Shown: piece after piece, positions 1-64,000 of the stretch
How the letters are laid out: every line of letters begins with the position of its first letter
Position numbering within the stretch: position 1 is the first letter of the stretch
From: a bacterium
Lineage (GTDB): Bacteria; Patescibacteriota; Minisyncoccia; UBA6257; GWB1-50-10
Assembly: GCA_021815205.1 (NCBI GenBank)
Contig: JAKAHD010000001.1
Coordinates: 25,247-89,246 of the forward strand
Reading direction: 5' to 3'
DNA length: 64,000 bases
Notes under the pieces: model-generated
Databases searched by the model: none
Told to the model about the DNA's origin: nothing
The model's input: the letters and a program-made list of their open reading frames with translations, nothing else
Translations under genes and position numbers: made by a program

Positions 1-34
1 TTAACGTTGGTTACCAAGGGAGTATGTGATATCA

Positions 35-68
35 CCCGGGGTGTTATGACGCGTCATAACACCCCGGG
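35..68. repeat. Palindrome family A copy 1 (core GGTGTTATGACGCGTCATAACACC, extended by CCCGG arms)
   Basis: Perfect 34-bp self-complementary sequence. The identical 24-bp core recurs at 627-650, 19216-19257 and 41445-41468. Confidence 0.9.
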
Positions 69-174
69 TAGGCAGCAATTTCCAGAATGAAAAGTGAAGA
101 TGGAGTATAATTATAAGAAATTATAAGAAAGGAGCACTATAAGCGCGGAAGAAATCGTAAGTGAACGCTACAAA

Positions 175-618
175 ATGAAGAAGGATATCAGAAAGAAAAA
201 GTTGCGTATACCCGCAATTTCCCATTATTCATCCCGCAAGGAATGGGAGCGGGCCGTATGGAAAATGATTGTAAGGTCTCCCGAAGCACTTGATGCGTTT
301 ACCGCTCCCTATGAGCGTCATTCCCTTGTGATGCGCGCCGCGGTAGTAGATAGGATTCATTCTGGAAGAAGTTATCGCGAGATCAGCAGAGAATTGTGGA
401 GTTCGCTCCAAACAATCGGCAGTATCAAGAGGGCGCTCGATGGGAAAAATTATCGAAGCTATCGGGAGCGGGGGAAGACGGAGCGGAAGAAAAGAGTATA
501 TTCCCAATCCTCCCATAGTACATCACGGCACGAACCGCAAAGGAGGACTACGCGAGTTACCGGTACCGTATCGCTGGGCGGTATCACAAGAACCCGCTAT
601 CCCGATAGACTGAAGTGA
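175..618 (+). CDS. TrpR-related YerC/YecD-family HTH DNA-binding protein
   Basis: The motif SYREISRELWSSLQTIGSIKRAL matches the YerC/YecD (Trp-repressor-like) HTH signature. The basic C-terminal tail is likely low complexity. The gene is flanked on both sides by family A palindromes. Confidence 0.55.
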   Translation: MKKDIRKKKLRIPAISHYSSRKEWERAVWKMIVRSPEALDAFTAPYERHSLVMRAAVVDRIHSGRSYREISRELWSSLQTIGSIKRALDGKNYRSYRERGKTERKKRVYSQSSHSTSRHEPQRRTTRVTGTVSLGGITRTRYPDRLK

Positions 619-626
619 ACACTACA

Positions 627-650
627 GGTGTTATGACGCGTCATAACACC
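627..650. repeat. Palindrome family A copy 2
   Basis: Exact 24-bp core GGTGTTATGACGCGTCATAACACC, immediately 3' of the YerC-like ORF. Confidence 0.9.
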
Positions 651-687
651 CCACCATACGCATGAAAGAGGAAAAGAAAGTTTGCCG

Positions 688-871
688 GAACTGTCTGCCT
701 GCGGCGGATAGCCACCTCTTCGAGGCATTTCCCTTAGGGATGGCAAAAGGAGATACGTATGTATGAATGTATGAATCAGAAACAAAGAACATATCAGAAC
801 TGTCTGCCTGCGGCGGATCTCTTTCCCTGCGGGATATCTCCCGTAGGGATGACCGAGGGAGACAAACATCT
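688..871 (+). repeat. Tandem duplicated ~111-bp leader unit (GAACTGTCTGCCTGCGGCGGA...CCxTAGGGATG...GGAGA...ATG), two copies
   Basis: A 21-nt exact repeat occurs at 688-708 and 799-819. Each is followed by a diverged but alignable hairpin-like segment and an SD-ATG. The second unit's ATG (872) is the probable true start of the downstream gene. Confidence 0.6.
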
Positions 872-2311
872 ATGAGTCAAGAGAGACGTATATGTCAAAA
901 TTGCAAATCCGAGTTCACAATTGAGCCCGACGATTTTGCGTTCTACGAGAAGATAAAGGTGCCGCCGCCCACGTGGTGTCCGGAGTGCAGGTTTAAACGG
1001 AGGGCAAGCACGATGAATGTCTATTCGCTGTATAAAAGAATGTGTGATGGATGTGGGAAGAAAGTTGTTTCCATTTATCACGAAGATCTGCCGTTTAAAA
1101 TCTATTGTTCTTCCTGTTGGTGGGGAGATTCGTGGGACGGTACAGAGTATGGCCAAGAGTATGATCCGAACAAGTCTTTTTTTGAACAAGTTCTCGAGTT
1201 AAGGAATAGAACGCCGTTCATGGCTCTTGAAACACAGGCGACTACCCATGTCAATACAGAATATACTAATTACTCCAGTAATAATAAGGATTCCTATCTT
1301 ACGTACTTTGCGGATTATTTAGATAATTGCATATATGTCTCTTTCGCGAAGAACGTGAAAGATTCCGCTGATTGTTTACGAATAAGCGACTCCGAAGAAT
1401 GTTATGGATCAGTGGGCGTCCTTAAATGTTATCGTACGTATTTTTCGGAAGAGTGTGATAATTGCGTTAACGTTTATTTTTCGAAAAACTGCTCAGGTTG
1501 TTCTGATTGTTTCGGATGCGTTAATCTCCGAAAGAAATCAAATTGCATATTCAACAAACACTACACAAAGGAAGAATATCAAAAGCGTTTGGCGGAGCTG
1601 CGCATCGGATCTTTCAGAGCAATGGAGAAATATCAGAAAGAAATTCCTTCATTTTGGAGAAAATACCCAAGCAAATTTTATCACGGAAACGCCTTGAATA
1701 TGAATGTGTCCGGAGATTACATCTCTCAGTCGAAAAATACCAGAAATGCATATCTTGTGACTCATGTAGAGGATTCGCGCTTTGTTCAGATGCTTTCGGT
1801 GCCAAAGACAAGGGACTCCTACGATTATACGGGATGGGGCGCGAACAGCGAACTTCTTTACGAGTGTCAGAGTGTCGGAGAAAATGCTTCGAGGGTCAAG
1901 TTTTCACTCCATTGTTATCCAAACGTTACAGATTGCGAATATTCATATTATGCAGTAAGCTCGAAAAACGTTTTTGGGTGTGTCAACTTGAAGAAGAAGG
2001 AGTATTGCATATTAAACAAACAATACACGAAAGAGGAATTCGATGAACTTAAAGCGAGAATTATAGAGGATATGAATAAAAGACCTTTCATCGATTCCCT
2101 TGGAAGGATTTGGAGCTATGGAGAATTCTTTCCGCCTATATTATCCCCCTTCGGCTATAACGAGACTTTAGCAATGGATTATTTTCCTATGGCAGAAGAT
2201 AGGGTAGTGGATGAGGGATTTGCGTGGAAAGAGAAGGAGAGTCAATATACCGCGACCATAAACGGATCTGTCTTCCCGATGACGTACAGGCGTCAAGGGT
2301 GGATGTCGTAG
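872..2311 (+). CDS. Cysteine-rich repeat (beta-solenoid-like Cys ladder) protein with N-terminal tandem zinc-ribbon motifs; function unknown
   Basis: The N-terminus has C-x2-C...CPECR twice. The central region has repeating ~9-11-aa units ending in Cys (EECYGSVGVLKCYRTYFSEECDNCVNVYFSKNCSGCSDCFGCVNLRKKSNC), and the motif GCVNL+KK.xC(I)(F/L)NK.YTKEE(Y/F) occurs twice. The ORF track extends the start to 767 through the repeat leader; an SD-like GAGGGA lies 13 nt before ATG 872. Confidence 0.55.
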   Translation: MSQERRICQNCKSEFTIEPDDFAFYEKIKVPPPTWCPECRFKRRASTMNVYSLYKRMCDGCGKKVVSIYHEDLPFKIYCSSCWWGDSWDGTEYGQEYDPNKSFFEQVLELRNRTPFMALETQATTHVNTEYTNYSSNNKDSYLTYFADYLDNCIYVSFAKNVKDSADCLRISDSEECYGSVGVLKCYRTYFSEECDNCVNVYFSKNCSGCSDCFGCVNLRKKSNCIFNKHYTKEEYQKRLAELRIGSFRAMEKYQKEIPSFWRKYPSKFYHGNALNMNVSGDYISQSKNTRNAYLVTHVEDSRFVQMLSVPKTRDSYDYTGWGANSELLYECQSVGENASRVKFSLHCYPNVTDCEYSYYAVSSKNVFGCVNLKKKEYCILNKQYTKEEFDELKARIIEDMNKRPFIDSLGRIWSYGEFFPPILSPFGYNETLAMDYFPMAEDRVVDEGFAWKEKESQYTATINGSVFPMTYRRQGWMS

Positions 2312-2637
2312 ATGAGATTATTGAATGTGTGAAATGCGGGAAATCATTTCGGATTGTAAAATCGGAATGGGAACTTTTAAAAAAATTGAATCTCCCCTTG
2401 CCTCGCACATGTCCGGAATGTCGGAGGATGGACCGCTGTATTCGAATCAATCCTCCGAAGATCTATCACCGCGCCTGCCAGTGCATGGGAGAAGAGTCAC
2501 TCGATGGCGTTTATATGAACACAGGAGAACATCATCACGGAAAAGGGAGGTGCCCGAACGAATTTGAGACCTCCTACGCCCCCGACCGTCCCGAGATTGT
2601 GTACTGCGAATCCTGCTACCAATCGGAGGTCGTATAA
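2224..2637 (+). CDS. Small zinc-ribbon / His-rich protein; possibly the frameshifted C-terminal part of the preceding gene
   Basis: ECVKCGKSFRIVKSEWELLKKLNLPLPRTCPECRR repeats the zinc-ribbon motif found at the N-terminus of the 872-2311 product. The ORF overlaps that gene by 88 nt in another frame. The true start is uncertain. Confidence 0.35.
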   Translation: MEREGESIYRDHKRICLPDDVQASRVDVVDEIIECVKCGKSFRIVKSEWELLKKLNLPLPRTCPECRRMDRCIRINPPKIYHRACQCMGEESLDGVYMNTGEHHHGKGRCPNEFETSYAPDRPEIVYCESCYQSEVV

Positions 2638-2639
2638 CA

Positions 2640-2664
2640 GGTGCTATGCTATAGCATAGCGGCC
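2640..2664. repeat. Palindrome family B copy 1 (GGTGCTATGCTATAGCATAGC, right arm imperfect)
   Basis: Matches the 24-bp palindrome GGTGCTATGCTATAGCATAGCACC found at 19363-19392, 56113-56136 and 56322-56357. Confidence 0.7.
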
Positions 2665-2934
2665 AAAAAAAGAAACAACCTCAAAGGTCTTCACCGTGTC
2701 ATTCTGATCCACTCCGCTAGCTGGAGGACGACAGAGAAGAATCTAAAAGCACCCAGCTCATCATTCATAAGTAGAGAGATCCTTCTCCTCCTGCGGCGGA
2801 TCAGGATGACGAAATTGGTGTTTTGAGATGGGTTCTAAAAAAGATATTCATTCAATCACCGCTATGCCCTCTCTGTGATCCGTGAGAATCCGTGTTCTTA
2901 TCTGTGATATCTATGTGATGGTATAATACCTCCA

Positions 2935-3675
2935 ATGACCAGGGGCGCGAAAAAATTCGTATATGGACTTCTTTATCTTTGTCTCTTTGCGCTTCTTGGA
3001 TACTGGATATTCGGAGGATTGTTCAGGAGCGTCCCCGCCAATCCCTCGACATGTACGGATTGCCCGCCTCAAAATCAGATCGCGCCCATTTCGCTCGTGG
3101 GAGCCGTGCGATTTTGGAAGAGCGGCGACATGGCGCATGTGACGCTCTTGGGGCAGATAAAAAACCCGAATGCCGATTACGGCGTTTCAAAACTGCCGTA
3201 TACGTTCACGTTGTACGACAAGAACGGTGCTGTCGTAGGAACGGTGCAGGGTGCGGAGTCGGTATTTCCGGGAACAACGAAGTATGTGTTCGGGATATAT
3301 GACGGAAGCGCCTACGATGTGGGAAGAACCGCGCGCGCGGACCTCGCGTTTTCGAATCCTCAATGGGTTGCCGCCGGGCAGTTTATCGCTCCGAATATCG
3401 CGGTAACCGCCGGTCCCGCGACCACCGTTTCGCAACACGGGATCGAGGTGACGGGCTCCGTGCGGAATACGAGTCCGCTCACCTCGGGAACCATCAAAGT
3501 GATCGCATTGCTCGGAAATAAGTACGGAGACCCGATCGCGGCGGGGCAGACCCTTCTCGGCGGACTTCGGAGCCTCGACCGCGCATCCTTCTCGATATTT
3601 TTCCCCGCCGATGCCTCACTCACCGCGAACGCCAACCCCTCGTTTACGAGGGTGTTTGTGAGCGTGGAGGAATAA
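2935..3675 (+). CDS. Hypothetical membrane-anchored protein (N-terminal TM helix, extracytoplasmic beta-rich domain)
   Basis: A 246-aa ORF with a hydrophobic N-terminus (LLYLCLFALLGYWIFGGLF) and a GGTATAAT-like -10 box just upstream. No recognisable family. Confidence 0.5.
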   Translation: MTRGAKKFVYGLLYLCLFALLGYWIFGGLFRSVPANPSTCTDCPPQNQIAPISLVGAVRFWKSGDMAHVTLLGQIKNPNADYGVSKLPYTFTLYDKNGAVVGTVQGAESVFPGTTKYVFGIYDGSAYDVGRTARADLAFSNPQWVAAGQFIAPNIAVTAGPATTVSQHGIEVTGSVRNTSPLTSGTIKVIALLGNKYGDPIAAGQTLLGGLRSLDRASFSIFFPADASLTANANPSFTRVFVSVEE

Positions 3676-3743
3676 TTTACTGCAAAAAAGACGATGAAAA
3701 CATACTATAACGTGCGGATCGGCGCATCAAAAAAAGTCGGTAA

Positions 3744-3768
3744 GACTTGGGCTAGCGCCCCGGAGTGC
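3744..3768. repeat. Repeat family E copy 1 (CGCTCCGGGGCGCTAGCCCAAGTC module, reverse orientation)
   Basis: GACTTGGGCTAGCGCCCCGGAG is the reverse complement of the module at 22903-22930 and 34256-34283. Confidence 0.7.
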
Positions 3769-3805
3769 ACACTTTTTTTGGTGTGACGAGTCGCACGATG
3801 CCCGC

Positions 3806-4885
3806 ATGATTTTCGATCGTCTCAAAAAACTCGATTGGGTGCTCGTGGGAGCGCTCATTTTCCTTTCTATTGTAAGTCTCGTCACGCTTGCAAGCTACGA
3901 TATGTCTTACTTTTGGAGGCAGCTCACATGGTATGTGGCGGCGTTTGCACTTATTGTATTCGGGAGCCGGCTCAACTGGTCGTGGCTTATCAGATGGCCT
4001 GTGTTTCGCTACGGAATCTACTGGATTGCAGTCGCGTTTCTCGTGATCTCGAACCTGCAGTCGCACCTCGTGCGCGGCACAAAGAGCTGGCTCATGTTCG
4101 CCGGGTTTCAGTTCGAGCCCGCCGAACTCGCGAAGCTCGGGCTTATTCTAGTACTCGCTGGTTTTTTCACGAGGCGCCATGTTGCGATGTGGCAGACCAA
4201 AAATCTTTTCGTCTCGCTTTGTTATGCGCTTATTCCGGCCGGACTTATCGCGATTCATCCCGATTTCGGTTCCACGATTGTCGTCATGAGCGTATGGCTC
4301 GGGTTCGTGCTTATGGGCGGCGTACACAAGAAAAGATTCCTGGTAGGGCTTGGGCTTGCCGTGGGATGCGGCATACTTCTCTGGACATCATTTCTAAAGC
4401 CGTATCAGAAGGATCGCTTGACTGCATTTCTCTTTCCGGAGCGTGATCCCCTCGGCATCAACTACAACGTCATCCAGTCGAAGATCGCGATCGGTTCTGC
4501 GGGATTTTTCGGAAAGGGGTTCGGAGAGGGGACGCAGATGCAGTTTCGTTTTCTCCCCGAGGCGCAGACCGACTTCATCTTCGCGGCGTTCACCGAGGAG
4601 TGGGGAGTCGTCGCTGACCTCCTCTTACTCTTGACTTTTCTCGTTATTCTCTTTAGATTAGTACACATAGGGTTGCGAGCGGAGCGCAATGAGGCGAAGT
4701 TCGTGGTACTGGGAGGAGCGCTTATCTTTTTTACCCAGTTTCTTATTAACGTCGGTTCCAACCTGGGAATCGTTCCCGTGACCGGCATTACCCTTCCCTT
4801 CGTGAGTTACGGGGGGTCAAGCCTCTTGACGGTTGCCACGCTCATAAGTATAATCCAACATATAAAAATTGAATCCTCAGGATAA
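3806..4885 (+). CDS. SEDS-family peptidoglycan glycosyltransferase (FtsW/RodA)
   Basis: A 359-aa polytopic membrane protein with the characteristic FtsW/RodA/SpoVE conserved blocks (GFQFEPAELAKLGLIL; PFVSYGGSSLL). Confidence 0.9.
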   Translation: MIFDRLKKLDWVLVGALIFLSIVSLVTLASYDMSYFWRQLTWYVAAFALIVFGSRLNWSWLIRWPVFRYGIYWIAVAFLVISNLQSHLVRGTKSWLMFAGFQFEPAELAKLGLILVLAGFFTRRHVAMWQTKNLFVSLCYALIPAGLIAIHPDFGSTIVVMSVWLGFVLMGGVHKKRFLVGLGLAVGCGILLWTSFLKPYQKDRLTAFLFPERDPLGINYNVIQSKIAIGSAGFFGKGFGEGTQMQFRFLPEAQTDFIFAAFTEEWGVVADLLLLLTFLVILFRLVHIGLRAERNEAKFVVLGGALIFFTQFLINVGSNLGIVPVTGITLPFVSYGGSSLLTVATLISIIQHIKIESSG

Positions 4886-5885
4886 ACAACGAGGGCTGCT
4901 CCGTCTGCGTTTTCTTATCGTGCTGGGACTCTTGCTTGCCGTCATACTCCTTATCGCCTATTTCGTATACGGTCTTGAGCCAAGCTATAAGAAGGAGACG
5001 CCCGTATCATTTGAAGTGATGAGAGGAGAGAGCTTCCGCTCGATCGGCGCTCGTTTGTCTCAAGAAGCATTAATTCGTTCCATCACCGTGTTCAAAATCT
5101 ATTCTTTTCTTACAGGGAGCGCATCGAAGTTTCAACCGGGGGTGTATTCGCTTGCGAGTACCATGAGCGTGCCGGAGATTGTGAACGCCCTCAAGGAAGG
5201 GGGGGTGACGCAAGCCACCGTCCGGATCATCGAAGGCACGACGCTCCGGGATATTGATGCCGCGCTCGCCGAGGCGGGAGTGACTCGGGCGGGAGCGATC
5301 GTGAACTTCCCCATTGCGACGGTCCGCGATCACTATCCGTTTCTCGCACACGCAACCTCGCTCGAGGGATTTCTCTTTCCCGATACCTACCACTTCTCGC
5401 GTGATGCCGCTCCCGAGACGGTGGTTAAAAAATTCCTCGACACCTTTGAGGTGAAGGCGTGGCCCCTCCTTTCGGAAAAAGCTGATTGGTACCGCTCGCT
5501 CATACTCGCCTCGTATCTTGAGAAAGAAGTAGTGACGATGCGCGATCGCCGTCTTGTCGCCGGAATCCTTTTGAAGCGCATCTCGATCGCCATGCCCCTT
5601 CAGGTGGATGCAACGATCGTGTACGCGAAGTGCGGCGGCGCGTTGAAGGCGTGCTCCGGCGCCGCACTCACCGCGCAGGATCTGAAGATCAACTCTCCCT
5701 ACAACACCTATCTGCATCGGGGATGGACGCCTACGCCGATAGGAAATCCGGGGAAAGACGCGATACAGGCCGCCGTAACGCCCCTAGTAAGCGCATACCT
5801 GTATTATCTTTCCACCCCCGATCAACAAACCATTTTTTCTCGGACGCTTCAGGAGCACAATACCAGTTCGGCACGCTATCTTTAG
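4869..5885 (+). CDS. mltG: Endolytic murein transglycosylase MltG (YceG family)
   Basis: Single N-terminal TM segment followed by YceG-family motifs. TTG start overlaps the SEDS gene by 17 nt. Confidence 0.85.
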   Translation: MNPQDKQRGLLRLRFLIVLGLLLAVILLIAYFVYGLEPSYKKETPVSFEVMRGESFRSIGARLSQEALIRSITVFKIYSFLTGSASKFQPGVYSLASTMSVPEIVNALKEGGVTQATVRIIEGTTLRDIDAALAEAGVTRAGAIVNFPIATVRDHYPFLAHATSLEGFLFPDTYHFSRDAAPETVVKKFLDTFEVKAWPLLSEKADWYRSLILASYLEKEVVTMRDRRLVAGILLKRISIAMPLQVDATIVYAKCGGALKACSGAALTAQDLKINSPYNTYLHRGWTPTPIGNPGKDAIQAAVTPLVSAYLYYLSTPDQQTIFSRTLQEHNTSSARYL

Positions 5886-5963
5886 ATAATCCCCGCGCGT
5901 TATTGTGAGAGGTCGATCGTCTCATGGAATTGCACTCCGCACACGATACATCGAGAGAGCGTT

Positions 5964-8900
5964 ATGCAAAAAACAAAAGTCTTTTCTTCATATAAAGGTC
6001 CCGTGTATGTCGCGGATAATCCCGTCGCGATTCAGACGGATTCCTACGCATGGTTTTTGAAACGGGGGCTCCGAGAACTCTTCGACGAGATCTCTCCGAT
6101 CCAGGATCACACGGGAAAGGAACTTGAGCTCCATTTTCTTGACTACAAGTTCGACGAGCCGAAATACACGGAGGTAAAGGCGCTTGAAAAAGACCAGACC
6201 TTCGAGGCGCCCCTTCGGGTACATGTGAAGCTTGTGAACAGAGAGACAAAAGATGAGCGGATTCAGGAGGTGTATCTCGGCGATTTCCCCATCATGACCG
6301 ATCGGGGCACCTTTATTATAAACGGCGTGGAGCGCGTGGTGATTTCCCAACTCATCCGTTCGCCCGGCGTGTATTTTTCGGCGGCAATGTTTCGGGGCAA
6401 GAAACTCTTCAGCGCGAAGGTGATTCCAAATCGCGGCGCGTGGCTCGAGTTTGAAACGGAATCCGACGGCTTTATCGGCGTGAAGATCGACCGGCGCCGC
6501 AAGGCTCCGGTGACCCAGCTCTTAAGGATCTTCGGCGTGGCGACCGATGAGGAGATCACAAAACGCTTCGCCGCCGTCGATACGGGAACCATACGTTATA
6601 TTTCAGCAACCTTGAAGAAAGATGAGGCGAAGACGACCGACGACGCGTACATCGAGATCTATCGGCGCCTTCGTCCCGGTGATCTCGCGACCGTTGAGAA
6701 CGCAAAGCTTCTCATCGAACCGATGTTTTCCCGCTTCGACCGCTACGACTTGAGCGCCGTGGGACGCTACAAGTGCAACGAACGGCTCGGATTCGAAAAG
6801 AAAGAGAGTCCGCTCCTTGACAAAGATGACCTCGTTGCGATCGTTCGCGAGATTATTCGTTTAAATAATGATCAGAACGCAGAGCCGGATGATATTGACC
6901 ATCTCGGAAATCGGAGAATCCGCTCCGTGGGAGAACTTATGCAATCGAGGCTCCGGATCGGGTTTGCCCGCTTGAAGCGCGGTATCCAGGACAGGATGTC
7001 CACCTTGGAGCGCACGGGGCTCCAGCCCGCACAACTCATCAATTACAAGCTTTTAACCTCGGTGATCCGTGATCTCTTCGCGGCGTCGCCGCTCTCGCAG
7101 TTTATGGACCAGGTAAATCCTCTTGCGGAACTCGAACACAAGCGCCGTCTTTCGGCGATGGGTCCGGGAGGGCTAACCCGCGAACGTGCCGGATTCGAGG
7201 TGCGCGACGTGCACCCCTCCTACTATGGAAGAATCTGTCCGATTCAGACCCCCGAGGGTGCGAACATCGGTCTCGTGAACTACCTTGCGAACTATGCGAG
7301 GATTAATGCCTTCGGATTTCTGGAGACGCCGTACTTCAAGGTGAAGAACGGTATCGTCACCAAAGAAGTAGTGTGGCTCTCCGCGATCGCGGAGCAGAAG
7401 TACAACATTACGCAGGCGGACCTTCCCGTGGACGAGCAAGGAAGATTCAATGATGCAATAGTTTCCGCGCGACTTAAAGGGGTTCCCGGGACTTGCGCCC
7501 GCGAGGAGGTTGATTTTGTGGATGTTTCGACGGATCAGGTAATCAGCATCTCGACCTCGCTTATTCCCTTTATCGAACACAGCGACGCGAATCGCGTACT
7601 TATGGGATCGAATATGCAGCGCCAGGCGGTCCCGACGCTCATGCCCGAGGCGCCGCTCGTCGGTACCGGCGAGGAGGAGCGCGCCGCGCACTATTCCGGC
7701 CAGGTGGTTGTTTCCGATGTGCACGGGACGGTTCAGGAAGTTGATGCGCGCGGCGTTGTTCTCAAGACCGAGCACGGCACGAAAACCTATCCTTTGTATA
7801 AATTCAAGCGCTCGAATCAATCAACCTGTATGTCGCAACGCCCGATCGTACACGTGGGCGACAAGGTGAAGCCGGGAACGGTCTTGGCGGATGGCCCCGC
7901 AACCGAAGAAGGCGTACTTGCTTTAGGAAAAAATCTTTTAGTCGCCTTTCTTCCGTGGCGGGGCGCAAACTTCGAGGATGCCATTATTCTTTCGGAGCGC
8001 GTCGCGCGCGATGACCTCTTCACCTCGATTTACATTGAAACCTTCACCTGTCTTGTCCGTGACACGAAGCTTGGGGCCGAGATCACAACGCCGGACATTC
8101 CGAACGTCGCGGAGGACAAGCTCCGCAATCTCGACGCCGAGGGTATCGTACGTATCGGCGCCGAAGTGCGGGCGAACGATATTCTGGTCGGGAAGATTTC
8201 CCCGAAGGGTGAGTCGGAGCTTACCTCCGAAGAGCGTTTGCTCCGCGCAATTTTCGGCGAGAAGGCGCGCGACGTCAAAGATTCTTCGCTTACGATGCCG
8301 CATGGAAAACAAGGAAGGGTCATCGGCATCAAGATCTTCTCCCGTGATAAGGGGGATAAGCTCGAGCCGGGCATTATTAAGAAAATCCAGGTCGAGGTCG
8401 CACAATTAAGGAAAGTCAGTGCGGGTGACAAGCTCGCGGGGCGGTACGGCAACAAAGGAGTGATTTCACAAATAAGGAAGATGGAGGATATGCCGTATCT
8501 TGCGGACGGGAGGCCCGTTGATATCGTCTTGAATCCTCTGGGCGTTGCCTCCCGCATGAATCTGGGCCAGATATTGGAAACGCACCTCGGCCTTGCCGCG
8601 AAACACCTTGGTTACCGCGCGATCGTACCGAGTTTTGTGGGAGCGGGCGAGGAGGAGATCAAGAAGGAGCTTCTTAAGGCGGGCTTTTCGGAAACCGGAA
8701 AAACCACCGTGTACAACGGTCTCACGGGGGAGGCGTTTACCGATCCCGTAACGATCGGCTACATGTATATTATGAAGTTAAGCCATCTCGTCGAGGACAA
8801 GATGCATGTGCGTTCGACGGGACCCTACTCTCTTATTACGCAGCAACCCCTGGGAGGAAAGGCCCAACTCGGAGGACAGCGCTTTGGAGAGATGGAGGTC

Positions 8901-9152
8901 TGGGCGCTCGAAGGGTACGGTGCGGCGCACACGCTTCAGGAGATGCTTACCATAAAGTCCGACGACGTTATGGGAAGATCTGCCGCCTTCGAATCGATCA
9001 TACGCGGACAGGAGATCAAGAAGCCGAATATTCCCGCATCGTTCAACGTGCTCGTCTCGGAGCTCAAATCCCTGGGACTCAGTGTCCATTACGAGTACGA
9101 GAAAGGACGCGACGACGGATTCAGCGAAGTATCCGAAACGGAAACCCAATAA
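5964..9152 (+). CDS. rpoB: DNA-directed RNA polymerase subunit beta
   Basis: 1062 aa with unmistakable RpoB conserved regions throughout. Confidence 0.97.
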   Translation: MQKTKVFSSYKGPVYVADNPVAIQTDSYAWFLKRGLRELFDEISPIQDHTGKELELHFLDYKFDEPKYTEVKALEKDQTFEAPLRVHVKLVNRETKDERIQEVYLGDFPIMTDRGTFIINGVERVVISQLIRSPGVYFSAAMFRGKKLFSAKVIPNRGAWLEFETESDGFIGVKIDRRRKAPVTQLLRIFGVATDEEITKRFAAVDTGTIRYISATLKKDEAKTTDDAYIEIYRRLRPGDLATVENAKLLIEPMFSRFDRYDLSAVGRYKCNERLGFEKKESPLLDKDDLVAIVREIIRLNNDQNAEPDDIDHLGNRRIRSVGELMQSRLRIGFARLKRGIQDRMSTLERTGLQPAQLINYKLLTSVIRDLFAASPLSQFMDQVNPLAELEHKRRLSAMGPGGLTRERAGFEVRDVHPSYYGRICPIQTPEGANIGLVNYLANYARINAFGFLETPYFKVKNGIVTKEVVWLSAIAEQKYNITQADLPVDEQGRFNDAIVSARLKGVPGTCAREEVDFVDVSTDQVISISTSLIPFIEHSDANRVLMGSNMQRQAVPTLMPEAPLVGTGEEERAAHYSGQVVVSDVHGTVQEVDARGVVLKTEHGTKTYPLYKFKRSNQSTCMSQRPIVHVGDKVKPGTVLADGPATEEGVLALGKNLLVAFLPWRGANFEDAIILSERVARDDLFTSIYIETFTCLVRDTKLGAEITTPDIPNVAEDKLRNLDAEGIVRIGAEVRANDILVGKISPKGESELTSEERLLRAIFGEKARDVKDSSLTMPHGKQGRVIGIKIFSRDKGDKLEPGIIKKIQVEVAQLRKVSAGDKLAGRYGNKGVISQIRKMEDMPYLADGRPVDIVLNPLGVASRMNLGQILETHLGLAAKHLGYRAIVPSFVGAGEEEIKKELLKAGFSETGKTTVYNGLTGEAFTDPVTIGYMYIMKLSHLVEDKMHVRSTGPYSLITQQPLGGKAQLGGQRFGEMEVWALEGYGAAHTLQEMLTIKSDDVMGRSAAFESIIRGQEIKKPNIPASFNVLVSELKSLGLSVHYEYEKGRDDGFSEVSETETQ

Positions 9153-9162
9153 CCCGCCACCC

Positions 9163-12100
9163 ATGAACATGGAATTAAAATCAATCGCGATACAACTTGC
9201 CTCTCCCGACGAGGTGCTCTCTTGGTCCAAGGGGGAGGTCACGAAGCCCGAGACGCTGAACTACCGCACCCAACGTCCCGAAAAGGACGGACTCTTCTCG
9301 GAGAGGATCTTCGGTCCCACGAAGGATTATGAATGTTACTGCGGCAAGTATAAAAAAATTCGCTATAAGGGCGTGACGTGCGAAAAGTGCGGCGTCGAGG
9401 TGACGCGCGCCGCGGTGCGCAGAGAGCGGATGGGCCACATTACGCTTGCGACTCCCGTCGTGCACGTGTGGTTCTTGAAGACCGTGCCGTCGCGCTTGAG
9501 TCTGCTTTTGAATATCTCGGTGCCGAAACTCGAGAAGGTGATTTACTATGCCGCCTACATCGTGACGGGCGTGAACGAGGAGAGTAAGAAACGCGCACTT
9601 CAAGATCTTGATCAGGAGTACAAGGCATTGAAATCCGAGCGCCAGATGGATGAGAAGGAGCTGAAGGAACGTGAGAAGGAGATGAAAGAAATTATCGCGC
9701 TCCTCAAGCCGGGTCTCATTCTTACGCAGGACGAGTACTATCGTCTCGCAGAGCGGTTCGGTGACGTGTTCGAGGCCTCCCAAGGCGCGGGTGCGCTCCG
9801 GAAGATTTTAGAAGCGATTGATCTTAAAGCAACCGCGAAAGAGCTCGAGAAGGATCTCACGAAGGTACAGGACGCGAACCGTGAGAAGCGGCTTCTCTTG
9901 CGTCTTCGGCTCATAAGATCCATGATCCGCGCGCATGTGCGTCCCGAATGGATGATTATGACCGTGCTCCCCGTGCTGCCGCCGGACTTGCGGCCGATGG
10001 TCGCATTAGACGGCGGGCACTATGCGACCGCCGACCTGAATGATCTTTATGGAAGAGTTATCAACAGGAACAACCGTCTGAAAAAGCTTATGGAGCTCAA
10101 GTCTCCTGAGGTTATTATCGTGAACGAGAAACGCATGCTCCAGGAGGCGGTGGATGCCCTCATTGATAATACCGCGCGGCTTGGCAGCCAGCTCTTGTCC
10201 TCAAAACGCAGACCGCTCCGGTCTCTTGCCGACATGCTCAAAGGAAAACAGGGCCGGTTCCGTCAGAACCTGCTTGGAAAGCGCGTTGATTATTCCGGCC
10301 GTTCGGTGATCGTCGTGGGCCCTGAATTGAAGCTCAACGAATGCGGCCTTCCGAAACACATGGCGCTCGAACTCTTCCGGCCGTTCGTTATTAATCGCCT
10401 GATCGAGATGAATTTCGCCTTCAATATCAAGCAGGCGAACCGCCTTATCGAACAGGGGCCGCCCGAAGTTTGGGCGATCTTGGAAGAGGTGATCCGTAAC
10501 CGGCGCGTGCTTTTGAACCGCGCACCGACCCTGCACCGGCTCGGCATCCAGGCCTTCAAACCCGTCTTAATCGAAGACCTTGCGATACGAATCCCTCCGC
10601 TTGTCTGTGCGGCGTTCAATGCCGACTTCGACGGCGATCAGATGGCGGTGCATCTTCCGCTTACGACCGAAGCGCAGTTTGAGGCCGAGACGCTCATGGA
10701 CGCGGGGAAGAATCTTTTGAAGCCCGCAAACGGCGATCCGATCGTGTCGCCGACGCAAGACATGATCTTGGGCGTCTACTTCCTCACGCATATCGTGCCC
10801 GGCGCGAAAGGGGAAGGGAGGACATTCTCGGGACCCGAGGAGGCGATGTTCGCGTACGAATCGGGCGTGATCGCCTTGAATGCCGCGATTAAGGTAAAGA
10901 TGGAGGAGGGGATTATAGAAACGTCCTATGGGCGGATCATCTTTAGTAGTACGCTTCCCCCCGGAACCGCATTCGTGAATACCACGCTTGATAAACAGGG
11001 ACTTTCAAAGCTCATCACCTCAATGATTGAAACGCACGAGATCGAGGAGAGCCGCGAGTACCTTGATAAGGTCAAGGATCTCGGCTTCTTGTACGCCACC
11101 GTTTCTTCGACGACGTGGGGCATGATGGATGCGATCGTGCCGAAGGAGAAGCACGAGATGCTCGCTCGCGCCCGCGAACGTGCCGCGATGGTTGACGCAC
11201 AGTATGAAGAGGGACTCTTGACCGATGAGGAACGGAAGAGCAAGGTTATCGGAATCTGGATGAAAGCGCGCGAAGATATCGCGGCGCTCATCCCAAAGGT
11301 GGTCACCGAAGGAAATCCGATCTATTCCATTATAAGTTCCAAAGCCCGCGGCAGCTGGGCGCAGATGATTCAGATGATGGGTATGAAAGGTTTGGTGCAG
11401 GATACGAGAGGCGAGACGATGGAACTTCCCGCAACCTCCTCGTATAAAGAAGGGTTGGGGGTGCTTGAATACTTCATTACGACGCACGGCGCGCGCAAGG
11501 GTTCAACCGATACGGCATTGAAAACCGCATCGGCCGGGTACCTTACTCGTCGTCTCGTGGATGTAGCGCAGGACGTATGCATCAATGAAACCAACTGTCG
11601 TGCCGTGAAGGGAATCACCATTCTCAAGAAGGAGGGAGATGCGTTCGGGTACCAGTTCGCGGAGCGTCTATACTCAAGAACCTCACTTTATGATATCCGC
11701 GTTGACCGGAAGATACTCGTACGCGCGGGAGAGATTATAAGCCGGGAAGCCGCAAAGAAAATTCAGGAAGCCGGCATCGAATCCGTCGAGGTGCGTTCCC
11801 CAATCGCCTGCAAGGCGGTCTACGGCATCTGCGCCGCGTGTTACGGGCTTGATCTCGGAAGAAACAAACCGGTGGAGCTCGGCGAAGCCGTTGGTATTGT
11901 CGCCGCGCAGTCGATCGGAGAACCGGGCACGCAACTTACGCTCCGCACCTTCCACATCGGAGGCGTTGCGGGCGTCGATATCACGCATGGACTTCCCCGC
12001 GTTGAAGAGATATTCGAGGCGCGTCCCCCGAAAGGAAAATCGACCCTGAACAAGGTGGATGGCGTGGTATATGACATAGAAGATCGCGGGCTCTCGACGC

Positions 12101-12816
12101 TTATCAAGGTCAAGGAAACCGGCGCGAAGAAGCCATCGAAGAAACGCCGTAAGACGGGATCGGAGGAAGGGAATATAATCGAATATCTTGTGCCCCACGG
12201 CGCGAGCATCTACGTAAAGATCGGAGCTACAGTAACCCGCGGTGAGCAGTTGTACGAGGGTCCGCTCGATATCCGCGAAATTCTCGCGTATCGGGGAGTC
12301 GATGCCGTCATTCATTATATCGTGAACGAAGTGCAGAAGATTTACATTCCGGAAGGAGCGATCATCAACGACAAGCATATCGAAGTGATCGTGCGACAAA
12401 TGCTTTCCCGTGTGACCATCAAGGATCCGGGTGATACCGATTTCATGCCGGGAGAAATCATTGAGAAACAGAAATTCATCGCCGTGAACCGCGCGGCAAA
12501 GCGCGAAAAGAGGCAGGCGTCCCGGGCGGTGCAAAAGATATTTGGGATCACGCGCGTGGCGCTTACCACCGAAAGTTTTCTCTCCGCGGCTTCGTTTCAG
12601 GAAACCGCGCGCGTCTTGGTTGACGCATCCATCCAGGGGAAGACGGACGTGCTCTACGGCCTCAAAGAAAACGTCATCATCGGGAAACTTATCCCCGTAG
12701 GCACGGGCTGGAGGGGATTTCCCGAGGAAGCGCTCGCCGAGTTCAGGGAAAAATTGACAGGGCCGAAAAAGGCCGATACTATGGAGGGCGAGGCGGAAGA
12801 ACACGAGCCGGCATAA
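9163..12816 (+). CDS. rpoC: DNA-directed RNA polymerase subunit beta'
   Basis: RpoC zinc-finger (CGKYKKIRYKGVTCEKCGVEV) and NADFDGD catalytic motif. The likely start is ATG 9163, just after the rpoB stop; the ORF-track start at 9082 overlaps rpoB. Confidence 0.97.
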   Translation: MNMELKSIAIQLASPDEVLSWSKGEVTKPETLNYRTQRPEKDGLFSERIFGPTKDYECYCGKYKKIRYKGVTCEKCGVEVTRAAVRRERMGHITLATPVVHVWFLKTVPSRLSLLLNISVPKLEKVIYYAAYIVTGVNEESKKRALQDLDQEYKALKSERQMDEKELKEREKEMKEIIALLKPGLILTQDEYYRLAERFGDVFEASQGAGALRKILEAIDLKATAKELEKDLTKVQDANREKRLLLRLRLIRSMIRAHVRPEWMIMTVLPVLPPDLRPMVALDGGHYATADLNDLYGRVINRNNRLKKLMELKSPEVIIVNEKRMLQEAVDALIDNTARLGSQLLSSKRRPLRSLADMLKGKQGRFRQNLLGKRVDYSGRSVIVVGPELKLNECGLPKHMALELFRPFVINRLIEMNFAFNIKQANRLIEQGPPEVWAILEEVIRNRRVLLNRAPTLHRLGIQAFKPVLIEDLAIRIPPLVCAAFNADFDGDQMAVHLPLTTEAQFEAETLMDAGKNLLKPANGDPIVSPTQDMILGVYFLTHIVPGAKGEGRTFSGPEEAMFAYESGVIALNAAIKVKMEEGIIETSYGRIIFSSTLPPGTAFVNTTLDKQGLSKLITSMIETHEIEESREYLDKVKDLGFLYATVSSTTWGMMDAIVPKEKHEMLARARERAAMVDAQYEEGLLTDEERKSKVIGIWMKAREDIAALIPKVVTEGNPIYSIISSKARGSWAQMIQMMGMKGLVQDTRGETMELPATSSYKEGLGVLEYFITTHGARKGSTDTALKTASAGYLTRRLVDVAQDVCINETNCRAVKGITILKKEGDAFGYQFAERLYSRTSLYDIRVDRKILVRAGEIISREAAKKIQEAGIESVEVRSPIACKAVYGICAACYGLDLGRNKPVELGEAVGIVAAQSIGEPGTQLTLRTFHIGGVAGVDITHGLPRVEEIFEARPPKGKSTLNKVDGVVYDIEDRGLSTLIKVKETGAKKPSKKRRKTGSEEGNIIEYLVPHGASIYVKIGATVTRGEQLYEGPLDIREILAYRGVDAVIHYIVNEVQKIYIPEGAIINDKHIEVIVRQMLSRVTIKDPGDTDFMPGEIIEKQKFIAVNRAAKREKRQASRAVQKIFGITRVALTTESFLSAASFQETARVLVDASIQGKTDVLYGLKENVIIGKLIPVGTGWRGFPEEALAEFREKLTGPKKADTMEGEAEEHEPA

Positions 12817-12819
12817 CCC

Positions 12820-13254
12820 ATGGAACAGCATATCGAATCAAACAACGAGAAGATATATGAGATCACCGCGCTTCTTCGGGATGAGGATTTTTCTCCGGTG
12901 AGACAGCTTCTTGAAACATATGCCGCCCGTATCATGGAAGAGCGTCCGCTTGAGAAAACACACTTGAGTTACCCGATTCTTAAGGAACGTTTCGTCTTTC
13001 AGGGAGTGTGTTATTTCACCATGCCTGAAGCGTCGGTTGCGAGACTCCAGAATGATCTGCGTTTTGCAAGCGGTGTGTTGCGCTCCATGGTGCGCAGCGT
13101 GAAACGCGTGGGAGCAAAGAGCGGAGCGAATAGGGGTTTGGGGTTACACCGCGAAGCGGGGAGATTAAGTGGGTCCCGCGAAGGGAGAAGATCGGAGGGT
13201 CAGGTGCTCACCAACGAGGCGCTTGAGAAAAAGATAGAGGAGATTTTGCAGTAA
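12820..13254 (+). CDS. rpsF: 30S ribosomal protein bS6 (C-terminal low-complexity extension)
   Basis: YEI...L(S)YPI...G.YYF...P....LR....VLRSMV pattern of bS6. Heads the conserved rpsF-ssb-rpsR arrangement. Confidence 0.8.
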   Translation: MEQHIESNNEKIYEITALLRDEDFSPVRQLLETYAARIMEERPLEKTHLSYPILKERFVFQGVCYFTMPEASVARLQNDLRFASGVLRSMVRSVKRVGAKSGANRGLGLHREAGRLSGSREGRRSEGQVLTNEALEKKIEEILQ

Positions 13255-13297
13255 ATAAGGTATACTTATTGTAGGGCTACGAGATGCCAATTATATG

Positions 13298-13474
13298 CTA
13301 CGAAATACGAATTGTGTACGAATATACGAACACATGAGATCCTTCATCCGCCTGCGGCGCCTGCTCGCCGAATCCGCCACAGTGGAGCAGGCGGAGATCC
13401 ATGATGACGGTACGATTCGTATATTCGTAGTCAATTCGTAATTCGTAGAGAGAACGTAATCTATAGAGCATCAC
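13298..13474. mobile_element. MITE-like repeat family C copy 1 (177 bp; 33-bp imperfect TIR CTACGAAATACGAATTGTGTACGAATATACGAA / TTCGTATATTCGTAGTCAATTCGTAATTCGTAG)
   Basis: Identical 177-bp copy at 13934-14110. It ends directly at the ATG of ssb. The reverse-strand 'ORFs' 13298..13891 and 13934..14170 are translations of this repeat. Confidence 0.85.
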
Positions 13475-13933
13475 ATGAATCTCAACAAGGTCTTCATTCT
13501 TGGCAATCTTACCCGCGATCCCGAACTGCGGCAGACATCCGGAGGACAGTCGGTATCCACCTTCGGGGTGGCGACGAACAGTTTTTTTCAGGATAAGTCC
13601 GGGCAACGCCAGCAGAAGGTTGAATTTCATAACATAGTCGTGTGGGGAAGGCAGGCGGAGGTCGCGAGCCAGTTCTTGAAGAAGGGCGGGCTTGTACTCG
13701 TCGAGGGAAGGCTTCAGACCCGAACGTGGCAGGACAAGCAGGGAATGAACCACAAGACGACGGAGATCGTCTCCGAACGGATCCAGTTCGGTCCGCGAAT
13801 GGGAGGCGGAGATGCGGCCCGGAGTTCCTTTGGGGTCGGGAAAGCGACGGAGGACTCTGAAGCGCCGAAAGAAGAACTTCCCGATGTCCATATTGACGAA
13901 GAAGACATCAAGCCGGAAGATATTCCGTTTTAG
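13475..13933 (+). CDS. ssb: Single-stranded DNA-binding protein
   Basis: OB-fold SSB signature and acidic C-terminal tail ending DIPF. Confidence 0.92.
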   Translation: MNLNKVFILGNLTRDPELRQTSGGQSVSTFGVATNSFFQDKSGQRQQKVEFHNIVVWGRQAEVASQFLKKGGLVLVEGRLQTRTWQDKQGMNHKTTEIVSERIQFGPRMGGGDAARSSFGVGKATEDSEAPKEELPDVHIDEEDIKPEDIPF

Positions 13934-14110
13934 CTACGAAATACGAATTGTGTACGAATATACGAACACATGAGATCCTTCATCCGCCTGCGGCGCCTGC
14001 TCGCCGAATCCGCCACAGTGGAGCAGGCGGAGATCCATGATGACGGTACGATTCGTATATTCGTAGTCAATTCGTAATTCGTAGAGAGAACGTAATCTAT
14101 AGAGCATCAC
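13934..14110. mobile_element. MITE-like repeat family C copy 2 (177 bp, identical to copy 1)
   Basis: Exact direct repeat of 13298-13474. It ends directly at the ATG of rpsR. Confidence 0.85.
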
Positions 14111-14320
14111 ATGAAGACGAAAAAACAGTGCTTTTTTTGCTCGCAGAACGCGAAGGAGATTGATTTCCACGATGTGGAGATGCTCTCGCGTTTTATCTCA
14201 AGCCAGGGAAAGATCATCGACCCGCGCCATACGGGTGTGTGCGCCACGCATCAGCGTAATCTCGCCCGCGCCATCAAGCAGGCGAGAGTGATGGGGCTCG
14301 TTCCTTTCGTGACCCGATAA
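14111..14320 (+). CDS. rpsR: 30S ribosomal protein bS18
   Basis: 69 aa with the conserved bS18 Cys-containing N-terminus and DPRHTGVCATHQRNLARAIKQAR. Confidence 0.9.
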   Translation: MKTKKQCFFCSQNAKEIDFHDVEMLSRFISSQGKIIDPRHTGVCATHQRNLARAIKQARVMGLVPFVTR

Positions 14321-14338
14321 CGGTGTAGTTTCTTTTCT

Positions 14339-14914
14339 ATGGGGATTGATGTTCTTGCCTTCCAGTTTGTCCACGGTCTTACGGGGTGGGCGGGTATGCT
14401 CGACACTGCCGGCGTTTTTTTTGCGCAGTACCTTCCGTATTTGCTCGGTATTGCGATCATTATTTTTATATTCAAGAGCCGATCGCCCAAGACGCGTTTC
14501 AAGACGTTTCTTTTTATTACGCTCACGGCGCTCCTCTCGCGCGGGATACTTACCGAGGCAATAGGATTTTTCTTTCTGCGTCCCAGGCCTTTTGATGCGT
14601 TCGGGTTCACGCCGCTTATTTCCGTATCGGGAGCATCGTTCCCCTCGGGTCATGCGGCATTTTTCTTCGCCGTAAGCTTTGCGATATTCGCGATCGACCG
14701 CACGTGGGGATGGTGGTTTTTTGTCTTGTCTGTTTTGAACGGCCTCGCAAGAGTTTTCGTGGGTGTGCATTACCCCCTCGATGTCGCGGGCGGGTTCCTT
14801 GTTGCGCTCGTATCCTATTTCGTGATTGCGCCGATCTTCAAGACGCCCCACGCGCCGCTACATGAAGCATCACATGAAACACACGCACTTCAGGAAGAAG
14901 GCGAGACGATATAA
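14339..14914 (+). CDS. PAP2-family membrane phosphatase (undecaprenyl-diphosphatase / PgpB-like)
   Basis: PAP2 motifs PSGH and GVHYPLDVAGG within a polytopic membrane protein. Confidence 0.75.
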   Translation: MGIDVLAFQFVHGLTGWAGMLDTAGVFFAQYLPYLLGIAIIIFIFKSRSPKTRFKTFLFITLTALLSRGILTEAIGFFFLRPRPFDAFGFTPLISVSGASFPSGHAAFFFAVSFAIFAIDRTWGWWFFVLSVLNGLARVFVGVHYPLDVAGGFLVALVSYFVIAPIFKTPHAPLHEASHETHALQEEGETI

Positions 14915-15461
14915 AGGGTACACTGCCGCAGTCCTTGCTGAACTTTGGCGGGGCGGGGTAGGAATTTTTCCAACCGACACGCTGTATGGAATTGTCGCGC
15001 CCGCATTTTCAGAAGCCGCAGTGGAACGAATATATCGGTTACGGAAGAGAAGTAAAAAAAAGCCCTCGATCATTCTCATTGCGGCCCCCGAAGACATCGC
15101 TCTCTTCGGCATAAAGGCGGGGAGGAAGGAAAGACTCTTTTTGGAAAAAGCGTGGCCCGGAAAGGTGAGCGTAATCCTTTCGTGTCCCGGAAGCGAGTTC
15201 TCATACCTTCATCGCGGCGCATACACACTTGCCTTTCGAGTGCCGAAGAATGCCGCACTCCGGAGGTTCCTGAAGTTCTCGGGGCCGCTTATCGCGCCGA
15301 GCGCGAACCCCGAAGGGAAACCTCCCGCGCAGACGATCCGCGAGGCGAGGCGCTATTTTGGCGACAGAGTTGATTTTTACATTCATAGAGGAAGATTAGG
15401 GGGAAAGCCCTCCCGTCTTGTGGAGCTCAAAAATGGCGAGGTAAAAATATTGAGAAAATAG
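14862..15461 (+). CDS. tsaC: L-threonylcarbamoyladenylate synthase (TsaC/YrdC/Sua5 family)
   Basis: YrdC-domain signature (GVGIFPTDTLYGIV). The start is uncertain: ATG 14862 or 14874, overlapping the PAP2 gene end. Confidence 0.8.
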   Translation: MKHHMKHTHFRKKARRYKGYTAAVLAELWRGGVGIFPTDTLYGIVAPAFSEAAVERIYRLRKRSKKKPSIILIAAPEDIALFGIKAGRKERLFLEKAWPGKVSVILSCPGSEFSYLHRGAYTLAFRVPKNAALRRFLKFSGPLIAPSANPEGKPPAQTIREARRYFGDRVDFYIHRGRLGGKPSRLVELKNGEVKILRK

Positions 15462-15475
15462 TATTCAATGTCATT

Positions 15476-15575
15476 GGGAGCCTGGCCCGCGCAGGCAGAC
15501 GGAACGAAGCAATCCTCAGAGAAGACAGCACCTGAGATTGCTTCGGACTTGCGTCCTCGCAATGACGTTCTCTTG
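15476..15575 (+). promoter_or_regulatory. Long imperfect hairpin in the secE-nusG leader (GTCATTGGGAGC...CGAAGCAATC / GATTGCTTCGG...CCTCGCAATGAC)
   Basis: Two nested inverted-repeat arm pairs about 40 nt apart, upstream of secE. A related CGTCATTGCGAG motif recurs near 59500. Confidence 0.4.
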
Positions 15576-15650
15576 TGTCCTTTTTTCTTCTGTGCTAGAG
15601 TGGAGTAGAGCCACAAGACGGCCGTCGTTTTCTTTTAGGAATCAGTAATT

Positions 15651-15833
15651 ATGGGGCACATCAAGAGTTTTCTTAACGAATCGCGGCAGGAATTGAAGCG
15701 GGTTAATTGGCCCAGAAAGGAAGAGACCACGCGTTATACGATCTTTGTGATCGTGCTTTCGGTGGGGCTTGCCGCATTTTTAGGCATCCTTGATTACATG
15801 TTTTTGCAGATACTCCAACACGTGATACTCTAG
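15651..15833 (+). CDS. secE: Preprotein translocase subunit SecE
   Basis: 60 aa with a single C-terminal TM helix and the ELKKVNWP motif, immediately upstream of nusG. Confidence 0.8.
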   Translation: MGHIKSFLNESRQELKRVNWPRKEETTRYTIFVIVLSVGLAAFLGILDYMFLQILQHVIL

Positions 15834-15849
15834 AAAAGAGAGGAACATT

Positions 15850-16410
15850 ATGCTCTTACCTACACAGAAAAAAGAAAAGAACCAGGGGCGTGCATGGTAC
15901 GCAATCCATACTTACTCCGGGTATGAAGACGCGGTCGCGCGGTATTTGAAGCAACGTATCGAGTCCTTGAGTGTTACCGATAAGATATTCAACGTTATTG
16001 TTCCGAAGGAGACAAAAATAAAAATCAAGAATGGAAAACGCCAGAAGACGGAAGAGAAAATTTACCCCGGATACGTACTCGTGGATATGGTGCTCGATAA
16101 CGACTCATGGTACGTCGTACGCAATACGCCAAGGGTGACGGGATTCGTGGGTGTCGACACCGCGACGCCGACGCCGCTCTCAAAAGAAGAAATTGACGAT
16201 CTTATGCGGCGTATCGGGGAGGCCGAGCCGAAATTTAAAGTTGACTTCAAGGAGGGGGAAGTGGTAAAAATTACGGACGGTCCCTTCAAGGAGCAGGAAG
16301 GCAAAGTGTCCGAGGTTGATGACGAACATGGGAAGATTAAGGTGCTCGTCCCGATATTTGGAAGGGATACGTTAGTCGAGCTGGATTCATTGCAGGTAAA
16401 GCGATTATAA
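15850..16410 (+). CDS. nusG: Transcription termination/antitermination factor NusG
   Basis: NGN domain (AWYAIHTYSGYE) plus KOW domain (GEVVKITDGPFKEQEGKV). Confidence 0.92.
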   Translation: MLLPTQKKEKNQGRAWYAIHTYSGYEDAVARYLKQRIESLSVTDKIFNVIVPKETKIKIKNGKRQKTEEKIYPGYVLVDMVLDNDSWYVVRNTPRVTGFVGVDTATPTPLSKEEIDDLMRRIGEAEPKFKVDFKEGEVVKITDGPFKEQEGKVSEVDDEHGKIKVLVPIFGRDTLVELDSLQVKRL

Positions 16411-16415
16411 TAATG

Positions 16416-16536
16416 CTACGAAATACGAATTGTGTACGAATATACGAATACGACCGTTATTCTGACCTGCCGCAGGCAGAGAAGAATCTATCGGATTAGT
16501 ATATTCGTACTCAATTCGTAATTCGTAGAGAAATAC
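16416..16536. mobile_element. MITE-like repeat family C copy 3 (121 bp, same TIRs, different core)
   Basis: CTACGAAATACGAATTGTGTACGAATATACGAA...TATATTCGTACTCAATTCGTAATTCGTAGAG ending at the ATG of rplK. Confidence 0.8.
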
Positions 16537-16959
16537 ATGGCGAAACCAATTAAGGCAATGTTAAAACTGCAGATCAAGGCGGGAGAAGCGAATCCCGCGC
16601 CGCCGATCGGCCCCGCGTTGGGGCAGCACGGCGTGAATATCCAGCAGTTCTGTCAGCAATTTAATGAAGCAACGAAGGAGATGCGCGGCGACGTGATTCC
16701 CGCGGAGATCACCATCTATGAAGACAGGACGTTTGAATTTAAACTCAAGACTCCGCCCGCCTCGGCGCTCATCAAAAAAGCTGCGGGTATAGAAAAAGGA
16801 GCCGCGGAGTCCGGAAAGAAGACGGTGGGAAAGATCTCAAGGGCTGATTTGAGAAGTATCGCGGAGAAGAAGATGGTGGACCTGAACGCGACGGACATTG
16901 AAGCGGCGGAAAGAATCATTTCCGGCACGGCGAAAAACATGGGTATTGAGATTGAATAG
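16537..16959 (+). CDS. rplK: 50S ribosomal protein uL11
   Basis: Classic uL11 N-terminus ([26 protein letters not shown]). No rplA follows. Confidence 0.95.
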
Positions 16960-17145
16960 TCTCAATACCCATGTTTTAACCCTTACATCAAGGGCGATAG
17001 ATTTCTGATTGTATTCGAGAAAACCATCTCGCAGGCCGAGCGGGCATGGTTTCCGCCGAAGGCGGAAGAGCGAGGCCGAGAGTGAGCGCGCATTCCTCGC
17101 TGGGGAATGCAATAGCGTGTTTTCGAGAATATAATTCAAGAAATC

Positions 17146-17586
17146 TTACTCGGCCGCCACCTCTTTCTTTGCTTCTATCTCCCGATACACCGTTCCCAAG
17201 ACCCCGTTTATGAACTTTGGAGAATTCTGCCCTCCGTAATTTTTTGCGATTTCAATCGCTTCGTTGATGGCTACCTTGGGGGGCACCTCGTTCCTGTCCG
17301 CATAGAGGAGTTCCGAGAGGCCGATACGAAGCACGTTCCTGTCGATGATCGCGACCTGTTCCAAGGGCCATTCCGGCGCGACTCTCCTGATGATCGCGTC
17401 TATTTCGGGGAGGTGCTCGATAACCCCCTTCGCGATGCGCCACACGAAGTCCGGCTCGTCGATACCGGGCCCGTAATCTTTAGTGTTACGTTCGATGATA
17501 GCGGGAAGATCGCTCTCGTGGTGGTAAAAATCCCACTCGTAGAGCGACTGCAACACGATAGTTCTTGCAAGGTGCCGCGTGGCCAT
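17146..17586 (-). CDS. nusB: Transcription antitermination factor NusB
   Basis: 146-aa NusB-family all-helical protein ([12 protein letters not shown]...GVLGTVYRE). Confidence 0.88.
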
Positions 17587-17589
17587 GTT

Positions 17590-17700
17590 CTTAAAATTCT
17601 AAATCCTAATTCCTAAATTCTAAACAATGACAAAAATCCAAAATCCTAATGTCCAAAACACGCGTTTTGAAAATTCGTATATTTGGTCATTTGAATTTGT
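17590..17700. repeat. AT-rich satellite-like tract of AAATCCTAA-type short repeats plus AAACGCGTGTTT palindrome (family F)
   Basis: Low-complexity AATCCTAA/ATTCTAAA iterations. Related tracts occur at 17940-18048, 18186-18240 and 29434-29600, all sharing GAAATTCGTAT and TTAGGATTTG. Confidence 0.6.
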
Positions 17701-17886
17701 TTAGGATTTAGGATTTGAAACATTAGAATTTCGCGTATATGTGCCGCACTGCGGACATAGGCGATGGGGAAGCGTCGGGCCCTTACAGTTGGGGCAGGGA
17801 ATCACCCGCACCTTCTTCAACGCCAACTGGGAACGCCGTCTTCCGACCTTCGATTTTGAATGATGTTTGGTAGGTACGCCACCCAT
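17701..17886 (-). CDS. rpmF: 50S ribosomal protein bL32
   Basis: GVPTKHHSKSKVGRRRSQ...CPNCKGPTLPHRLCPQCGTY matches bL32. The likely start is the internal Met; the track ORF extends to 17949. Confidence 0.8.
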   Translation of the reverse strand: MGGVPTKHHSKSKVGRRRSQLALKKVRVIPCPNCKGPTLPHRLCPQCGTYTRNSNVSNPKS

Positions 17887-18052
17887 GGACTTAATTTGAA
17901 TCTTATAGTAACGCTTGCACGGATGGAAGTCAAATGAAGCAAATTCCAAATCCTAATTTCCTCCGCCTGAGGCGGATCCTCCTTCGGAGGAAAATCCTAA
18001 ATAATGGCCAAGATACGAAATTCCAATAACCAAAACGCGTCGTGTTTTCTAT

Positions 18053-18177
18053 CCCGTGAGAAGCAAGAAACCCCGTGGCGTGCCACGGGGATGAACCCCC
18101 CACTCATTTCGTGGGGGGGAATGCCTCGTCCCGTGGCGAACGCGGGGTTTCCTGCCCCCATGTGAGCTTCTCACGGG
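18053..18177. mobile_element. MITE-like repeat family D copy 1 (~125 bp, 13-bp perfect TIR TCCCGTGAGAAGC / GCTTCTCACGGGA, hairpin-rich GC core)
   Basis: Near-identical copies occur at 23137-23263 and 27380-27511. The internal hairpins are CCCCGTGGCGTGCCACGGGG and CCCCACTCATTTCGTGGGGG. Confidence 0.85.
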
Positions 18178-18230
18178 ATTTATTTTGAATTTTTGTCATT
18201 CGAATTTGTTTAGGATTTAGAGTTTTGAAT

Positions 18231-19175
18231 TTAGGATTTTGTCTTAATAAATTGCTCGACTTTCTGAATCGCCTCGGTATTGGTGTTAACCCAAATGATG
18301 CGGAAATCCCTTTTGAACCACGTCATCTGCCGCTTGGCGTAGCGGCATATTTCCTTCGCGAGTGTTTCTTCGAACGCTTCCCGTGTGATCTTCCCTTGGA
18401 GGAATTGGGCGCCGTACCGGTACTCGAGTCCGAGATCGTCCATACGTTTCCATGAAACACCTTCCTCATGGAGCCGGGTGATCTCCTCGATCATTCCGTG
18501 CCGGAGGCGTTTGTGAAGCCGTATCCTGATACGTCGTTCGAGTTCCTGTGGGTCTTTTCTGATTCCGAGGAAGAGTATGTCCGCGTCGAGCGGACAGAGG
18601 GAAAGTTCAGGCACTTTCCCGAGCGCCTCGGCGATCTCGAGCGCTCGGATAAGGCGACGCGGATTCTTAGGATCGATCGTCTTGGCTCGCGCAGGATCCT
18701 TTTTTTTCAAATACGAGAACAGTTCTTGAGCGGATACCTTCCCGAGTCGTGCGCGCAGCGCCCGATCTGGTCTTACTTCCGGGAAGACGATGCCATCCAC
18801 CGCGGCGCGGATATAAAGTCCCGTCCCGCCGCACACAACAGGCACCTTATTCTCTTTCCATATGCGCGCGATTTCTTTTCGCGCGAGTTTCTGATAGTGT
18901 GCGACGGTAAATATCCTCTTTGGATCCGCGATATCAAGAAGATGGTGCGGTACCCCCTTCATTTCGCGTTTTGTAATTTTCCCCGTGCCGATATTCATGC
19001 CCTTGTATACCTGCCTCGAATCGGCGGAGATAATCTCGGCGCCCTCTGCACCGAACCGCTTTTGCGCTCGCGCGGAGTTAAAAAGACGCGCCACCTCGAC
19101 CGCGAGTTCGGACTTCCCGCTCGCGGTGGGACCCGCGATTATGATGAGTGGGCGTACCGTATCCTTCCTCTCCAT
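18231..19175 (-). CDS. miaA: tRNA dimethylallyltransferase
   Basis: P-loop (IIAGPTASGKSELA) and MiaA conserved blocks. Confidence 0.93.
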   Translation of the reverse strand: MERKDTVRPLIIIAGPTASGKSELAVEVARLFNSARAQKRFGAEGAEIISADSRQVYKGMNIGTGKITKREMKGVPHHLLDIADPKRIFTVAHYQKLARKEIARIWKENKVPVVCGGTGLYIRAAVDGIVFPEVRPDRALRARLGKVSAQELFSYLKKKDPARAKTIDPKNPRRLIRALEIAEALGKVPELSLCPLDADILFLGIRKDPQELERRIRIRLHKRLRHGMIEEITRLHEEGVSWKRMDDLGLEYRYGAQFLQGKITREAFEETLAKEICRYAKRQMTWFKRDFRIIWVNTNTEAIQKVEQFIKTKS

Positions 19176-19215
19176 AGTGATAGCTATAGTATACGGCGAT
19201 CTTTCCTCACGCGCA

Positions 19216-19257
19216 TCTCCCGAGAGTGTTATGACGCGTCATAACACCCTCGGGAGA
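19216..19257. repeat. Palindrome family A copy 3 (extended 42-bp palindrome)
   Basis: TCTCCCGAGAGTGTTATGACGCGTCATAACACCCTCGGGAGA lies between thrS and miaA. Confidence 0.9.
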
Positions 19258-19362
19258 CGCCCGACAATGGACAACGGTGGAGATAGAACTTTCATGGAGG
19301 AAAGAAAATGAAAAGGAGCTTGGCATAAAAACATGCTAAGCTCTTATATTTTCTATAGCGCC

Positions 19363-19392
19363 GAGGGTGCTATGCTATAGCATAGCACCCTC
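19363..19392. repeat. Palindrome family B copy 2 (GAGGGTGCTATGCTATAGCATAGCACCCTC)
   Basis: Perfect 30-bp palindrome, 110 bp from family A copy 3. Confidence 0.9.
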
Positions 19393-19445
19393 AAGACGTC
19401 GAGAAATACTTCTTCTCCGGGGGCGGACCGGGATGACGAGAGCGC

Positions 19446-21233
19446 TTATTTCCGTTCTGTAATCTCTTTTGTAATTTTCTCGATGAATTTCTCAAGCGGA
19501 ATCGTTTCGGTTTCTTTCACGTGCCGCGTGCGGATAGTCACGGTTTTCGCGGTTTCTTCTTTCTCTCCTACGACGATCGTGTAGGGGATTTTCCGGAGTT
19601 CCGTTTCGCGGATCCGTTTTCCGAGCGTTTCGTTCGCACCCCCAAGTTCGGTGCGGATACCGTGTTGCGTAAGCCCCTCATTTACTTTCTCGGCATAGGC
19701 ACTGAACTTGTCACTCACAGGAAGGATGGTTACTTGCGTCGGTGCGAGCCAGACAGGGAAATCGCCCGCGTAGTGCTCGATCAAGACGGAGAGAAAACGC
19801 TCGATGGAGCCCATGATCGCCGCATGGATCATCACGATCCGTTCCGGCTCCCCTTCTTCGTTCGTGCAGGTGAGATCGAAGCGCTCCGGCATGTTCATGT
19901 CGAGCTGGATCGTCGCGACCTGCCACTCGCGCCTCAAGGAATCCTTCCCTATAAAATCTATTTTCGGACCGTAAAATGCCGCTTCGCCTTTTGCCTCGGT
20001 TGCGGTCGCGTGCCGCTCCTTTACGAGCGCGCGGAGTTCGTTTTCTGCCGCTTTCCAGGTTTTGGGATTTCCAAGATACTTCTCCATATGTTTCGGATCA
20101 GAGAGCGATAAACGTACCCCGAGATCGAATCCGAATGCGCCGTAGAATGTTTCGATGATGCGCCATATTTTTGCCATCTCTTCCCTAATTTGGGATTTCC
20201 TACAGAAGACGTGAGCATCATCCTGGGTGATGGATCGGACGCGCGAGAGGCCGGCAAGCTCTCCCGATTGTTCATCGCGGTATACTTTTGTGGTATTTGC
20301 ATAACGCTGAGGAAGTTCGCGGTAGCTCCATGATCGGCGGGCGTAGATCTGCGTGTGATGAGGGCAGTTCATCGGTTTTATCGCAAAAAAATGTCCTTCG
20401 CGCGTCCTCACCTTGAAGAGATCATCCTTGAATTTCTCCCAGTGTCCGCTTTTCTCGTACAGTTCTTTTTTAGTGAGGTGCGGTATGTCGACCTGGCTAT
20501 ACCCCGCCGCCCTGCGGAGACCCCACACGTAATCGTCAAGAAGGTTCCGGAGCAGTGTTCCCTTCGGAGTCCATAGGGGGAGCCCCGCCCCCACAAGTTC
20601 GGAGAAGGTGAAGAGATCGAGTTCGGGTCCCAATTTTTTATGATCGCGCCGCTTCGCCTCTTCCTGAAACGCGAGATAGTCGTCGAGTTCTTCTTTTGTT
20701 TTAAATGCAAGCCCGTAGATGCGCGTGAGCATCGGATTCTTCTCGTCGCCGCGCCAGTAGGCGCCCGCGATATGGGAGAGCTTGAACGCGTCGGGATTGA
20801 TCTCCGAGGTGTTTCTCACATGCCCTCCCTTGCATAAGTCTACGAATGCCGCTGATTGCCGCTGATTTTTAGCTGATGACCGCTGACCCTCTTTTCCGGT
20901 AATGTAGATAGTAAGCGGTTTTTTCTCTTTCTGAAATTCTTTAATGAGATCAAGTTTGAAGGGCTGGTCTCCAAAAAGTTTTTTCGCGGCAAGGGGAGTG
21001 ATTTTTTTACCTGAAAAGGGGAGCTTTTTGCCAACGAGTCCCCGCATGGTTTTCTCGAACTCCCGCAAGTCCTCGTCCGTGATGGGGCGGGGGAGCTTGA
21101 AGTCGTAGTAGAACCCGTGTTCGATTACGGGCCCGATCCCGAGCTTCGCCTTCGGAAATTTCTTCAGTACCGCCGCGGCCAAGAGGTGCGCCAAGGAGTG
21201 ACGGATGCCGTCCACGGAATCGTGTGTTTTCAT
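19446..21233 (-). CDS. thrS: Threonine--tRNA ligase (no N-terminal TGS domain)
   Basis: Class II aaRS core plus the ThrRS editing/second additional domain (HSLAHLLAAAV). 595 aa. Confidence 0.95.
   Translation of the reverse strand: MKTHDSVDGIRHSLAHLLAAAVLKKFPKAKLGIGPVIEHGFYYDFKLPRPITDEDLREFEKTMRGLVGKKLPFSGKKITPLAAKKLFGDQPFKLDLIKEFQKEKKPLTIYITGKEGQRSSAKNQRQSAAFVDLCKGGHVRNTSEINPDAFKLSHIAGAYWRGDEKNPMLTRIYGLAFKTKEELDDYLAFQEEAKRRDHKKLGPELDLFTFSELVGAGLPLWTPKGTLLRNLLDDYVWGLRRAAGYSQVDIPHLTKKELYEKSGHWEKFKDDLFKVRTREGHFFAIKPMNCPHHTQIYARRSWSYRELPQRYANTTKVYRDEQSGELAGLSRVRSITQDDAHVFCRKSQIREEMAKIWRIIETFYGAFGFDLGVRLSLSDPKHMEKYLGNPKTWKAAENELRALVKERHATATEAKGEAAFYGPKIDFIGKDSLRREWQVATIQLDMNMPERFDLTCTNEEGEPERIVMIHAAIMGSIERFLSVLIEHYAGDFPVWLAPTQVTILPVSDKFSAYAEKVNEGLTQHGIRTELGGANETLGKRIRETELRKIPYTIVVGEKEETAKTVTIRTRHVKETETIPLEKFIEKITKEITERK
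20849..20888. repeat. Tandem CGCTGAT motif array (CCGCTGATTGCCGCTGATTTTTAGCTGATGACCGCTGAC)
   Basis: Four iterations of (C)GCTGA(T/C). The same hexamer arrays recur at 36466-36490, 55419-55440, 56063-56097, 59470-59490 and 61485-61568. Confidence 0.6.
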
Positions 21234-21250
21234 TACTATAAATTATGCCT

Positions 21251-22843
21251 CTAATTCTTGTTTTTTGGAAGTGCGTCAAGGATTTTTTGCGCCGAGGCGG
21301 GATCGCGGATCGAGACGTAGTAGTTATAGAGTTTCTGGTATGGGAAAATGAAAGTTGGATCAAGCGCGATCGAGCGTTGCCATTCAGCGATCGCATCCTT
21401 CATCTTGCCTTCCGTTTCATATACGTTTCCGAGATCATAATGCGGCACGGCGTTTGCGGGATCGAGCGTGATCGTGCGTTCGTAGGCGTTCTTCGCGTAG
21501 GCGAGGTTCCCCGCATCGGCGTAGGCGATGCCGAGATTGTTCCAGATGCGTACGCTTTGCGGCGCGTACCGGAGCGTCTGCGTGTAGAAGGTAATTGGAT
21601 CGCGCCAGTCCGTGTTTCTTTTTATCGTTTGTATCCCGAAAAAAATGATTCCTGCGCCCCCCACCGAGATGAGTGCATATTGGAGCGTTCGGAGATTTCG
21701 TGGAATAAGCGATACGAGCGCCGCGAGGAAGAGGAAGAACCCCACGATCGGTGCGTACATATAATGTTCGTAGATGAGGCCCGCGACGGGAACCGCGATG
21801 CCGGAAGCGGGGAAGATCGCGACAAAGAACCACGCGGCGCCGAAGGCAATGCGCTTATCTCTTTTCCAAAAGAGCGCTGAGACGGCGATGAGAAGCGCCG
21901 CGATGACGAACCCGAGAATTACCTGCGGATTGAAGAACGCAGTCGCGACAGGAAACGAGAGCGAGCGTTCCATGTGAAGCCCCACGGGAAAGAGCATAAG
22001 CCCCGCGTAGACGGGGAGCGTCGAGAGGAAGGTGAAGAATCTCGCCGTGATGTGATCGGTGTAGTAGGTGTGAGTGTTGTAGATGTTGAATGTGTTTTGA
22101 AAATCAAGAAGCGTGCCGCGCAGGATAAGAAACCCGATACCGAGAATCGCGAACGGCAAAAGGCGCATCACAATTTCCCGCACGGACTTTTTCCATTTTT
22201 CCTTCAATTCAAGCGCATACCAGATATCCACAAGGAGCAGGAATCCGGGGAGTATGATGGAACGTTCCTTCGTCATGAGCGCAAGAGGATACATAAAGAA
22301 TGCCGCGAGGTACCAGTACGAAGCGGCACCGCTGTCGCTTTTCTTCTGGTGTATCCGGATGTAAAAGAGCATCGCGAGGAGTGTGAAGAAGAACGAAAGC
22401 GGATCGCCGCGCCCCGAGACGTATGTGATCGCCTCGGTTTGAAGCGGGGAGACGAGAAAGAAAAGCGCGACCGCGAAAGAGACGAGTTTCTTTTTGAAAA
22501 GCGCAAAGAGCACGAAGAAGACGAGGATCGCATTCCCGATATGGAGGAGCGTGTTCGTGAGATGGTACCCGCCGACCCAGTTACCCCAGAGATGCCACTC
22601 GATCGAATAGGTGATGAGGAGAACGGGGCGCCAGTAGTTGCTCTCGAGCCCCGAGCCCGCGATCAGGTTTTTCGTGAAGAAGTCGCCGATCGAGAAATTA
22701 TGGACATAGGCGTTATTCACGATGCCGTCGAAGTCGTCCCAGAACATCTGGTTCCCAAACGAGTTCGCGTAGATCGAAAACCCAATGATAATGAGAGCGA
22801 GGACCGCCAACAAGGTCGTGTGACCGAGAATCCATTTCTTCAT
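21251..22843 (-). CDS. Polytopic membrane protein with C-terminal TPR repeats (GT-C / TMTC-PMT-like putative glycosyltransferase)
   Basis: About 11 predicted TM segments and a C-terminal TPR module (NLGIAYADAGNLAYAKNAYERTITLDP...). The overlapping plus-strand Glu/Arg-rich ORFs are spurious. Confidence 0.6.
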   Translation of the reverse strand: MKKWILGHTTLLAVLALIIIGFSIYANSFGNQMFWDDFDGIVNNAYVHNFSIGDFFTKNLIAGSGLESNYWRPVLLITYSIEWHLWGNWVGGYHLTNTLLHIGNAILVFFVLFALFKKKLVSFAVALFFLVSPLQTEAITYVSGRGDPLSFFFTLLAMLFYIRIHQKKSDSGAASYWYLAAFFMYPLALMTKERSIILPGFLLLVDIWYALELKEKWKKSVREIVMRLLPFAILGIGFLILRGTLLDFQNTFNIYNTHTYYTDHITARFFTFLSTLPVYAGLMLFPVGLHMERSLSFPVATAFFNPQVILGFVIAALLIAVSALFWKRDKRIAFGAAWFFVAIFPASGIAVPVAGLIYEHYMYAPIVGFFLFLAALVSLIPRNLRTLQYALISVGGAGIIFFGIQTIKRNTDWRDPITFYTQTLRYAPQSVRIWNNLGIAYADAGNLAYAKNAYERTITLDPANAVPHYDLGNVYETEGKMKDAIAEWQRSIALDPTFIFPYQKLYNYYVSIRDPASAQKILDALPKNKN

Positions 22844-22878
22844 AGAGATAATGATAACAGATTTAGGAGTCTAGACTT

Positions 22879-22959
22879 CTGCGCCGCACACCTTGCTGCT
22901 CGGGCGCTCCGGGGCGCTAGCCCAAGTCCTACCCTCGCATCAAAGTATGCGGCGCAGGA
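22879..22959. mobile_element. Repeat family E copy 2 (CTGCTCGGGCGCTCCGGGGCGCTAGCCCAAGTCCTACCCTCGC, flanked by inverted repeats CTGCGCCGCACA / TATGCGGCGCAG)
   Basis: The core is shared with 34256-34283 and, reverse-complemented, with 3744-3768. Confidence 0.7.
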
Positions 22960-23136
22960 GTCCATTGGAGGTGATTATTGGCTAAGCTACACGAGACGAT
23001 CTTTTGGATGATATATACCAGATCGCAATCCTTTCCCAATGTAACCTTATTAGGTAAAAACAACTTTTCCTTTTCGAAGAAGCTTCTTGGAGTGAGGATA
23101 TAGCTTTATGAGCGACAATGAAGGAACAGGAATTTA

Positions 23137-23263
23137 TCCCGTGAGAAGCAGAAAACCCCGGGCGTGCCACGGGGATGAACCCCACACTCATTTAGTGTGG
23201 GGGTGAATGCCTTGTCCCGTGGCGAACGCGGGGTTTACTACTCCGTGTGAGCTTCTCACGGGA
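23137..23263. mobile_element. MITE-like repeat family D copy 2
   Basis: Same 13-bp TIRs and core as 18053-18177, with a few substitutions. Confidence 0.85.
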
Positions 23264-23400
23264 TTTATCACTGTCCGAATCCCGAAGTCTGCCGTAGGCA
23301 GACGGAGGTTGAGTTTGAGAAATTCCATTGTGAATGAGGAGGAGCGAATAAAAAGCTATCCGAGCGGAAAGCTGGCTGATGAGGAAAAGAAAAGTTGTTT

Positions 23401-26400
23401 TCACAGCGCCTCCACCCCCTCGCAGATATACTTTGTGTCCCCGTTTTTCCACGAGAGGAAGCCGTCCACGATGACCACCCTGTTCTCCTCCCACACTTCC
23501 GGTTTCTTCGCGAGGAGCTCCGAAAACACAAGGAGCTCGATTGAATTATTTTCGTGGTCTTCGAGCGTTACGAAGAGCATCGGCTGCCCTTTTTTTGTTA
23601 CGATCTTCTTCATGACGCTCACGACGCCCGCCATCCGGAACTTCAAAGATTTTTCACCCTGCTTCGGTACGGAGAGCGCGAATGCGATGGTCTTTGCCTT
23701 GCCGTTCAGTTTCGGCAGATGCTCGCTCATCGGATGGTCGGTGAGGTAGAGTCCTAAAAGCTCTTTTTCCCACCCAAGCATTGTGGCGGTATCGGTTTTT
23801 TCGACGGGACGGAGACGCAACGCCCCGAACGTCGAGACGTTTCCGAAGAGTGAGTTCTGGTTGCTTCCGGAGATTTTTTTTGCGGCCTGGTTGAACTTGA
23901 TGAGCTCCTCGATGTTTGCAAGAAGCGTGCCGCGTTCTACACCAAACGAATCCAACGCGCCGGCTTTTGCGAGACTTTCCAGGGACTTCTTGTTCATATC
24001 CCTGTGATAAAGACGCGAGAGGAAGTTTTGGAGACTGGTATATGCTCCGCCGCGCGCCCGCTCTTCGATAATGGCGTTCACGATGTTCGCGCCGAGATTT
24101 TTGATCGCGAGGAGTCCGAACCGTATTCCAGCTTGCCCCGAATCGGATTGAGGGGGTTGCCCCGCGTGCCCGCCGAAGTTTTGCGAATACTGGGAGCGTA
24201 TCGAAGAGTCTACGGTGAAATCCTGGAAGCTCGAGTTCACGTCCGGAGGCAGTACCTCGATTCGGTGATGCCGCGCCTCGCTCACGAGAAAACTGATACG
24301 CTCCACGTCGGTGCCCGAGACGTTCAGGAGACTTGCCATAAACTCGACGGGATAGTGCGCCTTAAGGTACGCCGTCTCGTAGCTTATCATGGCGTAGCAC
24401 GCGGCATGCGATCGATTGAAGCCGTACCGCGCGAAGGGAGGAAAGAGCTCCCAAATCTTCACGGCGATGCGCTTCTCGATGCCGTTTCTCGTCATGCCCT
24501 CGATGAGTTTTTTCTCCTGTTCGTCAAGGAGACTCTTGATTTTCTTTCCGATTGCCTTGCGGAGCGTGTCCGCCTCGGCGAGCGTGAAACCCGCGAGGTC
24601 GCGCGCGATGCGCATCATCTGTTCCTGATAGATTCCCACGCCGTAGGTCCCTTCGAGGATGGGCTTGAGTTTCGGATGAATGTAGTTTACGGTTTCTCTT
24701 CCGAACTTGCGGTTGATGTACTGCGGAATCAGTTCCATAGGTCCCGGGCGGTACAGCGATACCATTACAATAATGTCCTCAAGGTTGGTCGGCTTCAGCT
24801 CTTTCAGATAGCGGCGCATACCCTGCGACTCGAACTGGAAGATGCCGGTCGTGTCGCCTCTCTGGAAGATTTCGAATGTTGCCGCATCGTCAAGGGGAAT
24901 TGCGTCGATGTCGATCGAGACGCCGTGATATTCCTTCACGAGGCGGAGCGTTTTTTCGATAATGGTGAGGTTCTTGAGTCCCAAGAGGTCCATCTTCAAG
25001 AGCCCAATATCCTCGACACTGTGCCCCTCGAACTGCGTGAGGATCGTCTCTTCTCCTTGCGGCGCGTGCTGGAGCGGTATGAAGTTCGTGAGCGGTTCGG
25101 GGGAAATCACAACGCCGCATGCGTGCACCGAGGCGTGGCGAGCCGTACCCTCGAGTTTCAGTGCCGCGTCGAGGATCTTCTTCGCGTCCGCGTTATCGGT
25201 GTACAGCTTCTTAAGTTCCGGAATTGAGACGATTTCATCCTTCAGAGGAATGTTGAGACCCGTGATGAGCTTCGCGATCTGGTCGCACAAGGCGTAGGGG
25301 TAGCTCATCGCGCGTCCCGCGTCGCGAATTGCCGCGCGCGCCATCATCGTCCCGAACGTGATAATCTGCGCGACGTGGTCCGCGCCGTAGCGCTCGCGGA
25401 CGTAGGCCAAGACCTCGTCGCGGCGCGTGTCCGTGAAGTCCACGTCGATATCGGGCGCCTGGATCCTGTCGGGGTTCAGAAATCGTTCGAAGAGAAGCTC
25501 GTACTTCAGGGGGTCGATGTTCGTGATCCCGAGGATATAAGAAACGATGCTTCCCGCCGCGCTCCCGCGGCCGGGCCCCACGACAATGCCGTGATCCCTC
25601 GCCCACGTAATGTAGTCCTGCACGATAAGGAAGTAGTCGGCGAAGCCGGTTTTCTTAATCACGCCCATTTCCATCTGAAGGCGTTCCCGTACCTCATCCG
25701 TCGTCTTGGGGTATCGCTTACCGATTCGCTCCTCAATGAGATTGCCGAGGTATTCGAATGAATCTTTTCCTTCGGGGAGCGGGAAACGGGGAAGAAACGT
25801 CTTTCCGAGTCCGAGCTGCCAGTTGCACTTCTCCGCGATTTTCCATGTGTGCTCGATCGCCTCGGGAATATGCGCGAAATGTTTTTCCATCTGCTCCGGC
25901 GATTGAAGTGAGAGGTCGAAGCGTTTCAAACTCAGGCGATCCTCGTCGTCGAGTTTGGTGTTCGTCTGCACCGCGAGAAGTATCTCATGCGCGGTCTTGT
26001 CGTCGGGATTCACGTAATGGATATCCTGCGTCGCGACGAGCGGAATACCGAGTTTTTTTCCAAGTGTCATGAGCGGCGCGTGGAGTTCCGGTGCGTGCGG
26101 CTGTACTTCGAGATAATAATCTTCGCCGAAGAGGTTTTGATACCATCGCGCGGTTTCCTCCGCTTCCTGCATTTTTTTTGCCGCGACGAGCCGCCCGATT
26201 TCCCCGGAGAAACATCCCGAGAGACACACAAGCCCCTCGTGGTGTTTTTTGAGAAGCTCCTTGTCAATGCGCGGCTTGTAGTAGAAGCCGTCGAGGTAAG
26301 AGATGGTGACGAGCTTTATGAGATTCTTCCATCCCGTCTCGTTTTTTGCGAGGAGGATTTGATGATAACGCATCTCGTCGATTTTCGGTCGTTTATTGAG

Positions 26401-26625
26401 ATGTCCGTTCGGCGCGATGTACGTCTCGACGCCGATTATGGGTTTGATACCCGCCTTCGCTGCTTTTTTATAGAACTCCACAGCACCATAGAGATTGCCG
26501 TGATCGGTCAAGGCAATTGCATCCATGCCGAGTTCTTTCGAGCGGTTCACGAGGCCGTCTATTTTCGCGAGTCCATCAAGCAATGAATAATGACTGTGGG
26601 TATGTAAGTGGACAAATTTAGACAT
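23401..26625 (-). CDS. dnaE: DNA polymerase III subunit alpha
   Basis: N-terminal PHP domain (HLHTHSHYSLLDG), a polymerase core and an OB domain; 1074 aa. The long antisense ORFs within it are spurious. Confidence 0.97.
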   Translation of the reverse strand: MSKFVHLHTHSHYSLLDGLAKIDGLVNRSKELGMDAIALTDHGNLYGAVEFYKKAAKAGIKPIIGVETYIAPNGHLNKRPKIDEMRYHQILLAKNETGWKNLIKLVTISYLDGFYYKPRIDKELLKKHHEGLVCLSGCFSGEIGRLVAAKKMQEAEETARWYQNLFGEDYYLEVQPHAPELHAPLMTLGKKLGIPLVATQDIHYVNPDDKTAHEILLAVQTNTKLDDEDRLSLKRFDLSLQSPEQMEKHFAHIPEAIEHTWKIAEKCNWQLGLGKTFLPRFPLPEGKDSFEYLGNLIEERIGKRYPKTTDEVRERLQMEMGVIKKTGFADYFLIVQDYITWARDHGIVVGPGRGSAAGSIVSYILGITNIDPLKYELLFERFLNPDRIQAPDIDVDFTDTRRDEVLAYVRERYGADHVAQIITFGTMMARAAIRDAGRAMSYPYALCDQIAKLITGLNIPLKDEIVSIPELKKLYTDNADAKKILDAALKLEGTARHASVHACGVVISPEPLTNFIPLQHAPQGEETILTQFEGHSVEDIGLLKMDLLGLKNLTIIEKTLRLVKEYHGVSIDIDAIPLDDAATFEIFQRGDTTGIFQFESQGMRRYLKELKPTNLEDIIVMVSLYRPGPMELIPQYINRKFGRETVNYIHPKLKPILEGTYGVGIYQEQMMRIARDLAGFTLAEADTLRKAIGKKIKSLLDEQEKKLIEGMTRNGIEKRIAVKIWELFPPFARYGFNRSHAACYAMISYETAYLKAHYPVEFMASLLNVSGTDVERISFLVSEARHHRIEVLPPDVNSSFQDFTVDSSIRSQYSQNFGGHAGQPPQSDSGQAGIRFGLLAIKNLGANIVNAIIEERARGGAYTSLQNFLSRLYHRDMNKKSLESLAKAGALDSFGVERGTLLANIEELIKFNQAAKKISGSNQNSLFGNVSTFGALRLRPVEKTDTATMLGWEKELLGLYLTDHPMSEHLPKLNGKAKTIAFALSVPKQGEKSLKFRMAGVVSVMKKIVTKKGQPMLFVTLEDHENNSIELLVFSELLAKKPEVWEENRVVIVDGFLSWKNGDTKYICEGVEAL

Positions 26626-26764
26626 AATAATATGTGTGGAGACCTGCCCCGTAGCATTCGAGCGAAGCGAGAGTTGCTATGGAGTGTACGAACTTGGGCA
26701 TGGCATTTACCCACTCATTGTATTCGGGGAGGAAAGGACGCGCAAACCCTCGAATGCTTTATAA

Positions 26765-27361
26765 TTGAGAATGATGAGATACAAATACACCATCGGCATC
26801 GACGAAGTGGGGCGGGGACCCTTGGCAGGACCCGTCACGGTCTGCGCCGCCGCGATCCCCAAGGGCATGAAGCTCGACTCGCTCCCGAACGGGGTGAAGC
26901 TCAATGACTCGAAGAAACTTACGGCGAAATCGCGGGAGGCGTGGGCGAAGAAGCTCAAGGAGCGTGGAGTTGTGTTCGCGATCTCGAACGTGACGCCCGG
27001 AGTAATCGACAGGATCAACATCTCGAAGGCGGCGAATCGAGCCGCGGAACGTTCCTTAAACCGACTCGCGGAAAAGAAAGGGATCCCGCTTACGCAGTCG
27101 CTGATTTTTTTGGACGGGGGGTTGTACGTTGATGGGGGACGTACGGTGATCAAAGCCGATGGACGGATCAATGCCGTGAAGGCGGCATCCATTTTGGCGA
27201 AAGTGAGAAGAGACAGGTATATGAAGAAGATTTCGCTGCGCTACCCCTTCTATGGATTCGAGAAGCATGTAGGGTACGGTACGCGGGCGCATATCGCGGC
27301 GATTAAGAAGCACGGGCTCTCCCCCGCGCATCGGAAAAGTTTCTGCCGTTCGTTCGTGTAG
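26765..27361 (+). CDS. rnhB: Ribonuclease HII
   Basis: GIDEVGRGPLAGPV catalytic motif and RNase HII fold-wide similarity. Confidence 0.9.
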   Translation: MRMMRYKYTIGIDEVGRGPLAGPVTVCAAAIPKGMKLDSLPNGVKLNDSKKLTAKSREAWAKKLKERGVVFAISNVTPGVIDRINISKAANRAAERSLNRLAEKKGIPLTQSLIFLDGGLYVDGGRTVIKADGRINAVKAASILAKVRRDRYMKKISLRYPFYGFEKHVGYGTRAHIAAIKKHGLSPAHRKSFCRSFV

Positions 27362-27379
27362 TCCGTGTCTTCGTGTCTA

Positions 27380-27511
27380 TCCCGTGAGAAGCAAGAAACC
27401 CCGTGGCGTGCCACAGAGATGAACCCCCACACTCATTTCGTGTGGGGGGGGTGAATGCCTCGTCCCGCGGCGAACGCGGGGTTTCCTACCCCCATGTGAG
27501 CTTCTCACGGG
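27380..27511. mobile_element. MITE-like repeat family D copy 3
   Basis: Same TIRs and core as copies 1 and 2. Followed by a 44-bp imperfect palindrome ATTACTAACTTGTGTGACGATCGTCACATAAGTTAGTAAT (27521-27566). Confidence 0.85.
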
Positions 27512-27585
27512 ATTTATTTTACATTACTAACTTGTGTGACGATCGTCACATAAGTTAGTAATGTAGTAATAGAGAAAACGAGTAT

Positions 27586-27620
27586 AGGATATAAAATCCC
27601 GCCTGTGAAACACAGGCGGG
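27586..27620 (-). terminator. Rho-independent terminator of rnpB (CCCGCCUGUG-UUU-CACAGGCGGG followed by AUUUUAUAU on the minus strand)
   Basis: A 10-bp GC-rich stem followed by a U-rich tract, immediately after the conserved 3' end of the RNase P RNA. Confidence 0.6.
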
Positions 27621-28490
27621 ATTGTCGGCACATCGTAAGCGGGATTCTGTTTTGTCCCCCGCATGAATTTATGCGGGGGATGAAGCGATAATTCATCTGG
27701 GCCCTCGATTACTCTCGGGCTCAAGCCCTTCGACGCTGCTCGGGGCTATGCGGCACTTTGCCAATGTTACGCATTGGCCGCGGAAATACGCGGACTTCAC
27801 GCAGAACAACATAGAAAAATTTCCGCGCTCTTCCGCGTCAGTTCGGCGAACTTCCGCGGTCAGTGCGTAACACTGACAACACGACCTTGCACCCTGTAAG
27901 GATTTAGCCGTTTCATCTCCGCGTTTCCATCCCTATTGCGGAGCTGGACCAACTAGCTTGGGATTGGGTCCCTCCGGTCCTTTCGGACCGGAGCGTTTCT
28001 GCTCGCACCTCTAAGGTTTCCCTCGACGGCTGTTAGCCGCTACATTTTGCCACTGCTCCGCAGTGGCCGCGGACTGCGCTGACTTTACGCTGACTACGCG
28101 GAATATTCTGCGTGTGTCCGCGTGCTGTCTGCGACTTTCTGCGGTCATTGCGAAGCAATGACAGGGTGTCCCGACTTTCCTCCCCCCACCACTTTTGATG
28201 TCTTACCTGATACTTTTTACAATTCGCTTTCTTAATTCGGAGTATGAATTTTTGAACTGTTTCAATCTTCTTTCTCGGATTATCGCGTCGGATTTATCCC
28301 GATAGGCCTCATAGTAGATCAATACAAAAGGCTTTCTTGATTTGATCGATTTATTGGCGCCGCCATTATGCTCTCCTAATCTTCTTTTCAGGTCTTCGGT
28401 ATACCCGATATACAGGTCTCTGTCTCGTTCACTTTTTAAAACATAGACATAAAACATCAAAAGTGGTGGGGGGCTATCGCTTGATGTACC
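27620..28490 (-). ncRNA. rnpB: RNase P RNA, bacterial type A, with expanded helices and a ~290-nt insertion (the GIY-YIG ORF) at P3
   Basis: The minus-strand reading contains the universally conserved blocks. The P4 5' strand is GGAGGAAAGUCGGGAC, against E. coli GAGGAAAGUCCGGGCU. GGCUAACAGCCGUCGAGGGAAACC and GGUGCGAGCAGAAACGCUCC correspond to the conserved GGUAACGCC...GGGAAACC and GUGCAACAGAAA blocks. GGGAUGGAAACGCGG corresponds to GGGUGAAAGGGUGCGG. GGCUAAAUCC...GGGUGCAAGGUCG corresponds to GGUAAACUCCACCCGGAGCAAGGCC. The 3' region GGGCUUGAGCCCGAGAGUAAUCGAGGGCCCAGAUGAAUUAUCG...ACAAAACAGAAUCCCGCUUACGAUG matches E. coli GCUUGAGCCAGUGAGCGAUUGCUGGCCUAGAUGAAUGACUG...ACAGAACCCGGCUUAUCGG. The upstream promoter is TTGACA-16-TAGAAT. 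The ends are approximate. Confidence 0.65.
28203..28460 (-). CDS. GIY-YIG nuclease-family protein (UPF0213/YhbQ-like, 85 aa) nested within rnpB
   Basis: YVYVLKSERDRDLYIGYTEDLKRRLGEHNGG gives a clear GIY-YIG motif. The ORF exactly fills the loop closed by 19-bp perfect inverted repeats CCCCCCACCACTTTTGATG (28182-28200) and CATCAAAAGTGGTGGGGGG (28456-28474). The TTG/ATG start lies within the repeat arm. Confidence 0.8.
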   Translation of the reverse strand: MMFYVYVLKSERDRDLYIGYTEDLKRRLGEHNGGANKSIKSRKPFVLIYYEAYRDKSDAIIRERRLKQFKNSYSELRKRIVKSIR

Positions 28491-28496
28491 GCGGTC

Positions 28497-28524
28497 ATTC
28501 TAGGTTATTTGAATATTTTGTCAA
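28497..28524 (-). promoter_or_regulatory. Sigma70-type promoter for rnpB (TTGACA - 16 nt - TAGAAT on the minus strand)
   Basis: A consensus -35 and near-consensus -10 lie about 7 nt upstream of the predicted P1 5' strand GGUACAUC. Confidence 0.55.
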
Positions 28525-28556
28525 TTGTCGTTACTATGAGGAGCGGATAGAAAAAT

Positions 28557-28629
28557 GCCACCTTAGCTCAGCTGGTAGAGCAATGCTTTCGTAAAGCATG
28601 GGTCCCGAGTTCGAGTCTCGGAGGTGGCT
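28557..28629 (+). tRNA. tRNA-Thr (anticodon CGU)
   Basis: Cloverleaf with acceptor stem GCCACCU/AGGUGGC, anticodon stem-loop AUGCU-UUCGUAA-AGCAU and T-arm GGGTC-CCGAGTTCGAGT-CTCGG. CCA is not encoded. Confidence 0.85.
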
Positions 28630-28645
28630 CAGAACTTCATATTCG

Positions 28646-28791
28646 GTAAACCCCAACGTGGCGATCATCTCCGTTCTTGCGGGCGCAGGAGGACTTGTCC
28701 TTCGAAGCCTTATTCTTAATCCAAGAAAACTAATATGTTATCGGTAAACCCCAACGTGGCGATCATCTCCGTTCTTGCGGGCGCAGGAGGA
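28646..28791 (+). repeat. 49-bp direct duplication (GGTAAACCCCAACGTGGCGATCATCTCCGTTCTTGCGGGCGCAGGAGGA) at 28646-28694 and 28742-28790
   Basis: The second copy encodes residues VNPNVAIISVLAGAGG of the truncated RF2. The first copy is out of frame, in the tRNA-Thr/prfB spacer. Confidence 0.9.
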
Positions 28792-29433
28792 GACGATGCG
28801 AAGGACTGGGCGAATAGGCTCCTCCGGATGTACTCGCGCTATGCGGATTTGAGGCATTGGAAGCTCCAGGCGGTAAACGATACGACGATAGAGCTTCGGG
28901 GCGAAGGGGCCTATGAGTGTTTAAAGGATGAGTCCGGCGTACATCGCCTGGTGCGTATCTCGCCCTTCGACGCGAAGAAGCTGCGGCACACTTCGTTCGC
29001 CTTGGTCGAAGTACTCCCCGAATTACCCGCGAATGATGCGGCGCACATCCAGATTCCTGAAAAGGATTTGAAGGTGGAGTTCTCCCGTGCGGGAGGGCCC
29101 GGCGGACAGAATGTGAACAAGGTAGAAACCGCGGTGCGGGTGACGCACCTGCCGACGGGGCTCGTGACATCATCGCGCGCCGAGCGGTCGCAGGCCTCGA
29201 ATCGCGAGAAAGCCCTGAATCTCCTGAAGGCAAAACTCGTGAAGCTCATGGAGGAGAAGCATGAGAAAGAAATCTCGAACCTGCGAACCCGCGTCGCTCC
29301 GGAGTGGGGGCATGAGATTCGTTCCTATGTACTCCATCCCTATAAGCAGATAAAGGATCACAGAACGGGACAGAAGATAAGCAGGGTGGAGGAAGTATTA
29401 GAAGGAAATCTAGATTTGTTAAATGCCAAATAA
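28735..29433 (+). CDS. prfB: Peptide chain release factor 2 lacking N-terminal domain 1 (domains 2-4 only); possibly truncated or pseudogenised
   Basis: The SPF codon-recognition motif (RISPFD), the GGQ motif (GGPGGQNVNKVETAVRVTHLPTGLV) and the AGAGGDDAKDWANRLLRMY block are all present. The product is only 232 aa, about 110-130 residues short of a normal RF2. No frameshift site or N-terminal coding sequence lies upstream. Confidence 0.75.
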   Translation: MLSVNPNVAIISVLAGAGGDDAKDWANRLLRMYSRYADLRHWKLQAVNDTTIELRGEGAYECLKDESGVHRLVRISPFDAKKLRHTSFALVEVLPELPANDAAHIQIPEKDLKVEFSRAGGPGGQNVNKVETAVRVTHLPTGLVTSSRAERSQASNREKALNLLKAKLVKLMEEKHEKEISNLRTRVAPEWGHEIRSYVLHPYKQIKDHRTGQKISRVEEVLEGNLDLLNAK

Positions 29434-29640
29434 CAAATTCCAAATCAATGACTAAATCCGAAACACGAAATCCGAGATTCGAAACAATGATCAAAAGCGA
29501 GAAAAAACCGAATGCCCCAAACGCGTGTTTCTAATTTCTGAAATTCGTATTTAGGATTTGTTTCGCATTTTGATATTCGGATTTCGAATTTGATTGGACG
29601 TTTGACATTTGGATTTTGGCATTCATCCAGTACACTCTGT
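29434..29640. repeat. AT-rich family F tract (AAATCCGAAA iterations, AAACGCGTGTTT palindrome, GAAATTCGTATTTAGGATTTG)
   Basis: Shares the GAAATTCGTAT/TTAGGATTTG/ACGCGT core with 17650-17730 and 18186-18240. It contains a TTGACA-like -35 box upstream of ftsE. Confidence 0.55.
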
Positions 29641-29706
29641 TGAGTGGGAAAGGTGTTTGTGCTATCCTATAGGAGAAAAGACGATCTCTGCGTCTTTTTG
29701 ATTGCC

Positions 29707-30390
29707 ATGATCATTTTTCAGAACGTTTCGAAGAACTATAATCACAACTCCGTTGCTTTGGACAAGGTAAGCTTCAAGATCCAGCCGAACGAGTTCGTGA
29801 CTTTCGTGGGCCGTTCGGGAGCGGGGAAGTCCACCGTGGTAAAATTATTGATAGGAGAAGAGAAGCCCTCGAAGGGACAGATCTTCTTCGGCGCGTATGA
29901 GGTGAACAAACTGAAGCCCTCCGAGCTTCCCGAATTCAGGAGGCATATCGGCGTTATTTTCCAGGATTTCAGACTGCTCTCGAAGAAGAATGCATTTGAG
30001 AATGTGGCGTTCGCGCTCGAGGTTGAAGGAAGGTTTCAAAAAGAGATCAATGAACTTGTGCCCCAAGTGCTTGATATGGTGGGGCTCAAGGAGAAGATGT
30101 TCAACTATCCGACGGAGCTCTCGGGAGGCGAGAAACAGCGGGTCGCGATCGCGCGGGCGATGATCAATCAGCCGGATGTGCTTATTGCCGACGAGCCGAC
30201 GGGGAATCTCGATCCCTTCAACACATGGGAGGTGATCAAGCTCTTGAAGAAGATCAACGAATTGGGGAGCACGGTGATCCTTGCGACGCACGACAAAGAG
30301 ATTGTAAACACCCTTGGGGAACGGGTCGTCACGCTTGAGAACGGCCAGGTTGTGAAAGATGAAGCGCATGGAAGATTTCTCATTGATTAA
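29707..30390 (+). CDS. ftsE: Cell-division ABC ATPase FtsE
   Basis: Walker A GRSGAGKST, signature LSGGEKQRVAIARA and Walker B LIADEPTGNLD. The start is at the internal Met (MIIFQNV). Confidence 0.9.
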   Translation: MIIFQNVSKNYNHNSVALDKVSFKIQPNEFVTFVGRSGAGKSTVVKLLIGEEKPSKGQIFFGAYEVNKLKPSELPEFRRHIGVIFQDFRLLSKKNAFENVAFALEVEGRFQKEINELVPQVLDMVGLKEKMFNYPTELSGGEKQRVAIARAMINQPDVLIADEPTGNLDPFNTWEVIKLLKKINELGSTVILATHDKEIVNTLGERVVTLENGQVVKDEAHGRFLID

Positions 30391-30394
30391 TATG

Positions 30395-30652
30395 CTACGA
30401 AATACGAATTGTATACGAATATACGAATACGGACTCATAGCCCATAATTTGCAACGCAATGGGCAATTTCGTATATTCGTAATGAAGATACCGCACCGCA
30501 CGCGGTGCGGTATCGGAATTCATCCGAAGCCAACCCTCCTTCGTCCGCCTCGAGCGGACTACGGAAGGGTTCTCCTTCGCCCTCCATCCTCATCGCACGC
30601 GACGGAGGTATTCGGGCGAAGGAGAATAAATTCGTAATTCGTAGAGAAATTC
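30395..30652. mobile_element. MITE-like repeat family C copy 4 (258 bp; same TIRs, carrying a nested 12-bp-stem palindrome ATACCGCACCGCACGCGGTGCGGTAT and GC-rich hairpins)
   Basis: Inserted in the ftsE-ftsX spacer. The right TIR ends at the ATG of ftsX. Confidence 0.8.
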
Positions 30653-31558
30653 ATGGTGACATTATTTCGAATTCTAAAATACGGATGGCAGAGTTTCTTA
30701 AGGAATGGATGGCTTTCTTTCTCGACGATCGGCATCATGATCTTGGCGCTTCTTGTATTTGAGGGGCTCATTCTCTTCAATGTAGTGAGTAAGGGTGCGG
30801 TGCAGGCGATCCAGGAGAAGGTTGATATCAGCGTGTACTTCAAGAGTAACGTGCCTGAAGACACGATTCTCAATCTGAAAAAATCTCTCGAAGGATTGGA
30901 TGAGGTGAAGTACGTCGAGTATATTTCGAAGGATCAGGCGCTCGCGGATTTCAAGGCGCGCCACGCGAACGAAGCTACAATCACCCAGACGCTCGCGGAA
31001 CTCAACACCAATCCGCTTCTCGCGTCGTTGAACATCAAGGCGAAGGATTTGCATCACTATGATTCCATAGCCCGGTATCTCGAGAAGCCGGATTTCAAGG
31101 ATATCACCGAGAAGATCACCTACGCGCAGAATCAGGTGGTAATCGATCGTCTTACCTCCCTGATCGACAACTTCCAGCGGGGCGGTTTTGCGCTCACGCT
31201 CTTCCTCGCGTTTCTTGCCGTGATGGTGACGTTTAACACGATACGGCTCGCCATCTTTTCGAATCGGGAACAGATCGGCATCATGCGGCTCGTGGGTGCC
31301 TCAAACAACTTCATTCGAGGTCCGTATGTAATTGAGGGAATTTTATACGGTATCATCGCGGCGGCGGTGAGTTTTCTCATCTTTATCCCTCTTATTGGGG
31401 TCGTTTCCCCAAGCATTGCGAGTTTTGTTCCCGAGGTCGATCTTGCGGGCTATTTTAGCGCGCATTTCATGCTGGTGCTTTTCTACCAGATGCTTTTCGG
31501 GGTGGTCTTGGGAATCGTCTCGAGCGTGGTAGCTACCCGCCATTATCTCAACGTATAG
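30653..31558 (+). CDS. ftsX: Cell-division permease-like protein FtsX
   Basis: Four-TM FtsX topology with a large first periplasmic loop. Conserved C-terminal block (IGIMRLVGASNNFIRGPYVIEG). Confidence 0.85.
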   Translation: MVTLFRILKYGWQSFLRNGWLSFSTIGIMILALLVFEGLILFNVVSKGAVQAIQEKVDISVYFKSNVPEDTILNLKKSLEGLDEVKYVEYISKDQALADFKARHANEATITQTLAELNTNPLLASLNIKAKDLHHYDSIARYLEKPDFKDITEKITYAQNQVVIDRLTSLIDNFQRGGFALTLFLAFLAVMVTFNTIRLAIFSNREQIGIMRLVGASNNFIRGPYVIEGILYGIIAAAVSFLIFIPLIGVVSPSIASFVPEVDLAGYFSAHFMLVLFYQMLFGVVLGIVSSVVATRHYLNV

Positions 31559-31631
31559 GTTTTCCCGCACGCTTCTCTTGGTACTGCCTCGCCTCCCGGA
31601 TAAGGCGGCTTCGAGGTAACAAGGAGGCCTT

Positions 31632-32192
31632 GTGGTGCGTATAGGTATGCGAAAATCCCTTACCCCAGAACATTTTAATACGGTTGCCCTCCGTCTCAAG
31701 GCGGGCGACAAGACCGCGGGGAAGGAACTTTTTGAGTATTGGAGTCCGTTACTTTTCCGATTCTTTATGCTCAGGATTGCGCATAAGGGAAAGGCGGAAG
31801 ATCTGGTGCAGGATGTGTTTTTAAAACTTATCTCGCGCATCGACACGTTCGATACGAGTGTGGGAAATTTTACCGCCTGGTTTTGGCAGGTCGCAAAGAA
31901 TACTCTGAAGGACTATTACCGCGAGAAAAAGGAGGGAACGTTTTCCGATGTGTTCCCCGATGGGATTGATATCGCCGACGATCGTCCTGTGCTCGAGACC
32001 TCGCTCCGCGTGCAGGAAGTGCTTCGTGTCCTTTCGCGCTTTTCCGAAGAGGAGCAGGAAACATTCTCATTGCGTTGCGTAAGCGGACTGTCGTATAAAG
32101 AGATTGCGGCGATTACCGCAAGATCGGAAGGCGCGTTGAGAGTCGAAGTGCACCGCTTGACGCAAAAACTCAAAAAACTACTTCATGAATAA
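31632..32192 (+). CDS. ECF-type RNA polymerase sigma factor (sigma-70 regions 2 and 4)
   Basis: Region 2 (DLVQDVFLKLISRIDTFD...FTAWFWQVAKNTLKDYYREK) and region 4 HTH (LSYKEIAAITARSEGALRVEVHRLTQKL). Confidence 0.8.
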   Translation: MVRIGMRKSLTPEHFNTVALRLKAGDKTAGKELFEYWSPLLFRFFMLRIAHKGKAEDLVQDVFLKLISRIDTFDTSVGNFTAWFWQVAKNTLKDYYREKKEGTFSDVFPDGIDIADDRPVLETSLRVQEVLRVLSRFSEEEQETFSLRCVSGLSYKEIAAITARSEGALRVEVHRLTQKLKKLLHE

Positions 32193-32832
32193 TCGTTTTT
32201 CAGCACACCTCAACTATTGGAAGTCGCTTCGCGCATTGCGGCGATTCACGCAGCCGCGCGGCACGTTCCTTTCGGAAGCGAGCGCGGAATTTTTGCGCGC
32301 GCTTTCGGAAAGAGGAAACGTTGTTCCGGTCTCCTCTTCGAGAGGAAGGAAAATCGTGTTGCGATACGCGATGCTTGTTATCGTATTCATGCTTATGTTG
32401 CACGGAGGCGCGGTGGTACTTGCGGATTCAGAGAACGTCGCGCTCACTCACCCGCTCTACCCCTATAAACGTCTTGGTGAAGATCTCCGGCTTTCGATTG
32501 CTCCAGTTGCGAGTCGTGCCGCCTTGCGGAGCAAGTTCGCGGAGCGTCGCCTCGAAGAGATGCAGGAGGCGAAGAAAAAGACAATGAAACGTCAAAAACT
32601 TGAAGTGCTGAACAATGATTTTAAGCGCGAGGTGAATGCGGCCTTGGCGAGCGCGGACACCGTGCAGGGCATAAGTACCAGCACCCGTATGTCCCTATGC
32701 GGAGCTCTCCAGGGGCTTATTCGTGAGCGCGATGCGCTCATGCACAAGGGACGCATTACGAAATGGAGCGGGTTTGCGTCGCATTGTAAAGAATTTTCGG
32801 GCACCGATACGTTTCCGGTGCAAGAGGAGTAG
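32185..32832 (+). CDS. Putative anti-sigma factor (single-pass membrane protein, DUF5667-like topology)
   Basis: Overlaps the sigma gene by 8 nt. It has a cytoplasmic N-terminus, one TM helix (IVLRYAMLVIVFMLMLHGGAVVLA) and a helical extracytoplasmic C-terminus. Confidence 0.4.
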   Translation: MNNRFSAHLNYWKSLRALRRFTQPRGTFLSEASAEFLRALSERGNVVPVSSSRGRKIVLRYAMLVIVFMLMLHGGAVVLADSENVALTHPLYPYKRLGEDLRLSIAPVASRAALRSKFAERRLEEMQEAKKKTMKRQKLEVLNNDFKREVNAALASADTVQGISTSTRMSLCGALQGLIRERDALMHKGRITKWSGFASHCKEFSGTDTFPVQEE

Positions 32833-33052
32833 GGGAGTCGGTTCTGTCCTGCCTTCGAAAACACGCGTCAACTCGCCCCAGCCGGCGAGTTGCGCTCGCT
32901 CTCGGCCTCGCTCTTCCGCCTTCGGCGGAAACCATGCCCGCTTGGCCTGCGAGACGGTTTTCGAAAGCAGGCAGAACCTTATGAGGGGTGGTGAACGATA
33001 TGACGCGCGATTATCTTTTTGTGTTGGTTGGACGGTGGAGTATTATAGGAAG

Positions 33053-34273
33053 ATGGAGTTCGGGTTTTGGGGAAAATTGAAGAAGCCGATATTCGCGCTT
33101 GCGCCGATGGCGAACGTGACGGATGCCGCATTCAGATATATTATCGCGAAGTACGGGAAGTTCACACGCCCCGACGGAACCGTGGGAGGCGGGCCCGATG
33201 TGATGTGGACCGAATTCGTGTCGTGCGACGGGCTCTGTTCCGAGGGAAGGGAAGCGCTACTTCAGGATCTGCGGTTCGACGCATCGGAACGGCCTATCGT
33301 TGCTCAATTTTTTGGTGCGGTGCCGGAGCATTTTTACGAGTGCGCGAAGCTTGCCGTGGAACTCGGATTCGACGGCATTGATATTAATATGGGATGCCCC
33401 GATAAGAATGTGCTGAAGCAGGGGGCGGGCGCTGCGTGTATCGATGCGCCGGAGCGCGCGAAAGAGATCATACGTGCGACACAAGAAGGTGCGGGAGTAC
33501 TTCCTGTGTCTGTAAAAACAAGAATAGGGACGAAGCGCAACACGCTTGCCGCGTGGCTGCCGTTGCTTCTCGCGCAGGATCTTGCCGCGATCACGATACA
33601 TGCGCGGACTGCAAAGGAGCTTTCCCTCGTGCCGGCGCACTGGGAGATTTTTCATGATGCGGTTCGGATACGGAACGAAGTACAGAGCGGAAGCGCGAAA
33701 AAGACGTTGCTTTTGGGAAACGGGGATGTGGAAAGTATCGAAGATGCTGCAAAGAAGGCCGAGGAGTACGGATTGGATGGCGTGATGATAGGGAGGGGAA
33801 TTTTCGGCAATCCTTGGTTTTTTAGAGATGCCGATATGTTTCGTACCGCGGGTTTAGCATACCGAGAAAAGTCTGCGCTCCAGGGCGCCTGCCTGCCCAA
33901 GCAGGCTAGCCCAAGCCCCCACACCTATTTCGTAGGTGTGGGGGCAAGTTTTCCCCACTCTTCTCAGCATACTAAGCCCGCTCCCCATAAATTTCGGGAA
34001 GAGGAGGGATTGCATAAAGAGAGTGATGGTGTTGGAGCGGATGAAAAGCTCCGGGTGATGGTGGAACACACGTTCCTTTTCGAGGAGATGTTCCGCGGAA
34101 AGAAAAGTTTTGATGTGATGAAGAAGCATTACAAGGCGTATGTGAACGGATTTAAAGGGGCAAAAGAGTTGCGCATCAGGTTGATGGATACGAAGAACGC
34201 GCAGGAGGTCGCGGACATCGTGGAAAATGTCCACGCATGGCACACTCACCGCTCGGGCGCTCCGGGGCGCTAG
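33053..34273 (+). CDS. dus: tRNA-dihydrouridine synthase with a ~60-aa repeat-derived in-frame insertion and a repeat-derived C-terminus
   Basis: The Dus TIM-barrel has LAPMANVTDAAFR, PIVAQFFG and GIDINMGCP. The ORF-track start at 32723 is a spurious extension; ATG 33053 precedes MEFGFWGKLKKPIF. Confidence 0.85.
   Translation: MEFGFWGKLKKPIFALAPMANVTDAAFRYIIAKYGKFTRPDGTVGGGPDVMWTEFVSCDGLCSEGREALLQDLRFDASERPIVAQFFGAVPEHFYECAKLAVELGFDGIDINMGCPDKNVLKQGAGAACIDAPERAKEIIRATQEGAGVLPVSVKTRIGTKRNTLAAWLPLLLAQDLAAITIHARTAKELSLVPAHWEIFHDAVRIRNEVQSGSAKKTLLLGNGDVESIEDAAKKAEEYGLDGVMIGRGIFGNPWFFRDADMFRTAGLAYREKSALQGACLPKQASPSPHTYFVGVGASFPHSSQHTKPAPHKFREEEGLHKESDGVGADEKLRVMVEHTFLFEEMFRGKKSFDVMKKHYKAYVNGFKGAKELRIRLMDTKNAQEVADIVENVHAWHTHRSGAPGR
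33860..34020. mobile_element. Intragenic repeat module inside dus (CTGCCCAAGCAGGCTAGCCCAAGCC plus hairpin CCCCCACACCTATTTCGTAGGTGTGGGGG)
   Basis: Low-complexity P/S/H-rich peptide (LAYREKSALQGACLPKQASPSPHTYFVGVGASFPHSSQHTKPAPHKFREEEG...) interrupts the Dus fold between the barrel and the helical domain. Its DNA shares the GCTAGCCCAAG and CCCACAC..ATTTCGT..GTGTGGG modules with families E and D. Confidence 0.6.
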
Positions 34274-34308
34274 CCCAAGTCTTACCCTCGCGGTTGGGTG
34301 TGCCATGC
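34235..34308. mobile_element. Repeat family E copy 3 (TIR GCATGGCACAC / GTGTGCCATGC) overlapping the dus stop codon
   Basis: CACCGCTCGGGCGCTCCGGGGCGCTAGCCCAAGTCTTACCCTCGC. The dus stop TAG lies inside GCGCTAGCCC, and the last ~12 codons of dus come from the element. Confidence 0.7.
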
Positions 34309-34372
34309 AAGATAAGAAATAAATGGTTATTGTCATAGCGGCGTTCTGGGTTCCGCGGTATACTAGAGCGAT

Positions 34373-35596
34373 ATGAGGGGTATAAAACGGCGCCTCGCGC
34401 TTTACGCGGGAGGCATTATGATTCTCCTTCTTCTAGGAGGATTTTTCTTTCTTACCGTAAAAAACACCCTGGGGCTCGACCGCTCCGACCGGGAGGCGCG
34501 CTCCGCCGCCTCCCTCGATATCGGTCCGCAGAAGCCGCTTTTGCATCCTCCGTCCGTCGTCCGCGCGATCTATCTCACGGGCTGGTCCGCGGGGGACGCC
34601 GCAAAGATTTCCTATGTACTTCATCTTGCGCGCGAAAACGCCGTCAATGCGGTGGTAATTGATATCAAAGATTATTCCGGGCATGTGTCGTATGACGTGC
34701 CCGATCCAGAAGTGGCGCAGTATCACGCCGCCGAAGGGAGAATCCAGAAGATTAACTCGCTCCTCAAGGAGCTCCACGATGCGGGGATCTATGTGATAGG
34801 AAGGATTACGGTTTTTCAGGATCCCGTGCTCGCGCACGCGCGCCCCGCTATGGCGGTGCATAATGGCGCAAAAATGACCTCAACTTCCTCCGAAGCATTT
34901 GCGTCCACGGCATCCTTATGGCACGACGAAGGAGGACTGAACTGGATGGACCCCGCTTCGCGCGGCGTGTGGAAGTATGTGGCGGCGATCGCGAAGAACG
35001 CGGCACAAAGGGGATTCGACGAGGTGAACTTCGATTATGTTCGTTTCCCTTCGGGCGGCAATCTCGACGCGGCACAGTACCCCTCCTGGAACAAGACCAC
35101 ACCGAGAAGCGTTGTAATAGAGGACTTTTTCAAATATCTGCGGGATGCGCTTCCTCATGTGAAAATTTCTGCGGACCTCTTCGGATTCACCACCTTCCGG
35201 AAGGACGATCTTGGCATCGGACAGCTCATAGAAGACGCATTTCCATACTTCGATTACATTGCTCCCATGGTATACCCCTCGCACTATAGCGCGGGTTTCC
35301 TCGAGTATAAAAAGCCCGCATCATATCCGTATGAAGTGGTCAGCTATTCTTTGAAGGCCGCCGAGGCGCGCCGTGAAACGCTCATGAACGCCACTTCGAC
35401 GCGCGTATCGGGAGCGCCGATCGCAAAACTGCGGCCATGGCTTCAGGACTTCGAGTTGGGCGGCGTGCCATACGATGCGGCAATGGTCACGCAAGAGATT
35501 CAGGCGACGAAAGATTCGCTTTCGAAGGATTATGTCGGTTTCATGATGTGGAGCCCGACGAACGTGTATACCGAAGCGGCGCTCTTGATTAAGTAA
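34373..35596 (+). CDS. Membrane-anchored glycoside-hydrolase-like (GHL10/DUF4015-type) protein
   Basis: N-terminal TM helix followed by a TIM-barrel-like domain with AIYLTGWSAG, VIDIKDYSGHVSY and NWMDP...GFDEVNFDYVRFP blocks typical of the DUF4015 family. Confidence 0.5.
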   Translation: MRGIKRRLALYAGGIMILLLLGGFFFLTVKNTLGLDRSDREARSAASLDIGPQKPLLHPPSVVRAIYLTGWSAGDAAKISYVLHLARENAVNAVVIDIKDYSGHVSYDVPDPEVAQYHAAEGRIQKINSLLKELHDAGIYVIGRITVFQDPVLAHARPAMAVHNGAKMTSTSSEAFASTASLWHDEGGLNWMDPASRGVWKYVAAIAKNAAQRGFDEVNFDYVRFPSGGNLDAAQYPSWNKTTPRSVVIEDFFKYLRDALPHVKISADLFGFTTFRKDDLGIGQLIEDAFPYFDYIAPMVYPSHYSAGFLEYKKPASYPYEVVSYSLKAAEARRETLMNATSTRVSGAPIAKLRPWLQDFELGGVPYDAAMVTQEIQATKDSLSKDYVGFMMWSPTNVYTEAALLIK

Positions 35597-35664
35597 TTAG
35601 ATTAGTTTATAGTGTGCGTTGAGATTGAATAATTTTTAACAAATTAATTTAGATGAGGTAAAAG

Positions 35665-36408
35665 TTGGAGGTAGATTTTTCTGAAATAAAGAAACTTGAA
35701 GATAAAATAAAAAAGCTTCAAGACCTGAACGAAATGTGGGGGAGAGTTTTCTCTCTGGCGCTTCATGATATCCGAAGCCCGCTTAATGGCGTGTTAGGAT
35801 TTTCTGACATGCTTTCGTCGGAATTTGATTCGTTTTCCGATGAAGAAAAAAAGGAATTCTTGTCAAAAATTTCCCTGTCTGCAAAGAGAATAGTCGAGAC
35901 AATGGATCAATTTACCGATTTAGGAGAACAACTGTCTTTAGGGAGGGCTCTCAAAAAGGAAAAATTGAACCTGAAGGATGCGATTAATAAGGTTGTTGAT
36001 TCCCTCTCTTTTGAAGCTGAGACGAAAAAGATTTCTCTTTCCGTATCCGTTGATAAGAGGGTCTTTCTCTCCGTGGATAAATTGATGTTCTTCGGTATTA
36101 TCCGAAACCTTCTCGCGAACGCGATAAAATTCCAAGCGGGCGGGATGGTCAAGATTGCGGTGGAGCAAAGCCACGGATTAATCTACATACACATTATGAA
36201 TTCCGGCACATTTATCCCGGAAGAAAATATCAAAAGACTTTTCCTTCGTTTTGACGGTAAAAGCACTCCTGATACCGATGGGAAAACAAGTACAGGACTT
36301 GGTCTCATGCTGGTGAAGGAGTTTGTGGAGCTCAATGGAGGCGGTATTTCCGTCATGAGCAAGCCTGAGGTAGGCACCACTTTCACCGTCATGTTCCCAG
36401 TGCCTTGA
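35665..36408 (+). CDS. Cytoplasmic sensor histidine kinase (HisKA + HATPase_c), orphan, low GC
   Basis: H-box ALHDIRSPLNGVLGF; N/G1/G2 boxes NLLANAIKF...GLGLMLVKEFVELNGG. No TM region and no adjacent response regulator. Markedly AT-richer than its neighbours. Confidence 0.75.
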   Translation: MEVDFSEIKKLEDKIKKLQDLNEMWGRVFSLALHDIRSPLNGVLGFSDMLSSEFDSFSDEEKKEFLSKISLSAKRIVETMDQFTDLGEQLSLGRALKKEKLNLKDAINKVVDSLSFEAETKKISLSVSVDKRVFLSVDKLMFFGIIRNLLANAIKFQAGGMVKIAVEQSHGLIYIHIMNSGTFIPEENIKRLFLRFDGKSTPDTDGKTSTGLGLMLVKEFVELNGGGISVMSKPEVGTTFTVMFPVP

Positions 36409-36425
36409 CGAGACTTTTATTTTAC

Positions 36426-36465
36426 GAGCGCTATCCAGATAATTCCGGATAGCGCTACATTTTTT
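36426..36465 (+). terminator. Rho-independent terminator after the histidine kinase gene
   Basis: AGCGCTATCCAGATAATTCCGGATAGCGCT hairpin followed by TTTTTT. Confidence 0.6.
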
Positions 36466-36495
36466 CGTATCAGCGGCAATCAGCGGTAATCCGTA

Positions 36496-37458
36496 CTACT
36501 TCTTTTTCTTTATTTCATTCAGAATCTTTTTCACCTTCTCGAGGCTCGCATCGTCGTAAATCGAAATCGGCGTGGGGGAGAGTTTCAGTTTTTTCAAAGC
36601 AGTGATTTTTTTCTTCAGTTCTTTTTCGTCCGCCATGTCGCTTTTTGAAAGAAACACGTATTCCGGTTTTTTGAGGAGTGCCGGGCGGTAGTTCTTGAGC
36701 TCGGCGCGGATGGTTGTGTAATCCTCCGCAGGCGTCTCGGATTCCGCAGAGATAAAGTGAAAGAGCACGCGCGTGCGTTCAATGTGCCGTAGAAACTTGA
36801 TGCCGAGCCCTTTGCCGTGCGAGGCGCCCTCGATGAGTCCGGGGATATCGGCGAGAATAAGCTCGTAGTACGTGCCAAGGTTCGGTTCAAGTGTCGTAAA
36901 CTGGTAGTTCGCCACCTTTGCCTTCGCGTTCGTAAGTTCGTTCAAGAAACTTGATTTTCCAACATTCGGAAGCCCGACGAATCCCACATCCGCGATCATC
37001 TTGAGTTCGAGCCGGAATGTGAAGTGTTCTCCCCGCGTGCCTTCTTGGAACTCCGTGGGGCTCGTGTTTCTGGGGGAGCGAAAATGGAAGTTACCTTTGC
37101 CGCCGTGCCCGCCTTTCGCGAGAAGCAGGCGTTCGCCGATGTGCGTGATCTCCGCGTCTGTTTTGTTCGTGAGATTATGGATCACTGTTCCTACCGGAAC
37201 TTTGAGCACAAGATCTTCGCCGGTCGTGCCGTCGCGGAACTGCGAGCGTCCTTCTCCGCCGTGCTCCGCGCGGAACTCTTTTCTATTGCGGAACTGGTTC
37301 AAGGCGCTCAAGTCGGAAATGCCCTCCGCATAGACGTTGCCTCCGTTTCCTCCGTGCGCGCCCGTGGGGCCCTGCGCCCCGAGGTTTTTGTCGAAAGCGA
37401 CCGCGCCCTTACCCCCGTTTCCCGCATATACTTCTATCGTTACGTCATCGATAAGCAT
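36496..37458 (-). CDS. obg: GTPase Obg
   Basis: Gly-rich N-terminal Obg fold (NGGKGAVAFDKNLGAQGPTGAHGGNGGNVY) plus G domain (GLPNVGKSS...DIPGLIEGAS). Confidence 0.93.
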   Translation of the reverse strand: MLIDDVTIEVYAGNGGKGAVAFDKNLGAQGPTGAHGGNGGNVYAEGISDLSALNQFRNRKEFRAEHGGEGRSQFRDGTTGEDLVLKVPVGTVIHNLTNKTDAEITHIGERLLLAKGGHGGKGNFHFRSPRNTSPTEFQEGTRGEHFTFRLELKMIADVGFVGLPNVGKSSFLNELTNAKAKVANYQFTTLEPNLGTYYELILADIPGLIEGASHGKGLGIKFLRHIERTRVLFHFISAESETPAEDYTTIRAELKNYRPALLKKPEYVFLSKSDMADEKELKKKITALKKLKLSPTPISIYDDASLEKVKKILNEIKKKK

Positions 37459-37786
37459 AAAGGTATTGTAGCCGTTTTCCCCGATTTAAGGTACTTTTCC
37501 CTTACTCTATAGAGATCGAACTTCGATAGATCTTTTGTCTTTGCGAGGCAATAGCGATCGCCGAAGCAATCTCAATAACCGCAATAACAGGATTCGTTTG
37601 CGTTTTTGAGAGAGGGTGATTAAATGAATGGATATGGTTTATCCCGTTGGAAATAAACGTGCAATCGATATTTATGTATACAAAAATTTTTAGGAAGACC
37701 CCTTCTCGTCAATCGGGTTCTTTAGTTTATCCCCACACCCTCCAGAATACCTTGCGGCGAAGGTGTGAGGATTTATTTCTAACGGG

Positions 37787-38884
37787 ATGAAAAAGTTTGG
37801 TGCGCTCCCGTCGCAGATGCTTCGGGAGATGATGGAGGGAGGATTCATTAAGAACGCGGTTTCTGACGGTGTGAATCCCGGATCGCTTGACCTTGCGCTT
37901 TCCGAGGAGGTGTATCGCGTGGAAGGAGTGTTTCTCCCCGAACCCGGCGAAACGGTGCGCGAACTCTTGGGAAAGATCACCCGCACGCCGCACGAGTACG
38001 CGAAACCCCTGGAACGCGACGTCACGTATCTCGCGCGGCTTAAGGAGATATTTGCCCTTCCCGCGGAGGTATATGGCTACTGTAATCCGAAGAGCTCGAC
38101 GGGAAGAAACGATGTGCATGTGCGCGTCCTCACGGACGGCGTCTCGCGCTACGATGTGGTGCCCGCGGGATATCGCGGCGAAGCGTGGCTTGTCATCAAT
38201 CCAAAATCATTTTCGATTGTGGTCGCACCCGGAGAGCGGCTCGTGCAGGTTCGGCTCTTTAATGGCGATACTCGTTTCAACGAGCTCGAGCTCGAGATGA
38301 CGATGCAGAAAGAGCCGCTCCTCTTCGATACGCACGGCGTACCCATCGGCTATGACCGGCTGAAGATAAAAGACGGGGATGGCTCGATTATCCTCCGGCT
38401 CGATACGGAGATTCATCCCGTGGGATACGCCTGCTTCGGCTCCGACCGCGTGCTTGATTTTTCGAAAAAGGACTTTTATGCGCCGCGGGATTTTTTTAAT
38501 GAGGTGAAAAAAGAACACGAATATGTCCGTTTGAAAAAAGGAGTATTTTATATTCTTTCCTCGAGAGAGGCGGTAAGAGTTCCGCCATACCTTGCGTGCG
38601 AGATGCGCCCCATGGATGAACGGAGCGGTGAATTTAGATCGCATTATGCGGGATTCATCGATCCGGGATGGGGATACGGAAAAGACGGAGAAGGGAAGGG
38701 AAGACCGCTCACGCTCGAGGTGCGTCCGTTTGAGGACATCATCGTGCGTCCGCGGCAGGTGATCGCAAAAATCAGATTTGAGCGCATGATGGATGTCCCC
38801 GATATGTTGTATGATGCGGCGGGGAAGTCGAATTACGTAGCGCAGTCAAAGGCGAAGCTCTCGAAGCATTTTGTGAGTGAGTGA
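37787..38884 (+). CDS. dCTP deaminase-like protein, long two-domain form
   Basis: The N-terminal half resembles Dcd (ALPSQMLREMMEGGFI...VNPGSLDLALSEEVYRV). At 365 aa it is about twice canonical Dcd. Confidence 0.55.
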   Translation: MKKFGALPSQMLREMMEGGFIKNAVSDGVNPGSLDLALSEEVYRVEGVFLPEPGETVRELLGKITRTPHEYAKPLERDVTYLARLKEIFALPAEVYGYCNPKSSTGRNDVHVRVLTDGVSRYDVVPAGYRGEAWLVINPKSFSIVVAPGERLVQVRLFNGDTRFNELELEMTMQKEPLLFDTHGVPIGYDRLKIKDGDGSIILRLDTEIHPVGYACFGSDRVLDFSKKDFYAPRDFFNEVKKEHEYVRLKKGVFYILSSREAVRVPPYLACEMRPMDERSGEFRSHYAGFIDPGWGYGKDGEGKGRPLTLEVRPFEDIIVRPRQVIAKIRFERMMDVPDMLYDAAGKSNYVAQSKAKLSKHFVSE

Positions 38885-38907
38885 TTGCATAGTATAATGA
38901 AAACCTT

Positions 38908-39540
38908 ATGCAAGACACTACGTTTGTTACCCTCGTTTCGTGGGTGATTGCGCATGGGTATGCGTTGTTTTTCATCGCCGCGGTCTTGGAAGGGCCGCTC
39001 GTAACCGCCGCCGCGGGAGTTGCCGCCTCGCTTGGCGTATTCAGTTTGCCGATCGTGATTCTCATTTCGATTGCGGGCGACCTGATCGCCGACATCGTGT
39101 ACTATTCGATAGGATACTGGGGAGGAAGGCCGTTTGTCGCGCGCTACGGGGGCATTTTCAAATTAACTCCGGAACGCATCACAAAATTCGAGTCGCTTAT
39201 CCATCGGCATCTCGGAAAGACGCTCGTGTTCTTCAAACTTTCCCCCGTCATCCCCGTGCCGGGGATTCTTATGGTGGGAACTTCTCGCGCTCCTCTCAAG
39301 CGGTTTATTAAAATTTCTCTCGCAATTACGCTCCCCAAATCGCTTCTCTTCGCGTTTCTCGGTTTCTATTCGGGCAAGGCATACAAATATTTAAGCGGCA
39401 GCATTGTGAAGGCGCAGTATGCGGTGTTCATCGTGACGCTTCTCATATTCGCGGTGTATTTCCTGTATAAATGGGTCACCTCGTATCTCGCAAATCAAAT
39501 CGACGACAAGAACGAAGAAGAAGAAAATATGAACCGATGA
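38908..39540 (+). CDS. DedA/SNARE-associated (TVP38) family membrane protein
   Basis: DedA signature around GYWGGRPFVARYGG...KFESLIHRHLGKTLVFFKLSPVIPVPG. Confidence 0.75.
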   Translation: MQDTTFVTLVSWVIAHGYALFFIAAVLEGPLVTAAAGVAASLGVFSLPIVILISIAGDLIADIVYYSIGYWGGRPFVARYGGIFKLTPERITKFESLIHRHLGKTLVFFKLSPVIPVPGILMVGTSRAPLKRFIKISLAITLPKSLLFAFLGFYSGKAYKYLSGSIVKAQYAVFIVTLLIFAVYFLYKWVTSYLANQIDDKNEEEENMNR

Positions 39541-40685
39541 AAGTCGCATACTTCATAGGATCGGCAAAGAACGAGGGTGACGGGGTAAACCGTGTACTTG
39601 CCCGCCTCATCAAAGAGGGAGAGAAACGGGGCGTGGAGAGCATGATCGTGACGGGGTGGGTCGAGAGTCCGGGAACCACCTATCACGTTCCCATTATTAC
39701 CATCCCTTCTCTCGTGTTTCCGCTCTACCGCGAGTACCGGTTTCCGCTTCCGTGGATGAAGAATTTTTATCCACATCTCGACGCGTTCAAACCGGATATT
39801 ATTCATGTGCACAGCCCCGATACGAGCGCGTGGGAAGCGCTCGGCTACGCGCGAAAGCGGGGGATCCCGATCATGGCAACGCATCACACCGATTTCGTGC
39901 GGTACCTGAAGTACTACCACCTTTCCGCATTGAAGCTCTTCGTGTGGTTTCTTCTCCGTTCTCTGTATAACAAACTCGATCTCGTCACCGCCACCTCGTC
40001 ATTCACGGGAGACGATCTTGTGCGGCACGGCGTGCGGAATGTGCGCGTCGTGATGTGGGGCGCGGATCAGGCGCAATTCAACCCTTCCTTCCGCTCCGAT
40101 GCATGGCGCAGAAAAATACTGAAAGAAGGTGAGAAACACGTCTTGTTTTGCGCCTCACGGCTCACGTGGGAAAAAGATCTCCAGACGCTTGCGGAGACGT
40201 ACAAGATGCTCCGGGAGAAACGGAGCGATTGCGCGATGGCGATTGCGGGGGATGGCCCCGCGAGAAAGAAACTCGAAGCGATGATGCCCGGCGCCGTGTT
40301 TTTGGGAAGGATCGGGGGCAGGGAATTTTCCGAGGCGTATGCCTCGTCCGATGTATTGCTCTTCCCCTCGAGTACCGAGACATTCGGAAACGTAACGATC
40401 GAGGCAATGGCGTCGGGGCTCGTGCCGGTCGTCGCAAATGAAGGAGGATCGAAATCGCTCGTCGAGGATGGGGTTACGGGATTTTTGTGCGCGCCGAGAG
40501 ACCCGAAGAGTTTTTTCGAAAAAACCACGCGACTGCTTGACGATGCGGTATTAAGAAGAAACATGCGGGAAGCGGCGCTCCTTTATGCGAAGGATTTTAC
40601 ATGGGACGCGGTATACGGAAAGATGCGTGCGCTCTACGAGGAACTTATACACACGCATAAAAATAAGGAAGGGTTGTCATTCTGA
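39537..40685 (+). CDS. Glycosyltransferase family 4 (GT-B) protein
   Basis: C-terminal GT1/GT4 motif (EGGSKSLVEDGVTGFL, ETFGNVTIEAMASGLPVV). The start overlaps the DedA stop (ATGA). Confidence 0.85.
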   Translation: MKVAYFIGSAKNEGDGVNRVLARLIKEGEKRGVESMIVTGWVESPGTTYHVPIITIPSLVFPLYREYRFPLPWMKNFYPHLDAFKPDIIHVHSPDTSAWEALGYARKRGIPIMATHHTDFVRYLKYYHLSALKLFVWFLLRSLYNKLDLVTATSSFTGDDLVRHGVRNVRVVMWGADQAQFNPSFRSDAWRRKILKEGEKHVLFCASRLTWEKDLQTLAETYKMLREKRSDCAMAIAGDGPARKKLEAMMPGAVFLGRIGGREFSEAYASSDVLLFPSSTETFGNVTIEAMASGLVPVVANEGGSKSLVEDGVTGFLCAPRDPKSFFEKTTRLLDDAVLRRNMREAALLYAKDFTWDAVYGKMRALYEELIHTHKNKEGLSF

Positions 40686-40789
40686 ATTTTTATCAACACA
40701 GAAACGAAGAGTGAGAGTATTCCGATAAGAACTGTGCGGGGCAGTTCAGTGGAGTGCAACAAGAAATACAAATCCGCTAGAATAAGAGA

Positions 40790-41428
40790 ATGATCTCTTC
40801 ATTGCTCACATCCCTCGCTTCCTTTGTGAGCGCGGCGATAAGCACGCTCGGCTATCCCGGTATTGCGGTGCTTATGGCGCTCGAATCCGCCGCGACGCCT
40901 CTCCCCTCGGAGCTTATCATGCCGTTCGCCGGCTACCTCGTTTCGACGGGGAGGTTCTCCCTCTTTGGCGTTTCGCTCGCGGGGGCCCTGGGTTCGACAT
41001 TGGGCTCGATTATTGTGTATATGATCGCGCGCTACGGCGGGCGCCCGCTCGTTGAAAAATATGGCAAGCGCATATTCATTTCTCCTGCGCATCTTGAGGC
41101 GGCGGAGATCTTTTTCAAAACACACGGCGTGTCCGCGCTCTTCTTGGGGAGAATAATTCCGGTGGTGCGCACCTATATTTCGATCCCCGCAGGCATCGCG
41201 CAAGCCCCCCTCGGGATATTTACGCTTACATGTTTCGTCGGTTCGTTCCTGTGGTCGCTTCTTCTCGCGTGGGTCGGGCAGATCTTCGGGAACGGGTGGC
41301 ATATCATTACCCCCTACGCGCAGATCATAAACTACTGTATCGGCATCGCGCTCTTCTTTTTAGTGGCGTATTGGTTTTTGAAACGCGTCCTTTCCAGAAG
41401 AGATAACAAGAGAGACCGAGAAGACTAA
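40790..41428 (+). CDS. DedA family membrane protein (second copy)
   Basis: GYPGIAVLMALESAATPLPSELIMPFAGYL...RYGGRPLVEKYGKR canonical DedA block. Confidence 0.85.
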   Translation: MISSLLTSLASFVSAAISTLGYPGIAVLMALESAATPLPSELIMPFAGYLVSTGRFSLFGVSLAGALGSTLGSIIVYMIARYGGRPLVEKYGKRIFISPAHLEAAEIFFKTHGVSALFLGRIIPVVRTYISIPAGIAQAPLGIFTLTCFVGSFLWSLLLAWVGQIFGNGWHIITPYAQIINYCIGIALFFLVAYWFLKRVLSRRDNKRDRED

Positions 41429-41444
41429 AACGTCTCTCCTACGG

Positions 41445-41468
41445 GGTGTTATGACGCGTCATAACACC
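41445..41468. repeat. Palindrome family A copy 4
   Basis: Exact GGTGTTATGACGCGTCATAACACC about 90 nt upstream of the zwf-gnd fusion start. Confidence 0.9.
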
Positions 41469-41557
41469 CTCGATCCCATTCGCCTACCCCCATACCAGAG
41501 CGTACACTCGTGATGTGGGGGGTTTACTTCGGGAGGCGTTCGGTGGATACTAGAGGA

Positions 41558-44044
41558 ATGTATTTATCGAACGAGCAGAACTTCTCCTCTCGAATACCCA
41601 CGATCGTAGTCGTGATGGGTGCGACGGGCGATCTGATGACGAAGAAGATTACCCCCGCGCTTTTCGGTCTGTTCCGGAAAGGCGCGCTTCCCGCCATGTT
41701 TCGCGTCGTGGGATTCGCGCGCCGCGATCTCACGCACAACGAGTTTCAAGAGCGCGGCAGGGAGATTCTCGAGAACTATTACCCGCGTGAAGCGCATACG
41801 AAAGCCGCCCGGGATTTTCTCGGCCGCTATTTCTACGAGCGAGGTATGTTCGAGAGGAAAAAGGACTACGAGCGGCTGAAGCGCGCGCTCGGGAAGATCG
41901 ACGACGAGTGGGGAATGTGCTCGAATAAGATTTTTTATCTTGCGGTGCCTCCGCGGCGGTATCCCGAGATTGCGAACCATCTCGCGGCAACGGGACTTTC
42001 GAAGCCGTGCGGAGGCCCCGACGAGGGGTGGACCCGCGTCATCGTGGAGAAGCCGTTCGGAAGCGATGAAAAAAGCGCAAAGGCGCTGGACGCGCTCCTC
42101 GGAAAACTCTTCCGCGAGGAGCAGATCTACCGTATTGATCACTATCTCGCGAAAGAGATGCTCCAAAATATCCTCACGTTCCGCTTCGCAAACAATCTTT
42201 TTGAGACGAACTGGGGAGGCAATCTCATTGAGCGCATGCATATAAAACTTCTCGAATCGATCGGCGTGGAGGATCGTGGGGGATTTTACGATGGGGTTGG
42301 TGCGCTCCGCGACGTAGGGCAGAACCACCTGCTCCAGATGCTCGCGCTTGTGACGATGGAACGCCCCGAGACATTCTCCGCTTCCGCCATCCGCGCGGCG
42401 CGCGCAAGAATTCTCGAGACGCTCGAGATTCCTTCCGCGAAAGACGTGCGCAACAATACATTCCGCGCGCAGTATGAAGGATATCGCGCGATTAAGGGCG
42501 TTGCTTCCAATTCGAATACGGAGACCTACTTCAAGGTGCGGGCGCGGCTCCGCGCGCCGCGATGGAGGGGAGTGCCGATCACAATGGAATCGGGAAAACG
42601 TATGGGAAAGCCGTTGAAGGAGATCGAGATCGTATTCCGCCATCCCAGCCCATGCCTTTGTCCCGAAGGAGAGACGCATTATGCAAACTCCCTCGTCATA
42701 CATCTCGAACCAAAAGAAGGAATCACGATCCGTTTTTGGTCCAAGAAGCCGGGACATACCATGGAACTCGAGAGACGGACGTTCGATTTTGCATTCAGAG
42801 AGAAGGATGCCCATTCCCAGTACACCGAGGAGTATGAAAAGCTCCTTCTCGATTGCATCGCAGACGACCAGACACTTTTTGTGTCAAGCGAGGAAATCAA
42901 GGCGATGTGGAACTTTATTGATCCGATCGTCGCGGGATGGGAGAAAGGTGCGGTGCCGCTTGTGCGCTATGTTCCCGGGAGTGCCGACATCTCGGAGCAC
43001 GCCGAGGAAGCGATCCGAAGCCGCGAAACGTCCGGAAGGATCACGACGCGAGAGATTGGCGTGGTGGGACTCGGGAAAATGGGATCAGGGATCGCGCTCC
43101 AGCTCGTCGAGAAGGGATGGAAGATACACGCATGGAACAGAACCCCCGAGGTTACGCGGCGGCTCGCACGCGAGGGACTTCACGGCGTATATTCGATCAA
43201 GGAACTTGTCGCCGCGCTTCCCGCGCCGCGCGTGGTATGGCTCATGGTTCCTTCCTTCGCTAAAGCTGCGAATGGCAAGCCCGAGGAAAAGCCGGTTGAT
43301 GAGATGCTCTTCGGGAAAGAAGGGCTCGCGCGTTTTTTGAAACAAGGAGACATCGTAGTGGATGGCGGCAATTCCTTTTTTGAGGATTCCGTGCGGCGTG
43401 CGGCGCGCCTCAAAAAGCTCGGTATCCGATTCGTGGACGCGGGGGTTTCGGGAGGCCCTTGGGGCGCGCGACACGGCGCGTCCATTATGGTGGGAGGAGA
43501 GAAAAAAGATTTTGAGTATCTCAAACCGCTTCTCGAAAACCTTTCGGTGCGGGGTGGGTACGGGTACATGGGAAAATCGGGCGCCGGGCACTTTGTAAAA
43601 ATGGTGCACAACGGCATCGAATACGGCATGATGCAGTCCTTGGCGGAAGGGTTCTCGGTGATCAAGAAATCGAAGCTCGTTTCTGATCTCCGCGAAGTTG
43701 CGCGAGTATACGGAAATGGAAGTGTGATCACCTCGCGGCTCGTGGACTGGCTCCAGGGCGGGCTTGCACAGTACGGAACATCGTTGCGGGGGGTATCCGG
43801 CTCCGTGGCGCATACGGGAGAAGGAGAATGGACCGTGAAGACGGCAAAGAAACTCAAGGTGCAAACCCCCGTTATAAAGGACGCATTCGACTTCAGAGTG
43901 CGTTCGGCCGCACACCCGAGTTATACGGGTCAGATCCTTTCGATGCTCCGGAATCAGTTCGGCGGCCACTCGCTCATTTCAGAATCAGGAAAGAAGAAGA
44001 AAAGGAAACGATCGGGCAATCGCGCCCGCGGAACGCGGCTGTAA
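41558..44044 (+). CDS. zwf: Fused glucose-6-phosphate dehydrogenase (N, ~485 aa) and 6-phosphogluconate dehydrogenase, short decarboxylating Gnd/YqeC-like (C, ~330 aa)
   Basis: G6PD motifs GATGDLMTKK and RIDHYLAKE. After a ~20-aa linker come the 6PGDH Rossmann VGLGKMGSG and the GMMQSLAEGF / GAGHFVKMVHNGIEYG blocks. The reading frame is uninterrupted for 844 codons. Confidence 0.85.
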   Translation: MYLSNEQNFSSRIPTIVVVMGATGDLMTKKITPALFGLFRKGALPAMFRVVGFARRDLTHNEFQERGREILENYYPREAHTKAARDFLGRYFYERGMFERKKDYERLKRALGKIDDEWGMCSNKIFYLAVPPRRYPEIANHLAATGLSKPCGGPDEGWTRVIVEKPFGSDEKSAKALDALLGKLFREEQIYRIDHYLAKEMLQNILTFRFANNLFETNWGGNLIERMHIKLLESIGVEDRGGFYDGVGALRDVGQNHLLQMLALVTMERPETFSASAIRAARARILETLEIPSAKDVRNNTFRAQYEGYRAIKGVASNSNTETYFKVRARLRAPRWRGVPITMESGKRMGKPLKEIEIVFRHPSPCLCPEGETHYANSLVIHLEPKEGITIRFWSKKPGHTMELERRTFDFAFREKDAHSQYTEEYEKLLLDCIADDQTLFVSSEEIKAMWNFIDPIVAGWEKGAVPLVRYVPGSADISEHAEEAIRSRETSGRITTREIGVVGLGKMGSGIALQLVEKGWKIHAWNRTPEVTRRLAREGLHGVYSIKELVAALPAPRVVWLMVPSFAKAANGKPEEKPVDEMLFGKEGLARFLKQGDIVVDGGNSFFEDSVRRAARLKKLGIRFVDAGVSGGPWGARHGASIMVGGEKKDFEYLKPLLENLSVRGGYGYMGKSGAGHFVKMVHNGIEYGMMQSLAEGFSVIKKSKLVSDLREVARVYGNGSVITSRLVDWLQGGLAQYGTSLRGVSGSVAHTGEGEWTVKTAKKLKVQTPVIKDAFDFRVRSAAHPSYTGQILSMLRNQFGGHSLISESGKKKKRKRSGNRARGTRL

Positions 44045-44069
44045 AGCATTATTTATCCGCTCTTAATTC

Positions 44070-44729
44070 ATGCGTGCGATTTTCGAACGATATAGATTGT
44101 GTGTTCGCGAGAAAGGATTTGGGTTTTCCCTCGCCGTTTCCTTTGCGCTCCTTGTGGTCGGGGTTGTCGTGACGTGGTTTGCGATTGTGTATGCGACCGA
44201 GCGCTCCAGTAACTCCGTGAGCGACGTTATTCTAAGCAATATTCCCGTATTCGACGTGGACGGCATCTTTCTCTACGGCCCCGTCATCTACTGGGTTATT
44301 ATAGGATTATATCTGCTGTCTCATCCCGAGAAGCTTCCCTTTTCCCTAAAGACGATAGGACTTTTCCTTCTTATTCGATCCGCATTTATCAGTATGACGC
44401 ATATTGGCCCCTTCATTCCGAACTCCACAACGACAGGCGGCATCATAGGCGTCTTTACGACGGGGAATGATCTCTTTTTCTCGAGTCATACGGGATTGCC
44501 GTTCCTTATGGGCTTGATGCTTTGGAAGAACGAATATATGAGATATTTCTCGCTTGCGGCGTCGGTCTTTTTCGGCGCGGTCGTCCTTATGGCACACCTC
44601 CATTACTCGATCGACGTCTTTGCCGCTTTTTTCATTACTTTCTCGATCTTCTCGATTGCGAAGGTGTTTTTTAAAAGAGATTTCACGAGGTCCAACCTCC
44701 GTATGGAGGTTGGACCTCGCAGCGACTAA
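44070..44729 (+). CDS. PAP2_C / sphingomyelin-synthase-like family polytopic membrane protein
   Basis: C-terminal motifs SSHTG and HLHYSIDVFAAFFI resemble the SGHT / HYTxDV motifs of PAP2_C (SMS/IPC-synthase-like) enzymes. The first PAP2 motif is absent. Confidence 0.45.
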   Translation: MRAIFERYRLCVREKGFGFSLAVSFALLVVGVVVTWFAIVYATERSSNSVSDVILSNIPVFDVDGIFLYGPVIYWVIIGLYLLSHPEKLPFSLKTIGLFLLIRSAFISMTHIGPFIPNSTTTGGIIGVFTTGNDLFFSSHTGLPFLMGLMLWKNEYMRYFSLAASVFFGAVVLMAHLHYSIDVFAAFFITFSIFSIAKVFFKRDFTRSNLRMEVGPRSD

Positions 44730-44736
44730 AAAGAGG

Positions 44737-45354
44737 CTAGTAGCCCTGGGGGAAGCTGTATGAAGAGGGAATCTGTTTCGGGAGTTCTTCTTTCAAGCCG
44801 TATGCGATTACGATCTCCTGATGCGGAGCGAGCACGAGATCGCGCGGGTTCTCGGTGTACGGCGCGCCGTTTACGAACATCGCGAGCGTCGAGCTTGCGG
44901 TCGTACAGTAGCCGCCGATACATTGGTTCGTAAGTCGCACCCCCCAGATATCAAAGAACTGCCCCAGTGTAAAATCCTGGACGACGGGCGATTCCACATG
45001 GATGATTTGCGCTGTGTCGTGTGTATGGATGGGCGCGATGAATCTCGCCGCGTCGTCAATGCCAATATCCTGTGGTACGGGAACTATTTTCCTGTGAATA
45101 AAAATATCGAGATGTTGGTGATTATGGAGCGCGGCACCTTCTTTGGTAAGTGCGGGGAGCCCGATATCCGCGAGCCGCGCCTTGAGCTGTGCCGTCTCGG
45201 CTTGCCAGGGCGCCTCTCCGGTTTGTATTCCCGGAAGGTTATTTGGATCGGTGACGGCGGGATGCGGCGCAGCACCTTTCCCGCCGAGCCAGAAGAGTAC
45301 CGCGAGCACGACCGCAATGCCTCCCGCGAAATAGAGCGATGTATGTTTTTTCAT
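44737..45354 (-). CDS. Hypothetical secreted/membrane-anchored protein (DUF3105-like His-rich motif)
   Basis: N-terminal signal/TM, then HNHQHLDIFIHRK...IAPIHTHD...TLGQFFDIWGV, reminiscent of DUF3105 metal-binding proteins. The start is taken at the internal Met MKKHTSLYF. Confidence 0.4.
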   Translation of the reverse strand: MKKHTSLYFAGGIAVVLAVLFWLGGKGAAPHPAVTDPNNLPGIQTGEAPWQAETAQLKARLADIGLPALTKEGAALHNHQHLDIFIHRKIVPVPQDIGIDDAARFIAPIHTHDTAQIIHVESPVVQDFTLGQFFDIWGVRLTNQCIGGYCTTASSTLAMFVNGAPYTENPRDLVLAPHQEIVIAYGLKEELPKQIPSSYSFPQGY

Positions 45355-45695
45355 AGCGTTATAATGATGCACGAAGTTCGTGGGGAACGCAAACACAAGA
45401 AACCCCGCTTCGAGAAGCGAGGTTTTCTATAACGCGTGCACGATAGATTCCGTGCTGCGAATCAGTATGATTCGCTTATGCGTATAGGTACGCAAGGAGG
45501 AGTTATGTATGTTCATGCACAGATCGGAGGCGAACGCAAGAATACTGCATGTGTTGCAATATCGTTTTTGCCCACTCGTATATACATTATCGGCATATAT
45601 GGGAATTACGGCGATATTTCTAGAAGCAGGCGGCCTTTTAAATGTATGGTTATTTCCTGCTCATAGAGTACGGACACGCGAGCGGCGAAAAGGTG

Positions 45696-46388
45696 TCATA
45701 TGTCATGCGGTGTGTGATATGCAGCCCAGCTCGTGGTGCGGCGCGCGATGTTTTTAGGACGGGCTTCGTGAAGCTGCGCCGCAAGCTTTTTTCTTGCGCG
45801 TGAGAGCGTGAGCTTCACCGCATTGCCGCTCTTCTGCGTCCTGCTCGCGATTTCTTTAATTGGCAGGCCGTCGCGGTAGCGCAAGAGCACCGCCACCTTC
45901 TCGTTCGGCGTGAGTATGCCGATTGCATATACCAATTCTTCGAGTTTCAATTTTCTTTCCATAACGAGGAGCGCCGAGGGAGTGTCAGCTCTTAACTCCT
46001 CATTATGCTCCTCGAGTGATACAGTTCTGTGCCGCGTGCGGTAGAAGTTGACGAGAAGGTTGTGTGCGGTTTTCTTGAGGTACGTGAAGCACACCGCTCC
46101 GTGTATGCCGAATTTTTTGATCGCACGGAATGTGCGGAAAAACGTTTCCTGAACAAGATCTTCCGCGATGTCTTTCGAACGCCCGACATGGTACCAGAAA
46201 TATCTAAAGAAGACACCCCCGTACTTTCTATACAGGTTCGCGAAGCGCTCTTCGCGGTCTTCTGGAGCGGATGGTGGTATGGCGTTGCGCTTTTTCTTTG
46301 GCATAGGTGCATTATTGGCCTCGCCGCATCGGTATACGGGGATATACGCGGCAGATTCCCCAATCGTTTCCTTCGGGGCGGTGCTCAA
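45696..46388 (-). CDS. Sigma-70 family (ECF-like) RNA polymerase sigma factor
   Basis: Region 2 (DLVQETFFRTFRAIKKF...YLKKTAHNLLVNFYRTRHR) and region 4 (LTPNEKVAVLLRYRDGLPIKEIASRTQKSGNAVKLTLSRARKKL). The N-terminal ~30 aa may be an overextension. Confidence 0.75.
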   Translation of the reverse strand: MSTAPKETIGESAAYIPVYRCGEANNAPMPKKKRNAIPPSAPEDREERFANLYRKYGGVFFRYFWYHVGRSKDIAEDLVQETFFRTFRAIKKFGIHGAVCFTYLKKTAHNLLVNFYRTRHRTVSLEEHNEELRADTPSALLVMERKLKLEELVYAIGILTPNEKVAVLLRYRDGLPIKEIASRTQKSGNAVKLTLSRARKKLAAQLHEARPKNIARRTTSWAAYHTPHDI

Positions 46389-46540
46389 AAAGAAGACGGA
46401 ATAACGCTCTATTTCTTATCCGTACCGAGCGTAGAACCGGCATTCACACGTTACCAATCTTTTCGTAACATCCGGGCGGTCGTTCTCGTATCTACTACTG
46501 ACAAAAAGGTCGGATGGAAGGAATTATATAAAGAAGCGCA

Positions 46541-47227
46541 ATGATGAACATGAAACGCGTGATTCTGGCAGGAGGAACGGCGGCAATGACGCTTATTCTC
46601 GCCTCAACCCTCGTTGCGGGGGCGCAAACTACGACGACAACCCCCACTCCCGCGCCGGCACACCCCGAGCCTATGGTGGTACGCGTGAATGCGGCAGGGC
46701 ACATTCTGCTCCGCGGCACCATCAGCTCGATCGGAAGCGGCGCCTTGACGGTCAAAAGCTGGGGCGGGGATTGGACAGTGAACGTCCCTTCTTCAGCGGA
46801 AGTACTCCCGGGAGGGGATATGTCCAAGTTCAAGCAGGGCGATCTTGTGGGCGTGTTGGGTATTATCTCCCAAAGCGGGAACTGGACGGTTGACGCAAAA
46901 GTCGTCCGTGATTGGACGCTCCGCACCGAGGTGAATACCGAGGTGAAGCAGAACCAAAAAGAGACGCGTCAGATGATGCAGCGCGAGCGGCCGAGGGTAT
47001 ACCAGGGAACTGCGAGCGCGGTAACCGGCTCGTCGTTTACGTTGACTTCCGCGAAGGGCACCGCGTACACGGTGAATGTTACTGCAGGAACAAAGTTCTT
47101 GAATAAGAAGTGGCTCTCGATTGCGGCGGCCGACATTCAGAACGGGGATACCATTCGTGTGTTCGGGGTGAACGCAAGCGGCACCATCTCGGCGACCGTC
47201 GTTCGGGATGTATCACTCCCAAGATAA
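46541..47227 (+). CDS. Secreted protein with two DUF5666-like repeats and a Thr/Pro-rich linker
   Basis: Signal peptide followed by duplicated ~60-aa beta-rich units (GTISSIGSGALTVKSWGGDWTVNV...GDLVGVLG / GTASAVTGSSFTLTSAKGTAYTVNV...GDTIRVFG). Divergent from the sigma factor gene. Confidence 0.5.
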   Translation: MMNMKRVILAGGTAAMTLILASTLVAGAQTTTTTPTPAPAHPEPMVVRVNAAGHILLRGTISSIGSGALTVKSWGGDWTVNVPSSAEVLPGGDMSKFKQGDLVGVLGIISQSGNWTVDAKVVRDWTLRTEVNTEVKQNQKETRQMMQRERPRVYQGTASAVTGSSFTLTSAKGTAYTVNVTAGTKFLNKKWLSIAAADIQNGDTIRVFGVNASGTISATVVRDVSLPR

Positions 47228-47365
47228 CGGCGTGATCGCGTGAGATTAGTTAACTTTTATGCGCAGCACCCGCTCGATTTGAGCGGGTGCTGCCTTTTTG
47301 AGATTCAACCTCGGAAAGATTCTTCGAATATTTACGCCACCTGATTTCTGTGGTATCACCTTACT

Positions 47366-49318
47366 ATGGAAAACCCCGACTTTCTTAAAGCCCGATACGA
47401 TCTCCACAAAGCTCCCGAAGTAGAAAAGGCCGCCCTGCGCACCGAGCAGGCAACCGGCGAGAAGGTGCCCCAGGACCCTTCCGCCCGCATCGAAAACTAC
47501 TTGGACCGCCTGGAGCGCCTCGCCATGGATCCCGAGAAAGAACAGGCAAGAAGGATGTTCGGCGACGAATCCCGTCCCCGCGCCCTGGGCCTTCTCCGCG
47601 AGATGGTGATGAATAAATATGTCCGCCCCAACAAGGAGAAGATGGCCGAGGGAGCAGCGAGAATGGAAGAGCGGGCCGCAAGAGAATTGGGCATCGAAGC
47701 CCATTACGGAGAAGTAGAACTCGAACAAAGAGGCGAGATTGCCGTCGCTGATCTCGAAAAATCTCTGGACAACTGGATCTCGTACCTCTCGGACGCGAAC
47801 GAGCCCTACCCCGTCTGGTTCCGCTACTATGTTTTCCGCAACGTCTTAGACCTCGGCGATTACGACAAGGACAAAGGCGAGTTCACCAAGCGTTCCCCGG
47901 GTTCGACCCGCCTCTTCCCGGATATTGATCGGGGCGCCCTCGCCTATGTGGAGCAGATGATTGAAGCCGCGAAAGATCCGGAAATGCTCGAGCGTCTGCG
48001 GAGGGCGCAAGAAGCGACGGGCACGCCCGAAGACCAGCTCCTCACTAAAGAGAAGGCCGCCCAGTTCTCCAAACTTTCTTTCAGCAAACAGTACGTCGAA
48101 GGCATTCAGCAAGCGGGTGAGATCACGCCCGAGATGCGGGAAGAGACGCGGGGTGAGTGGGTAAAATATCAAAAAGGAACCGACCCCACCGCCCTCTGGG
48201 CCTCCCTCCAGAACAAGGGCGCGGCTTGGTGCACCAAGGGATTTGCAACCGCGGAGACCCAGCTCAAGGGCGGCGACTTCTATGTCTATTATACCCTCGA
48301 CCGCCAAGGTAAGCCGACTATTCCCCGAATCGCCATCCGGATGCAAGGGGAAAATATCGGCGAGGTGCGAGGCGTCGCCGACAACAATCAGAATCTTGAG
48401 GGTAACATGACGACGATCGCCGAAAAGAAGATGGAGGACCTGCCGGGCGCCGAGCAATATCAGAAGAAATCCGCCGACATGAAACTCTTGACCGCGATTG
48501 AGAAGAGGACACAGAAAGAAGAACCGCTCACCAAAGATGACCTCATATTTCTCTACGAACTTGAGGCTCCTATCGAGGGCTTCGGCTACCAAAGAGACCC
48601 GAGGATCGCGGAGCTTCGCAGAAAGAGGAATCCGGAAGAGGATATGCCGATTGTTTTCGGGTGCGAGAAAAGTCAGATTGCCCGCGATGTATCCGAAATC
48701 AATGGGGACACGAAGGCCTATATCGGCCCGCTCGTCCCCGGCATCTTCGATAAATTCCAGGAATACGGCATTGAGTATATGTACACCTCTTTCCCCGAGG
48801 GCCGGATCAGAGTCAGGATGGAGACCATGGAAATCGGCGGCAAGAATGTTGAGAAACTCGTCGCCGAGATGAAAAAGCAGAAAATTAACATCAGCGACTA
48901 CGCGATGGATATGCTGAGGAGCAAGGATTTCATGACGCGGAAGAAAGCGGAGAAAGAAACTCTCGTCCGGATCAAAGTGGGTGATCTCCGTTTACCCAAA
49001 GATAAACTTCCCACGACGGGCGAGATATACCGGCGTATCGAAGAACTCGGTCTTGAACTTTGTTCCGCGGAAACCGGCCCCAATTACCGGTTGCGATATC
49101 AAAACCAGCCGATGGGAGAATGGCTCAGCATCGGTATGAAACAAATTTCCGGCCGCAACGATCGCCCGGCCGTCTTCGACCTGGGACGGGACAAGCATGG
49201 TTTGTGGATGGACTTCGACTGGGCGGATCCGGGCCGCATGTTGAAATCTGACCGCGAGTTCGTATTTTGCCTCCGTCCACGCACCAAAGCGAAGCTTCGT
49301 GCCGGGCAAGCAAGTTGA
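47366..49318 (+). CDS. Large soluble hypothetical protein (650 aa), no recognisable family
   Basis: Long uninterrupted ORF with genome-typical codon usage. Charged and helical N-terminal third, then a mixed alpha/beta region (AAWCTKGFATAETQLKGGDFYVYYTLDRQGKPTIPRIAIRM). No TM region and no motif I can assign. Confidence 0.6.
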   Translation: MENPDFLKARYDLHKAPEVEKAALRTEQATGEKVPQDPSARIENYLDRLERLAMDPEKEQARRMFGDESRPRALGLLREMVMNKYVRPNKEKMAEGAARMEERAARELGIEAHYGEVELEQRGEIAVADLEKSLDNWISYLSDANEPYPVWFRYYVFRNVLDLGDYDKDKGEFTKRSPGSTRLFPDIDRGALAYVEQMIEAAKDPEMLERLRRAQEATGTPEDQLLTKEKAAQFSKLSFSKQYVEGIQQAGEITPEMREETRGEWVKYQKGTDPTALWASLQNKGAAWCTKGFATAETQLKGGDFYVYYTLDRQGKPTIPRIAIRMQGENIGEVRGVADNNQNLEGNMTTIAEKKMEDLPGAEQYQKKSADMKLLTAIEKRTQKEEPLTKDDLIFLYELEAPIEGFGYQRDPRIAELRRKRNPEEDMPIVFGCEKSQIARDVSEINGDTKAYIGPLVPGIFDKFQEYGIEYMYTSFPEGRIRVRMETMEIGGKNVEKLVAEMKKQKINISDYAMDMLRSKDFMTRKKAEKETLVRIKVGDLRLPKDKLPTTGEIYRRIEELGLELCSAETGPNYRLRYQNQPMGEWLSIGMKQISGRNDRPAVFDLGRDKHGLWMDFDWADPGRMLKSDREFVFCLRPRTKAKLRAGQAS

Positions 49319-49404
49319 AAAACTCAAAATCTTAGAATCTATACCTTTTGCCTCTTTAACCCGTTGATTTGCAGTTCCGGCTCGCATCTCGGCCGGGTTG
49401 CTTT

Positions 49405-50649
49405 CTATCTCCTTCTTCTGAAACTGCGTTTAGGGTTTTGATGCCGGAAGCGGTTCCTGCGAGGGAGCGAGAAATTCGGAGTACGAATATGAGAGGCGGG
49501 CGGAGGCGGCAGCAAGGGGAGTCTTGAAACTTGAAGGGTGGCGCGCATGAGCCGCTCGATATCCCGCACGTCCCTTCTTTGATCCGGCCTCGCGAAAGAA
49601 ATCGCGTGCCCCGCGCTCCCCGCGCGGCCCGTGCGGCCGATCCGATGAATGTAATCTTCGGGGACGGTAGGAAGGTCGTAATTGATGACGAGCTCGATAT
49701 TATTGACGTCAATGCCTCTCGCCGCGATGTCCGTTGCGACCACAATCCGATATCTTCCTTTTTTGAAGCCGTCGAGCGCTTCGCGCCGTTGGTTCAGTGA
49801 GCGATTCGAGTGAAGCTCGGCGGCGGTATGGCCAAGCGCGCGAAGATGCGCCGCAAGCTTTTTTGCGGCGAATTTGGTTCTTAGGAAGATAAGTACCGAG
49901 CCCCGGTATTCTTGCAGTATTTTTTCAAGGAGGCGCACCTTCTCCGGTTGAGGGACAAAAAATAGTTCCTGGGTCACATCTTTTGCCGCCGTCCCCGAAC
50001 GCGCAATCTCAACGCGCAAAGGGAGCTTCAGATACGCGCGCGCCATGGCGATGATATTTTCCGGCATGGTGGCGGAAAAAAGAAGCGTCTGCCGTTCTTG
50101 GGGCAGGAGCGGGAGAATCTTCGCGAGTTGCGGCGCAAAGCCCATGTCGAGCATGCGATCCGCTTCATCAAGCACGGCGATCCTTATCTCTTTCAACGTC
50201 AAATTTTTTTGCGCGAGATGATCAATAAGGCGCCCGGGAGTTGCAATCACAACCTGCGGCATCCGAGCGAGCGCCCGTAGTTGCTTTCCCATCGGCTCGC
50301 CGCCGATAAGGATCGCCGTTTTTATTCCAAGCGGCGCCCCTATGGTATGGAACGATTCATTTACCTGCTCGGCAAGTTCTCTCGTGGGAAGGAGCACAAG
50401 GGCGCGATGCCGCGGATTTTTGAGGAGATGCTGAATAGTGGGAATGCCGAACGCGAATGTCTTGCCGGTGCCGGTTTGGGCGATCCCCATAATATCTTTC
50501 CCTTCGATCGCCTGGGGGATCGCTTGTTCCTGAATCGGAGTCGGCGTCACAAGCGCAAGCGCATCAAGGATAGCGAGGATGCTTGGGGCGATGCCAAGGC
50601 CGTAAAATGACGGAGGGTTTGGATTCATCCCGTTAGAAGCAGATTGCAA
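49405..50649 (-). CDS. DEAD-box ATP-dependent RNA helicase
   Basis: Q motif, Walker A AQTGTGKT, DEAD box VLDEADRML, SAT and HRIGRTGR motifs. Confidence 0.93.
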   Translation of the reverse strand: MQSASNGMNPNPPSFYGLGIAPSILAILDALALVTPTPIQEQAIPQAIEGKDIMGIAQTGTGKTFAFGIPTIQHLLKNPRHRALVLLPTRELAEQVNESFHTIGAPLGIKTAILIGGEPMGKQLRALARMPQVVIATPGRLIDHLAQKNLTLKEIRIAVLDEADRMLDMGFAPQLAKILPLLPQERQTLLFSATMPENIIAMARAYLKLPLRVEIARSGTAAKDVTQELFFVPQPEKVRLLEKILQEYRGSVLIFLRTKFAAKKLAAHLRALGHTAAELHSNRSLNQRREALDGFKKGRYRIVVATDIAARGIDVNNIELVINYDLPTVPEDYIHRIGRTGRAGSAGHAISFARPDQRRDVRDIERLMRATLQVSRLPLLPPPPASHIRTPNFSLPRRNRFRHQNPKRSFRRRR

Positions 50650-50828
50650 CCCGCAAGGTGCTGAATAATTTAAGTTTTAGAAATGATTTTTCCATAGAAT
50701 GATTTTCGTGGTTAAGCGCGATCGCGGCTTCTAACGGGATTCATTGCAAAAGATGGGGTGTCGAGAACGTTGCTCGTATTGTAGCAAGATAACGCTCTCT
50801 GGTCACTCTCATGCTGCGCTGATTCTGG

Positions 50829-50899
50829 CTGCCGGGCTTGGGCTCGAACCAAGATACTGGGCTTCAAAGGCCCATGTCCTACCATTAGACGACCCGGCA
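50829..50899 (-). tRNA. tRNA-Gln (anticodon UUG)
   Basis: The minus-strand cloverleaf has acceptor UGCCGGG/CCCGGCA with G73 discriminator, anticodon stem-loop UGGGCC-UUUGAAG-GCCCA and T-arm CUUGG-UUCGAGC-CCAAG. Confidence 0.75.
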
Positions 50900-51111
50900 A
50901 TGGAATGACTATTCCGTTTGCAATATACCGCAACTCACACTTCCTTACAAGAAACGCGATAGTGTATCATTGAATTATGGACCAGAAAGATACCTATTTC
51001 GTCGCGGTGAAGATGTTTCTCGAGTACGAAGAGTATATGATGGTGAGGAAGAAACCTGCGAAAGGCGCATCATTGCGAAAGCAACTTCCGTAGCGGATAA
51101 TATAAATATTC

Positions 51112-51585
51112 ATGCAAGAAGCGCTCGTACAACGTGCCAAGGAGATTATCGAAAAGATAATCTACATCACGATCGCGACCGTAACGCCCGAGGGCACGCC
51201 GTGGAACAGCCCCGTCTATTCCGCGTACGACAAGGACACCTACGCCTTCTACTGGGTTTCGTCGCGCGCGGCGCAACACAGCAAGAACATCGAACAAAAT
51301 CCCGACGTGTTTCTTGTAATATACGATTCGACGGTGCCCGAGGGAACGGGGGAGGGGGTGTATGTTCAAGCGCGCGCCTCCGTGGTTACGGACGTAGAAG
51401 AAATGACGAGGGCGGTGTATCTTCTTTACACGAGAAAGAAGAAAAAGTTGAGGGATGTACAGCATTTTCTCAATCTGCGTCCGCGTCGTATCTACAAAGC
51501 GGTACCCGAAAAGGTATGGCTCAATAGCAGTGAGAAGGTTGGTGATGAGGATCTCGACACCCGAGTCGAGATACAATTACCATAA
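51112..51585 (+). CDS. Pyridoxamine 5'-phosphate oxidase-family FMN-binding protein (general stress protein 26-like)
   Basis: Split-barrel PNPOx-like pattern (ITIATVTPEGTPWNSPVY...FYWVSSRAAQHSKNIEQNPDVFLVIYD). The overlapping 50970..51527 ORF is spurious. Confidence 0.75.
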   Translation: MQEALVQRAKEIIEKIIYITIATVTPEGTPWNSPVYSAYDKDTYAFYWVSSRAAQHSKNIEQNPDVFLVIYDSTVPEGTGEGVYVQARASVVTDVEEMTRAVYLLYTRKKKKLRDVQHFLNLRPRRIYKAVPEKVWLNSSEKVGDEDLDTRVEIQLP

Positions 51586-51600
51586 GAAGAAAGTCTCAAT

Positions 51601-52338
51601 ATGAAACTCAAGATTCTATCGTGGAACGTGTGGGGCGGAAGACGCCTCGATGAAGTAATTGAGTTTTTACGGCATGCGGAGGCGGACGTCATTTTTCTCC
51701 AGGAAGTTATCGAGGACGATAGGGAGGGAAATACCGCGCTCACCATCGCTCACGCGTTGGGGTACCAGGGATGCGCGTTCGCGATTGATATGGATATTCC
51801 TTCGGCGTACACGGGTCCCCTACGGGCGAAGAATGAAATCATCAAATTCGGCAATGCGATCATCTCAAGCTACGAGATCGTGAAGCGCGGAAGGTACGAC
51901 CTTTCGCCGGAGCAGTCGCGTACCGTGTCGGGAGCGGAGATTCGGGCGGGGGATACCGTACTGCACGCGTTCAGCGTCCACTTAAAACATCTCCATGTGC
52001 GGGGTTCATATCCCGAGATTGAAGCGCGGCAGAAGACGCAGACCGATGCCTTGCGTGCGCTCGCCTCGCGCGAGCGTACGATCGTTGCGGGGGATTTTAA
52101 TACCGTTCCCGGAACGTATCCGATAGAAAAAATGCGAGAGGCGTTCGAGAACGCCGAAGCGGGCTCCGCCACACCCACATGGGCGGTATATAAGGAAGGG
52201 TGCAGATGCGCTCCCTCGAGCGTGCAGTACAAATTTGATTATATCTTCGCGACGAAGGATCTCTCCCCGCGTTCCTTCGAGGTTGCTCAATCGAAGGCAT
52301 CGGATCATCTCCCGGTATTCTCTTTTATTATCGTGTAA
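51601..52338 (+). CDS. Endonuclease/exonuclease/phosphatase (EEP) family protein
   Basis: N-terminal LKILSWNVWGG...DVIFLQEV and C-terminal SDHLPV motifs of the EEP fold. Confidence 0.8.
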   Translation: MKLKILSWNVWGGRRLDEVIEFLRHAEADVIFLQEVIEDDREGNTALTIAHALGYQGCAFAIDMDIPSAYTGPLRAKNEIIKFGNAIISSYEIVKRGRYDLSPEQSRTVSGAEIRAGDTVLHAFSVHLKHLHVRGSYPEIEARQKTQTDALRALASRERTIVAGDFNTVPGTYPIEKMREAFENAEAGSATPTWAVYKEGCRCAPSSVQYKFDYIFATKDLSPRSFEVAQSKASDHLPVFSFIIV

Positions 52339-52343
52339 ACGGC

Positions 52344-53006
52344 ATGCCCGATTTTTTTATTGGTTCGTTTCTCAAGTGGTTCCCGCGGGTGATCTCCGGG
52401 TTAGCGGTGCTCGCAGCAATTTTCGCGTATTTCGGATGTTGCGGCACGCGCGAGGAGAAACGGAGACATCTCTTCCTCGGGTTCTTGATATTCCTTTTCG
52501 CCCTCCAAGTTCTAAACGCTGGACTCCTCATGTGGGGTCAGCAGTATGTGTGGTCCAGGGATCCGCTCGCGCGAGCGCTGCTCATTACTCCGCTCCCCAA
52601 AAATATTCCTGTCCCGCTTGTTGAGGCGGTCCCCGGCGTGTTCCAGGCTCCCTCGGGGTACTATATATTCTATTCACTTCAGCATTTTTGGTTCCCGCTT
52701 CTCTTGAGCGCGCTCCTCGCGTTCCTCTTTTATCTTTTTCTGAAGATGCTTCAAAAGTATAACGGGCGATTTTTCGAGACGGGGGAGACCGAGCTCGGAT
52801 TCCTGCTTGCGCTTGCGGTCGGCTGGCCGAAGTTCGTTATATTTCTTCCGCTCGCGCTTCTTTTCGTGGTGCTCATCGCGATTTTCCGCGGCATCGTAGC
52901 GAAAGAAAAATATACGACACTCGGGGTGCCGCTTCTCTTGGCTGCAGTCGTTGTACTGGCCACGCAGACATTCTTACAGTCATTTCTCACCCCGCTTATT
53001 TTTTAG
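52344..53006 (+). CDS. Polytopic membrane protein, weak similarity to A24 prepilin-peptidase family
   Basis: Six hydrophobic segments. GETELGFLLALAVGW resembles the G(D)VKLLAALGAWLGW block of PilD-like peptidases, but the catalytic Asp residues are not securely identified. Confidence 0.35.
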   Translation: MPDFFIGSFLKWFPRVISGLAVLAAIFAYFGCCGTREEKRRHLFLGFLIFLFALQVLNAGLLMWGQQYVWSRDPLARALLITPLPKNIPVPLVEAVPGVFQAPSGYYIFYSLQHFWFPLLLSALLAFLFYLFLKMLQKYNGRFFETGETELGFLLALAVGWPKFVIFLPLALLFVVLIAIFRGIVAKEKYTTLGVPLLLAAVVVLATQTFLQSFLTPLIF

Positions 53007-53014
53007 GTATTTTC

Positions 53015-53062
53015 CTATCGAAGTTCAACTTCACTATTTCTAGTGAAGTTGAACTTCGATAG
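53015..53062. terminator. Bidirectional terminator hairpin (22-bp perfect stem CTATCGAAGTTCAACTTCACTA / TAGTGAAGTTGAACTTCGATAG)
   Basis: Between convergent genes (52344-53006 plus; dnaX minus), followed by a T-rich tract. Confidence 0.7.
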
Positions 53063-53087
53063 AGGGGCTCGATCTACCCCGTTCTTC

Positions 53088-54200
53088 TTACTTTTTTGGA
53101 AGAACATTGAGGAGCGCTACCTCGAGCGGAATGATGGGGAACTGGCTGTAGCGCATCTCGCCGTATGCTTCGATTAATGCCTCGAGGAGGTTTATATGCG
53201 CGGTAGTGAAGCGTTTTGAGGCCTTTATAATCATCTGAAGATGCTCCTCCATAAGTTCTTCCTTGAACAATGATTCCATCTTTGGGTTCGTGGCGAGGAC
53301 CGCGACGCGGCGGAGGTATTTGATGACGTCTTTCGTAAACTGCGCGAGATTGAATCCGCCGTTCTCGATCTCCGCAAGCGCGGCGAGCGCCTCGTCGAGC
53401 GTGCCTTCGAGGAGAAGTTCCGAGAAGTGTGAGAGCGTATCGAACCCAACTTTCCCTATCATGCGCTCGACCTCTTCGAGTGTGATGTGCGTGTCGCCAA
53501 AGAGCACGAGCTGGTCCAAGAGCGATTCCGCGTCGCGGTAGCTCCCTTCAGCCGAGGTCGCGATGAGGTTCAGCGCCTCGTTCGAGATCTTGATGCCTTC
53601 CTCTACGGCAATCTTCTTGAGCTTCTTTACGATCTCTTGAAGCGCGGCGCGTTTGAAATAAAACTTCTGGGTGCGCGAACTAATCGTCGGAGGCACCTTT
53701 TCGATCTCGGTCGTCGCGAGAATAAGAATCACGTGCGCGGGCGGCTCCTCGAGCGTCTTGAGGAGTGCGTTCCACGCGTCTTTCGTAAGCATGTGCGCTT
53801 CGTCGATGATAAACACCTTGTACGGGCTCATACTCGGCGTGACCCGCACACTCTCCTTGAGGTTCCTAATCTCATCAATGCCGCGGTTCGATGCCGCGTC
53901 GATCTCGATCACGTCGATTAAGTGTCCCTCGTCGATCGCGCGGCATGTGGCGCAGGTATTACATGGTTCACCTTTTGCCCTAAAGCTCGCATTGCTCGCT
54001 CGGGTTTCACAGTTTGCAATCTTCGCGATGAGGCGGGCAGTCGTCGTTTTTCCCGTGCCTCGGGGACCCGCAAAAAGATATGCGTGCGCGAGTTTTTCCT
54101 GTTTTGCCGCTTCGTGCAAAACCTTCATTATCTGCTCCTGTCCTAAAAGATCCTCGAAGGTGCTCGGGCGGTATTTTCGGTAGAGTGCAAGATGTGGCAT
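53088..54200 (-). CDS. dnaX: DNA polymerase III subunit gamma/tau (short form)
   Basis: AAA+ clamp-loader motifs (YRKYRPSTFEDLLGQE; GPRGTGKTTTARLIAK; zinc module CxxC; SRTQ). Confidence 0.93.
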   Translation of the reverse strand: MPHLALYRKYRPSTFEDLLGQEQIMKVLHEAAKQEKLAHAYLFAGPRGTGKTTTARLIAKIANCETRASNASFRAKGEPCNTCATCRAIDEGHLIDVIEIDAASNRGIDEIRNLKESVRVTPSMSPYKVFIIDEAHMLTKDAWNALLKTLEEPPAHVILILATTEIEKVPPTISSRTQKFYFKRAALQEIVKKLKKIAVEEGIKISNEALNLIATSAEGSYRDAESLLDQLVLFGDTHITLEEVERMIGKVGFDTLSHFSELLLEGTLDEALAALAEIENGGFNLAQFTKDVIKYLRRVAVLATNPKMESLFKEELMEEHLQMIIKASKRFTTAHINLLEALIEAYGEMRYSQFPIIPLEVALLNVLPKK

Positions 54201-54247
54201 GCGTTTAGTATATCGTATTTAGTATATAGTATATAGGATATCGAAAC

Positions 54248-54835
54248 ATGAAAAGGAAGGTGCGTAGTATTGTAATTTCGGCTATTATAATAATTGTAGG
54301 GGCTGGCACATACGTCTATCTCGGCACGCATCCGGGCGCACCGAGTAACGCGAATGTTCCCCTCGAACCACAAACCATGGGAAATTTAGACCTCAAAAGT
54401 TCAACCTTTAGGGACGGGGATCCGATTCCCGCGAAGTTCACCTGCGACGGGGATAACGTAAACCCGATGCTCGAGATTCGGAACGCGCCGCGCGGCACGA
54501 GATCGTTCGCGCTCATTGTGGACGATCCGGATGCCTCGAATGGCGGCGTGTGGGATCACTGGCTCCTTTGGAATATCGACCCCAAGACACAGTACATCAT
54601 GGAGGACAACATTCCGTTCGGCGCCGTGCAGGGAACGAACAGTTTCGGCAAGGAACGCTACGGCGGCCCGTGCCCGCCGCGCGGCAACGCCCCGCATCGG
54701 TATATGTTCAAACTCTATGCGTTGGATACAATGCTCAATCTCGCGCAGGGCGCGACGAAAGCGGAACTTGAAGCCGCAATACGGGGACACGTGCTCGAGC
54801 AGACGACGCTCATGGGAAAGTACGGACGGAAGTGA
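54248..54835 (+). CDS. YbhB/YbcL-family phosphatidylethanolamine-binding protein (PEBP)
   Basis: Signal/TM N-terminus followed by the PEBP signature (SFALIVDDPDA...WDHWLLWNI...PCPPRGNAPHRYMFKLYALD). Confidence 0.85.
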   Translation: MKRKVRSIVISAIIIIVGAGTYVYLGTHPGAPSNANVPLEPQTMGNLDLKSSTFRDGDPIPAKFTCDGDNVNPMLEIRNAPRGTRSFALIVDDPDASNGGVWDHWLLWNIDPKTQYIMEDNIPFGAVQGTNSFGKERYGGPCPPRGNAPHRYMFKLYALDTMLNLAQGATKAELEAAIRGHVLEQTTLMGKYGRK

Positions 54836-54953
54836 TCAATTTTTAATTTGAAATTTAAAATTTTTAATCAAGGTTTTAACACGTCAATTTGAGAATTGTG
54901 AAAATTGGTTCATTTAGATTTGATTAAAAATTAAGAATTAAAAATTCTTTCTC

Positions 54954-55301
54954 ATGCCCTGTTCTTTTTCCGAAAAATATCTCTGGACCCTCCACGCCCG
55001 CGTGAAGATGAAATATTACGGCGTTGCCGAATCGCGGGTGAAGCGCATCATCCGCTTTCCCGCCCGCTACGAGGAAGGGATCGCGCCGAAGACGGTGGCG
55101 GTTATGTGTCCCTACGGGACATCTCCCGCAGGGAGACAACCTTATAGGGGAGAGATCTGGGTTATGTATAAGTTGGTGAAATCCCCTCATTCAAAGCAAA
55201 AGAAGATAAAAATAATTACGGTGTGGCGGTATCCGGGGAAAGCGCCGACGAGGGACCCGATTCCGGAGAACGTACTCGAGGAGATTAAGAGGTTCCTTTA
55301 A
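54954..55301 (+). CDS. Hypothetical protein (115 aa)
   Basis: ORF preceded by an extremely AT-rich spacer. No identifiable family. Confidence 0.35.
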   Translation: MPCSFSEKYLWTLHARVKMKYYGVAESRVKRIIRFPARYEEGIAPKTVAVMCPYGTSPAGRQPYRGEIWVMYKLVKSPHSKQKKIKIITVWRYPGKAPTRDPIPENVLEEIKRFL

Positions 55302-55446
55302 TCTCCTCGAGTCATCCTTAATTCTGTCCGTGCAGATAGGCGAAGGATCTCGATTCTCCTCTGCGCCCGCCCGCGCAGGCAAGGTTCAGAATAACAATGA
55401 GGTGTGATCAACATGAGTCAGTCGTATCAGCACAGATCAGCGTCCA

Positions 55447-56073
55447 ATGCGCAGAGTGTTACCGCAAAAGTTTTTTGACCGTATAACCGAGGTTGTCGCC
55501 GAAGAGCTACTCGGGAAGTATCTCGTGCGGAGGTATAGGGGAAAGGAGATTGCGGGGATGATTACCGAGGTCGAGGTGTATGACGGTTTCAAAGACAAGG
55601 GGTCACACGCCTCGCGCGGCATGACGGAGCGGAACAAGGTTATGTTCGGCCCCGCGGGATATTGGTACCCGTACTTCACGTACGGCATGCACTGGCTCGT
55701 GAATATTACGACGCGGGAGAAAGGGTATCCGGCAGCTATCTTGATACGTGGTGTCAAAATAGCGGATTCGTGCAGAACAGACACGGAAATACGCGGAAAC
55801 AACCGGATGCTGATGCGGAATATAGACGGGCCCGCGAGAGTTACAAAATATTTTAAAATTGATGAGCGATTTTACGGGAAGCCCGCCGCGAAGAAAACGG
55901 GACTGTGGGTCGAGGATAGGCCTGCCCGCCGTATCCGTCGCGACGGAGAAGGCGGGAGAGTGCGGGGAAAAAAGATGAAAATAAAAAAAAGTGCCCGCAT
56001 CGGGATTGAGTATGCGGGAGAATATTGGAAAAAACGAAAATGGCGATTTACTTTAGACGCCCATGACCGCTGA
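55447..56073 (+). CDS. mpg: DNA-3-methyladenine glycosylase (Mpg/AAG family)
   Basis: ELLGKYLVRRYRGKEIAGMITEVEVYDGFKDKGSHASRG...GPAGYWYPYFTYGMHWLVNITT is the canonical AAG fold signature. It carries a basic C-terminal tail. Confidence 0.85.
   Translation: MRRVLPQKFFDRITEVVAEELLGKYLVRRYRGKEIAGMITEVEVYDGFKDKGSHASRGMTERNKVMFGPAGYWYPYFTYGMHWLVNITTREKGYPAAILIRGVKIADSCRTDTEIRGNNRMLMRNIDGPARVTKYFKIDERFYGKPAAKKTGLWVEDRPARRIRRDGEGGRVRGKKMKIKKSARIGIEYAGEYWKKRKWRFTLDAHDR

Positions 56074-64000: not shown

Follow-up and report, generated by a model that had tools for sequence, protein, structure and literature searches.

The first few hundred nucleotides of the 64-kb stretch of DNA analysed here (the window) raise a simple question: what is the relationship between a small HTH gene and the identical perfect palindromes that lie on either side of it, and do the copies of such palindromes found elsewhere belong to the same system? 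The gene (175-618, plus strand) encodes a 147-aa TrpR/YerC(HisR)-like protein, P0001, with the recognition helix SLQTIGSIKRAL. The initial annotation, made from sequence alone, saw in this arrangement either a dimeric regulator paired with its operator, possibly controlling a regulon, or a mobile cassette bounded by palindromes. The genome belongs to the Candidate Phyla Radiation (CPR, Patescibacteria), a group that accounts for much of bacterial diversity, with genomes of about 1 Mb. It has few recognisable regulators, and how its members control transcription is almost undescribed.

The upstream palindrome (34-69) has the core GGTGTTATGACGCGTCATAACACC at 40-63, which we call F1, and an ACCCGG/CCGGGT extension makes it a perfect palindrome of 36 bp. 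It is separated by 127 nt from the stop of an upstream TIM gene (seen in locus L101), and the ATG of the HTH gene follows its centre by 123 nt. The downstream palindrome (627-650) begins 8 nt past the HTH stop codon and has no flanking extension; like all palindromes described here, neither was assigned a strand. A scan of the window found exact F1 matches at 40-63, 627-650, and 41445-41468, and no match in any of 100 dinucleotide-preserving shuffles. The last of these is a solo copy (41444-41469), located 16 nt past the stop of a VTT/DedA gene that ends at 41428; a zwf-gnd fusion ORF (41510-44044, likely ATG at 41560) starts 41-91 nt further on. Another solo copy (19210-19263, core 19225-19248) has one mismatch, an A as first base, and carries a locus-specific stem extension (CTCCCGAG/CTCGGGAG) that gives 27-nt arms of 89% complementarity. 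It precedes the start of miaA (18231-19175, minus strand) by 49 nt, and a TATACT -10-like hexamer begins about 43 nt away from its centre.

A second family, F2 (GGTGCTATGCTATAGCATAGCACC), has exact matches at 19366-19389, 56113-56136, and 56318-56341, and again none in the shuffled windows. The first, with a 3-bp extension (19363-19392), is found 56 nt past the stop of thrS (19446-21233, minus strand), a position kept in L002 with a CTACAG centre and a different extension. The second (56112-56137) follows the stop of a methylpurine-DNA glycosylase gene by 39 nt. The third (56310-56349), which an TAGATGAA/TTCATCTA extension turns into a 40-bp perfect palindrome, lies in the spacer of two convergent genes; a canonical terminator follows downstream at about 56505-56550. 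An F2-like palindrome with two mismatches, GGTGCTATGCTATAGCATAGCGGC (2640-2663), begins 2 nt past the stop of a Cys-rich frame, and a variant, GGTACTATGCGGCCACATAGTACC (56251-56274), combines CTATG arms with another outer frame and a non-palindromic centre. All nine copies in the window are intergenic, at about one per 7 kb. We considered whether the 56113-56341 stretch could be a decayed HTH unit and rejected it, as a blastx of the window against 114 family proteins matched only 175-618. The initial annotation had placed F1 around the HTH gene (35-68 and 627-650), between thrS and miaA, and before zwf-gnd, and all of this held; its longer spans at 35-68 and 19216-19257 correspond to the locus-specific extended complementarity (34-69 and 19210-19263). 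Its F2 sites also held, with 56322 corrected to 56318 and two mismatches recognised in the copy at 2640.

The protein is a distant TrpR/YerC(HisR)-like HTH protein that belongs to a Patescibacteria-specific branch. The protein falls under the curated cut-off of Pfam, and the family under that of TIGR02531. P0001 matches Pfam PF01371 (Trp_repressor) with an E-value of 1.7e-5 and 25.2 bits, under the gathering cut-off of 27, and most of its homologues have a precomputed PF01371 match. Five family members score only 13-16 bits against TIGR02531, the YerC/YecD (= HisR) equivalog, whose cut-off is 42.2. Searched against the PDB, the family profile matched the YerC-like protein 3kor of S. aureus (E 3.8e-5), 3g1c (0.009), 3frw (0.02), and TrpR (about 0.02-0.04). 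The AF2 model of P0001 has six helices, a helical core at residues 11-106, and a pLDDT of 71 overall and above 85 across most of residues 11-90. In a Foldseek search of the PDB its five best hits were E. coli TrpR, followed by the YerC-like 3frw and 3g1c; these hits are weak (E 0.5-4, TM 0.3-0.4), as expected because the model is a monomer of an intertwined dimer. The family comprises 327 clusters at 50% identity, with several paralogues per genome that are about 60% identical to one another. Two regions are conserved among its members: YSSRKEWExACW in the N-terminal part and a basic tail, YRSYRERGKTERKK...RGRPVRTKYG, at the C-terminal end, the latter often containing RGRP.

Is the bracketed gene peculiar to this locus? 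An HTH gene between two palindromes, with protein and DNA changing together, recurs across the whole CPR group. Among 76 distinct family genes drawn from genomes and metagenomes, a palindrome of the class YTATG-N6-CATAR is present on both sides of 56, only upstream of eight, only downstream of ten, and on neither side of two, several of the incomplete units being at contig ends. The palindrome is therefore upstream of 64 of the 76 genes; its outer bases are cac/gtg or gc/gc, and most copies also have a palindromic central hexamer. The two bracketing copies have the same 5-nt arm in 54 of the 56 genes and the same 16-mer core in 42. An exception is the family member P0002, which has F2 upstream and F1 directly downstream. 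Spacing is narrow, with a median of 481.5 bp from centre to centre (range 427-587) and a family median of 22 nt from the HTH stop to the centre of the downstream palindrome. In 28 of 65 cases, the gene past the downstream palindrome is convergent. Perfect palindromes of at least 16 bp numbered 198 in 500 kb of CPR loci, against 8 in shuffles. A pattern scan of a genome collection was too loose: about half of the loci it returned were chance terminators in non-CPR genomes, recognised by their non-palindromic centres and T-runs. The literature we searched held no earlier description of the palindrome sequence, of CPR palindromes, or of CPR TrpR-like regulators, and the bracketed-regulator unit is, as far as this search can tell, probably undescribed.

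The strongest link between the gene and its palindromes is that a residue of the recognition helix tracks the palindrome arm. The residue before an invariant Gln-Thr is Pro with a CTATG arm (43 of 44 genes), Leu with [T/A]T[A/G]TG (13/13), Arg with GTATG (3/3), or Ser with CT[T/G]TG (10 of 11). In P0001 this residue is Leu78, which predicts a TTATG arm, and this is the arm of F1. On an NJ tree built without the specificity columns, the minimum number of changes is 24 for the residue, 25 for the arm, and 28 for the combined state, and none of 5000 permutations matched the association. A second helix position, Ser83 in P0001, is Gly with CTATAG and Ser with ACRYGT or ATGCAT, an association matched by 5 of 5000 permutations. 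A switch is visible inside a single clade, where P0001 has Leu and F1 on both sides, and P0002 has Pro and F2 on the promoter side. The position before Gln-Thr would read bases 1 and 3 of the 5-nt arm, and the Ser/Gly position further along the helix would track the outer bases of the central hexamer. By inference, F2 is most likely the site of a different paralogue and not of P0001; this paralogue would carry Pro at the specificity position and be encoded outside the window.

The promoter geometry of the family points to an operator before the gene. In most members the upstream palindrome stands just before the extended -10 box (TGGTATAAT) of a leaderless gene, as an operator would: strong -10 hexamers start 15-18 nt to the gene side of its centre in 28 cases against 5.2 expected, the centre is typically 16-17 nt from the start of the -10, and the ATG usually follows the -10 by about 7 nt. 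The distant member L186 has a different palindrome and an identical geometry. The window departs from this pattern. Its promoter-like TGGAGTATAAT (101-111, plus strand), read from the sequence with a perfect -10 TATAAT at 106-111, is the only good -10 there and likely the promoter of the HTH gene, its function being inferred; a tandem duplication, two copies of ATTATAAGAA, follows at 108-129. From the palindrome centre it is about 54 nt downstream to the start of this -10 and 123 nt to the ATG, so the window itself does not show the autorepression geometry.

The reading we favour is that F1 is the cognate double-stranded DNA site of P0001 and that the two form a regulator-operator pair; this is likely, in the absence of binding data. 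It is supported because the unit is conserved, protein and DNA covary, the upstream site overlaps the promoter in most members, and the operators have a HisR-like layout; the dimeric-operator pairing proposed in the initial annotation is supported on the same grounds. P0001 would act as a small dimeric HTH protein, each F1 half-site (GGTG-TTATG-ACG) being read by one recognition helix. The upstream copy would cover the -35 and spacer of the extended -10 promoter that yields a leaderless mRNA, and its occupation would shut the gene off. In the window lineage, the promoter would have moved about 40 nt away from the site, leaving the output less clear. The downstream copy, right after the stop codon, would be a second binding site that could either loop to the upstream one or keep transcription from crossing the boundary of the unit. 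P0001 would further act on the F1 copies at 19225 before miaA, at 41445 before zwf-gnd and, ahead of the Cys-rich gene, at 627. Dimer binding, repression, looping or roadblock, and the assignment of F2 to a paralogue are all inferred.

How far does this pairing reach beyond the gene itself? In the window, the sites adjoin miaA, thrS, zwf-gnd, the DedA-like gene, and the DNA glycosylase gene. The commonest neighbour of the HTH genes, adjoining them in 16 of 77 loci, is a gene for a Cys-rich CxxC protein of a family of about 590 aa, and in seven cases its ATG follows a palindrome centre by 16-23 nt; EF-G-like genes and others also recur. Compared with the intact homologue in L103 (15009-16787), the window copy of the Cys-rich gene (767-2637, plus strand; conserved start MSQERRICQNCK at about 869) has a frameshift somewhere from about 2245 to 2332. 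The spacer before it holds two exact plus-strand copies of a 21-nt direct repeat, AACTGTCTGCCTGCGGCGGAT (689-709 and 798-818); the repeat is missing from the other loci and may not be part of the palindrome/HTH system. In most genomes at least 68% of the sites are intergenic, against 12% of the sequence. Copies lie nearer the stop of the upstream gene, some starting 0-10 nt after the stop codon, and 9 of 49 intergenic copies are in convergent spacers against 3 in divergent ones. A -10 at a fixed distance accompanies 4 of 97 solo copies (4.3 expected) and 2 of 67 downstream copies (2.2 expected). Solo palindromes as promoters or promoter-overlapping operators are accordingly rejected. Because solo and downstream copies have no promoter linkage and are often convergent, a classical promoter-operator regulon fails to explain most copies, and the regulon of the initial annotation is not shown. 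The outcome that would have refuted its reading, namely palindromes at convergent 3' ends without promoter association, is met in part, for solo copies only. For these copies a regulon, an insulator or hairpin role, and REP-like spread all remain possible.

A first rival explanation is that the palindromes act without the protein, as transcript-end hairpins that terminate transcripts or stabilise their 3' ends, or as cruciforms punctuating transcription units, and that their adjacency to the HTH gene is secondary. In its favour, the predicted hairpins are stable (-13 to -44 kcal/mol, z -4.8 to -8.6); folded as RNA, the copy at 34-69 reaches -30.2 kcal/mol (z -7.1), that at 19210-19263 reaches -44.3 (z -8.6), and that at 56310-56349 reaches -31.1 (z -7.8). 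Their positions just past stop codons and in convergent spacers also fit. Locus-specific complementarity of at least 3 bp abuts the core in 30 of 79 copies (38%, against 1.6% expected), and at a site orthologous between L136 and L144 the outer-stem pairing is kept through two compensatory double substitutions while the centre decays. Such stem extensions count against the operator reading, because a dimeric operator needs none. On the other side, T residues after the hairpin number 3.3 per 8 nt against a background of 3.0 (193 sites), and on this lack of T-tract enrichment we rejected intrinsic terminators; canonical terminators exist elsewhere, such as the one downstream of three palindromes at about 56505-56550. 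A loop does not need a palindromic central hexamer, structure alone cannot explain the covariation of arm and residue, and in most members the upstream copy precedes the HTH gene's own promoter. No Rfam family matches the palindromes: Rfam 15 gave only two tRNAs above the gathering score in the window, and permissive filters over positions 1-3000 gave one chance match to a miRNA hairpin (E 0.96). We consider protein-independent hairpins unlikely. An asymmetry between G·U and A·C mismatches could separate selection on RNA from selection on DNA, and internal mismatches are too few to be informative.

A second rival, which remains possible, is a REP/RAYT-like system in which the palindromes are dispersed elements propagated by themselves or by the host and the HTH gene is a vertically inherited partner whose product recognises them, flanked by them as RAYT genes are by REPs. 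Regulation of neighbouring genes would then be incidental, and sequence-specific binding by the HTH protein would be compatible with it. Several observations support this explanation. Cognate palindromes stand at both ends of the gene, separate paralogues go with separate palindrome families, and over 24 bp the copies of one genome do not differ. They are extragenic, near an upstream stop, in convergent spacers too, and solo copies have no promoter linkage. L002 lacks the F1 copy before miaA in its orthologous spacer. Of the 13 copies in one Colwellbacteria genome, 8 are in-frame inside long ORFs, in insertions of 15-18 aa relative to solved IscS and CCA-enzyme structures. Finally, the unit is found in varying orientations and beside different genes.

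Against this explanation, the partner is a TrpR-like protein in which we found no recognisable catalytic domain: there is no Y1_Tnp match in Pfam or NCBIfam and no HUH motif in the family alignment, and similarity to the N-termini of IS630 and IS481 is at the level of the HTH only (E 0.001-0.06). The paralogues are old (about 60% identity within a genome), the unit keeps its synteny between genomes that are 78-89% identical, and several solo copies are positionally conserved, three of them between genomes about 70-75% identical in DNA. The arm is conserved across CPR classes, as opposed to species-specific REPs. Because the IscS-like loop is hypervariable in length among 60 CPR homologues, we could not demonstrate the presence or absence of an in-gene copy as a clean indel of 8 codons (24 bp), and the HTH family has no homologue in IMG/VR that would indicate a phage or virus origin. 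An insertion sequence or MITE, with a catalytic transposase and recent identical copies, does not fit either, target-site duplications left aside: the sole ORF of the unit is the HTH protein of about 135 aa, with paralogues about 60% identical, and the unit is syntenic. The palindrome-bounded mobile cassette of the initial annotation is not excluded, in view of the in-gene copies in one lineage; the unit is syntenic in related genomes at 78-89% identity and otherwise variable in context and orientation.

A third rival would make the HTH protein a chromosome organiser like ParB/parS, Noc, SlmA, or MatP, structuring or marking the chromosome through tens of dispersed palindromes instead of controlling single promoters. 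The dozens of near-identical sites per genome (about one per 7 kb in the window), their lack of ties to promoters, the tolerance of in-gene sites in one lineage, the conserved basic C-terminal tail, often with RGRP, and the location of the gene beside its own sites, as in parB/parS, are in line with such a role. The strong intergenic bias, the several paralogues with distinct specificities in each genome, and the promoter overlap at the protein's own gene, typical of a repressor, speak against it, and we regard it as very unlikely.

A bolder reading would cover the bracketing of the regulator, the compensatory stem extensions, the missing promoter linkage, and the in-gene copies together. It holds that paralogous TrpR-like proteins and their own perfect palindromes form a system marking gene boundaries in CPR, in which each element may be at once a DNA roadblock and a transcript hairpin, insulating or terminating units in tiny genomes. 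A copying mechanism that requires the cognate protein would spread the palindromes and preserve their symmetry, similar to REP/RAYT but with no transposase. We consider this reading unlikely in all its parts.

If the regulator-operator reading is retained, the family, its sites, its promoter architecture, and a residue-to-base rule (Pro for C, Leu for T/A, Arg for G, and Ser for CT[T/G]TG) together make binding sites predictable from sequence. They also raise a puzzle, that of a regulator bracketed by its own perfect operator with extra copies at gene ends or in genes, which bears on the old problem of how REP-like palindromes originate and persist.

Among known systems, the closest to the proposed pairing is HisR (= YerC). 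Its operators are palindromes of 20 bp with the consensus cacTTTA-N6-TAAAgtg, one of which often stands before hisR itself, and autoregulation is found in about half of genomes (PMC9413887). Both HisR and TrpR are, like the CPR proteins, small all-helical HTH proteins, and it is TrpR and the YerC-like 3kor, 3g1c, and 3frw that the CPR family matched. The CPR sites, cacTATG-N6-CATAgtg or gcTTTG-N6-CAAAgc, share the arm-N6-arm layout of HisR, and in both cases a site before the own gene suggests autoregulation. However, the CPR family falls under the cut-offs (14.5 bits against 42.2 for TIGR02531, and 25.2 against 27 in Pfam for P0001) and has an extra N-terminal segment and a basic C-terminal tail. 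It also differs in having several paralogues in a genome, with a separate site variant for each, and sites on both sides of the gene, which are perfect, identical, often extended palindromes, many of them away from promoters. No his or trp genes are found among the recurrent neighbours of the CPR genes, and no ligand is known.

CIRCE/HrcA offers another parallel, that of an inverted repeat conserved across distant lineages as the operator of a dedicated repressor, perhaps also forming an mRNA hairpin; on the CPR side the operator role is proposed. CIRCE is limited to the promoters of heat-shock operons, has a 9-nt non-palindromic spacer, and does not bracket hrcA, whereas the CPR palindromes bracket their regulator gene. 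The in-gene copies of Colwellbacteria recall the RPEs, palindromic elements of 100-150 bp that are inserted in-frame into tolerant loops of protein-coding genes. The CPR core is only 24 bp and in-gene in one lineage only, and, to our knowledge, no cognate DNA-binding gene flanked by RPEs has been found.

The likeness to REP/RAYT systems, whose general features are described in PMC3116915 and PMC3337134, lies in the organisation: short, dispersed, mostly extragenic palindromes, a partner gene flanked on both sides, and distinct repeat families paired with distinct paralogues in one genome. The partners differ, being a TrpR-like HTH protein in CPR and an HUH/Y1 (IS200/IS605-type) transposase in RAYT. 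The repeats differ as well, since those of CPR are perfect palindromes without a GTAG or CGTC tag, and the doublet organisation of REPINs is not the rule among them. They are present in tens of copies rather than hundreds, with an arm that is conserved across whole classes.

The 24-bp perfect palindrome F1 (GGTGTTATGACGCGTCATAACACC; arms TTATG, the 5 nt beside the central hexamer) brackets an ORF at 175-618 (+), which encodes the 147-aa helix-turn-helix (HTH) protein P0001. The initial annotation's claim of a palindrome recurring on both sides of this gene held, with exact matches at 40-63, whose centre is 123 nt 5' of the ATG, and at 627-650, beginning 8 nt past the stop. Its further F1 sites also held: 41445-41468 is exact and precedes zwf-gnd, and 19225-19248, before miaA, carries one mismatch. 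The zwf-gnd fusion was likewise confirmed as one ORF (41510-44044) in which the 6-phosphogluconate dehydrogenase domains come after the N- and C-terminal domains of G6PD. So was the sister palindrome family F2 (GGTGCTATGCTATAGCATAGCACC; arms CTATG), exact at 19366-19389, 56113-56136 and 56318-56341 and with two mismatches at 2640-2663. A third variant, GGTACTATGCGGCCACATAGTACC, lies at 56251-56274. Shuffled sequence predicts no F1 copy by chance. At several copies perfect palindromy runs into locus-specific flanks (34-69, 36 bp; 19210-19263; 19363-19392; 56310-56349, 40 bp).

P0001, encoded in a Patescibacteria (CPR) genome, is a remote relative of the TrpR/YerC families. It scores 25.2 bits against Pfam Trp_repressor, below the cut-off of 27, and reaches only 14.5 bits against the YerC/YecD equivalog (cut-off 42.2). 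A family profile of 38 sequences matches the S. aureus YerC-like structure 3kor (E 3.8e-5), with 3g1c, 3frw and E. coli TrpR next. In the AlphaFold model, residues 11-106 form a helical core predicted with confidence; the best-ranked PDB structures for this model are those of TrpR and YerC-like proteins, though they score weakly. The exact protein is found on public metagenome contigs, and an independent record of this region, L101, continues further upstream to a TIM gene. Named relatives belong to Jorgensenbacteria, Paceibacterota and Brennerbacteria. An exhaustive profile search returned only 327 clusters (50% identity) at E <= 0.001, and the family is therefore a distinct branch of modest size; no member was found in the viral contigs searched.

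The unit of palindrome, HTH gene and palindrome is conserved across the Patescibacteriota (CPR). Scanning species-representative genomes for GGTGYTATG-N6-CATARCACC gave at least 100 loci, about half of them in Saccharibacteria, Paceibacteria, Colwell-, Jorgensen-, Wolfe-, Zambryski- and Gracilibacteria. At nearly all these CPR loci the central hexamer is itself palindromic (CTATAG, ACGCGT, ACATGT or ATTAAT), and eight also carry an HTH gene homologue. Matches outside the CPR resemble chance terminators. Searching metagenomes with the family profile yielded 79 further loci. Among 76 distinct HTH genes, palindromes of the class YTATG-N6-CATAR flank 56 on both sides, 8 upstream only, 10 downstream only and 2 on neither side; several incomplete cases sit at contig ends. 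The two sides share an identical arm in 54 of the 56 doubly flanked genes and an identical 16-mer core in 42, and their centres are a median of 481.5 bp apart (range 427-587), the window unit being the longest at 587 bp. Perfect palindromes of at least 16 bp number 198 in 500 kb of loci versus 8 in shuffled sequence, and about 160 of the 198 fall in this class. Unit synteny is kept between genomes of 78-89% identity. Single genomes hold several paralogues: 32 kb separates P0002 from P0004 on one contig, Ga0075895_13 has two HTH gene copies, and L155 has two inside 3 kb.

In most family members an extended -10 box, TGGTATAAT, directly follows the upstream palindrome. In 28 cases (5.2 expected), a strong -10 hexamer starts 15-18 nt from its centre, towards the gene. 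The HTH gene ATG is found about 7 nt past the -10, which implies leaderless mRNAs. The palindrome thus covers about -40 to -17, with its left-central ATGAC(A/G) at the -35 position, where a repressor competing with RNA polymerase would sit; actual repression is an inference. A distant member keeps the same arrangement with another palindrome, CGTTACAC-CGTG-GTGTAACG. The window gene is an outlier: the box past its upstream palindrome has decayed to GGTAGGCA, and about 54 nt separate the palindrome centre from the start of its sole good -10, TATAAT at 106-111. Before miaA and zwf-gnd, -10-like hexamers start about 43 and 40 nt from the F1 centre, respectively. A tandem duplication (ATTATAAGAA ATTATAAGAA, 108-129) in the HTH gene leader starts within the TATAAT box. 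At three loci (L109 ~1382, L121 ~3915, L143 ~3903) the upstream palindrome has a fixed-distance -10 box on both sides, which would give a divergent promoter pair around one palindrome.

When genes are sorted by flanking palindrome, the residue directly ahead of the invariant Gln-Thr in the second HTH helix follows the arm sequence: Pro with CTATG (43/44 genes), Leu with [T/A]T[A/G]TG (13/13), Arg with GTATG (3/3) and Ser with CT[T/G]TG (10/11). No permutation out of 5000 reached this association. On a neighbour-joining tree built without the covarying columns, the residue requires a minimum of 24 changes, the arm 25 and the combined state only 28; residue and arm therefore switch on the same branches. 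A second helix position is also tied to the DNA, Gly accompanying the centre CTATAG and Ser the centres ACRYGT or ATGCAT (reached by 5/5000 permutations), a link that would explain the palindromic central hexamer. From the 3kor alignment and by analogy with TrpR, we take these two positions to be the start and middle of the recognition helix, which remains an inference. Together with conservation, promoter geometry and the precedent of HisR, the YerC of B. subtilis, this covariation supports the regulator-operator pairing proposed in the initial annotation. Judged from sequence alone, the class palindrome is very likely the binding site of the HTH protein whose gene it flanks.

At the specificity position P0001 has Leu (SLQT), so its predicted arm is TTATG, that of F1. 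P0002, 65% identical to P0001, has Pro there, with F2 on its promoter side and F1 past its stop. We infer that the window F2 copies should belong to a Pro-type paralogue beyond the 64 kb, across which no second paralogue was found. At two loci (L071 627-664, L061 4960-4997), palindromes of different families abut, for example GGTGCTATGACATGTCATAGCACC then directly ATGCTATAGCATAG..., possibly forming composite sites for two paralogues.

A simple regulon fits poorly, since no fixed-distance -10 accompanies downstream (n=67) or solo (n=97) copies, solo copies being those not flanking an HTH gene. The proposal that a predominance of convergent 3' ends without promoter association would refute the pairing is partly met for the solo copies. 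Copies in CPR loci are strongly intergenic, with 37 in tandem, 9 in convergent and 3 in divergent spacers (background by length 68%, 15% and 17%), mostly closer to the upstream stop. The gene past the HTH downstream copy is convergent in 28/65 cases, so this copy is part of the unit rather than of the promoter of a neighbouring gene.

Locus-specific complementarity of at least 3 bp abuts the core in 30/79 copies (1.6% expected), with arms totalling up to 19 bp. In the orthologous pair L136/L144 the centre decays, but two double substitutions leave the outer stem paired. The hairpins are predicted to be very stable as RNA, and no T-tract follows them; a canonical terminator is situated downstream of the three copies at 56113-56341. 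Readings in which the palindromes act only through structure, or organise the chromosome, we consider very unlikely and rank below a REP-like component. The spacer holding these three copies (56074-56555, nominally convergent) ends in this plus-strand terminator (hairpin and T-run, ~56505-56550) and contains a 47-aa ORF (GTG 56173 to 56316, AGGAG 8 nt upstream) bracketed by the palindromes at 56113 and 56318; an unannotated transcript may cross it.

On one Colwellbacteria contig, 8/13 copies lie within long ORFs, in the sole open frame GVMI[ND]HNT. Compared with solved IscS and CCA-adding enzymes, they fall within insertions of 18 and 15 aa; clean insertion cannot be demonstrated because the IscS loop is hypervariable among CPR homologues. 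A REP-like component, that is, dispersal of the palindromes as in REP/RAYT systems, is suggested by the similar genomic architecture of the unit, but the HUH transposase that defines REP/RAYT is missing from it, and we regard such a component as unlikely. The miaA-proximal F1 is missing from one compared locus (L002). The thrS-proximal F2, a copy at L101 1665 and a copy before a Cys-rich gene keep their positions between genomes of ~70-75% DNA identity, which, with unit synteny, counts against pure selfish spread. In L035 (3680-3730) and L101 (1040-1800), a positionally conserved F2 comes after a conserved tRNA gene, probably for tRNA-Tyr (anticodon-loop region CTGTAAA), and the L035 stem extension GGGATTCGAACAAT/ATTGTTCGAATCCC is similar to the tRNA T-arm sequence GGTTCGAATCCC.

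The sole recurrent neighbour of the HTH gene, and the best candidate target of these regulators, is a family of Cys-rich CxxC proteins, some 590 aa long, without an informative Pfam match. It is present at 16/77 loci, mainly directly downstream on the same strand and frequently in tandem arrays, and in seven cases its ATG comes 16-23 nt after a palindrome centre. The window copy (767-2637) is split over two frames, as in L101, relative to the single 592-aa ORF of L103 (15009-16787), with the frame change between ~2245 and 2332; a pseudogene, a sequencing error or programmed frameshifting are each possible. Between the downstream F1 and the conserved Cys-rich start, an exact 21-nt direct repeat (AACTGTCTGCCTGCGGCGGAT; 689-709 and 798-818, 109 nt apart) is absent from the other loci examined, save copies of the same contig. 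In a Saccharibacteria-labelled locus, an ORF for a reverse transcriptase (L026 5530-6594; motifs IGNLTSQ and YMDD), apparently of the DGR type, lies directly upstream of the HTH unit. The window also holds an unrelated hairpin family, CCCCACACTCATTTAGTGTGGGG and its relatives (23180-23202, 27424-27448, 33915-33945), in which CCCC(C)ACAC stems enclose true loops of 5-7 nt, and three long inverted repeats: a 46-bp near-perfect palindrome at 27520-27565 (TACATTACTAACTTGTGTGACGA and complement), a hairpin at 53015-53062 that lies between convergent genes and has perfect arms of 22 bp, and one with 18-bp arms at 16934-16977 overlapping the end of ORF 16537-16959.

On balance we favour a model in which the HTH protein binds the palindrome and autoregulates as a TrpR/HisR-type repressor, repression being inferred. 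The model does not settle what the downstream and solo copies do, nor how the symmetric stem extensions and in-gene copies arose. No description of the palindrome-HTH system was found in the literature searched. The closest precedent is HisR, a TrpR-family repressor whose operators are 20-bp palindromes, cacTTTA-N6-TAAAgtg, frequently located before hisR itself (PMC9413887). The CPR sites (cacTATG-N6-CATAgtg, gcTTTG-N6-CAAAgc) share this layout, whereas the CPR protein falls outside the YerC/HisR equivalog and has two conserved extensions that canonical YerC lacks, an N-terminal YSSRKEWExACW and a basic C-terminal YRSYRERGKTERKK...RGRPVRTKYG tail.

Follow-up and report, generated by a model that had tools for sequence, protein, structure and literature searches.

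Taking the data as a whole, positions 872–2637 (forward strand) of the 64,000-nt stretch of DNA analysed here (the window) are best explained as one gene, a copy of a Patescibacteria protein family that has been broken by a genuine deletion, and we regard this reading as very probable. The lesion is a real, population-wide mutation and is neither an assembly error nor a programmed frameshift.

The broken gene and its lesion

The gene is divided between two overlapping ORFs on the + strand. ORF1 (872..2311) encodes 479 aa, comprising family residues 1–467 and a 12-aa out-of-frame tail (FPMTYRRQGWMS), and the C-terminal end of its peptide reads ...VFPMTYRRQGWMS. The open frame around ORF1 spans 767–2311 and overlaps ORF2 (2224..2637) by 88 nt. 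Family homology in ORF2 is confined to 2272–2637 (residues 468–588), and GTG 2224, with GAGGGA 5 nt upstream, is a possible independent start. All elements described in the initial annotation were recovered where it had placed them, although some details need correction. It put ORF2 in the +1 frame, whereas the start positions (2224 = 1 mod 3; 767 = 2 mod 3) place it at −1 relative to ORF1, which fits a 1-nt deletion and not a +1 shift; and the start of ORF1 is likely ATG 872 rather than ATG 767. Public gene calls at the locus give products of 432 aa and 50 aa; the database calls begin at Met48 and thus miss the first finger, and CPECR fingers are absent from both products.

Joining 872–2272 to 2272–2637 in silico gave a 588-aa product with 34 Cys (5.8%; family median 6.0%). 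Used as a query, this fusion had more than 7,650 protein matches and 5,212 clusters at 50% identity, and the matched family members were all from Patescibacteria and all labelled hypothetical. The top 120 matches were single ORFs of 520–600 aa with 47–65% identity, mostly at 99–100% coverage. Alignment with more than 100 members of 560–600 aa was collinear end to end (E down to 1e-272) and continuous across the junction, and hmmsearch assigned ORF1 to profile positions 1–470 and ORF2 to 464–567. The initial proposal that a frameshift has interrupted one larger protein is borne out by these data: the orthologues (more than 100, 563–600 aa) were each encoded by one ORF, which the fusion matched at 99–100% coverage, and not by two independent genes with dissimilar zinc segments. 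The conserved set of this unnamed family (P0002–P0269) comprises four CxxC pairs at each end, CWWxDxWD, two FGCxNL..K.YCI.N.QYxKEEY caps and GRxYxYGEFFP; the window gene retains the family-conserved residues but not the single uninterrupted ORF. The MAG-derived homologues AAB432_02590 and UY26_C0003G0224 (Candidatus Jorgensenbacteria), for example, are collinear with the window gene over the full length and have the invariant Cys/Trp/Tyr residues, the caps and the zinc modules in common with it at 47–65% identity, whereas the window copy is split by a 1-nt deletion, solitary and atypically low in GC. A few other family members are also broken.

Codon alignment located the frameshift site at 2270..2272 (+), where homologues read GAT CTT CCG GAT (D-L-P-D) and the window reads G-T CTT CCC GAT. 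A single base is missing from the conserved Asp codon of this linker, between 2270 and 2271, which leaves the last 121 codons, encoding the C-terminal zinc module, in the −1 frame. Single-base indels are a frequent artefact in metagenome-assembled genomes, and a sequencing or assembly artefact in a gene that is really intact had thus to be considered. However, the DNA of 2150–2350 is identical, in a comparison made at the assembly level, in three contigs that were assembled independently and differ in run and sample (ENA ERZ27237541 and the Logan assemblies SRR13299515 and SRR13300764). The site contains no homopolymer. No intact allele above 65% identity, let alone a near-identical one, was found among the 5.8 billion clusters searched. 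An artefact is accordingly extremely unlikely.

The initial annotation had offered a programmed shift as an alternative, and the 88-nt overlap of the frames and the full conservation of the downstream frame speak for a −1 ribosomal frameshift, or of transcriptional slippage, that restores the 588-aa protein. The overlapping ORFs, with the downstream one at −1, likewise resemble the programmed −1 frameshift genes dnaX and IS3 orfAB. Unlike these, the window gene has no slippery heptamer, stimulatory structure or conserved shift. A codon-by-codon search over 2213–2311 found no slippery heptamer, and neither an X XXY YYZ heptamer nor a homopolymer run occurs anywhere in the permitted window 2215–2311; the homology-defined junction is TCT GTC TTC CCG. 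No stable structure lies downstream: the RNA of 2274–2360 folds at −20.1 kcal/mol (z −0.73), a stability that 46 out of 200 shuffles equal or surpass. More than 100 orthologues, close and distant ones alike, are unshifted single ORFs, and the other broken copies of the family break elsewhere, by TAA nonsense codons at loci L041 and L075 and by a frameshift at L071, all at different positions. Given that slippery site, stimulatory RNA structure and conserved shift site are all absent, the data indicate mutation and not recoding, and we consider a programmed shift very improbable.

Conservation does not fall after the lesion: of the columns with a conservation of 90% or more, all 22 downstream of the shift are kept, compared with 104 out of 107 before it, and the C/N identity ratio is 0.974 (family mean 0.974 ± 0.049). 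This absence of decay in the downstream part implies either that the event is recent or that the halves still function. The second option corresponds to a functional split gene, in which a body of 479 aa would cooperate with a C-terminal zinc module, about 137 aa long and initiated at GTG 2224. In line with this, the break sits in a variable interdomain linker, the lesion is fixed across the eight contigs found to carry the truncated product, and stand-alone zinc-module ORFs adjoin family genes elsewhere (an 82-aa N-terminal module ORF at 6737–6985 of locus L009, and short C-terminal ORFs at L022 and L055). However, the GTG and its SD-like sequence are simply codons of the conserved EGFAW, so that no start site is required to account for them; the arrangement is present in no orthologue; the free-standing modules at other loci may themselves be left over from copies that have decayed; and a recent event explains the absent decay equally well, the nearest relative, at only 63% identity, being too distant to date it. 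We therefore hold a cooperating split gene to be rather unlikely and favour a broken gene. Ribosomes would then make a 479-aa protein without the C-terminal zinc module; that module would be lost or else, with lower probability, produced on its own from GTG 2224.

Domain architecture and relation to known folds

The order of domains predicted for the fused product is a putative zinc-finger pair, a β-solenoid of 12-residue coils, a duplicated solenoid, an α/β linker and a further zinc-finger pair (AF2 model: pLDDT 85.3, pTM 0.85), all encoded on the + strand. The N-terminal pair consists of a PF13451-like treble-clef-type zinc finger (872..1012; C8-x2-C11 ... C36-P-E-C39-R) and a second zinc ribbon (1031..1141; C58-x2-C61 ... 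C79-x2-C82-WW-x-D-x-WD). Both had initially been described as CPECR ribbons, which is correct for the first (CPECR at residues 36–40) but not for the second, a CxxC...CxxCWW ribbon. At the opposite end, a C-terminal treble-clef-type finger (2314..2445; C486-x2-C489 ... C514-P-E-C517-R) is followed by a zf_Tbcl_2-like/LIM-like ribbon (2464..2637), which includes the approximately 25-aa insert of the 589-aa subfamily and ends in ...IVYCESCYQSEVV before the stop codon. The zinc-ribbon motif thus recurs within ORF2, as first noted, with CPECR at fused residues 514–518, and hhalign (probability 99.6%) identified the C- and N-terminal zinc modules as true duplicates, the E-values for the internal duplications being 1e-23, for these modules, and 3.5e-24.

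Between the zinc modules, β-solenoid 1 (1232..1567) is built of 12-residue coils with Cys, Ser or small residues at coil positions 3, 6, 9 and 12, forming a cysteine ladder in which one coil has Cys at all four positions (C207, C210, C213 and C216). β-Solenoid 2 (1664..2029) is an internal duplicate that has lost most Cys, and its residues 274–304 are modelled with low confidence. The roughly 400 aa of Cys-ending repeats in the initial description hence shrink to a ladder of only about residues 150–228, solenoid 2 being mostly without Cys. The cap block GCVNL..K..CI.NK.YTKEE, on the other hand, does occur twice, at 1510–1577 and 1972–2039, with 71% nucleotide identity between the copies; the corresponding protein features are cap motif 1 at 1514..1579 (GCVNLRKKSNCIFNKHYTKEEY) and cap motif 2 at 1976..2041 (GCVNLKKKEYCILNKQYTKEEF), the latter showing the highest conservation within the family. 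A helix and an α/β linker domain (2030..2272) with the conserved motifs GRxWxYGEFFP and YNET complete the core. A check of the solenoids for DNA mimicry or charge bias found no marked net charge.

Only the terminal fingers match Pfam, and weakly: the window protein scores 17.4 bits against PF13451 (gathering threshold 24; E 0.004; residues 6–46), and ORF2 scores 12.3 bits against PF23477 (gathering threshold 27). Among 70 relatives, PF13451 matches 28 (best E 1e-5) and PF23477 matches 50 (best E 2e-9). These 'probable treble clef' domains, zf_Tbcl (PF13451) and zf_Tbcl_2 (PF23477), resemble the terminal CxxC...CPxCR fingers and ...VYCxxC(W/Y) ribbons, but the window protein is below both cut-offs and the domains cover less than one-third of it. 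A PDB profile search aligned the C-terminal CPxCR...C..C...YCxxCY weakly with the LIM double zinc finger of CRP and PINCH (E 0.005), and the LIM domain PF00412 is matched by three out of 70 family members; this similarity is marginal and confined to sequence alignment, and the proteins are bacterial with a different domain context. For the core, searches of Pfam, NCBIfam, PADLOC and the PDB found no match, and PHROGs gave nothing usable, its only match being phrog_15341 (function unassigned; E 1e-7; residues 152–235). None of the anti-phage defence models in PADLOC matched, and tblastn against 50,697 phage records likewise found nothing. The initial statement that no known family could be assigned to the protein is thus fair, and HMM searches produced no match to a well-characterised Cys-rich family.

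The predicted fold, a regular β-helix of short coils with small residues facing inward, is reminiscent of known β-solenoids, such as pentapeptide-repeat proteins (Qnr, AlbG and the SV2 luminal domain) and left-handed β-helix transferases (GlmU, LpxD and γ-carbonic anhydrase); however, its coil period is 12 residues, compared with 18 or 20 in these solenoids. Foldseek searches of the PDB, run both for the full model and for the isolated solenoid 1, gave top matches that were all β-helices, none of them significant (E ≥ 0.015, TM ≤ 0.27); with BFVD included, the matches were only generic β-helices and tiny phage zinc-ribbon proteins, again without significance. The Tenebrio antifreeze protein has 12-residue coils with a Cys ladder. 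Despite this possible likeness, the window protein is cytoplasmic and lacks a signal peptide, which makes antifreeze-type disulfides unlikely.

Leader repeats upstream of the gene

Two small ORFs of roughly 105 nt each precede the gene in tandem, and both repeat its first 11 codons. Leader stub A (662..766, +), encoding MKEEKKVCRNCLPAADSHLFEAFPLGMAKGDTYV up to its stop codon, mimics the family N-terminus (M..E.K.C.NC) over these 11 codons and ends in the SD-like AAAGGAGA followed by an ATG cluster. Leader stub B (771..875, +), encoding MNQKQRTYQNCLPAADLFPCGISPVGMTEGDKHL before its stop codon, has an alternative start at ATG 759 and a perfect 10-bp hairpin at about 825–848, and its TGA stop (873–875) overlaps the main ATG 872 as ATGA. 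Both leader units open with an exact 22-nt repeat, GAACTGTCTGCCTGCGGCGGAT, at 688..709 and 797..818 (+), of which no copy is expected by chance. Aligned over 109 columns, the units share 62% identity and score 25, as against −27.6 ± 5.3 for shuffles, which substantiates the suggestion that the leader is a diverged tandem duplication. A third, partial copy of the leader motif (CCTGCGGCGGATC-AGGATGAC) lies at 2790..2815 (+), 150 nt downstream of the stop codon.

Only over these 11 codons do the stubs resemble the 5′ end of the gene, and the similarity lacks significance when the unit is compared as a whole. Both stubs are probably what remains of a tandem duplication that comprised the SD, the ATG and the first codons of such a gene. 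Their interpretation as internally deleted paralogues, with the 5′ end fused to the 3′ end, was rejected because their tails do not convincingly resemble the family C-terminus and the whole-unit match is not significant. An Rfam search of positions 1–3000 (E ≤ 10) returned only noise-level miRNA matches on the palindrome, and at gathering thresholds the whole window gave two tRNAs only; the leader thus corresponds to no known riboswitch or leader RNA. Scans for promoters and terminators gave counts indistinguishable from those of shuffled sequence.

The family, its neighbourhood and its significance

The family to which the gene belongs is soluble and restricted to Patescibacteria, mainly to Paceibacteria/Parcubacteria lineages, and a search of the literature found no description of it. 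Among 83 loci, 47 have at least two family copies on the same strand, and arrays reach seven to eight paralogues, each about 1.7 kb long. About 28 of 85 loci, chosen by similarity, have a VirD4/TrwB-like ATPase, which is directly adjacent in 27, an association of gene neighbourhood. One example is the ATPase at 8787–10628 of locus L006, next to the intact family member P0043. The long form of the neighbouring ATPase carries PF23477 (E 1e-15). The ATPases have conserved tails, ...EEPLI and ...EVPEDVLRKILE. The gatC-X-gatA arrangement of the closest intact homologue did not recur at other loci.

In the 64-kb window, by comparison, there is one family copy, and the ATPase and the other recurrent neighbours are absent. 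The gene has a GC content of 42.6% and a GC3 of 44.5%, as against 51.9 ± 3.4% GC for the window and a GC3 of 62–66% for neighbouring genes. This low-GC orphan is probably a paralogue that was acquired or relocated recently and is now beginning to decay.

Of the VirD4-like coupling ATPases of Patescibacteria, 5,713 have been counted and only 148 are near virB4, most T4CP homologues being located away from it (PMC12102498). The architecture and gene neighbourhood described here tentatively suggest that the family members are zinc-stabilised solenoid scaffolds with variable surfaces that diversify by tandem duplication, and that these scaffolds would work with soluble VirD4/HerA-like ATPases bearing the same zf_Tbcl_2 finger; we infer such a scaffold and ATPase-partner role with low confidence. 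Given gene adjacency and the common finger type, the proteins may act as T4SS substrates or adaptors. A bolder proposal, and a distinctly doubtful one, is that the family is the missing partner of the 'orphan' VirD4-like ATPases, recruited through the common zf_Tbcl_2 finger, that its members would serve as cargo or adaptors in an episymbiont-specific system for host interaction or nucleic acid handling, and that the all-Cys coil would form a new intra-solenoid metal site.

In summary, gene decay or splitting of the kind seen in this frameshift is routine, and the case serves mainly as a warning for annotation. The family, unlike the frameshift, merits study: it has thousands of members, accounts through its arrays for several percent of the genome in some of the smallest bacteria, and has as its core a solenoid of 12-residue coils, predicted with confidence and bearing a cysteine ladder, for which there is neither a Pfam model nor a structural relative. 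The architecture of the family and its gene neighbourhood also offer a testable handle on the acknowledged question of what the VirD4-like ATPases do in Patescibacteria.

Reading frames and the one-base lesion

The gene under study (872-2637, + strand) is spread over two reading frames, an open frame at 767-2311 (ORF1, 479 aa from ATG 872) and a second at 2224-2637 (ORF2), which overlap by 88 nt on the + strand. The initial annotation placed ORF2 in the +1 frame. Since the open frame of ORF1 starts at 2 mod 3 (767) and ORF2 at 1 mod 3 (2224), the frame of ORF2 is in fact -1 when counted from ORF1. Judged by conservation with relatives, ATG 872 (MSQERRICQNCK...) is the predicted true start. Joining 872-2272 to 2272-2637 in silico gave a fused protein of 588 aa with 34 Cys (5.8%).

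The fused protein matched more than 7,650 of 8,000 scored candidates. The best 120 matches, with very few exceptions uninterrupted ORFs of 563-600 aa, had 99-100% query coverage and 47-65% identity, all being labelled hypothetical and coming from Patescibacteria. A family profile searched against 1.84 billion cluster representatives recovered 5,212 clusters at E ≤ 1e-3, of which 2,146 passed E ≤ 1e-30. The alignment to the family is unbroken across the ORF1/ORF2 junction, where the consensus reads T-x4-D-L-P-D and the window TATINGS[V]LPDD. The codon alignment shows GAT CTT CCG GAT in homologues versus G-T CTT CCC GAT in the window, indicating that the Asp codon is short of one base, deleted between 2270 and 2271. 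The single-ORF relatives and the continuous junction alignment bear out the earlier suggestion that one larger protein has been broken by a frameshift. Over the stretch 2150-2350 the window does not differ by a single base from one ENA contig or from two Logan assemblies of separate runs, and the lesion site is not a homopolymer. The database product for the source organism (P0001, 432 aa, called from Met48) is present on 8 contigs, and none of the database matches of the fused protein is an intact allele above 65% identity. We conclude that the one-base loss is a true mutation, apparently fixed.

In the public gene calls (contig L001, 3001-4299 and 4473-4625, equal to window 1013-2311 and 2485-2637), the locus appears as a 432-aa product from Met48, whose ATG at 1013 is preceded by an internal GGAGG, and a 50-aa product. 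Since neither of these products includes either of the two CPECR fingers, automated annotation conceals the domain architecture.

A programmed shift had been proposed as an alternative, and four lines of evidence agree in rejecting a programmed -1 shift at the junction. Codon-by-codon reading of 2213-2311 revealed no X XXY YYZ heptamer, A run or T run; the predicted fold of the 87 nt downstream of the junction is no more stable than those of shuffled sequences (z -0.73); no orthologue carries a shift at the junction; and other broken copies in the fetched loci differ from that of the window in lesion site and type, with TAA nonsense codons at profile positions ~295 and ~243 (loci L041 and L075) and a frameshift at ~185 (L071). 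Random inactivation thus recurs in the family, affecting roughly 2% of the about 240 copies seen. As a broken family gene, the locus is unexceptional.

After the shift, the window retains every one of the 22 columns with conservation of 90% or more, and the ratio of C-part to N-part identity against 69 relatives (0.974) equals the family mean (0.974 ± 0.049), which points to a recent deletion or else to continued selection on the C-terminal module. In the second case the gene might be split but functional, its C-terminal module being made separately from GTG 2224, 5 nt downstream of a GAGGGA; the intact conservation would agree with this. However, the GAGGGA/GTG bases simply encode the conserved EGFAW and hence do not prove a start at 2224, and a recent deletion would equally leave the downstream part intact. 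We regard a split functional gene as unlikely. Short ORFs with an N-terminal-only or C-terminal-only zinc module lie beside full-length copies in three loci (L009 6737-6985, L022 3539-3742 and L055 4366-4548); they may be what is left of decayed paralogues, or mini-proteins in their own right.

Duplicated zinc modules and beta-solenoids

From an alignment of 70 sequences, AlphaFold2 gave a confident model (pLDDT 85.3, pTM 0.85) that was weak only at residues 274-304. It predicts a treble-clef-type finger, CxxC...CPECR (residues 1-47), a second ribbon, CxxC...CxxCWWxDxWD (54-90), a beta-solenoid with a strict 12-residue register (121-232), two helices (233-262), a second beta-solenoid (265-386), a helix with an alpha/beta linker (387-475) and a second occurrence of the finger and ribbon pair (482-588). 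No hydrophobic segment or signal peptide was found in the protein. Two repeats described initially were confirmed, namely the CPECR motif (residues 36-40 and 514-518 of the fused protein) and the block GCVNL..K..CI.NK.YTKEE (nt 1510-1577 and 1972-2039, 71% nt identity). Profile-profile comparison matched the N-terminal with the C-terminal zinc module (probability 99.6%, E 1e-23) and solenoid 1 with solenoid 2 (probability 99.6%, E 3.5e-24), which proves that both elements are internally duplicated. Coil positions 3, 6, 9 and 12 of solenoid 1 hold Cys, Ser or small residues, and in one coil all four positions are Cys (C207, C210, C213 and C216). The Cys ladder noted earlier therefore exists, but by the solenoid 1 register it spans ~80-100 aa rather than ~400 aa. 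In solenoid 2 most Cys are swapped for aromatic residues, so Cys is dispensable for the fold.

The lack of placement in a known family also held. The fingers of the window copy weakly match PF13451 (17.4 bits; 28 of 70 family members match) and PF23477 (12.3 bits; 50 of 70), while nothing in Pfam, NCBIfam or PADLOC covers the core. The Cys ladder matches one unannotated PHROG (E 1e-7), and the sole match in a PDB sequence-profile search was marginal and LIM-like (E 0.005). Foldseek, queried with the full model and with solenoid 1 alone, returned only generic beta-helices (GlmU, LpxD, gamma-carbonic anhydrase, Qnr, AlbG and SV2; E ≥ 0.015, TM ≤ 0.27). A BFVD search returned tiny phage zinc-ribbon proteins and nothing else, and no phage genome matched the protein.

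The leader and the genomic surroundings

Upstream of ATG 872, units 662-770 and 771-871 are 62% identical (alignment score 25 versus -27.6 ± 5.3 in shuffles) and have an exact 22-mer in common, in keeping with the original description of a diverged tandem duplication with each unit closing in an SD-like GGAG and then ATG. As small ORFs they read MKEEKKVCRNCLPAAD... and MNQKQRTYQNCLPAAD..., their first 11 codons being in register with MSQERRICQNC of the gene and the family consensus M..E.K.CQNC; similarity to the gene past codon 11 is not significant. The second stop overlaps ATG 872 (ATGA), a junction style seen between tandem paralogues elsewhere. These features are suggestive of, although they do not prove, relics of a tandem duplication of the 5′ end of a family gene. 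A third partial copy of the motif, CCTGCGGCGGATC-AGGATGAC, lies at 2790-2815. The motif is confined to contigs of the source species, and Rfam found nothing in the leader. Two independent Logan contigs from different runs (L002 and L003) end at the same point (position 1, window ~961), just downstream of the leader repeats and inside the GC-rich GGTGCCGCCGCCC stretch of the 5′ region, which may reflect a repeat- or coverage-induced assembly break.

The palindrome GGTGTTATGACGCGTCATAACACC occurs four times in the 64 kb, with 0 expected (38-65, 627-652, 19225-19248 and 41445-41468; perfect except for 1 mismatch in one copy), always between genes. It may serve as an operator or as a T-run-less hairpin that terminates in both directions, or it may be a REP-like element. 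Two copies 587 nt apart bracket a TrpR-like ORF (175-618), a 147-aa HTH protein with weak Trp_repressor/YerC-like (E 1.7e-5) and also HTH_SB/HTH_28 matches, which looks like a small cassette.

Neither a second family copy nor any recurrent neighbour was found within the 64-kb window. The gene has a GC content of 42.6% (GC3 44.5%), 2.7 standard deviations below the window mean (51.9 ± 3.4%, 1.5-kb windows), while the adjacent rodA, mltG and rpoB have 52-55% (GC3 62-66%). Its closest intact relative, P0002, is from a 39%-GC genome. These data fit a relocated or horizontally acquired paralogue whose decay has begun. A second low-GC island (55500-57500, ~41% versus 52% for the window), holding a 194-aa ORF (56556-57140, - strand), may likewise be foreign. 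Between the gene and rodA/mltG/rpoB lies a 246-aa ORF (2935-3675) with a hydrophobic N-terminus and no Pfam match.

The family and its ATPase neighbours

We fetched 80 loci from GTDB species representatives and analysed them by our own ORF calling and hmmsearch. Nearly all were labelled Patescibacteria (Nomura-, Jorgensen-, Staskawicz-, Giovannoni- and Liptonbacteria, plus loci labelled Saccharibacteria); a few had generic or other labels, one being Gammaproteobacteria. At least two full-length copies lay within ± 8 kb in 47 of 83 loci, the largest arrays having 7-8 copies (L014 and L016). Array copies are all on the same strand, with a median spacer of 41 nt and overlaps at 31 of 128 junctions. 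Among 178 full-length copies, conservation is seen in the fingers, both cap motifs and GRxYxYGEFFP, and variation in the solenoid faces and the 240-262 helices. The gatC-X-gatA arrangement of the closest intact homologue (L004 4673-8242; X, the family gene) did not recur in the other loci.

Protein clustering identified a soluble VirD4/TrwB/HerA-like ATPase as the dominant neighbour (44 proteins, about 28 distinct loci), directly adjoining a family gene on the same strand in 27 cases; examples beside arrays are L006 8787-10628, L050 13734-16334, L063 7796-9343 and L008 3195-4676. The short form (485-526 aa) has the C-terminus ...EEPLI or ...EPMI, and the long form (613-866 aa) has a strong internal PF23477 finger (E 1e-15), its C-terminus often being ...EVPEDVLRKILE. 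These conserved tails are possible docking peptides. Other recurrent neighbours are housekeeping-like (L19, an RluA-type pseudouridine synthase, CutA1, DnaK and DnaJ). Upstream of some arrays is a cassette (L008 228-4676), with components recurring in several other fetched loci, in the order Sigma70_r4 + HARE-HTH protein, ~461-aa protein (precomputed DUF8128), ~174-aa protein, VirD4-like ATPase and CutA1.

Of the 5,713 VirD4-like T4CP homologues that a 2025 survey found across 2,918 Patescibacteria genomes, just 148 were near virB4, and the survey's authors could not exclude exaptation of these homologues (PMC12102498). From the adjacency association, the family might be proposed as a partner of such orphan ATPases, a highly speculative candidacy that we consider improbable. 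No description of the family was found in the literature searched. The broken gene belongs to a large, structurally distinctive and unstudied family.

Follow-up and report, generated by a model that had tools for sequence, protein, structure and literature searches.

What are the inverted repeats that lie directly upstream of ssb, rpsR, rplK and ftsX in this Patescibacteria genome, and how did they come to sit inside operons of essential genes? The window (the whole 64-kb stretch of DNA that was analysed) contains four foldback elements, at positions 13298-13474, 13934-14110, 16416-16536 and 30395-30652. In each, a variable core that pairs with itself is enclosed by a 33-nt arm and its inverted counterpart, and the arm is no random inverted repeat but holds four TACGAA hexamers with spacers of 1, 5 and 2 nt between them. 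The preliminary description of this DNA had placed four copies with imperfect 33-nt inverted ends at these positions, and all four were recovered, with the 33-nt arms of copies 1 and 2 (CTACGAAATACGAATTGTGTACGAATATACGAA / TTCGTATATTCGTAGTCAATTCGTAATTCGTAG) being 91% complementary. The neighbouring genes were identified using Pfam as rpsF, ssb, rpsR, nusG, rplK, ftsE (ABC ATPase) and ftsX, and the stop-to-start spacers before ssb, rpsR, rplK and ftsX are each filled by one element. The features of the four copies are as follows.

13298..13330, plus strand: copy 1 left arm, CTACGAA-A-TACGAA-TTGTG-TACGAA-TA-TACGAA (arm HMM, E 4e-11)
13331..13415, plus strand: copy 1 variable core, GC-rich and self-pairing, unrelated to the cores of copies 3 and 4
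13416..13448, plus strand: copy 1 right arm, four TTCGTA units with GTAG at the end (arm HMM, E 3e-12)
13449..13474, plus strand: copy 1 tail of 26 nt, AGAGAACGTAATCTATAGAGCATCAC, reaching the ssb ATG (13475)
13934..14110, plus strand: copy 2, identical to copy 1, with arms at 13934-13966 and 14052-14084 and the tail at 14085-14110
16416..16448, plus strand: copy 3 left arm, 5 nt past the nusG stop codon (arm HMM)
16449..16495, plus strand: copy 3 core of 47 nt with its own small hairpin (CTGCC GCA GGCAG)
16496..16528, plus strand: copy 3 right arm, whose first unit is TTAGTA (arm HMM)
16529..16536, plus strand: copy 3 tail of 8 nt, AGAAATAC, before the rplK ATG (16537)
30395..30427, plus strand: copy 4 left arm, 4 nt past the ftsE stop codon (arm HMM)
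30428..30481, plus strand: copy 4 inner core (30428-30467) and, next to it, TTCGTATATTCGTA (30468-30481), which is the inner half of the right arm
30482..30628, plus strand: copy 4 insertion of 147 nt with three GC-rich hairpins, which splits the right arm
30629..30652, plus strand: copy 4 outer half of the right arm, AATTCGTAATTCGTAG (30629-30644), and the 8-nt tail AGAAATTC before the ftsX ATG (30653) (arm HMM)

The hairpins bounded by the arms occupy 13298-13448, 13934-14084, 16416-16528 and 30395-30644 (113-250 nt between arm ends). The coordinates given previously thus located every copy but extended past the hairpin, as they take in the 3' tail that runs from the right arm to the ATG (26, 26, 8 and 8 nt in copies 1-4). 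On the other side, the upstream stop codon is separated from the left arm by 43, 0, 5 and 4 nt, respectively, with copy 2 beginning directly 3' of the ssb stop (TAG, 13931-13933) and continuing up to the rpsR ATG (14111). The two copies flanking ssb, already recognised as identical, share 183 nt without a difference (13297-13479 and 13933-14115); the copy 1 tail falls within this duplicated unit and is not present at the empty sites in relatives. Every copy points the same way as its operon and stands next to a start codon (of ssb, rpsR, rplK or ftsX), and the four constitute a non-coding, multi-copy family with conserved inverted ends and unrelated cores, all much as first described. Scanning of the window with TACGAANNTACGAA (up to one mismatch) gave nine matches against 0.26 expected, and with AATTCGTAATTCGTAG (up to three mismatches) eight against 0.93 expected, while a hidden Markov model of the arm identified these eight arms and nothing else in the 64 kb. 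The elements are not an assembly artefact, because an NCBI contig is identical to the window over 13403-23933 and a 735-nt ENA contig from five samples carries the same order of repeat, ssb and repeat.

Three of the four junctions (rpsF-ssb, ssb-rpsR and nusG-rplK) could be compared with those of syntenic relatives (L143, L146, L148), which are labelled Patescibacteria like the source genome and whose NusG is 83-91% identical. These relatives have element-free spacers of 4-22 nt: 18, 22 and 4 nt between rpsF and ssb, 9-10 nt (TTTTAGCTACAAAACATGAAA) between ssb and rpsR, and 4 nt (TTATAGAAACATGG) between nusG and rplK in one relative. Judged from this comparison of junctions, the window elements are insertions, absent from the orthologous junctions compared. 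In other lineages the same three junctions hold unrelated hairpin families, and this recurrent colonisation by differing hairpins leans slightly toward hot spots over mere survival in tolerated sites. The comparison of orthologous sites proposed earlier produced the empty sites sought but no unambiguous target-site duplication. Readings as ATG, TA and TCTAGA were tried and none fits all copies: copies 1, 3 and 4 are flanked by ATG on either side, and copy 2 has TAG at the left. Neither a target duplication nor an excision footprint points to a mechanism.

As RNA, the elements are predicted to form 33-bp stems with fold z-scores of about -7 to -10. The whole of copy 1 folds at -75.6 kcal/mol (z -6.95), copy 3 has a z-score of -8.6 as RNA and -10 as DNA, and copy 4 adopts a multibranch fold (z -9.85). 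A scan of the whole window with Rfam at gathering thresholds returned two tRNAs only, neither of them on the elements, and no rRNA, and a search at E<=10 over 13200-16600 gave nothing overlapping the elements. A known leader (for example a ribosomal-protein leader) or riboswitch was rejected because these scans were empty at the elements. The earlier suggestion that the elements carry a promoter was not borne out, as a scan (a weak test) revealed no consistent sigma-70-like promoter on the plus strand, nor a terminator, within them. The related proposal that an element supplies the whole 5' UTR and ribosome binding site (RBS) holds in so far as nearly the entire intercistronic spacer is filled, but it is unlikely that the element is needed as promoter or RBS, since relatives manage with element-free spacers of 4-22 nt. 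Copies 1, 3 and 4 have an ATG directly 5' of the left arm; the resulting open reading frame stops at the right-arm TAA in copies 1 and 4. Translational coupling through such a mini-ORF was dropped as the main explanation because it is not general in the family and is absent from copy 2.

To describe the family more widely, metagenomes were scanned with a 17-mer and GTDB genomes with an 18-mer, and contigs with the four-unit arm were obtained. Approximately half of the exact 17-mer matches listed (at least 150, roughly) also had the two inner TTCGTA units, on which the search placed no demand, against a chance expectation of about 4e-4 per match. The GTDB scan with the left-arm 18-mer gave a total near chance without matching the source species, and about half of its matches were real TACGAA arrays. 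The arm HMM matched 85 DNA stretches with 134 hits (E<1e-4), on contigs labelled Patescibacteria, Bacteroidota and Bdellovibrionales and with the arm almost unchanged; the ends are not confined to one genome. Well-conserved arms are over-represented in this sample, as the scans relied on exact words and the metagenome arms are those among the matches listed. The hexamers reach about 2 bits, with variable spacers and only 0.2-0.3 bits at the positions flanking the arms, a measure that is not independent, the inner hexamers having been the selection criterion and the outer units being fixed by the search word. The hexamers themselves are conserved, beyond pairing alone.

The position rule near start codons noted in the window extends to the whole family: over 108 distinct arms, the median distance of the outer end is about 8 nt to a co-directional start codon, or about 5 nt to a stop codon. 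Arms occur in both orientations relative to transcription and also between convergent and between divergent genes (L006); some are solo, several of these having diverged partner arms. A scan of viral contigs for the arm gave two chance matches only, and a blastn search of plasmids with copy 3 gave no match. The hairpins also break assemblies, two contigs (L001 and L002) ending within the repeat, and spurious small genes are called in them, such as a 35-aa gene in L001. In the literature, searches with the repeat strings and with GxxExxY, the protein family treated next, retrieved nothing describing these elements.

The one coding partner found with these arms is a small nuclease-like gene. At one locus (L082) a 131-aa ORF lies between TACGAA arms and matches TIGR04256 GxxExxY (E 7e-31) and PF13366 PDDEXK_3 (E 6e-31). 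Its homologues, 65-81% identical, are found at T2SSE-T2SSF, PBP-MraY and again rpsG-fusA, all of them between inverted TACGAA or TACTAA arms of 36-40 nt that are 81-88% complementary and 380-405 nt apart, and stems of this length enclose ORFs of 128-134 aa in L155-L161. In the cassettes at rpsG-fusA and T2SSE the left arm begins 1 nt past the upstream stop, and 0-5 nt separate the cassette right arm from the following ATG, giving TAA-T-[element]-ATG without duplication. The arms of L155 match those of the window at 29 of 33 and 31 of 33 positions, and in another Patescibacteria genome (L158) an ORF-less TACGAA hairpin is located 1.1 kb from a cassette with the same arm. On this resemblance, the window arms are the same module as the GxxExxY cassette arms. 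Flanking inverted arms were present at nine of the 11 GxxExxY genes examined, a small sample, and in other phyla the arms differ and are mostly short tandem units (CACAGAG in Bacteroides and Bernardetia, CGCGAAG in Sphingomonas, GCTAAT in a metagenome contig). No GxxExxY genes of cyanobacteria were found in plasmids.

The protein itself has the features of a PD-(D/E)XK enzyme. The D-ExK triad is invariant in 70 GxxExxY homologues and the structure model (pLDDT 93) has the PD-(D/E)XK fold, the nearest solved folds in a fold search being generic members of that class (TM at most 0.54). A sequence search of the PDB gave no match and PADLOC gave weak Cas4-like matches only. To our knowledge, no biochemical activity has been described for GxxExxY proteins. 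An HMM search detected no GxxExxY gene, either in the 64 kb of the window or in syntenic stretches of 20 kb from relatives, which counts against derivation from such cassettes, and the window copies are classed as ORF-less derivatives, not full cassettes, because no such gene lies between their arms.

Taking these results together, the window copies are probably ORF-less, non-autonomous derivatives of a family of selfish foldback cassettes bearing a nuclease gene. A full cassette would comprise a left arm of short tandem units (here four TACGAA units), a GxxExxY PD-(D/E)XK gene of about 130 aa and an inverted right arm, placed exactly between the stop of one gene and the start of the next. The window copies would have kept the arms and a short 3' tail, with a short, unrelated self-pairing core replacing the gene. 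The arms may act as recognition arrays of the cognate nuclease, which would mobilise or copy the ORF-less hairpins in trans. In the polycistronic mRNA they would snap into a stem of about 33 bp, bringing the upstream stop beside the downstream start, and the tail (AGA...) would then serve as the new short spacer before the ATG; insertion in essential operons would be tolerated because of this folding. We infer that the stem is long enough to be a substrate for RNase III, as with the intervening sequences of 23S rRNA, and both this fate and the coupling of stop to start are put forward purely as conjecture.

The MITE-like identity given in the preliminary description was weighed against this. 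A classical MITE would be a deletion derivative of an insertion sequence and would owe its movement to a DDE transposase acting in trans on the terminal inverted repeats to which it binds, for example an IS630/Tc1-like enzyme with TA as its target. The small size, 33-nt terminal inverted repeats, several copies and variable cores all suit such an element, as does presence or absence at orthologous sites, and the ends can be read as C-TA-CGAA...TTCG-TA-G, with TA on either side. However, the C/G outside the terminal TA, often with TCT/AGA beyond it, is conserved across unrelated sites and is therefore part of the element and not a duplicated target. When 1563 ORFs of about 140 loci were clustered all against all, no recurrent transposase-like family was seen to adjoin the arms, the recurrent families tested being housekeeping genes, and the sole coding partner with the same arms is the 130-aa PD-(D/E)XK protein, which is no known transposase. 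With arms of four hexamers that are also atypical of insertion sequence ends, and no clear duplication, the MITE identity is not sustained and is considered improbable.

It is just as improbable that the elements are not mobile at all and were selected by the host as cis-acting RNA, that is, as intercistronic stem-loops for mRNA processing or stability or for coupling of ssb, rpsR, rplK and ftsX. Four co-oriented copies ending 8-26 nt before an ATG, with very stable predicted folds, would be expected of such a structure, and a role of this kind has been proposed for the STRR hairpins between cyanobacterial operon genes (PMC2670836). Against it stand the empty spacers of close relatives, the unrelated hairpins at the same junctions elsewhere, the arms between convergent and divergent genes and the lack of an Rfam match even at E up to 10. 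Pairing is also not specific to the element: complementarity is 0.80 between the two arms of one element and 0.79 between arms taken from different elements (p 0.17), with no excess of pairing within elements and no element-specific compensatory changes. The hairpins may nonetheless have been co-opted secondarily by the host.

A REP/REPIN-like origin, in which singlets and inverted doublets of a repeat are spread by a RAYT (an IS200/IS605-type HUH tyrosine transposase), is more doubtful still. REPs have a GTAG head, and the outer ends of the present elements read CTAC...GTAG; the arms likewise appear as singlets and inverted pairs in strictly extragenic locations, without target duplication. 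A single arm, though, is not palindromic, as its TTCGTA units run in one orientation and GTAG is found at the outer end only, so that no REP hairpin is possible. Several of the apparent singlets turn out to have diverged partners, the same arm occurs under several phylum labels where REP families are usually lineage-specific, and no HUH/RAYT-like family was seen among the recurrent ORFs neighbouring the arms at the ~140 loci. The last alternative, a double-stranded DNA array recognised at its TACGAA hexamers by a host nucleoid or regulatory protein, would suit the hexamers of about 2 bits amid variable spacers and flanks (arms having been selected on those hexamers, this is not independent) and the arms in both orientations, but is very unlikely given that no candidate protein is known, that presence differs between close relatives, that a unit spacing of 7-11 nt leaves the sites off one face of B-DNA and that the link to a specific small nuclease gene accounts for the conservation more directly.

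If the window copies are indeed derivatives of nuclease-bearing cassettes, even Patescibacteria genomes of about 1 Mb would tolerate selfish insertions in the operons that are most essential to them (rpsF-ssb-rpsR, nusG-rplK, ftsEX). This reading would link the abundant and uncharacterised GxxExxY/PDDEXK_3 proteins with tandem-heptamer STRR hairpins and ORF-bearing rRNA intervening sequences, and it offers the hypothesis that a minimal nuclease has arrays of its own repeat unit as recognition sites. More speculatively, and as a tentative proposal, the GxxExxY cassettes and ORF-less hairpins could together represent an unrecognised class of mobile element in several phyla, the 'intercistronic intervening sequence', in which a minimal PD-(D/E)XK nuclease would recognise its own repeat-unit arrays and copy the element (or home its gene into hairpins) precisely into stop-start junctions, where the arms would render the insertion harmless by folding out of the operon mRNA as an RNase III-cleavable stem; STRR and ORF-bearing 23S rRNA intervening sequences would follow the same principle. 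Should the nuclease link be wrong, the elements would be just another bacterial foldback repeat. The consequences for assembly and annotation are broken contigs and spurious small genes at the hairpins.

Several known systems share part of this organisation. Mycobacterial MIRUs lie in operons in the sense direction, with a stop codon on one side and the following start codon on the other, and their mini-ORFs may couple translation. The present elements are likewise sense-oriented and run from stop to start within operons, and a mini-ORF is possible, but MIRUs are direct tandem repeats and not foldbacks, and the mini-ORF of window copies 1 and 4 is not family-wide. The Correia elements (NEMIS) of Neisseria are short and non-coding with terminal inverted repeats, are often co-transcribed and have stems that are cut by RNase III; they duplicate TA, are restricted to Neisseria and can carry promoters. 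They resemble the window copies as short non-coding foldbacks with terminal inverted repeats, from which they differ in that the present elements show neither a clear duplication nor a promoter, have arms built of repeated hexamers and are related to a cassette that codes for a nuclease. REP, BIME and REPIN sequences are similar in being extragenic singlets and inverted doublets with CTAC/GTAG termini and no target duplication, and dissimilar in that the present arm is not palindromic, has no RAYT seen with it and carries several phylum labels.

In STRR sequences, units of about 7 bp are arrayed so that a hairpin can form between genes of one operon, such as hupS-hupL, and transcript stability or translational coupling has been proposed as their function (PMC2670836). 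The likeness lies in the inverted arrays forming a hairpin between operon genes (here rpsF-ssb-rpsR, nusG-rplK and ftsE-ftsX). STRR were described from filamentous cyanobacteria, whereas the present arms come from contigs labelled Patescibacteria, Bacteroidota and Bdellovibrionales and consist of hexamers with 1-5-nt spacers (periods of 7, 8 and 9-11 nt) instead of strict heptamer tandems; no published link of STRR to GxxExxY genes or to insertion polymorphism was found in the literature. The intervening sequences (IVS) of 23S rRNA in Coxiella burnetii and Leptospira differ in being located in helices 9, 25 or 45 of the rRNA, where all present elements lie between protein genes, and in encoding S23p, of a four-helix-bundle family, and not GxxExxY; RNase III cleavage has been shown for IVS and is here an expectation drawn from stem length. 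In overall plan the two are alike, with about 430 nt, terminal inverted repeats that pair over about 28 bp and a loop that may carry an ORF of about 120-130 aa. The Coxiella IVS has 428 nt, a 28-bp terminal stem and an internal ORF and is cleaved by RNase III, and such sequences are sporadic, horizontally spread and regarded as selfish, RNase III cutting the stem while the host RNA stays functional (PMC4990558).

Four foldback elements are present in the window, recognised by direct reading and by a repeat scan. Their positions on the forward strand and their distances to the neighbouring genes (assigned by Pfam) are as follows:

13298-13474: copy 1, before ssb; upstream stop to left arm 43 nt, right arm to next ATG 26 nt
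13934-14110: copy 2, between ssb and rpsR; 0 nt and 26 nt
16416-16536: copy 3, nusG/rplK spacer; 5 nt and 8 nt
30395-30652: copy 4, ftsE/ftsX spacer; 4 nt and 8 nt

The left end of every copy reads CTACGAA-A-TACGAA-TTGTG-TACGAA-TA-TACGAA and the right end, inverted, TTCGTA-TA-TTCGTA-nnCAA-TTCGTA-A-TTCGTAG. As these ends are runs of TACGAA/TTCGTA units, the "terminal inverted repeat" of the preliminary description is a four-hexamer array, referred to here as an arm. The arm motifs gave nine matches in the window against 0.26 expected, and eight against 0.93 for a second motif. An HMM built from 74 arms matched only the eight arms of copies 1-4 across the 64 kb. The observation first reported, of four copies with conserved inverted ends, is real, and more general than could be seen at that stage. 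The identity of the two copies flanking ssb was also confirmed, and extends over 183 nt (13297-13479 and 13933-14115; repeat scan). Independent assemblies support this structure around ssb, namely an NCBI contig identical to window 13403-23933, which breaks inside copy 1, and a 735-nt ENA contig from five samples with the order repeat-ssb-repeat. The public contigs L001 and L002 terminate within the 183-nt repeat. A 35-aa gene called inside copy 2 in L001 (568-675, corresponding to window 13970-14077) and a 48-aa ORF listed by an ORF scan in copy 1 (13295-13441) are probably spurious.

The inner half-arms of copy 4 pair into a small hairpin, and its right arm is split by a 147-nt block of three GC-rich hairpins lying between its inner and outer halves. 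As RNA, the copies are predicted to form almost unbroken stems (z-scores -7 to -10), and copy 3 folded as DNA gave a z-score of -10. No Rfam family was found on the copies even at E values up to 10, so that a ribosomal-protein leader or other known RNA, the alternative raised at first reading, is excluded as far as the Rfam library goes. In consensus scans, a weak test, the copies shared neither a promoter nor a terminator on the plus strand, and the proposal that the element carries a promoter was not supported.

The source organism was placed in the Patescibacteria/Paceibacterota by its NusG homologues, and the gene order rpoB-rpoC-rpsF-ssb-rpsR-PAP2-sua5-secE-nusG-rplK-nusB is conserved in syntenic loci of relatives (L143-L168). 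The comparison covers three of the four junctions, ftsE-ftsX not being among them:

rpsF-ssb: TACGAA element in the window; spacer of 18 nt in L143, 22 nt in L146 and 4 nt in L148; a different hairpin in L149 and L150
ssb-rpsR: TACGAA element in the window; L143 has a 9-nt spacer (TTTTAGCTACAAAACATGAAA) and L146 one of about 10 nt; L148-L150 and L168 carry a different hairpin
nusG-rplK: TACGAA element in the window; L146 has a 4-nt spacer (TTATAGAAACATGG), L143 and L166 a different one of ~90 nt; a decayed, TACGAA-like foldback occupies the site in L168, and L148-L150 carry a hairpin of a third family (CCAGGCAGTAG...CACTGCCTGG)

The comparison thus shows that the window elements were inserted, in this lineage, into spacers of very few nucleotides, and that unrelated foldbacks have repeatedly colonised these three junctions. 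The hairpin family ATCCCGTTAGAGGCA...TGCCTCTAACGGGAT, found at rpsF-ssb (L149/L150) and ssb-rpsR (L148-L150) and also noted at L168 1-30, has ATGAA on both sides and sits precisely where ssb and rpsR start (ATGAA), with a mini-ORF running from the first ATG to a TAA stop 7 nt before the real ATG. Before ssb it is present in L149 (and L150) and absent from L148, despite the identical NusG of L148 and L149.

The wider distribution of the arm was surveyed by exact-word scans, GTDB genomes being searched with an 18-mer of the left arm and metagenomes with a symmetric 17-mer (at least 120 loci). Many returned contigs carried the whole four-unit arm with the identical spacer pattern TTCGTAyATTCGTAyyAATTCGTAwTTCGTAG, the inner two units not being demanded by the search word. 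Carriers by record title (MAG labels as deposited) were Parcubacteria, Doudnabacteria, Moranbacteria, Bacteroidota/Bacteroidia/Flavobacteriales and Bdellovibrionales, and the arm HMM matched 85 of the collected DNA stretches. Of 108 distinct arms, 57 have a co-directional start codon no more than 80 nt from their outer end (median about 8 nt; 14 nt or less in 35), and 57 have a stop codon, read towards the arm, no more than 80 nt from it (median about 5 nt). Genes 3' of arms include rplP, rplX, fusA, rplI, ychF, ribE, ispE, tilS, thrS and pilT-like genes; arms also occur between convergent and between divergent genes (L006). The arm alignment holds about 2 bits in the hexamers, 0.4-1.5 in the spacers and 0.2-0.3 in the flanks, values that are partly circular, the search word having dictated the outer units and only arms with inner units close to TTCGTA having been retained. 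Complementarity was 0.80 for arms of the same element versus 0.79 for arms of other elements (p 0.17); with no excess pairing within elements there is no sign of element-specific compensatory change, and it is the hexamer consensus that is retained. Some arms that seem solitary do have a diverged partner, built of TACTAA, AACTAA or GCTAAT units. No arm was found in viral contigs beyond two chance matches, and copy 3 including its arms gave no blastn match to plasmids. TTCGTA units were seen in two further contexts (L042 2590-2700; L027, L031, L043, L052, L063, L109, L114, L135 and L142), a 35-nt tandem repeat of a GC hairpin plus CAATTCGTAATTCGTAG, and a recurrent motif GAAAGAAAGCTTTAACAATTCGTAATTCGTAGTTCGTAATTCGTAATTCGTTTAA on many contigs, mostly from one metagenome.

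In the metagenome locus L082 (also L107 and L131) the arms stand 390 nt apart and enclose a 131-aa ORF matching TIGR04256 "GxxExxY protein" (E 7e-31) and PF13366 PDDEXK_3 (E 6e-31). A protein search returned 302 homologues, many labelled Patescibacteria, and four homologue loci (63-81% identity) were fetched:

L155 and L156: cassette between rpsG and fusA, arms TACGAA/TTCGTA
L158: cassette between T2SSE and T2SSF, arms TACGAA/TTCGTA
L161: cassette between PBP and MraY, arms TACTAA/ATTAGTA

Their arms are inverted, 36-40 nt long and 81-88% complementary, and those of L155 agree with the window arms at 29 and 31 of 33 positions, the arms being common to copies and cassettes. Both forms also fill the gene junction: in the rpsG-fusA and T2SSE cassettes the left arm starts 1 nt past the preceding stop codon. 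In three of the four cassettes with TACGAA arms (L082, L155, L156) the final base of the left arm forms part of the GxxExxY ATG. Between the end of the right arm and the next ATG there are 0-5 nt. An ORF-less TACGAA hairpin lies 1.1 kb upstream of the cassette in L158, the two forms occurring together in one genome. Flanking inverted arms were found around 9 of the 11 GxxExxY genes examined. In the more distant genes the layout is the same and the arms have other sequences, for the most part tandem units: L141 has GCTAAT/ATTAGC, Bacteroides finegoldii (radA-cassette-FAD protein) and Bernardetia have CACAGAG/CTCTGTG, Sphingomonas has CGCGAAG (fabD/fabG spacer) and Treponema ACACGGATTCG; the Gemmatirosa gene has a CGCGGAT foldback nearby. 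Across 70 homologues neither the D75...E85-x-K87 triad nor the G..E..Y motif varies. AlphaFold predicts a minimal PD-(D/E)XK fold (pLDDT 93), for which the closest solved folds are Cas4 SSO0001, lambda exonuclease, tRNA-splicing endonuclease and a Hjc-type resolvase, all at TM 0.54 or below. Neither the 64-kb window nor the 20-kb syntenic regions from relatives contained a GxxExxY gene.

On the best-supported reading, the four window copies are ORF-less derivatives of the GxxExxY foldback cassette. The arms would then be recognition arrays of the nuclease, which could move ORF-less hairpins in trans, and the stem may render insertion tolerable in operon mRNA, perhaps via RNase III cleavage or stop-start juxtaposition. 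Copies 1 and 2 would derive from a recent copying event that carried the 26-nt tail along. The MITE label of the preliminary description is only partly right, the inverted ends and insertion status agreeing with it, but no transposase-like family was found to recur near the arms in about 140 loci, and a DDE-type MITE fails at least one direct test. The same is true of a REP/REPIN-RAYT element, a purely host-selected RNA element and a host-protein binding array.

Other repeats were observed in the window:

62757-62829: foldback with arms of tandem GGTGATAC-type units (GTGATGCGGTGGCGATACGGTGGTGATACGATTG / CAATCGTATCACCATAGTATCACCATTGTATTAC) between scpA (62038-62760) and scpB (62891-63508), its left arm overlapping the scpA stop codon; architecture as in the TACGAA element, unit different
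17590-17731 and 17940-18240: inverted AATCCTA/TAGGATT arrays in the nusB/miaA spacer, the second pair enclosing a ~155-nt GC-rich repeat (18036-18191) that recurs at 23135-23268 and 27364-27525
17015-17128 (+) and 32866-32966 (-): ~110-nt GC-rich foldbacks in opposite orientation, ends TTCGAGAAAAC...GTTTTCGAGAA, 89% identical over 87 nt
37-64, 624-651, 19222-19249 and 41442-41469: 28-nt perfect palindrome GGGGTGTTATGACGCGTCATAACACCCC; the first two lie on either side of a 147-aa ORF (175-618) that weakly matches helix-turn-helix domains (Trp repressor, Sleeping Beauty transposase HTH), and the whole may be another small cassette
2635-2664, 19361-19390, 56108-56137 and 56313-56342: palindrome GGTGCTATGCTATAGCATAGCACC, two copies lying 205 nt apart and adjoining a low-GC stretch (56-58 kb, GC 0.42)
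28643-28693 and 28741-28791: 51-nt sequence repeated exactly in direct orientation, 98 nt apart; it follows immediately on a tRNA gene (28557-28629) and lies at the beginning of an RF-2-like gene (28735-29433), possibly as a duplication, the scar of an insertion or an error of assembly

No description of TACGAA strings, or of GxxExxY genes tied to tandem-unit arms, was found in literature outside subscription journals. Correia MITEs, REP/REPINs and MIRUs have only single features in common with the window elements. The closest described objects are the cyanobacterial STRR hairpins, 7-bp tandem repeats of unknown function which form hairpins in operon spacers such as that of hupS-hupL (PMC2670836). 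Also close are the 23S rRNA intervening sequences (IVS). That of Coxiella measures 428 nt, has a terminal stem of 28 bp, contains an S23p ORF, is cleaved by RNase III and counts as a selfish element acquired horizontally (PMC4990558). The copies are best taken as a further variety of the known foldback, STRR-like and IVS-like selfish hairpins, with their tie to a minimal nuclease family possibly being new.

Follow-up and report, generated by a model that had tools for sequence, protein, structure and literature searches.

A GIY-YIG nuclease gene within the P3 helix of an RNase P RNA from a Patescibacteria (CPR) bacterium

Can an essential catalytic RNA carry a protein gene inside one of its helices and remain a ribozyme, and how would such a gene have come to reside there? 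The question is raised by a 64-kb stretch of DNA (hereafter the window), in which a GIY-YIG nuclease gene lies within an inverted repeat at the P3 position of an RNase P RNA. We find the host RNA to be an RNase P RNA of type A. The bacterium belongs to the Patescibacteria (CPR), an affiliation that rests on the source names of homologues. We consider it likely that rnpB is a working gene here and that the tip of its P3 helix has been colonised by a selfish GIY-YIG cassette that has no promoter, is insulated by its own hairpin and is expressed by read-through from the rnpB promoter.

Table 1. Features of the rnpB locus, in window coordinates
Feature	Position	Strand	Remarks
rnpB promoter TTGACA-16-TAGAAT	28497..28524	-	11/12 positions match; ~7 nt upstream of P1 5' end
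RNase P RNA, bacterial type A	27627..28490	-	RF00010 E 6.4e-8, covariation, fold
P1 5' strand GGUACAUC	28490-28483	-	partner GAUGUGCC at 27634-27627
P2 5' strand AAGCGAUA	28482-28475	-	partner UAUCGCUU at 27690-27683
P3 repeat 5' arm CCCCCCACCACUUUUGAUG	28455..28473	-	start codon 28457-28455 inside; imperfect extension to 28450
GIY-YIG gene, 84 aa, ATG 28457, stop 28203	28203..28457	-	PF01541 match, P0001
P3 repeat 3' arm CAUCAAAAGUGGUGGGGGG	28182..28200	-	adjoins P4 block directly; extension to 28205 covers stop codon
P4 5' block AGGAAAGUCGGGAC, then P5 5' strand	28181-28168	-	P4 covariation
Insertion 1, ~111 nt, rod-like, ORF-less	28050..28160	-	between P5 and P7/P8
Insertion 2, ~122 nt, rod-like, ORF-less	27758..27879	-	P15-P17 position
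P19-position hairpin CCCCCGCAUAAAUUCAUGCGGGGG	27655..27680	-	absent from L002; comparable one in L008
P4 3' block ACAGAAUCCCGCUUAC, then P1 3' strand GAUGUGCC	27650-27635 (to 27627)	-	pairing
Intrinsic terminator hairpin	27595..27623	-	perfect 13-bp arms, 3-nt loop, U-rich tail

The RNase P RNA and its core

The RNA is ~864-870 nt long including four insertions, and its core measures ~330-370 nt. The initial annotation had read the type-A blocks on the minus strand, and all of them are present. P4 is built from the blocks GGAAAGUC.GG and ACAGAA..C.GCUUA, P1 and P2 close the molecule with the P3 hairpin between the P2 and P4 5' strands, and P5, P8 (UAAC loop), P9 (GGGAAACC block, GNRA loop), the GGGCUUGAGCC...CCCAGAUGAAU block, the J11/12 CAGAAA block, P15 and P18 are in place. 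Covariation supports this reading. In a set of eight cores, from which the insertions were excised by hand, 41 core pairs are 92.3% paired, versus 35-48% when the partner strand is slid, and changes on both sides are found in 26 pairs versus 6-10 in the slid controls. Pairing in P4 reaches 100% across the eight sequences and includes three covarying pairs, one of them a CG-to-GC flip specific to the window; the unusual G in the window's P4 5' strand is compensated by a C in the 3' strand. Likewise, P5 (95% paired), P8 (91%), P9 (94%), P15 (96%) and P18 (91%) reveal compensatory changes. As the P1 and P2 ends are out of register in this set, they were checked by eye: in L005, L008 and L020 the two helices differ in sequence yet stay complementary. 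The proposed P1 pairing is upheld by a compensatory C-G to A-U change between the window and the relative L002. None of P1, P2, P4, P5, P8, P9 and P18 is broken, and each covaries with its counterparts in relatives; both the MFE and the centroid fold contain P1, P2 and the P3 repeat (z = -14.4).

A covariance search with RF00010 had been proposed as a check on the locus, and its outcome depends on the mode of search. The window RNA does not reach the gathering score of 100 bits, and at gathering thresholds Rfam returns two tRNAs only over the whole window, with no second RF00010 match in the 64 kb. In E-value mode the sub-region scores 31.7 bits (E 6.4e-8). The model places P8, P9, J11/12, P18 and the 3' half correctly; the 5' end is misaligned and the score is low because the RNA contains ~500 nt of insertions. 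Other loci of the same kind score 63 bits (the orthologue L002, E 6.7e-18) and 97 bits (L032). A weak score is in keeping with what is known of CPR bacteria, whose RNase P RNAs fall below the Rfam thresholds in 10 of 35 circular genomes and had to be refolded manually owing to large helix extensions, that of P15 among them (Lui et al. 2021, PMC8172020). That study describes no protein gene, GIY-YIG domain or repeated element in the RNA, and the terms 'GIY' and 'open reading frame' have 0 occurrences in it. Insertions such as those found here explain how rnpB escapes covariance models in CPR genomes, a matter of practical relevance where rnpB serves as a completeness check.

The transcription signals that had been noted on either side of the RNA, TTGACA-16-TAGAAT upstream and a terminator downstream, are both present. 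The promoter hexamers and their spacing are kept in L002, and a consensus scan detects no other promoter-like site on the same strand between the rnpB promoter and the ORF. The terminator hairpin was not flagged by a consensus terminator scan because part of its U run sits within the stem.

The low RF00010 score, together with inserted material amounting to more than half of the 870 nt, might suggest a decayed rnpB pseudogene that was broken by insertion while a working copy lies elsewhere. We regard this as highly improbable. The core helices all pair, with compensatory substitutions and a flipped pair in the catalytic P4, neither promoter nor terminator is damaged and both are conserved, the same architecture recurs in 17 species-representative genomes and 30 metagenome contigs, and circular CPR genomes have a single diverged, sub-threshold RNase P RNA (PMC8172020). 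The pseudogene is rejected on the grounds of covariation and recurrence in other genomes, although a second rnpB outside the 64 kb cannot be excluded.

The P3 repeat and its nuclease gene

The P3 repeat is perfect over 19 bp, as initially described, with the 5' arm shifted by one position (28455-28473 rather than 28456-28474); when extended, 23 of 24 positions pair (96% complementarity over 24 nt). At up to three mismatches the arm has 2 matches in the window, versus 0.01 expected by chance. No further copy of the 19-mer is found in the window, and a search of the window plus all fetched loci gave self matches only. The 5' arm is identical in L002, L003 and L004. The repeat-flanked ORF maps inside the RNase P structure, at the P3 position, and it fills the loop as had been proposed: 2 of the 254 loop bases are non-coding and the ATG is embedded in the 5' arm. 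The ORF exists; its start is to be corrected. It had been annotated as 85 aa from a TTG at 28460, whereas homologues and the database start at the ATG at 28457. An exact-sequence look-up of the TTG-start protein gave no match; the database entry P0001, which starts at the ATG, is 84 aa and 100% identical to the window ORF from that codon. The cassette in P3 is ~290 bp, an intact GIY-YIG gene within a 19-24-bp terminal inverted repeat, and the conserved outer sequence of the repeat is CCCCCCACCAC.../...GUGGUGGGGGG. No Shine-Dalgarno sequence is recognisable upstream of the ATG, which counts against a cassette expressed by read-through.

The suggested affiliation of the protein with PF01541 and UPF0213 is borne out. 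The ORF matches the Pfam GIY-YIG profile (66.5 bits, E 2.6e-18; cut-off 22.6 bits) over profile positions 1-74 of 78, and Y3, Y16, G18, R26, H30 and E50, the catalytic Tyr, Tyr, Arg, His and Glu among them, are invariant in 31 homologues. Its closest solved relatives by sequence are the UPF0213 proteins BH0048 and EF2693, followed by SLX1 and then by I-TevI (sequence matches to solved structures: 1ZG2, E 3.8e-13; 1YWL, 1.7e-08; SLX1, 7e-4 to 1e-3; I-TevI catalytic domain 1MK0, 0.0072). PHROGs gave no match for the protein, and NCBIfam and PADLOC gave weak motif-level matches only; therefore it has no phage or defence annotation. With one catalytic domain, 84 aa in all and no DNA-binding domain, the nuclease is, as judged from sequence comparison, a stand-alone UPF0213/SLX1-like domain and unlike the homing endonucleases of introns. 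UPF0213 (BH0048, EF2693; YhbQ-like) and SLX1 proteins, likewise of a single catalytic domain (~85-100 aa), are annotated as ordinary chromosomal genes, unlike the cassette gene, and we know of no hairpin-bounded cassette or RNA-gene context for them.

Group I introns classically carry GIY-YIG genes, and one might ask whether rnpB is interrupted by a group I or II intron with its homing endonuclease gene. In favour of such an intron one can cite this habit of GIY-YIG genes and a weak similarity to the NCBIfam model grpIintron_endo (E 0.0022; 18.1 bits, far below the cut-off of 56). The evidence to the contrary leaves the intron next to no credibility: no intron family is found in 27400-28700 at E values up to 10, the ORF leaves 2 nt of loop and therefore no room for a ribozyme, and the protein of 84 aa lacks a DNA-binding domain. 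In addition, the GIY-YIG genes known from CPR rRNA all lie in insertions unlike either intron class (Tsurumaki et al. 2024, PMC11270868). The intron is effectively refuted by the absence of an intron family match, of space for a ribozyme and of a DNA-binding domain. A likeness remains, in that group I introns (I-TevI) and the archaeal bulge-helix-bulge introns of rRNA and tRNA genes also nest a nuclease gene harmlessly in a structured RNA gene, and I-TevI has the GIY-YIG catalytic fold in common with the window protein, on which the weak match to 1MK0 rests. In contrast to these systems, the cassette has no ribozyme, splicing motif or DNA-binding domain; it is insulated by a plain perfect helix instead of by splicing.

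The cassette in other genomes

The initial annotation was not aware of any description of a nuclease gene within an RNase P RNA. The gene is there, yet it is not unique. A survey of 80 related cassettes from other genomes places 17 in rnpB, ~35 at tRNA 5' ends, 2 at tmRNA and 3 in rRNA (23S in L039 and L041, 16S in L075; L041 has the same kind of terminal repeat). Within rnpB the cassettes occupy the tips of five helices, namely P3, P9, P12, P15-17 and the P19 position, and in 16S and 23S rRNA they likewise lie at helix tips. Wherever the host RNA is identified, cassette and host have the same orientation. Across the 79 loci included in the repeat analysis, 67 show a repeat 12 bp or longer with a common CCCC(C/U)(C)AC terminus, tight around the start and stop codons. 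In the protein tree lineages follow host type, with the P3, P15 and P19 copies intermixed. The cassette is widespread in Patescibacteria and not a one-off.

A search for rnpB genes with and without the insert, which had been suggested as a follow-up, found both: of the metagenome rnpB genes with the window's P3 strand, 30 of 48 carry the ORF, all co-oriented (3 of the 30 ORFs are degraded or truncated), and 18 of 48 are ORF-less. Frameshifted ORFs occur in L108, L113 and L032. No empty-site allele was detected in close relatives when metagenomes were scanned for the P2 strand, 8-38 nt and P4, a point against the selfish cassette. ORF-less hairpins at the same sites in other genomes carry the same genome-specific arm variants as the ORF copy. 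In its conserved terminal repeats and ORF-less derivatives, the family resembles terminal-inverted-repeat transposons or MITE-like elements. At ~20 of 33 tRNA or tmRNA sites, tRNA positions 1-11 stand on both sides of the cassette as a 10-11-nt duplication, and in L018 two cassettes stand in tandem. These target duplications point to insertion at the DNA level, as far as it can be read from the sequences; at the window locus and other rnpB sites no flanking duplication is visible, which counts against the selfish cassette. On the whole, the proposal of a mobile inverted-repeat cassette in P3 finds strong support in the spread over five rnpB helices, tRNA and tmRNA leaders and rRNA, and in the ORF-less and degraded copies.

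How has the cassette been maintained? L002 carries this cassette too, at the matching site and amid the same neighbour genes (RNase HII is 78% identical). Between the two genomes the GIY-YIG gene has a dN/dS of 0.057 at a dS of ~1.0, and the 24-nt repeat arms are identical. The protein is under strong purifying selection, and the arms are conserved in sequence, not just in pairing. Retention over a dS of ~1 is as compatible with stable vertical inheritance or domestication as it is with an active selfish element.

An alternative is that the conserved CCCCCACCAC/GUGGUGGGGG helices are binding modules in the stable RNAs of this lineage and that the GIY-YIG protein encoded within one of them acts on or with these RNAs, for instance as an accessory RNase P or processing factor or by excising its own stem. 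The protein would then be no selfish DNA nuclease, or would have ceased to be one. In accordance with such a role, the gene has the low dN/dS and the arms the 100% conservation just described, and even deep divergence has left the sequence of the arms, beyond their pairing, conserved. Protein lineages are associated with particular arm types and host types. The remaining host sites, tRNA and tmRNA 5' ends, are RNase P substrates. Moreover, in 560 kb of fetched DNA the ORF-less CCCCCACCAC hairpins are found almost only inside rnpB, often several per RNA; their concentration there, as opposed to flanking DNA, could equally reflect an RNA-level role in the RNase P of this lineage. We nevertheless think a domesticated function unlikely. 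The GIY-YIG relatives named above (UPF0213, SLX1, I-TevI) are all DNA nucleases, and the gene is dispensable, since 18 of the 48 rnpB genes that share this P3 strand are without the ORF and some ORFs have frameshifts. Duplications at tRNA 5' ends and tandem copies are signatures of DNA insertion, and the window's RNA contains one such hairpin only.

Expression, spread and precedent

We return to the selfish cassette in a working rnpB, which remains our preferred explanation. Without a promoter of its own, the cassette would be transcribed from the rnpB promoter within the RNase P RNA precursor. The repeat closes the helix and therefore keeps the 254-nt loop away from the ribozyme core, with P1, P2 and P4 pairing across it. 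Because the start codon lies within the 5' arm, translation would probably take place only during RNA synthesis, before the 3' arm is made, and such restricted translation would hold nuclease output low in spite of a strongly expressed gene. The nuclease may recognise the conserved arms, or the hairpin or cruciform that they form, and could then help the cassette to spread or persist, whether through homing into ORF-less hairpins or through insertion akin to transposition. Read-through expression, translation during transcription and mobility are inferences, because there are no transcript, translation or nuclease-activity data. What speaks against mobility is that the protein has no DNA-binding domain and no known route by which to find a target; to our knowledge, stand-alone GIY-YIG domains are not established as transposases.

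A question remains, what is the fate of the RNA? Some bacterial 23S intervening sequences contain an ORF of the 23S rRNA-intervening sequence protein family and are removed by RNase III with no re-ligation. Cleavage of some of them without ligation is also noted in PMC11270868. On the one hand, they resemble the cassette in that an extended helix replaces the terminal loop, the loop may hold an ORF and the host RNA is functional. On the other hand, they differ in protein family and host RNA, whereas the cassette has a conserved terminal repeat, signs of DNA insertion and no demonstrated excision by RNase III. By analogy, RNase III may cut the P3 stem, in which case the ORF loop, removed without re-ligation, would be the mRNA and the ribozyme would consist of two pieces, a ~25-30-nt 5' fragment and the rest, held together by P1, P2 and residual P3. 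This concerns only the workings of the RNA and is compatible with a mobile cassette. The stem, 19 bp perfect and 23/24 when extended, is long enough for RNase III, and non-intron insertions in CPR rRNA, GIY-YIG ones included, lie at the tops or bases of stem-loops (PMC11270868). The stems of ORF-bearing cassettes are almost purely Watson-Crick (94.5%). The stem finder penalises G.T, so the count of G.U versus Watson-Crick pairs is only suggestive as to RNA- or DNA-level constraint, and near-perfect Watson-Crick arms are equally explained by constraint on the DNA. Furthermore, a cut within the stem leaves the start codon paired or removes it, and no RNA-end data underlie this reading. Cleavage is a real possibility, toward which we are somewhat sceptical. 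Left uncut, the RNase P RNA serves as an mRNA as well, whereas cleavage would leave Patescibacteria with an RNase P ribozyme that is naturally in pieces. Both outcomes would be novel in the biology of RNase P.

GIY-YIG proteins are known to be encoded by non-intron insertions in CPR 16S and 23S rRNA (PMC11270868); an earlier report (reference 2 in that paper) is cited there for GIY-YIG genes in such insertions. The parallel is close: the same bacterial group, the same protein superfamily, and non-intron insertions at stem-loop tops or bases. Moreover, relatives of the window protein lie inside 23S and 16S rRNA in our survey. The window ORF fits this description of a GIY-YIG ORF in a non-intron insertion at a stem-loop of a structural RNA, and its rnpB host extends it beyond rRNA. 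There the host is rRNA. Here it is RNase P RNA, with leaders of tRNA and tmRNA as hosts at other loci; the text of PMC11270868 has 0 occurrences each of 'RNase P', 'tRNA' and inverted repeats. Unlike the cassette family described here, the rRNA insertions were not reported to have ORF-less derivatives or strict co-orientation. The window RNA is sub-threshold, like the diverged CPR RNase P RNAs of PMC8172020. A literature search limited to open-access papers and bioRxiv revealed no paper on a gene inside RNase P RNA. Published work covers GIY-YIG genes in CPR rRNA insertions and extended CPR RNase P helices. An essential catalytic RNA can hold a complete, conserved protein gene in a helix, and does so in at least five helices and many lineages.

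Short hairpin repeats with autonomous and non-autonomous members, tolerated within genes by folding away, are familiar from REP/RAYT, MITEs and the Rickettsia palindromic elements. The present cassettes have a GIY-YIG protein in place of a HUH or DDE transposase, and they are concentrated in stable-RNA genes instead of being dispersed. It is conceivable, and we offer it as a conjecture that we do not ourselves hold to be probable, that the cassettes represent an unrecognised class of hairpin-ended mobile elements. Their sole gene would encode a stand-alone, SLX1-like structure-specific GIY-YIG nuclease that recognises its own arms, hairpin or cruciform and inserts or homes into hairpin loops of highly transcribed stable-RNA genes; the element's helix would replace P3, P9, P12, P15 or P19, with the RNase P RNA doubling as mRNA. 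In a bolder version of this conjecture, RNase P and its substrates have taken the protein on as a partner that binds or processes RNA. One element family joins the GIY-YIG genes of CPR rRNA, the 'homing endonucleases' of rRNA spacers, the extended helices and the undetected CPR RNase P RNAs. The ends of these elements are defined, there are derivatives that lack the ORF, and orientation follows a strict rule; the mechanism of mobility and the target rule can therefore be tested experimentally.

The window's RNA contains two further large insertions, both without an ORF, which the initial annotation had not separated out. A search of the window and all fetched loci for either insertion (111-122 nt) gave self matches only. 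The two are related to each other (71% identical). At the site of insertion 1, L002 has just a short hairpin of ~18 nt, and the site of insertion 2 is where other genomes have the GIY-YIG cassette.

RNase P RNA with a GIY-YIG gene in its P3 loop

We find that the P3 loop of the RNase P RNA gene (rnpB) in this member of the Patescibacteria (CPR) is filled by a cassette, a stand-alone GIY-YIG open reading frame wrapped in a terminal inverted repeat with the arm sequence CCCCCCACCACUUUU. The finding is a real one, and the main interpretation of the initial annotation is supported. The cassette sits at the tip of the helix, and its repeat closes a helix that holds the loop outside the ribozyme core.

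Elements of rnpB, of the P3 cassette and of further inserts in the window
Feature	Position	Strand	Basis or remark
Promoter TTGACA-16-TAGAAT	28524-28497	minus	consensus matched at 11/12 positions
P1 5' strand GGUACAUC	28490-28483	minus	sequence reading
P2 5' strand AAGCGAUA	28482-28475	minus	sequence reading
Repeat 5' arm CCCCCCACCACUUUUGAUG	28473-28455	minus	sequence reading
Loop between arms, 254 nt	28454-28201	minus	sequence reading
Repeat 3' arm CAUCAAAAGUGGUGGGGGG	28200-28182	minus	sequence reading
P4 5' block AGGAAAGUCGGGAC	28181-28168	minus	sequence reading
ORF-less insert of ~111 nt between P5 and P8, rod-like	28160-28050	minus	absent from L002
ORF-less insert of ~122 nt at the P15-17 position, rod-like	27879-27758	minus	absent from L002
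P2 3' strand UAUCGCUU	27690-27683	minus	sequence reading
P19-position hairpin	27680-27655	minus	absent from L002
P4 3' block ACAGAAUCCCGCUUAC	27650-27635	minus	sequence reading
P1 3' strand GAUGUGCC	27634-27627	minus	sequence reading
Hairpin, 13 bp perfect, then U-rich tail	27623-27595	minus	after P1 3' strand

At curated thresholds Rfam recognises only two tRNAs in the window and no RNase P RNA; in E-value mode, however, model RF00010 aligns with 28093-27621 (31.7 bits, E 6.4e-8) and places P8, P9, J11/12, P18 and the 3' strands of P2 and P4 correctly. This alignment gets the 5' end wrong, since the RNA truly begins on the far side of a 290-nt insertion. The orthologous RNA of L002, a related metagenome contig with the same cassette, reaches 63 bits (E 6.7e-18). 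Aligning both RNAs reveals compensatory changes from window to L002 in P1 (C-G to A-U), in P5 (U-A to G-C) and in P4 (GUCGGG/CCCGC versus GUCCGG/CCGGC). Eight such RNAs were then aligned after excision by hand of cassettes and large inserts. Paired cells make up 92.3% over 41 predicted pairs, as against 35-48% in controls with the partner shifted by 1-3 columns, and both-side changes occur in 26 pairs versus 6-10 in these controls, with the caveat that the structure tested came from prediction on that same alignment. P4 pairing is 100%, and the odd G of the window belongs to a covarying P4 pair. The RNAs of L005, L008 and L020 have different P1/P2 sequences, yet retain pairing across the cassette. 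In the full 870-nt RNA (MFE -359 kcal/mol, z -14.4), P1, P2 and the P3 repeat are present in MFE and centroid folds alike, and both large inserts are predicted to form separate rods. Given the compensatory changes, the P1/P2 pairing across the cassette and the predicted fold, it is very unlikely that this rnpB is a pseudogene, and that reading was rejected, although 64 kb cannot tell whether it is the sole rnpB of the genome.

The RNase P RNA proposed in the initial annotation thus holds, on its conserved blocks, on P1, P2 and P4 pairing, on the RF00010 match and on the compensatory changes; the P1 strands are complementary as had been proposed, and the promoter and terminator assigned to the gene are both in place. 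The inverted repeat is 19 bp long and perfect, as described, with its upper arm shifted by one base, and can be lengthened to 24 nt with 96% of positions complementary. A single G separates it from the P2 5' strand. The repeat is unique in the window (2 matches at up to 3 mismatches, 0.01 expected). The encoded protein matches Pfam GIY-YIG at E 2.6e-18, in line with its first assignment; an open reading frame had been placed at 28203-28460 with 85 aa, whereas the ATG at 28457 is the start used by database gene calls and by every homologue, which makes the product 84 aa long with MFYVY at its N-terminus. That codon does lie within the 5' arm, as was claimed, and the stop codon (28205-28203) falls within the imperfect extension of the 3' arm, leaving only two loop bases non-coding.

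All 31 homologues keep the conserved GIY-YIG motif residues, Glu50 among them, without change. Among solved structures, the nearest are those of the stand-alone UPF0213 proteins BH0048 (E 3.8e-13) and EF2693, followed by SLX1 and, weakly, the I-TevI catalytic domain; the 84-aa protein has no DNA-binding domain. It belongs to a large family, with 7,824 representatives at 50% identity (E <=0.001) and 702 at E <=1e-10, and the window holds one such gene only. In L002, L003 and L004 an 86%-identical protein occupies the same rnpB position; the neighbouring genes are shared too, with tRNA-Thr/prfB to one side and RNase HII to the other, and promoter and arms are identical. Between the window and L002, RNase HII is 78% identical, and the dN/dS of the cassette gene is 0.057 at a dS of about 1.0, indicating strong purifying selection on the protein. 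Both arms are unchanged at 24/24 positions, and therefore the arm sequence, not pairing alone, is constrained.

Host genes of the cassette family

A protein profile was scanned against one genome per species, returning 485 loci, 80 of which were kept. A repeat of at least 12 bp (usually 17-27 bp) surrounds the gene in 67/79 loci, the outer ends have in common the motif CCCC(C/U)(C)AC..., and start and stop codons lie in or adjoining the arms. Within rnpB, the cassette resides in P3 (L005, L008, L020, L032, L049, L064, L070), at P15-17 (L007, L017, L022, L024, L029, L038, L052), in P12 (L033), in P9 (L051) and at the P19 position (L037). About 35 loci lie at tRNA 5' ends, mostly of tRNA-Ala-UGC and also of Ile, Val and Lys; two lie at tmRNA 5' ends (L057, L062), two in 23S rRNA (L039, L041) and one in 16S rRNA (L075), and for about 23 the host is unidentified. 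At every locus with an identified host the gene lies on the strand of the host RNA. The mobile cassette that the initial annotation envisaged in P3 accordingly has counterparts in other rnpB helices, at tRNA and tmRNA 5' ends and in rRNA. In the protein tree, tRNA-type, tmRNA-type and rnpB-type proteins group separately, and P3, P15 and P19 copies are intermixed.

Metagenomes were searched for rnpB genes in which P4 adjoins the P3 3' strand AAGTGGTGGGGGG, and 48 contigs were obtained, some with and some without the insert. P3 contains the gene in 30/48, always co-oriented, with 3 of these genes degraded or truncated; the remaining 18/48 show either a hairpin of 23-92 nt without the gene or divergence of the 5' strand. 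Three ORF-less RNAs (L095, L115, L121) keep the P3 3' strand AAAAGUGGUGGGGGG, but C-to-U changes have accumulated in their 5' strand; P3 there forms mostly G.U pairs and is an RNA helix, no longer a DNA inverted repeat, as one would expect if only the RNA were constrained. ORF-bearing copies, in contrast, have arms that pair almost perfectly by Watson-Crick rules, as found by a biased procedure. ORF-less hairpins have genome-specific arm variants in common with the ORF-bearing copy of the same RNA, such as ACAA in P3 and P15 of L020 or the identical arms in P3, P12 and P15 of L007, and in 560 kb of fetched DNA they occur almost exclusively inside rnpB. The P2 sequence AAGCGAUAG is common to the window, L115 and L121.

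Among loci without an identified host, several (such as L010 and L025; cassette about 1475-1780) have flanks that are mutually complementary beyond the arms, which suggests, on sequence alone, that the cassette sits on a helix of some structured RNA unknown to Rfam. In two others (L009, L011) the cassette is followed by GGGGGAAAGGUCGA, with a faint likeness to the P4 block. In the rnpB genes with P12 and P9 cassettes (L033, L051) the specificity domain is complete and canonical for type A, including P13/P14-like GGGUAAGGGUGAAAAGG blocks. One of these two comes from a bin labelled Nitrospinota, and other cassettes from bins labelled Omnitrophota, Phycisphaerae and Cloacimonadota; if the labels are right, the family may extend beyond Patescibacteria.

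Insertion, expression and precedent

In tRNA-adjacent cassettes (L012-L083; for example L014 at 1476-1790, L026 and L040) the 3' arm overlaps tRNA positions 1-4, and immediately upstream of the 5' arm stands a second copy of positions 1-11, whose sequence follows the particular tRNA. Such a repeat of the first 10-11 nt is found at about 20/33 tRNA or tmRNA sites, and looks like a target-site duplication or a tRNA 5' end restored by the element. At L057 (935-1572) and L062 (1474-2110) the 3' arm runs directly into the 5' GGGG of tmRNA (137 and 119 bits, respectively), and therefore tmRNA leaders are hosts as well. Two tandem cassettes precede one tRNA-Ala in L018 (about 1480-2146), and in L034, L044 and L065 (about 1750-1800) a 22-nt ORF-less hairpin CCCTCTGCTCGCGAGCAGAGGG lies between two copies of a tRNA 5' fragment, suggesting that the same insertion site was used repeatedly. 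Judged from sequence, these repeats, tandem cassettes and interposed hairpins bear the marks of repeated DNA-level insertion.

A question remains, could the protein and the helix motif have been domesticated, or act at the level of RNA? Long vertical retention, the conserved arm sequence and the concentration of hairpins in rnpB and before RNase P substrates would fit such a role; however, the gene is dispensable, being absent from 18/48 rnpB contigs and frameshifted in others, and the DNA insertion signatures point elsewhere, so that we regard this role as improbable but still possible. An intron carrying the gene was rejected as next to impossible, as 27400-28700 matched no intron family even with E allowed up to 10.

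As a mobile cassette, the element would have no promoter of its own and would ride the strong promoters of stable-RNA genes; the sole promoter-like site upstream of the gene on the minus strand is that of rnpB. Because the start codon lies in a 19-24-bp stem and no clear Shine-Dalgarno sequence for the gene was seen, ribosome loading, if the gene is translated, would probably be confined to the stage of transcription that precedes the 3' arm, which emerges about 250 nt later. Whether RNase III cuts the long perfect stem, making the ribozyme two base-paired pieces, or the RNA stays continuous at ~870 nt, is open. In the absence of activity data, the nuclease may be inferred to recognise the conserved arms, or a hairpin or cruciform formed by them, which fits an SLX1-like, domain-only protein and the association of arm type with protein lineage. 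Spread could then proceed by cutting of ORF-less hairpin alleles and copying in of the gene, or by a transposition-like insertion.

Tsurumaki et al. 2024 (PMC11270868) described GIY-YIG genes in CPR 16S/23S insertions that are no introns and are located at the top or the base of a stem-loop; their paper mentions neither RNase P nor tRNA nor inverted repeats. Lui et al. 2021 (PMC8172020) found CPR RNase P RNAs to be diverged, often under Rfam thresholds, with 'large extensions of helices', and noted homing endonuclease genes in rRNA spacers, reporting no gene inside RNase P RNA. The initial annotation was unaware of any such arrangement; indeed, searches of the full text of open-access papers and bioRxiv yielded no account of an RNase P RNA with a protein-coding gene inside it, but the rRNA insertions of CPR are a partial precedent. 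The rnpB cassette is of that same kind, a non-intron insertion with a GIY-YIG gene in a structural RNA gene. What is new is that five helices of an essential ribozyme serve as host, that leaders of tRNA and tmRNA are occupied too, and that the elements have defined conserved ends, ORF-less derivatives and an orientation rule. For RNase P biology the cassette comes as a surprise, and its element family is concrete and testable, with the mechanism inferred and the precedent partial.

Other inserts and repeats around rnpB

The 111-nt and 122-nt inserts of the window are related (71% identical) and absent from all other fetched loci; they look like a second element family, because their ends are without the CCCCCCAC motif. 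A ~100-nt repeat has three copies in the window (18055-18165, 23135-23245 and 27380-27490; mean column identity 87%), one downstream of dnaE and another between RNase HII and the rnpB terminator. Its core hairpin, CCCCCCAC-UCAUUUC-GUGGGGGG, has the terminal motif of the cassette arms, and an outer inverted repeat, AAACCCCGTGGCG...CGAACGCGGGGTTT, encloses it. A perfect 51-nt direct repeat (28643-28693 and 28741-28791, spaced 98 nt) duplicates the 5' end of a short (232-aa) release-factor-like gene directly after tRNA-Thr. Just downstream of the rnpB terminator, at 27520-27565, lies a palindrome, TACATTACTAACTTGTGTGACGA/TCGTCACATAAGTTAGTAATGTA, whose 23-nt arms adjoin without a spacer and are 96% complementary; it is AT-rich and bears no likeness to the other repeats.
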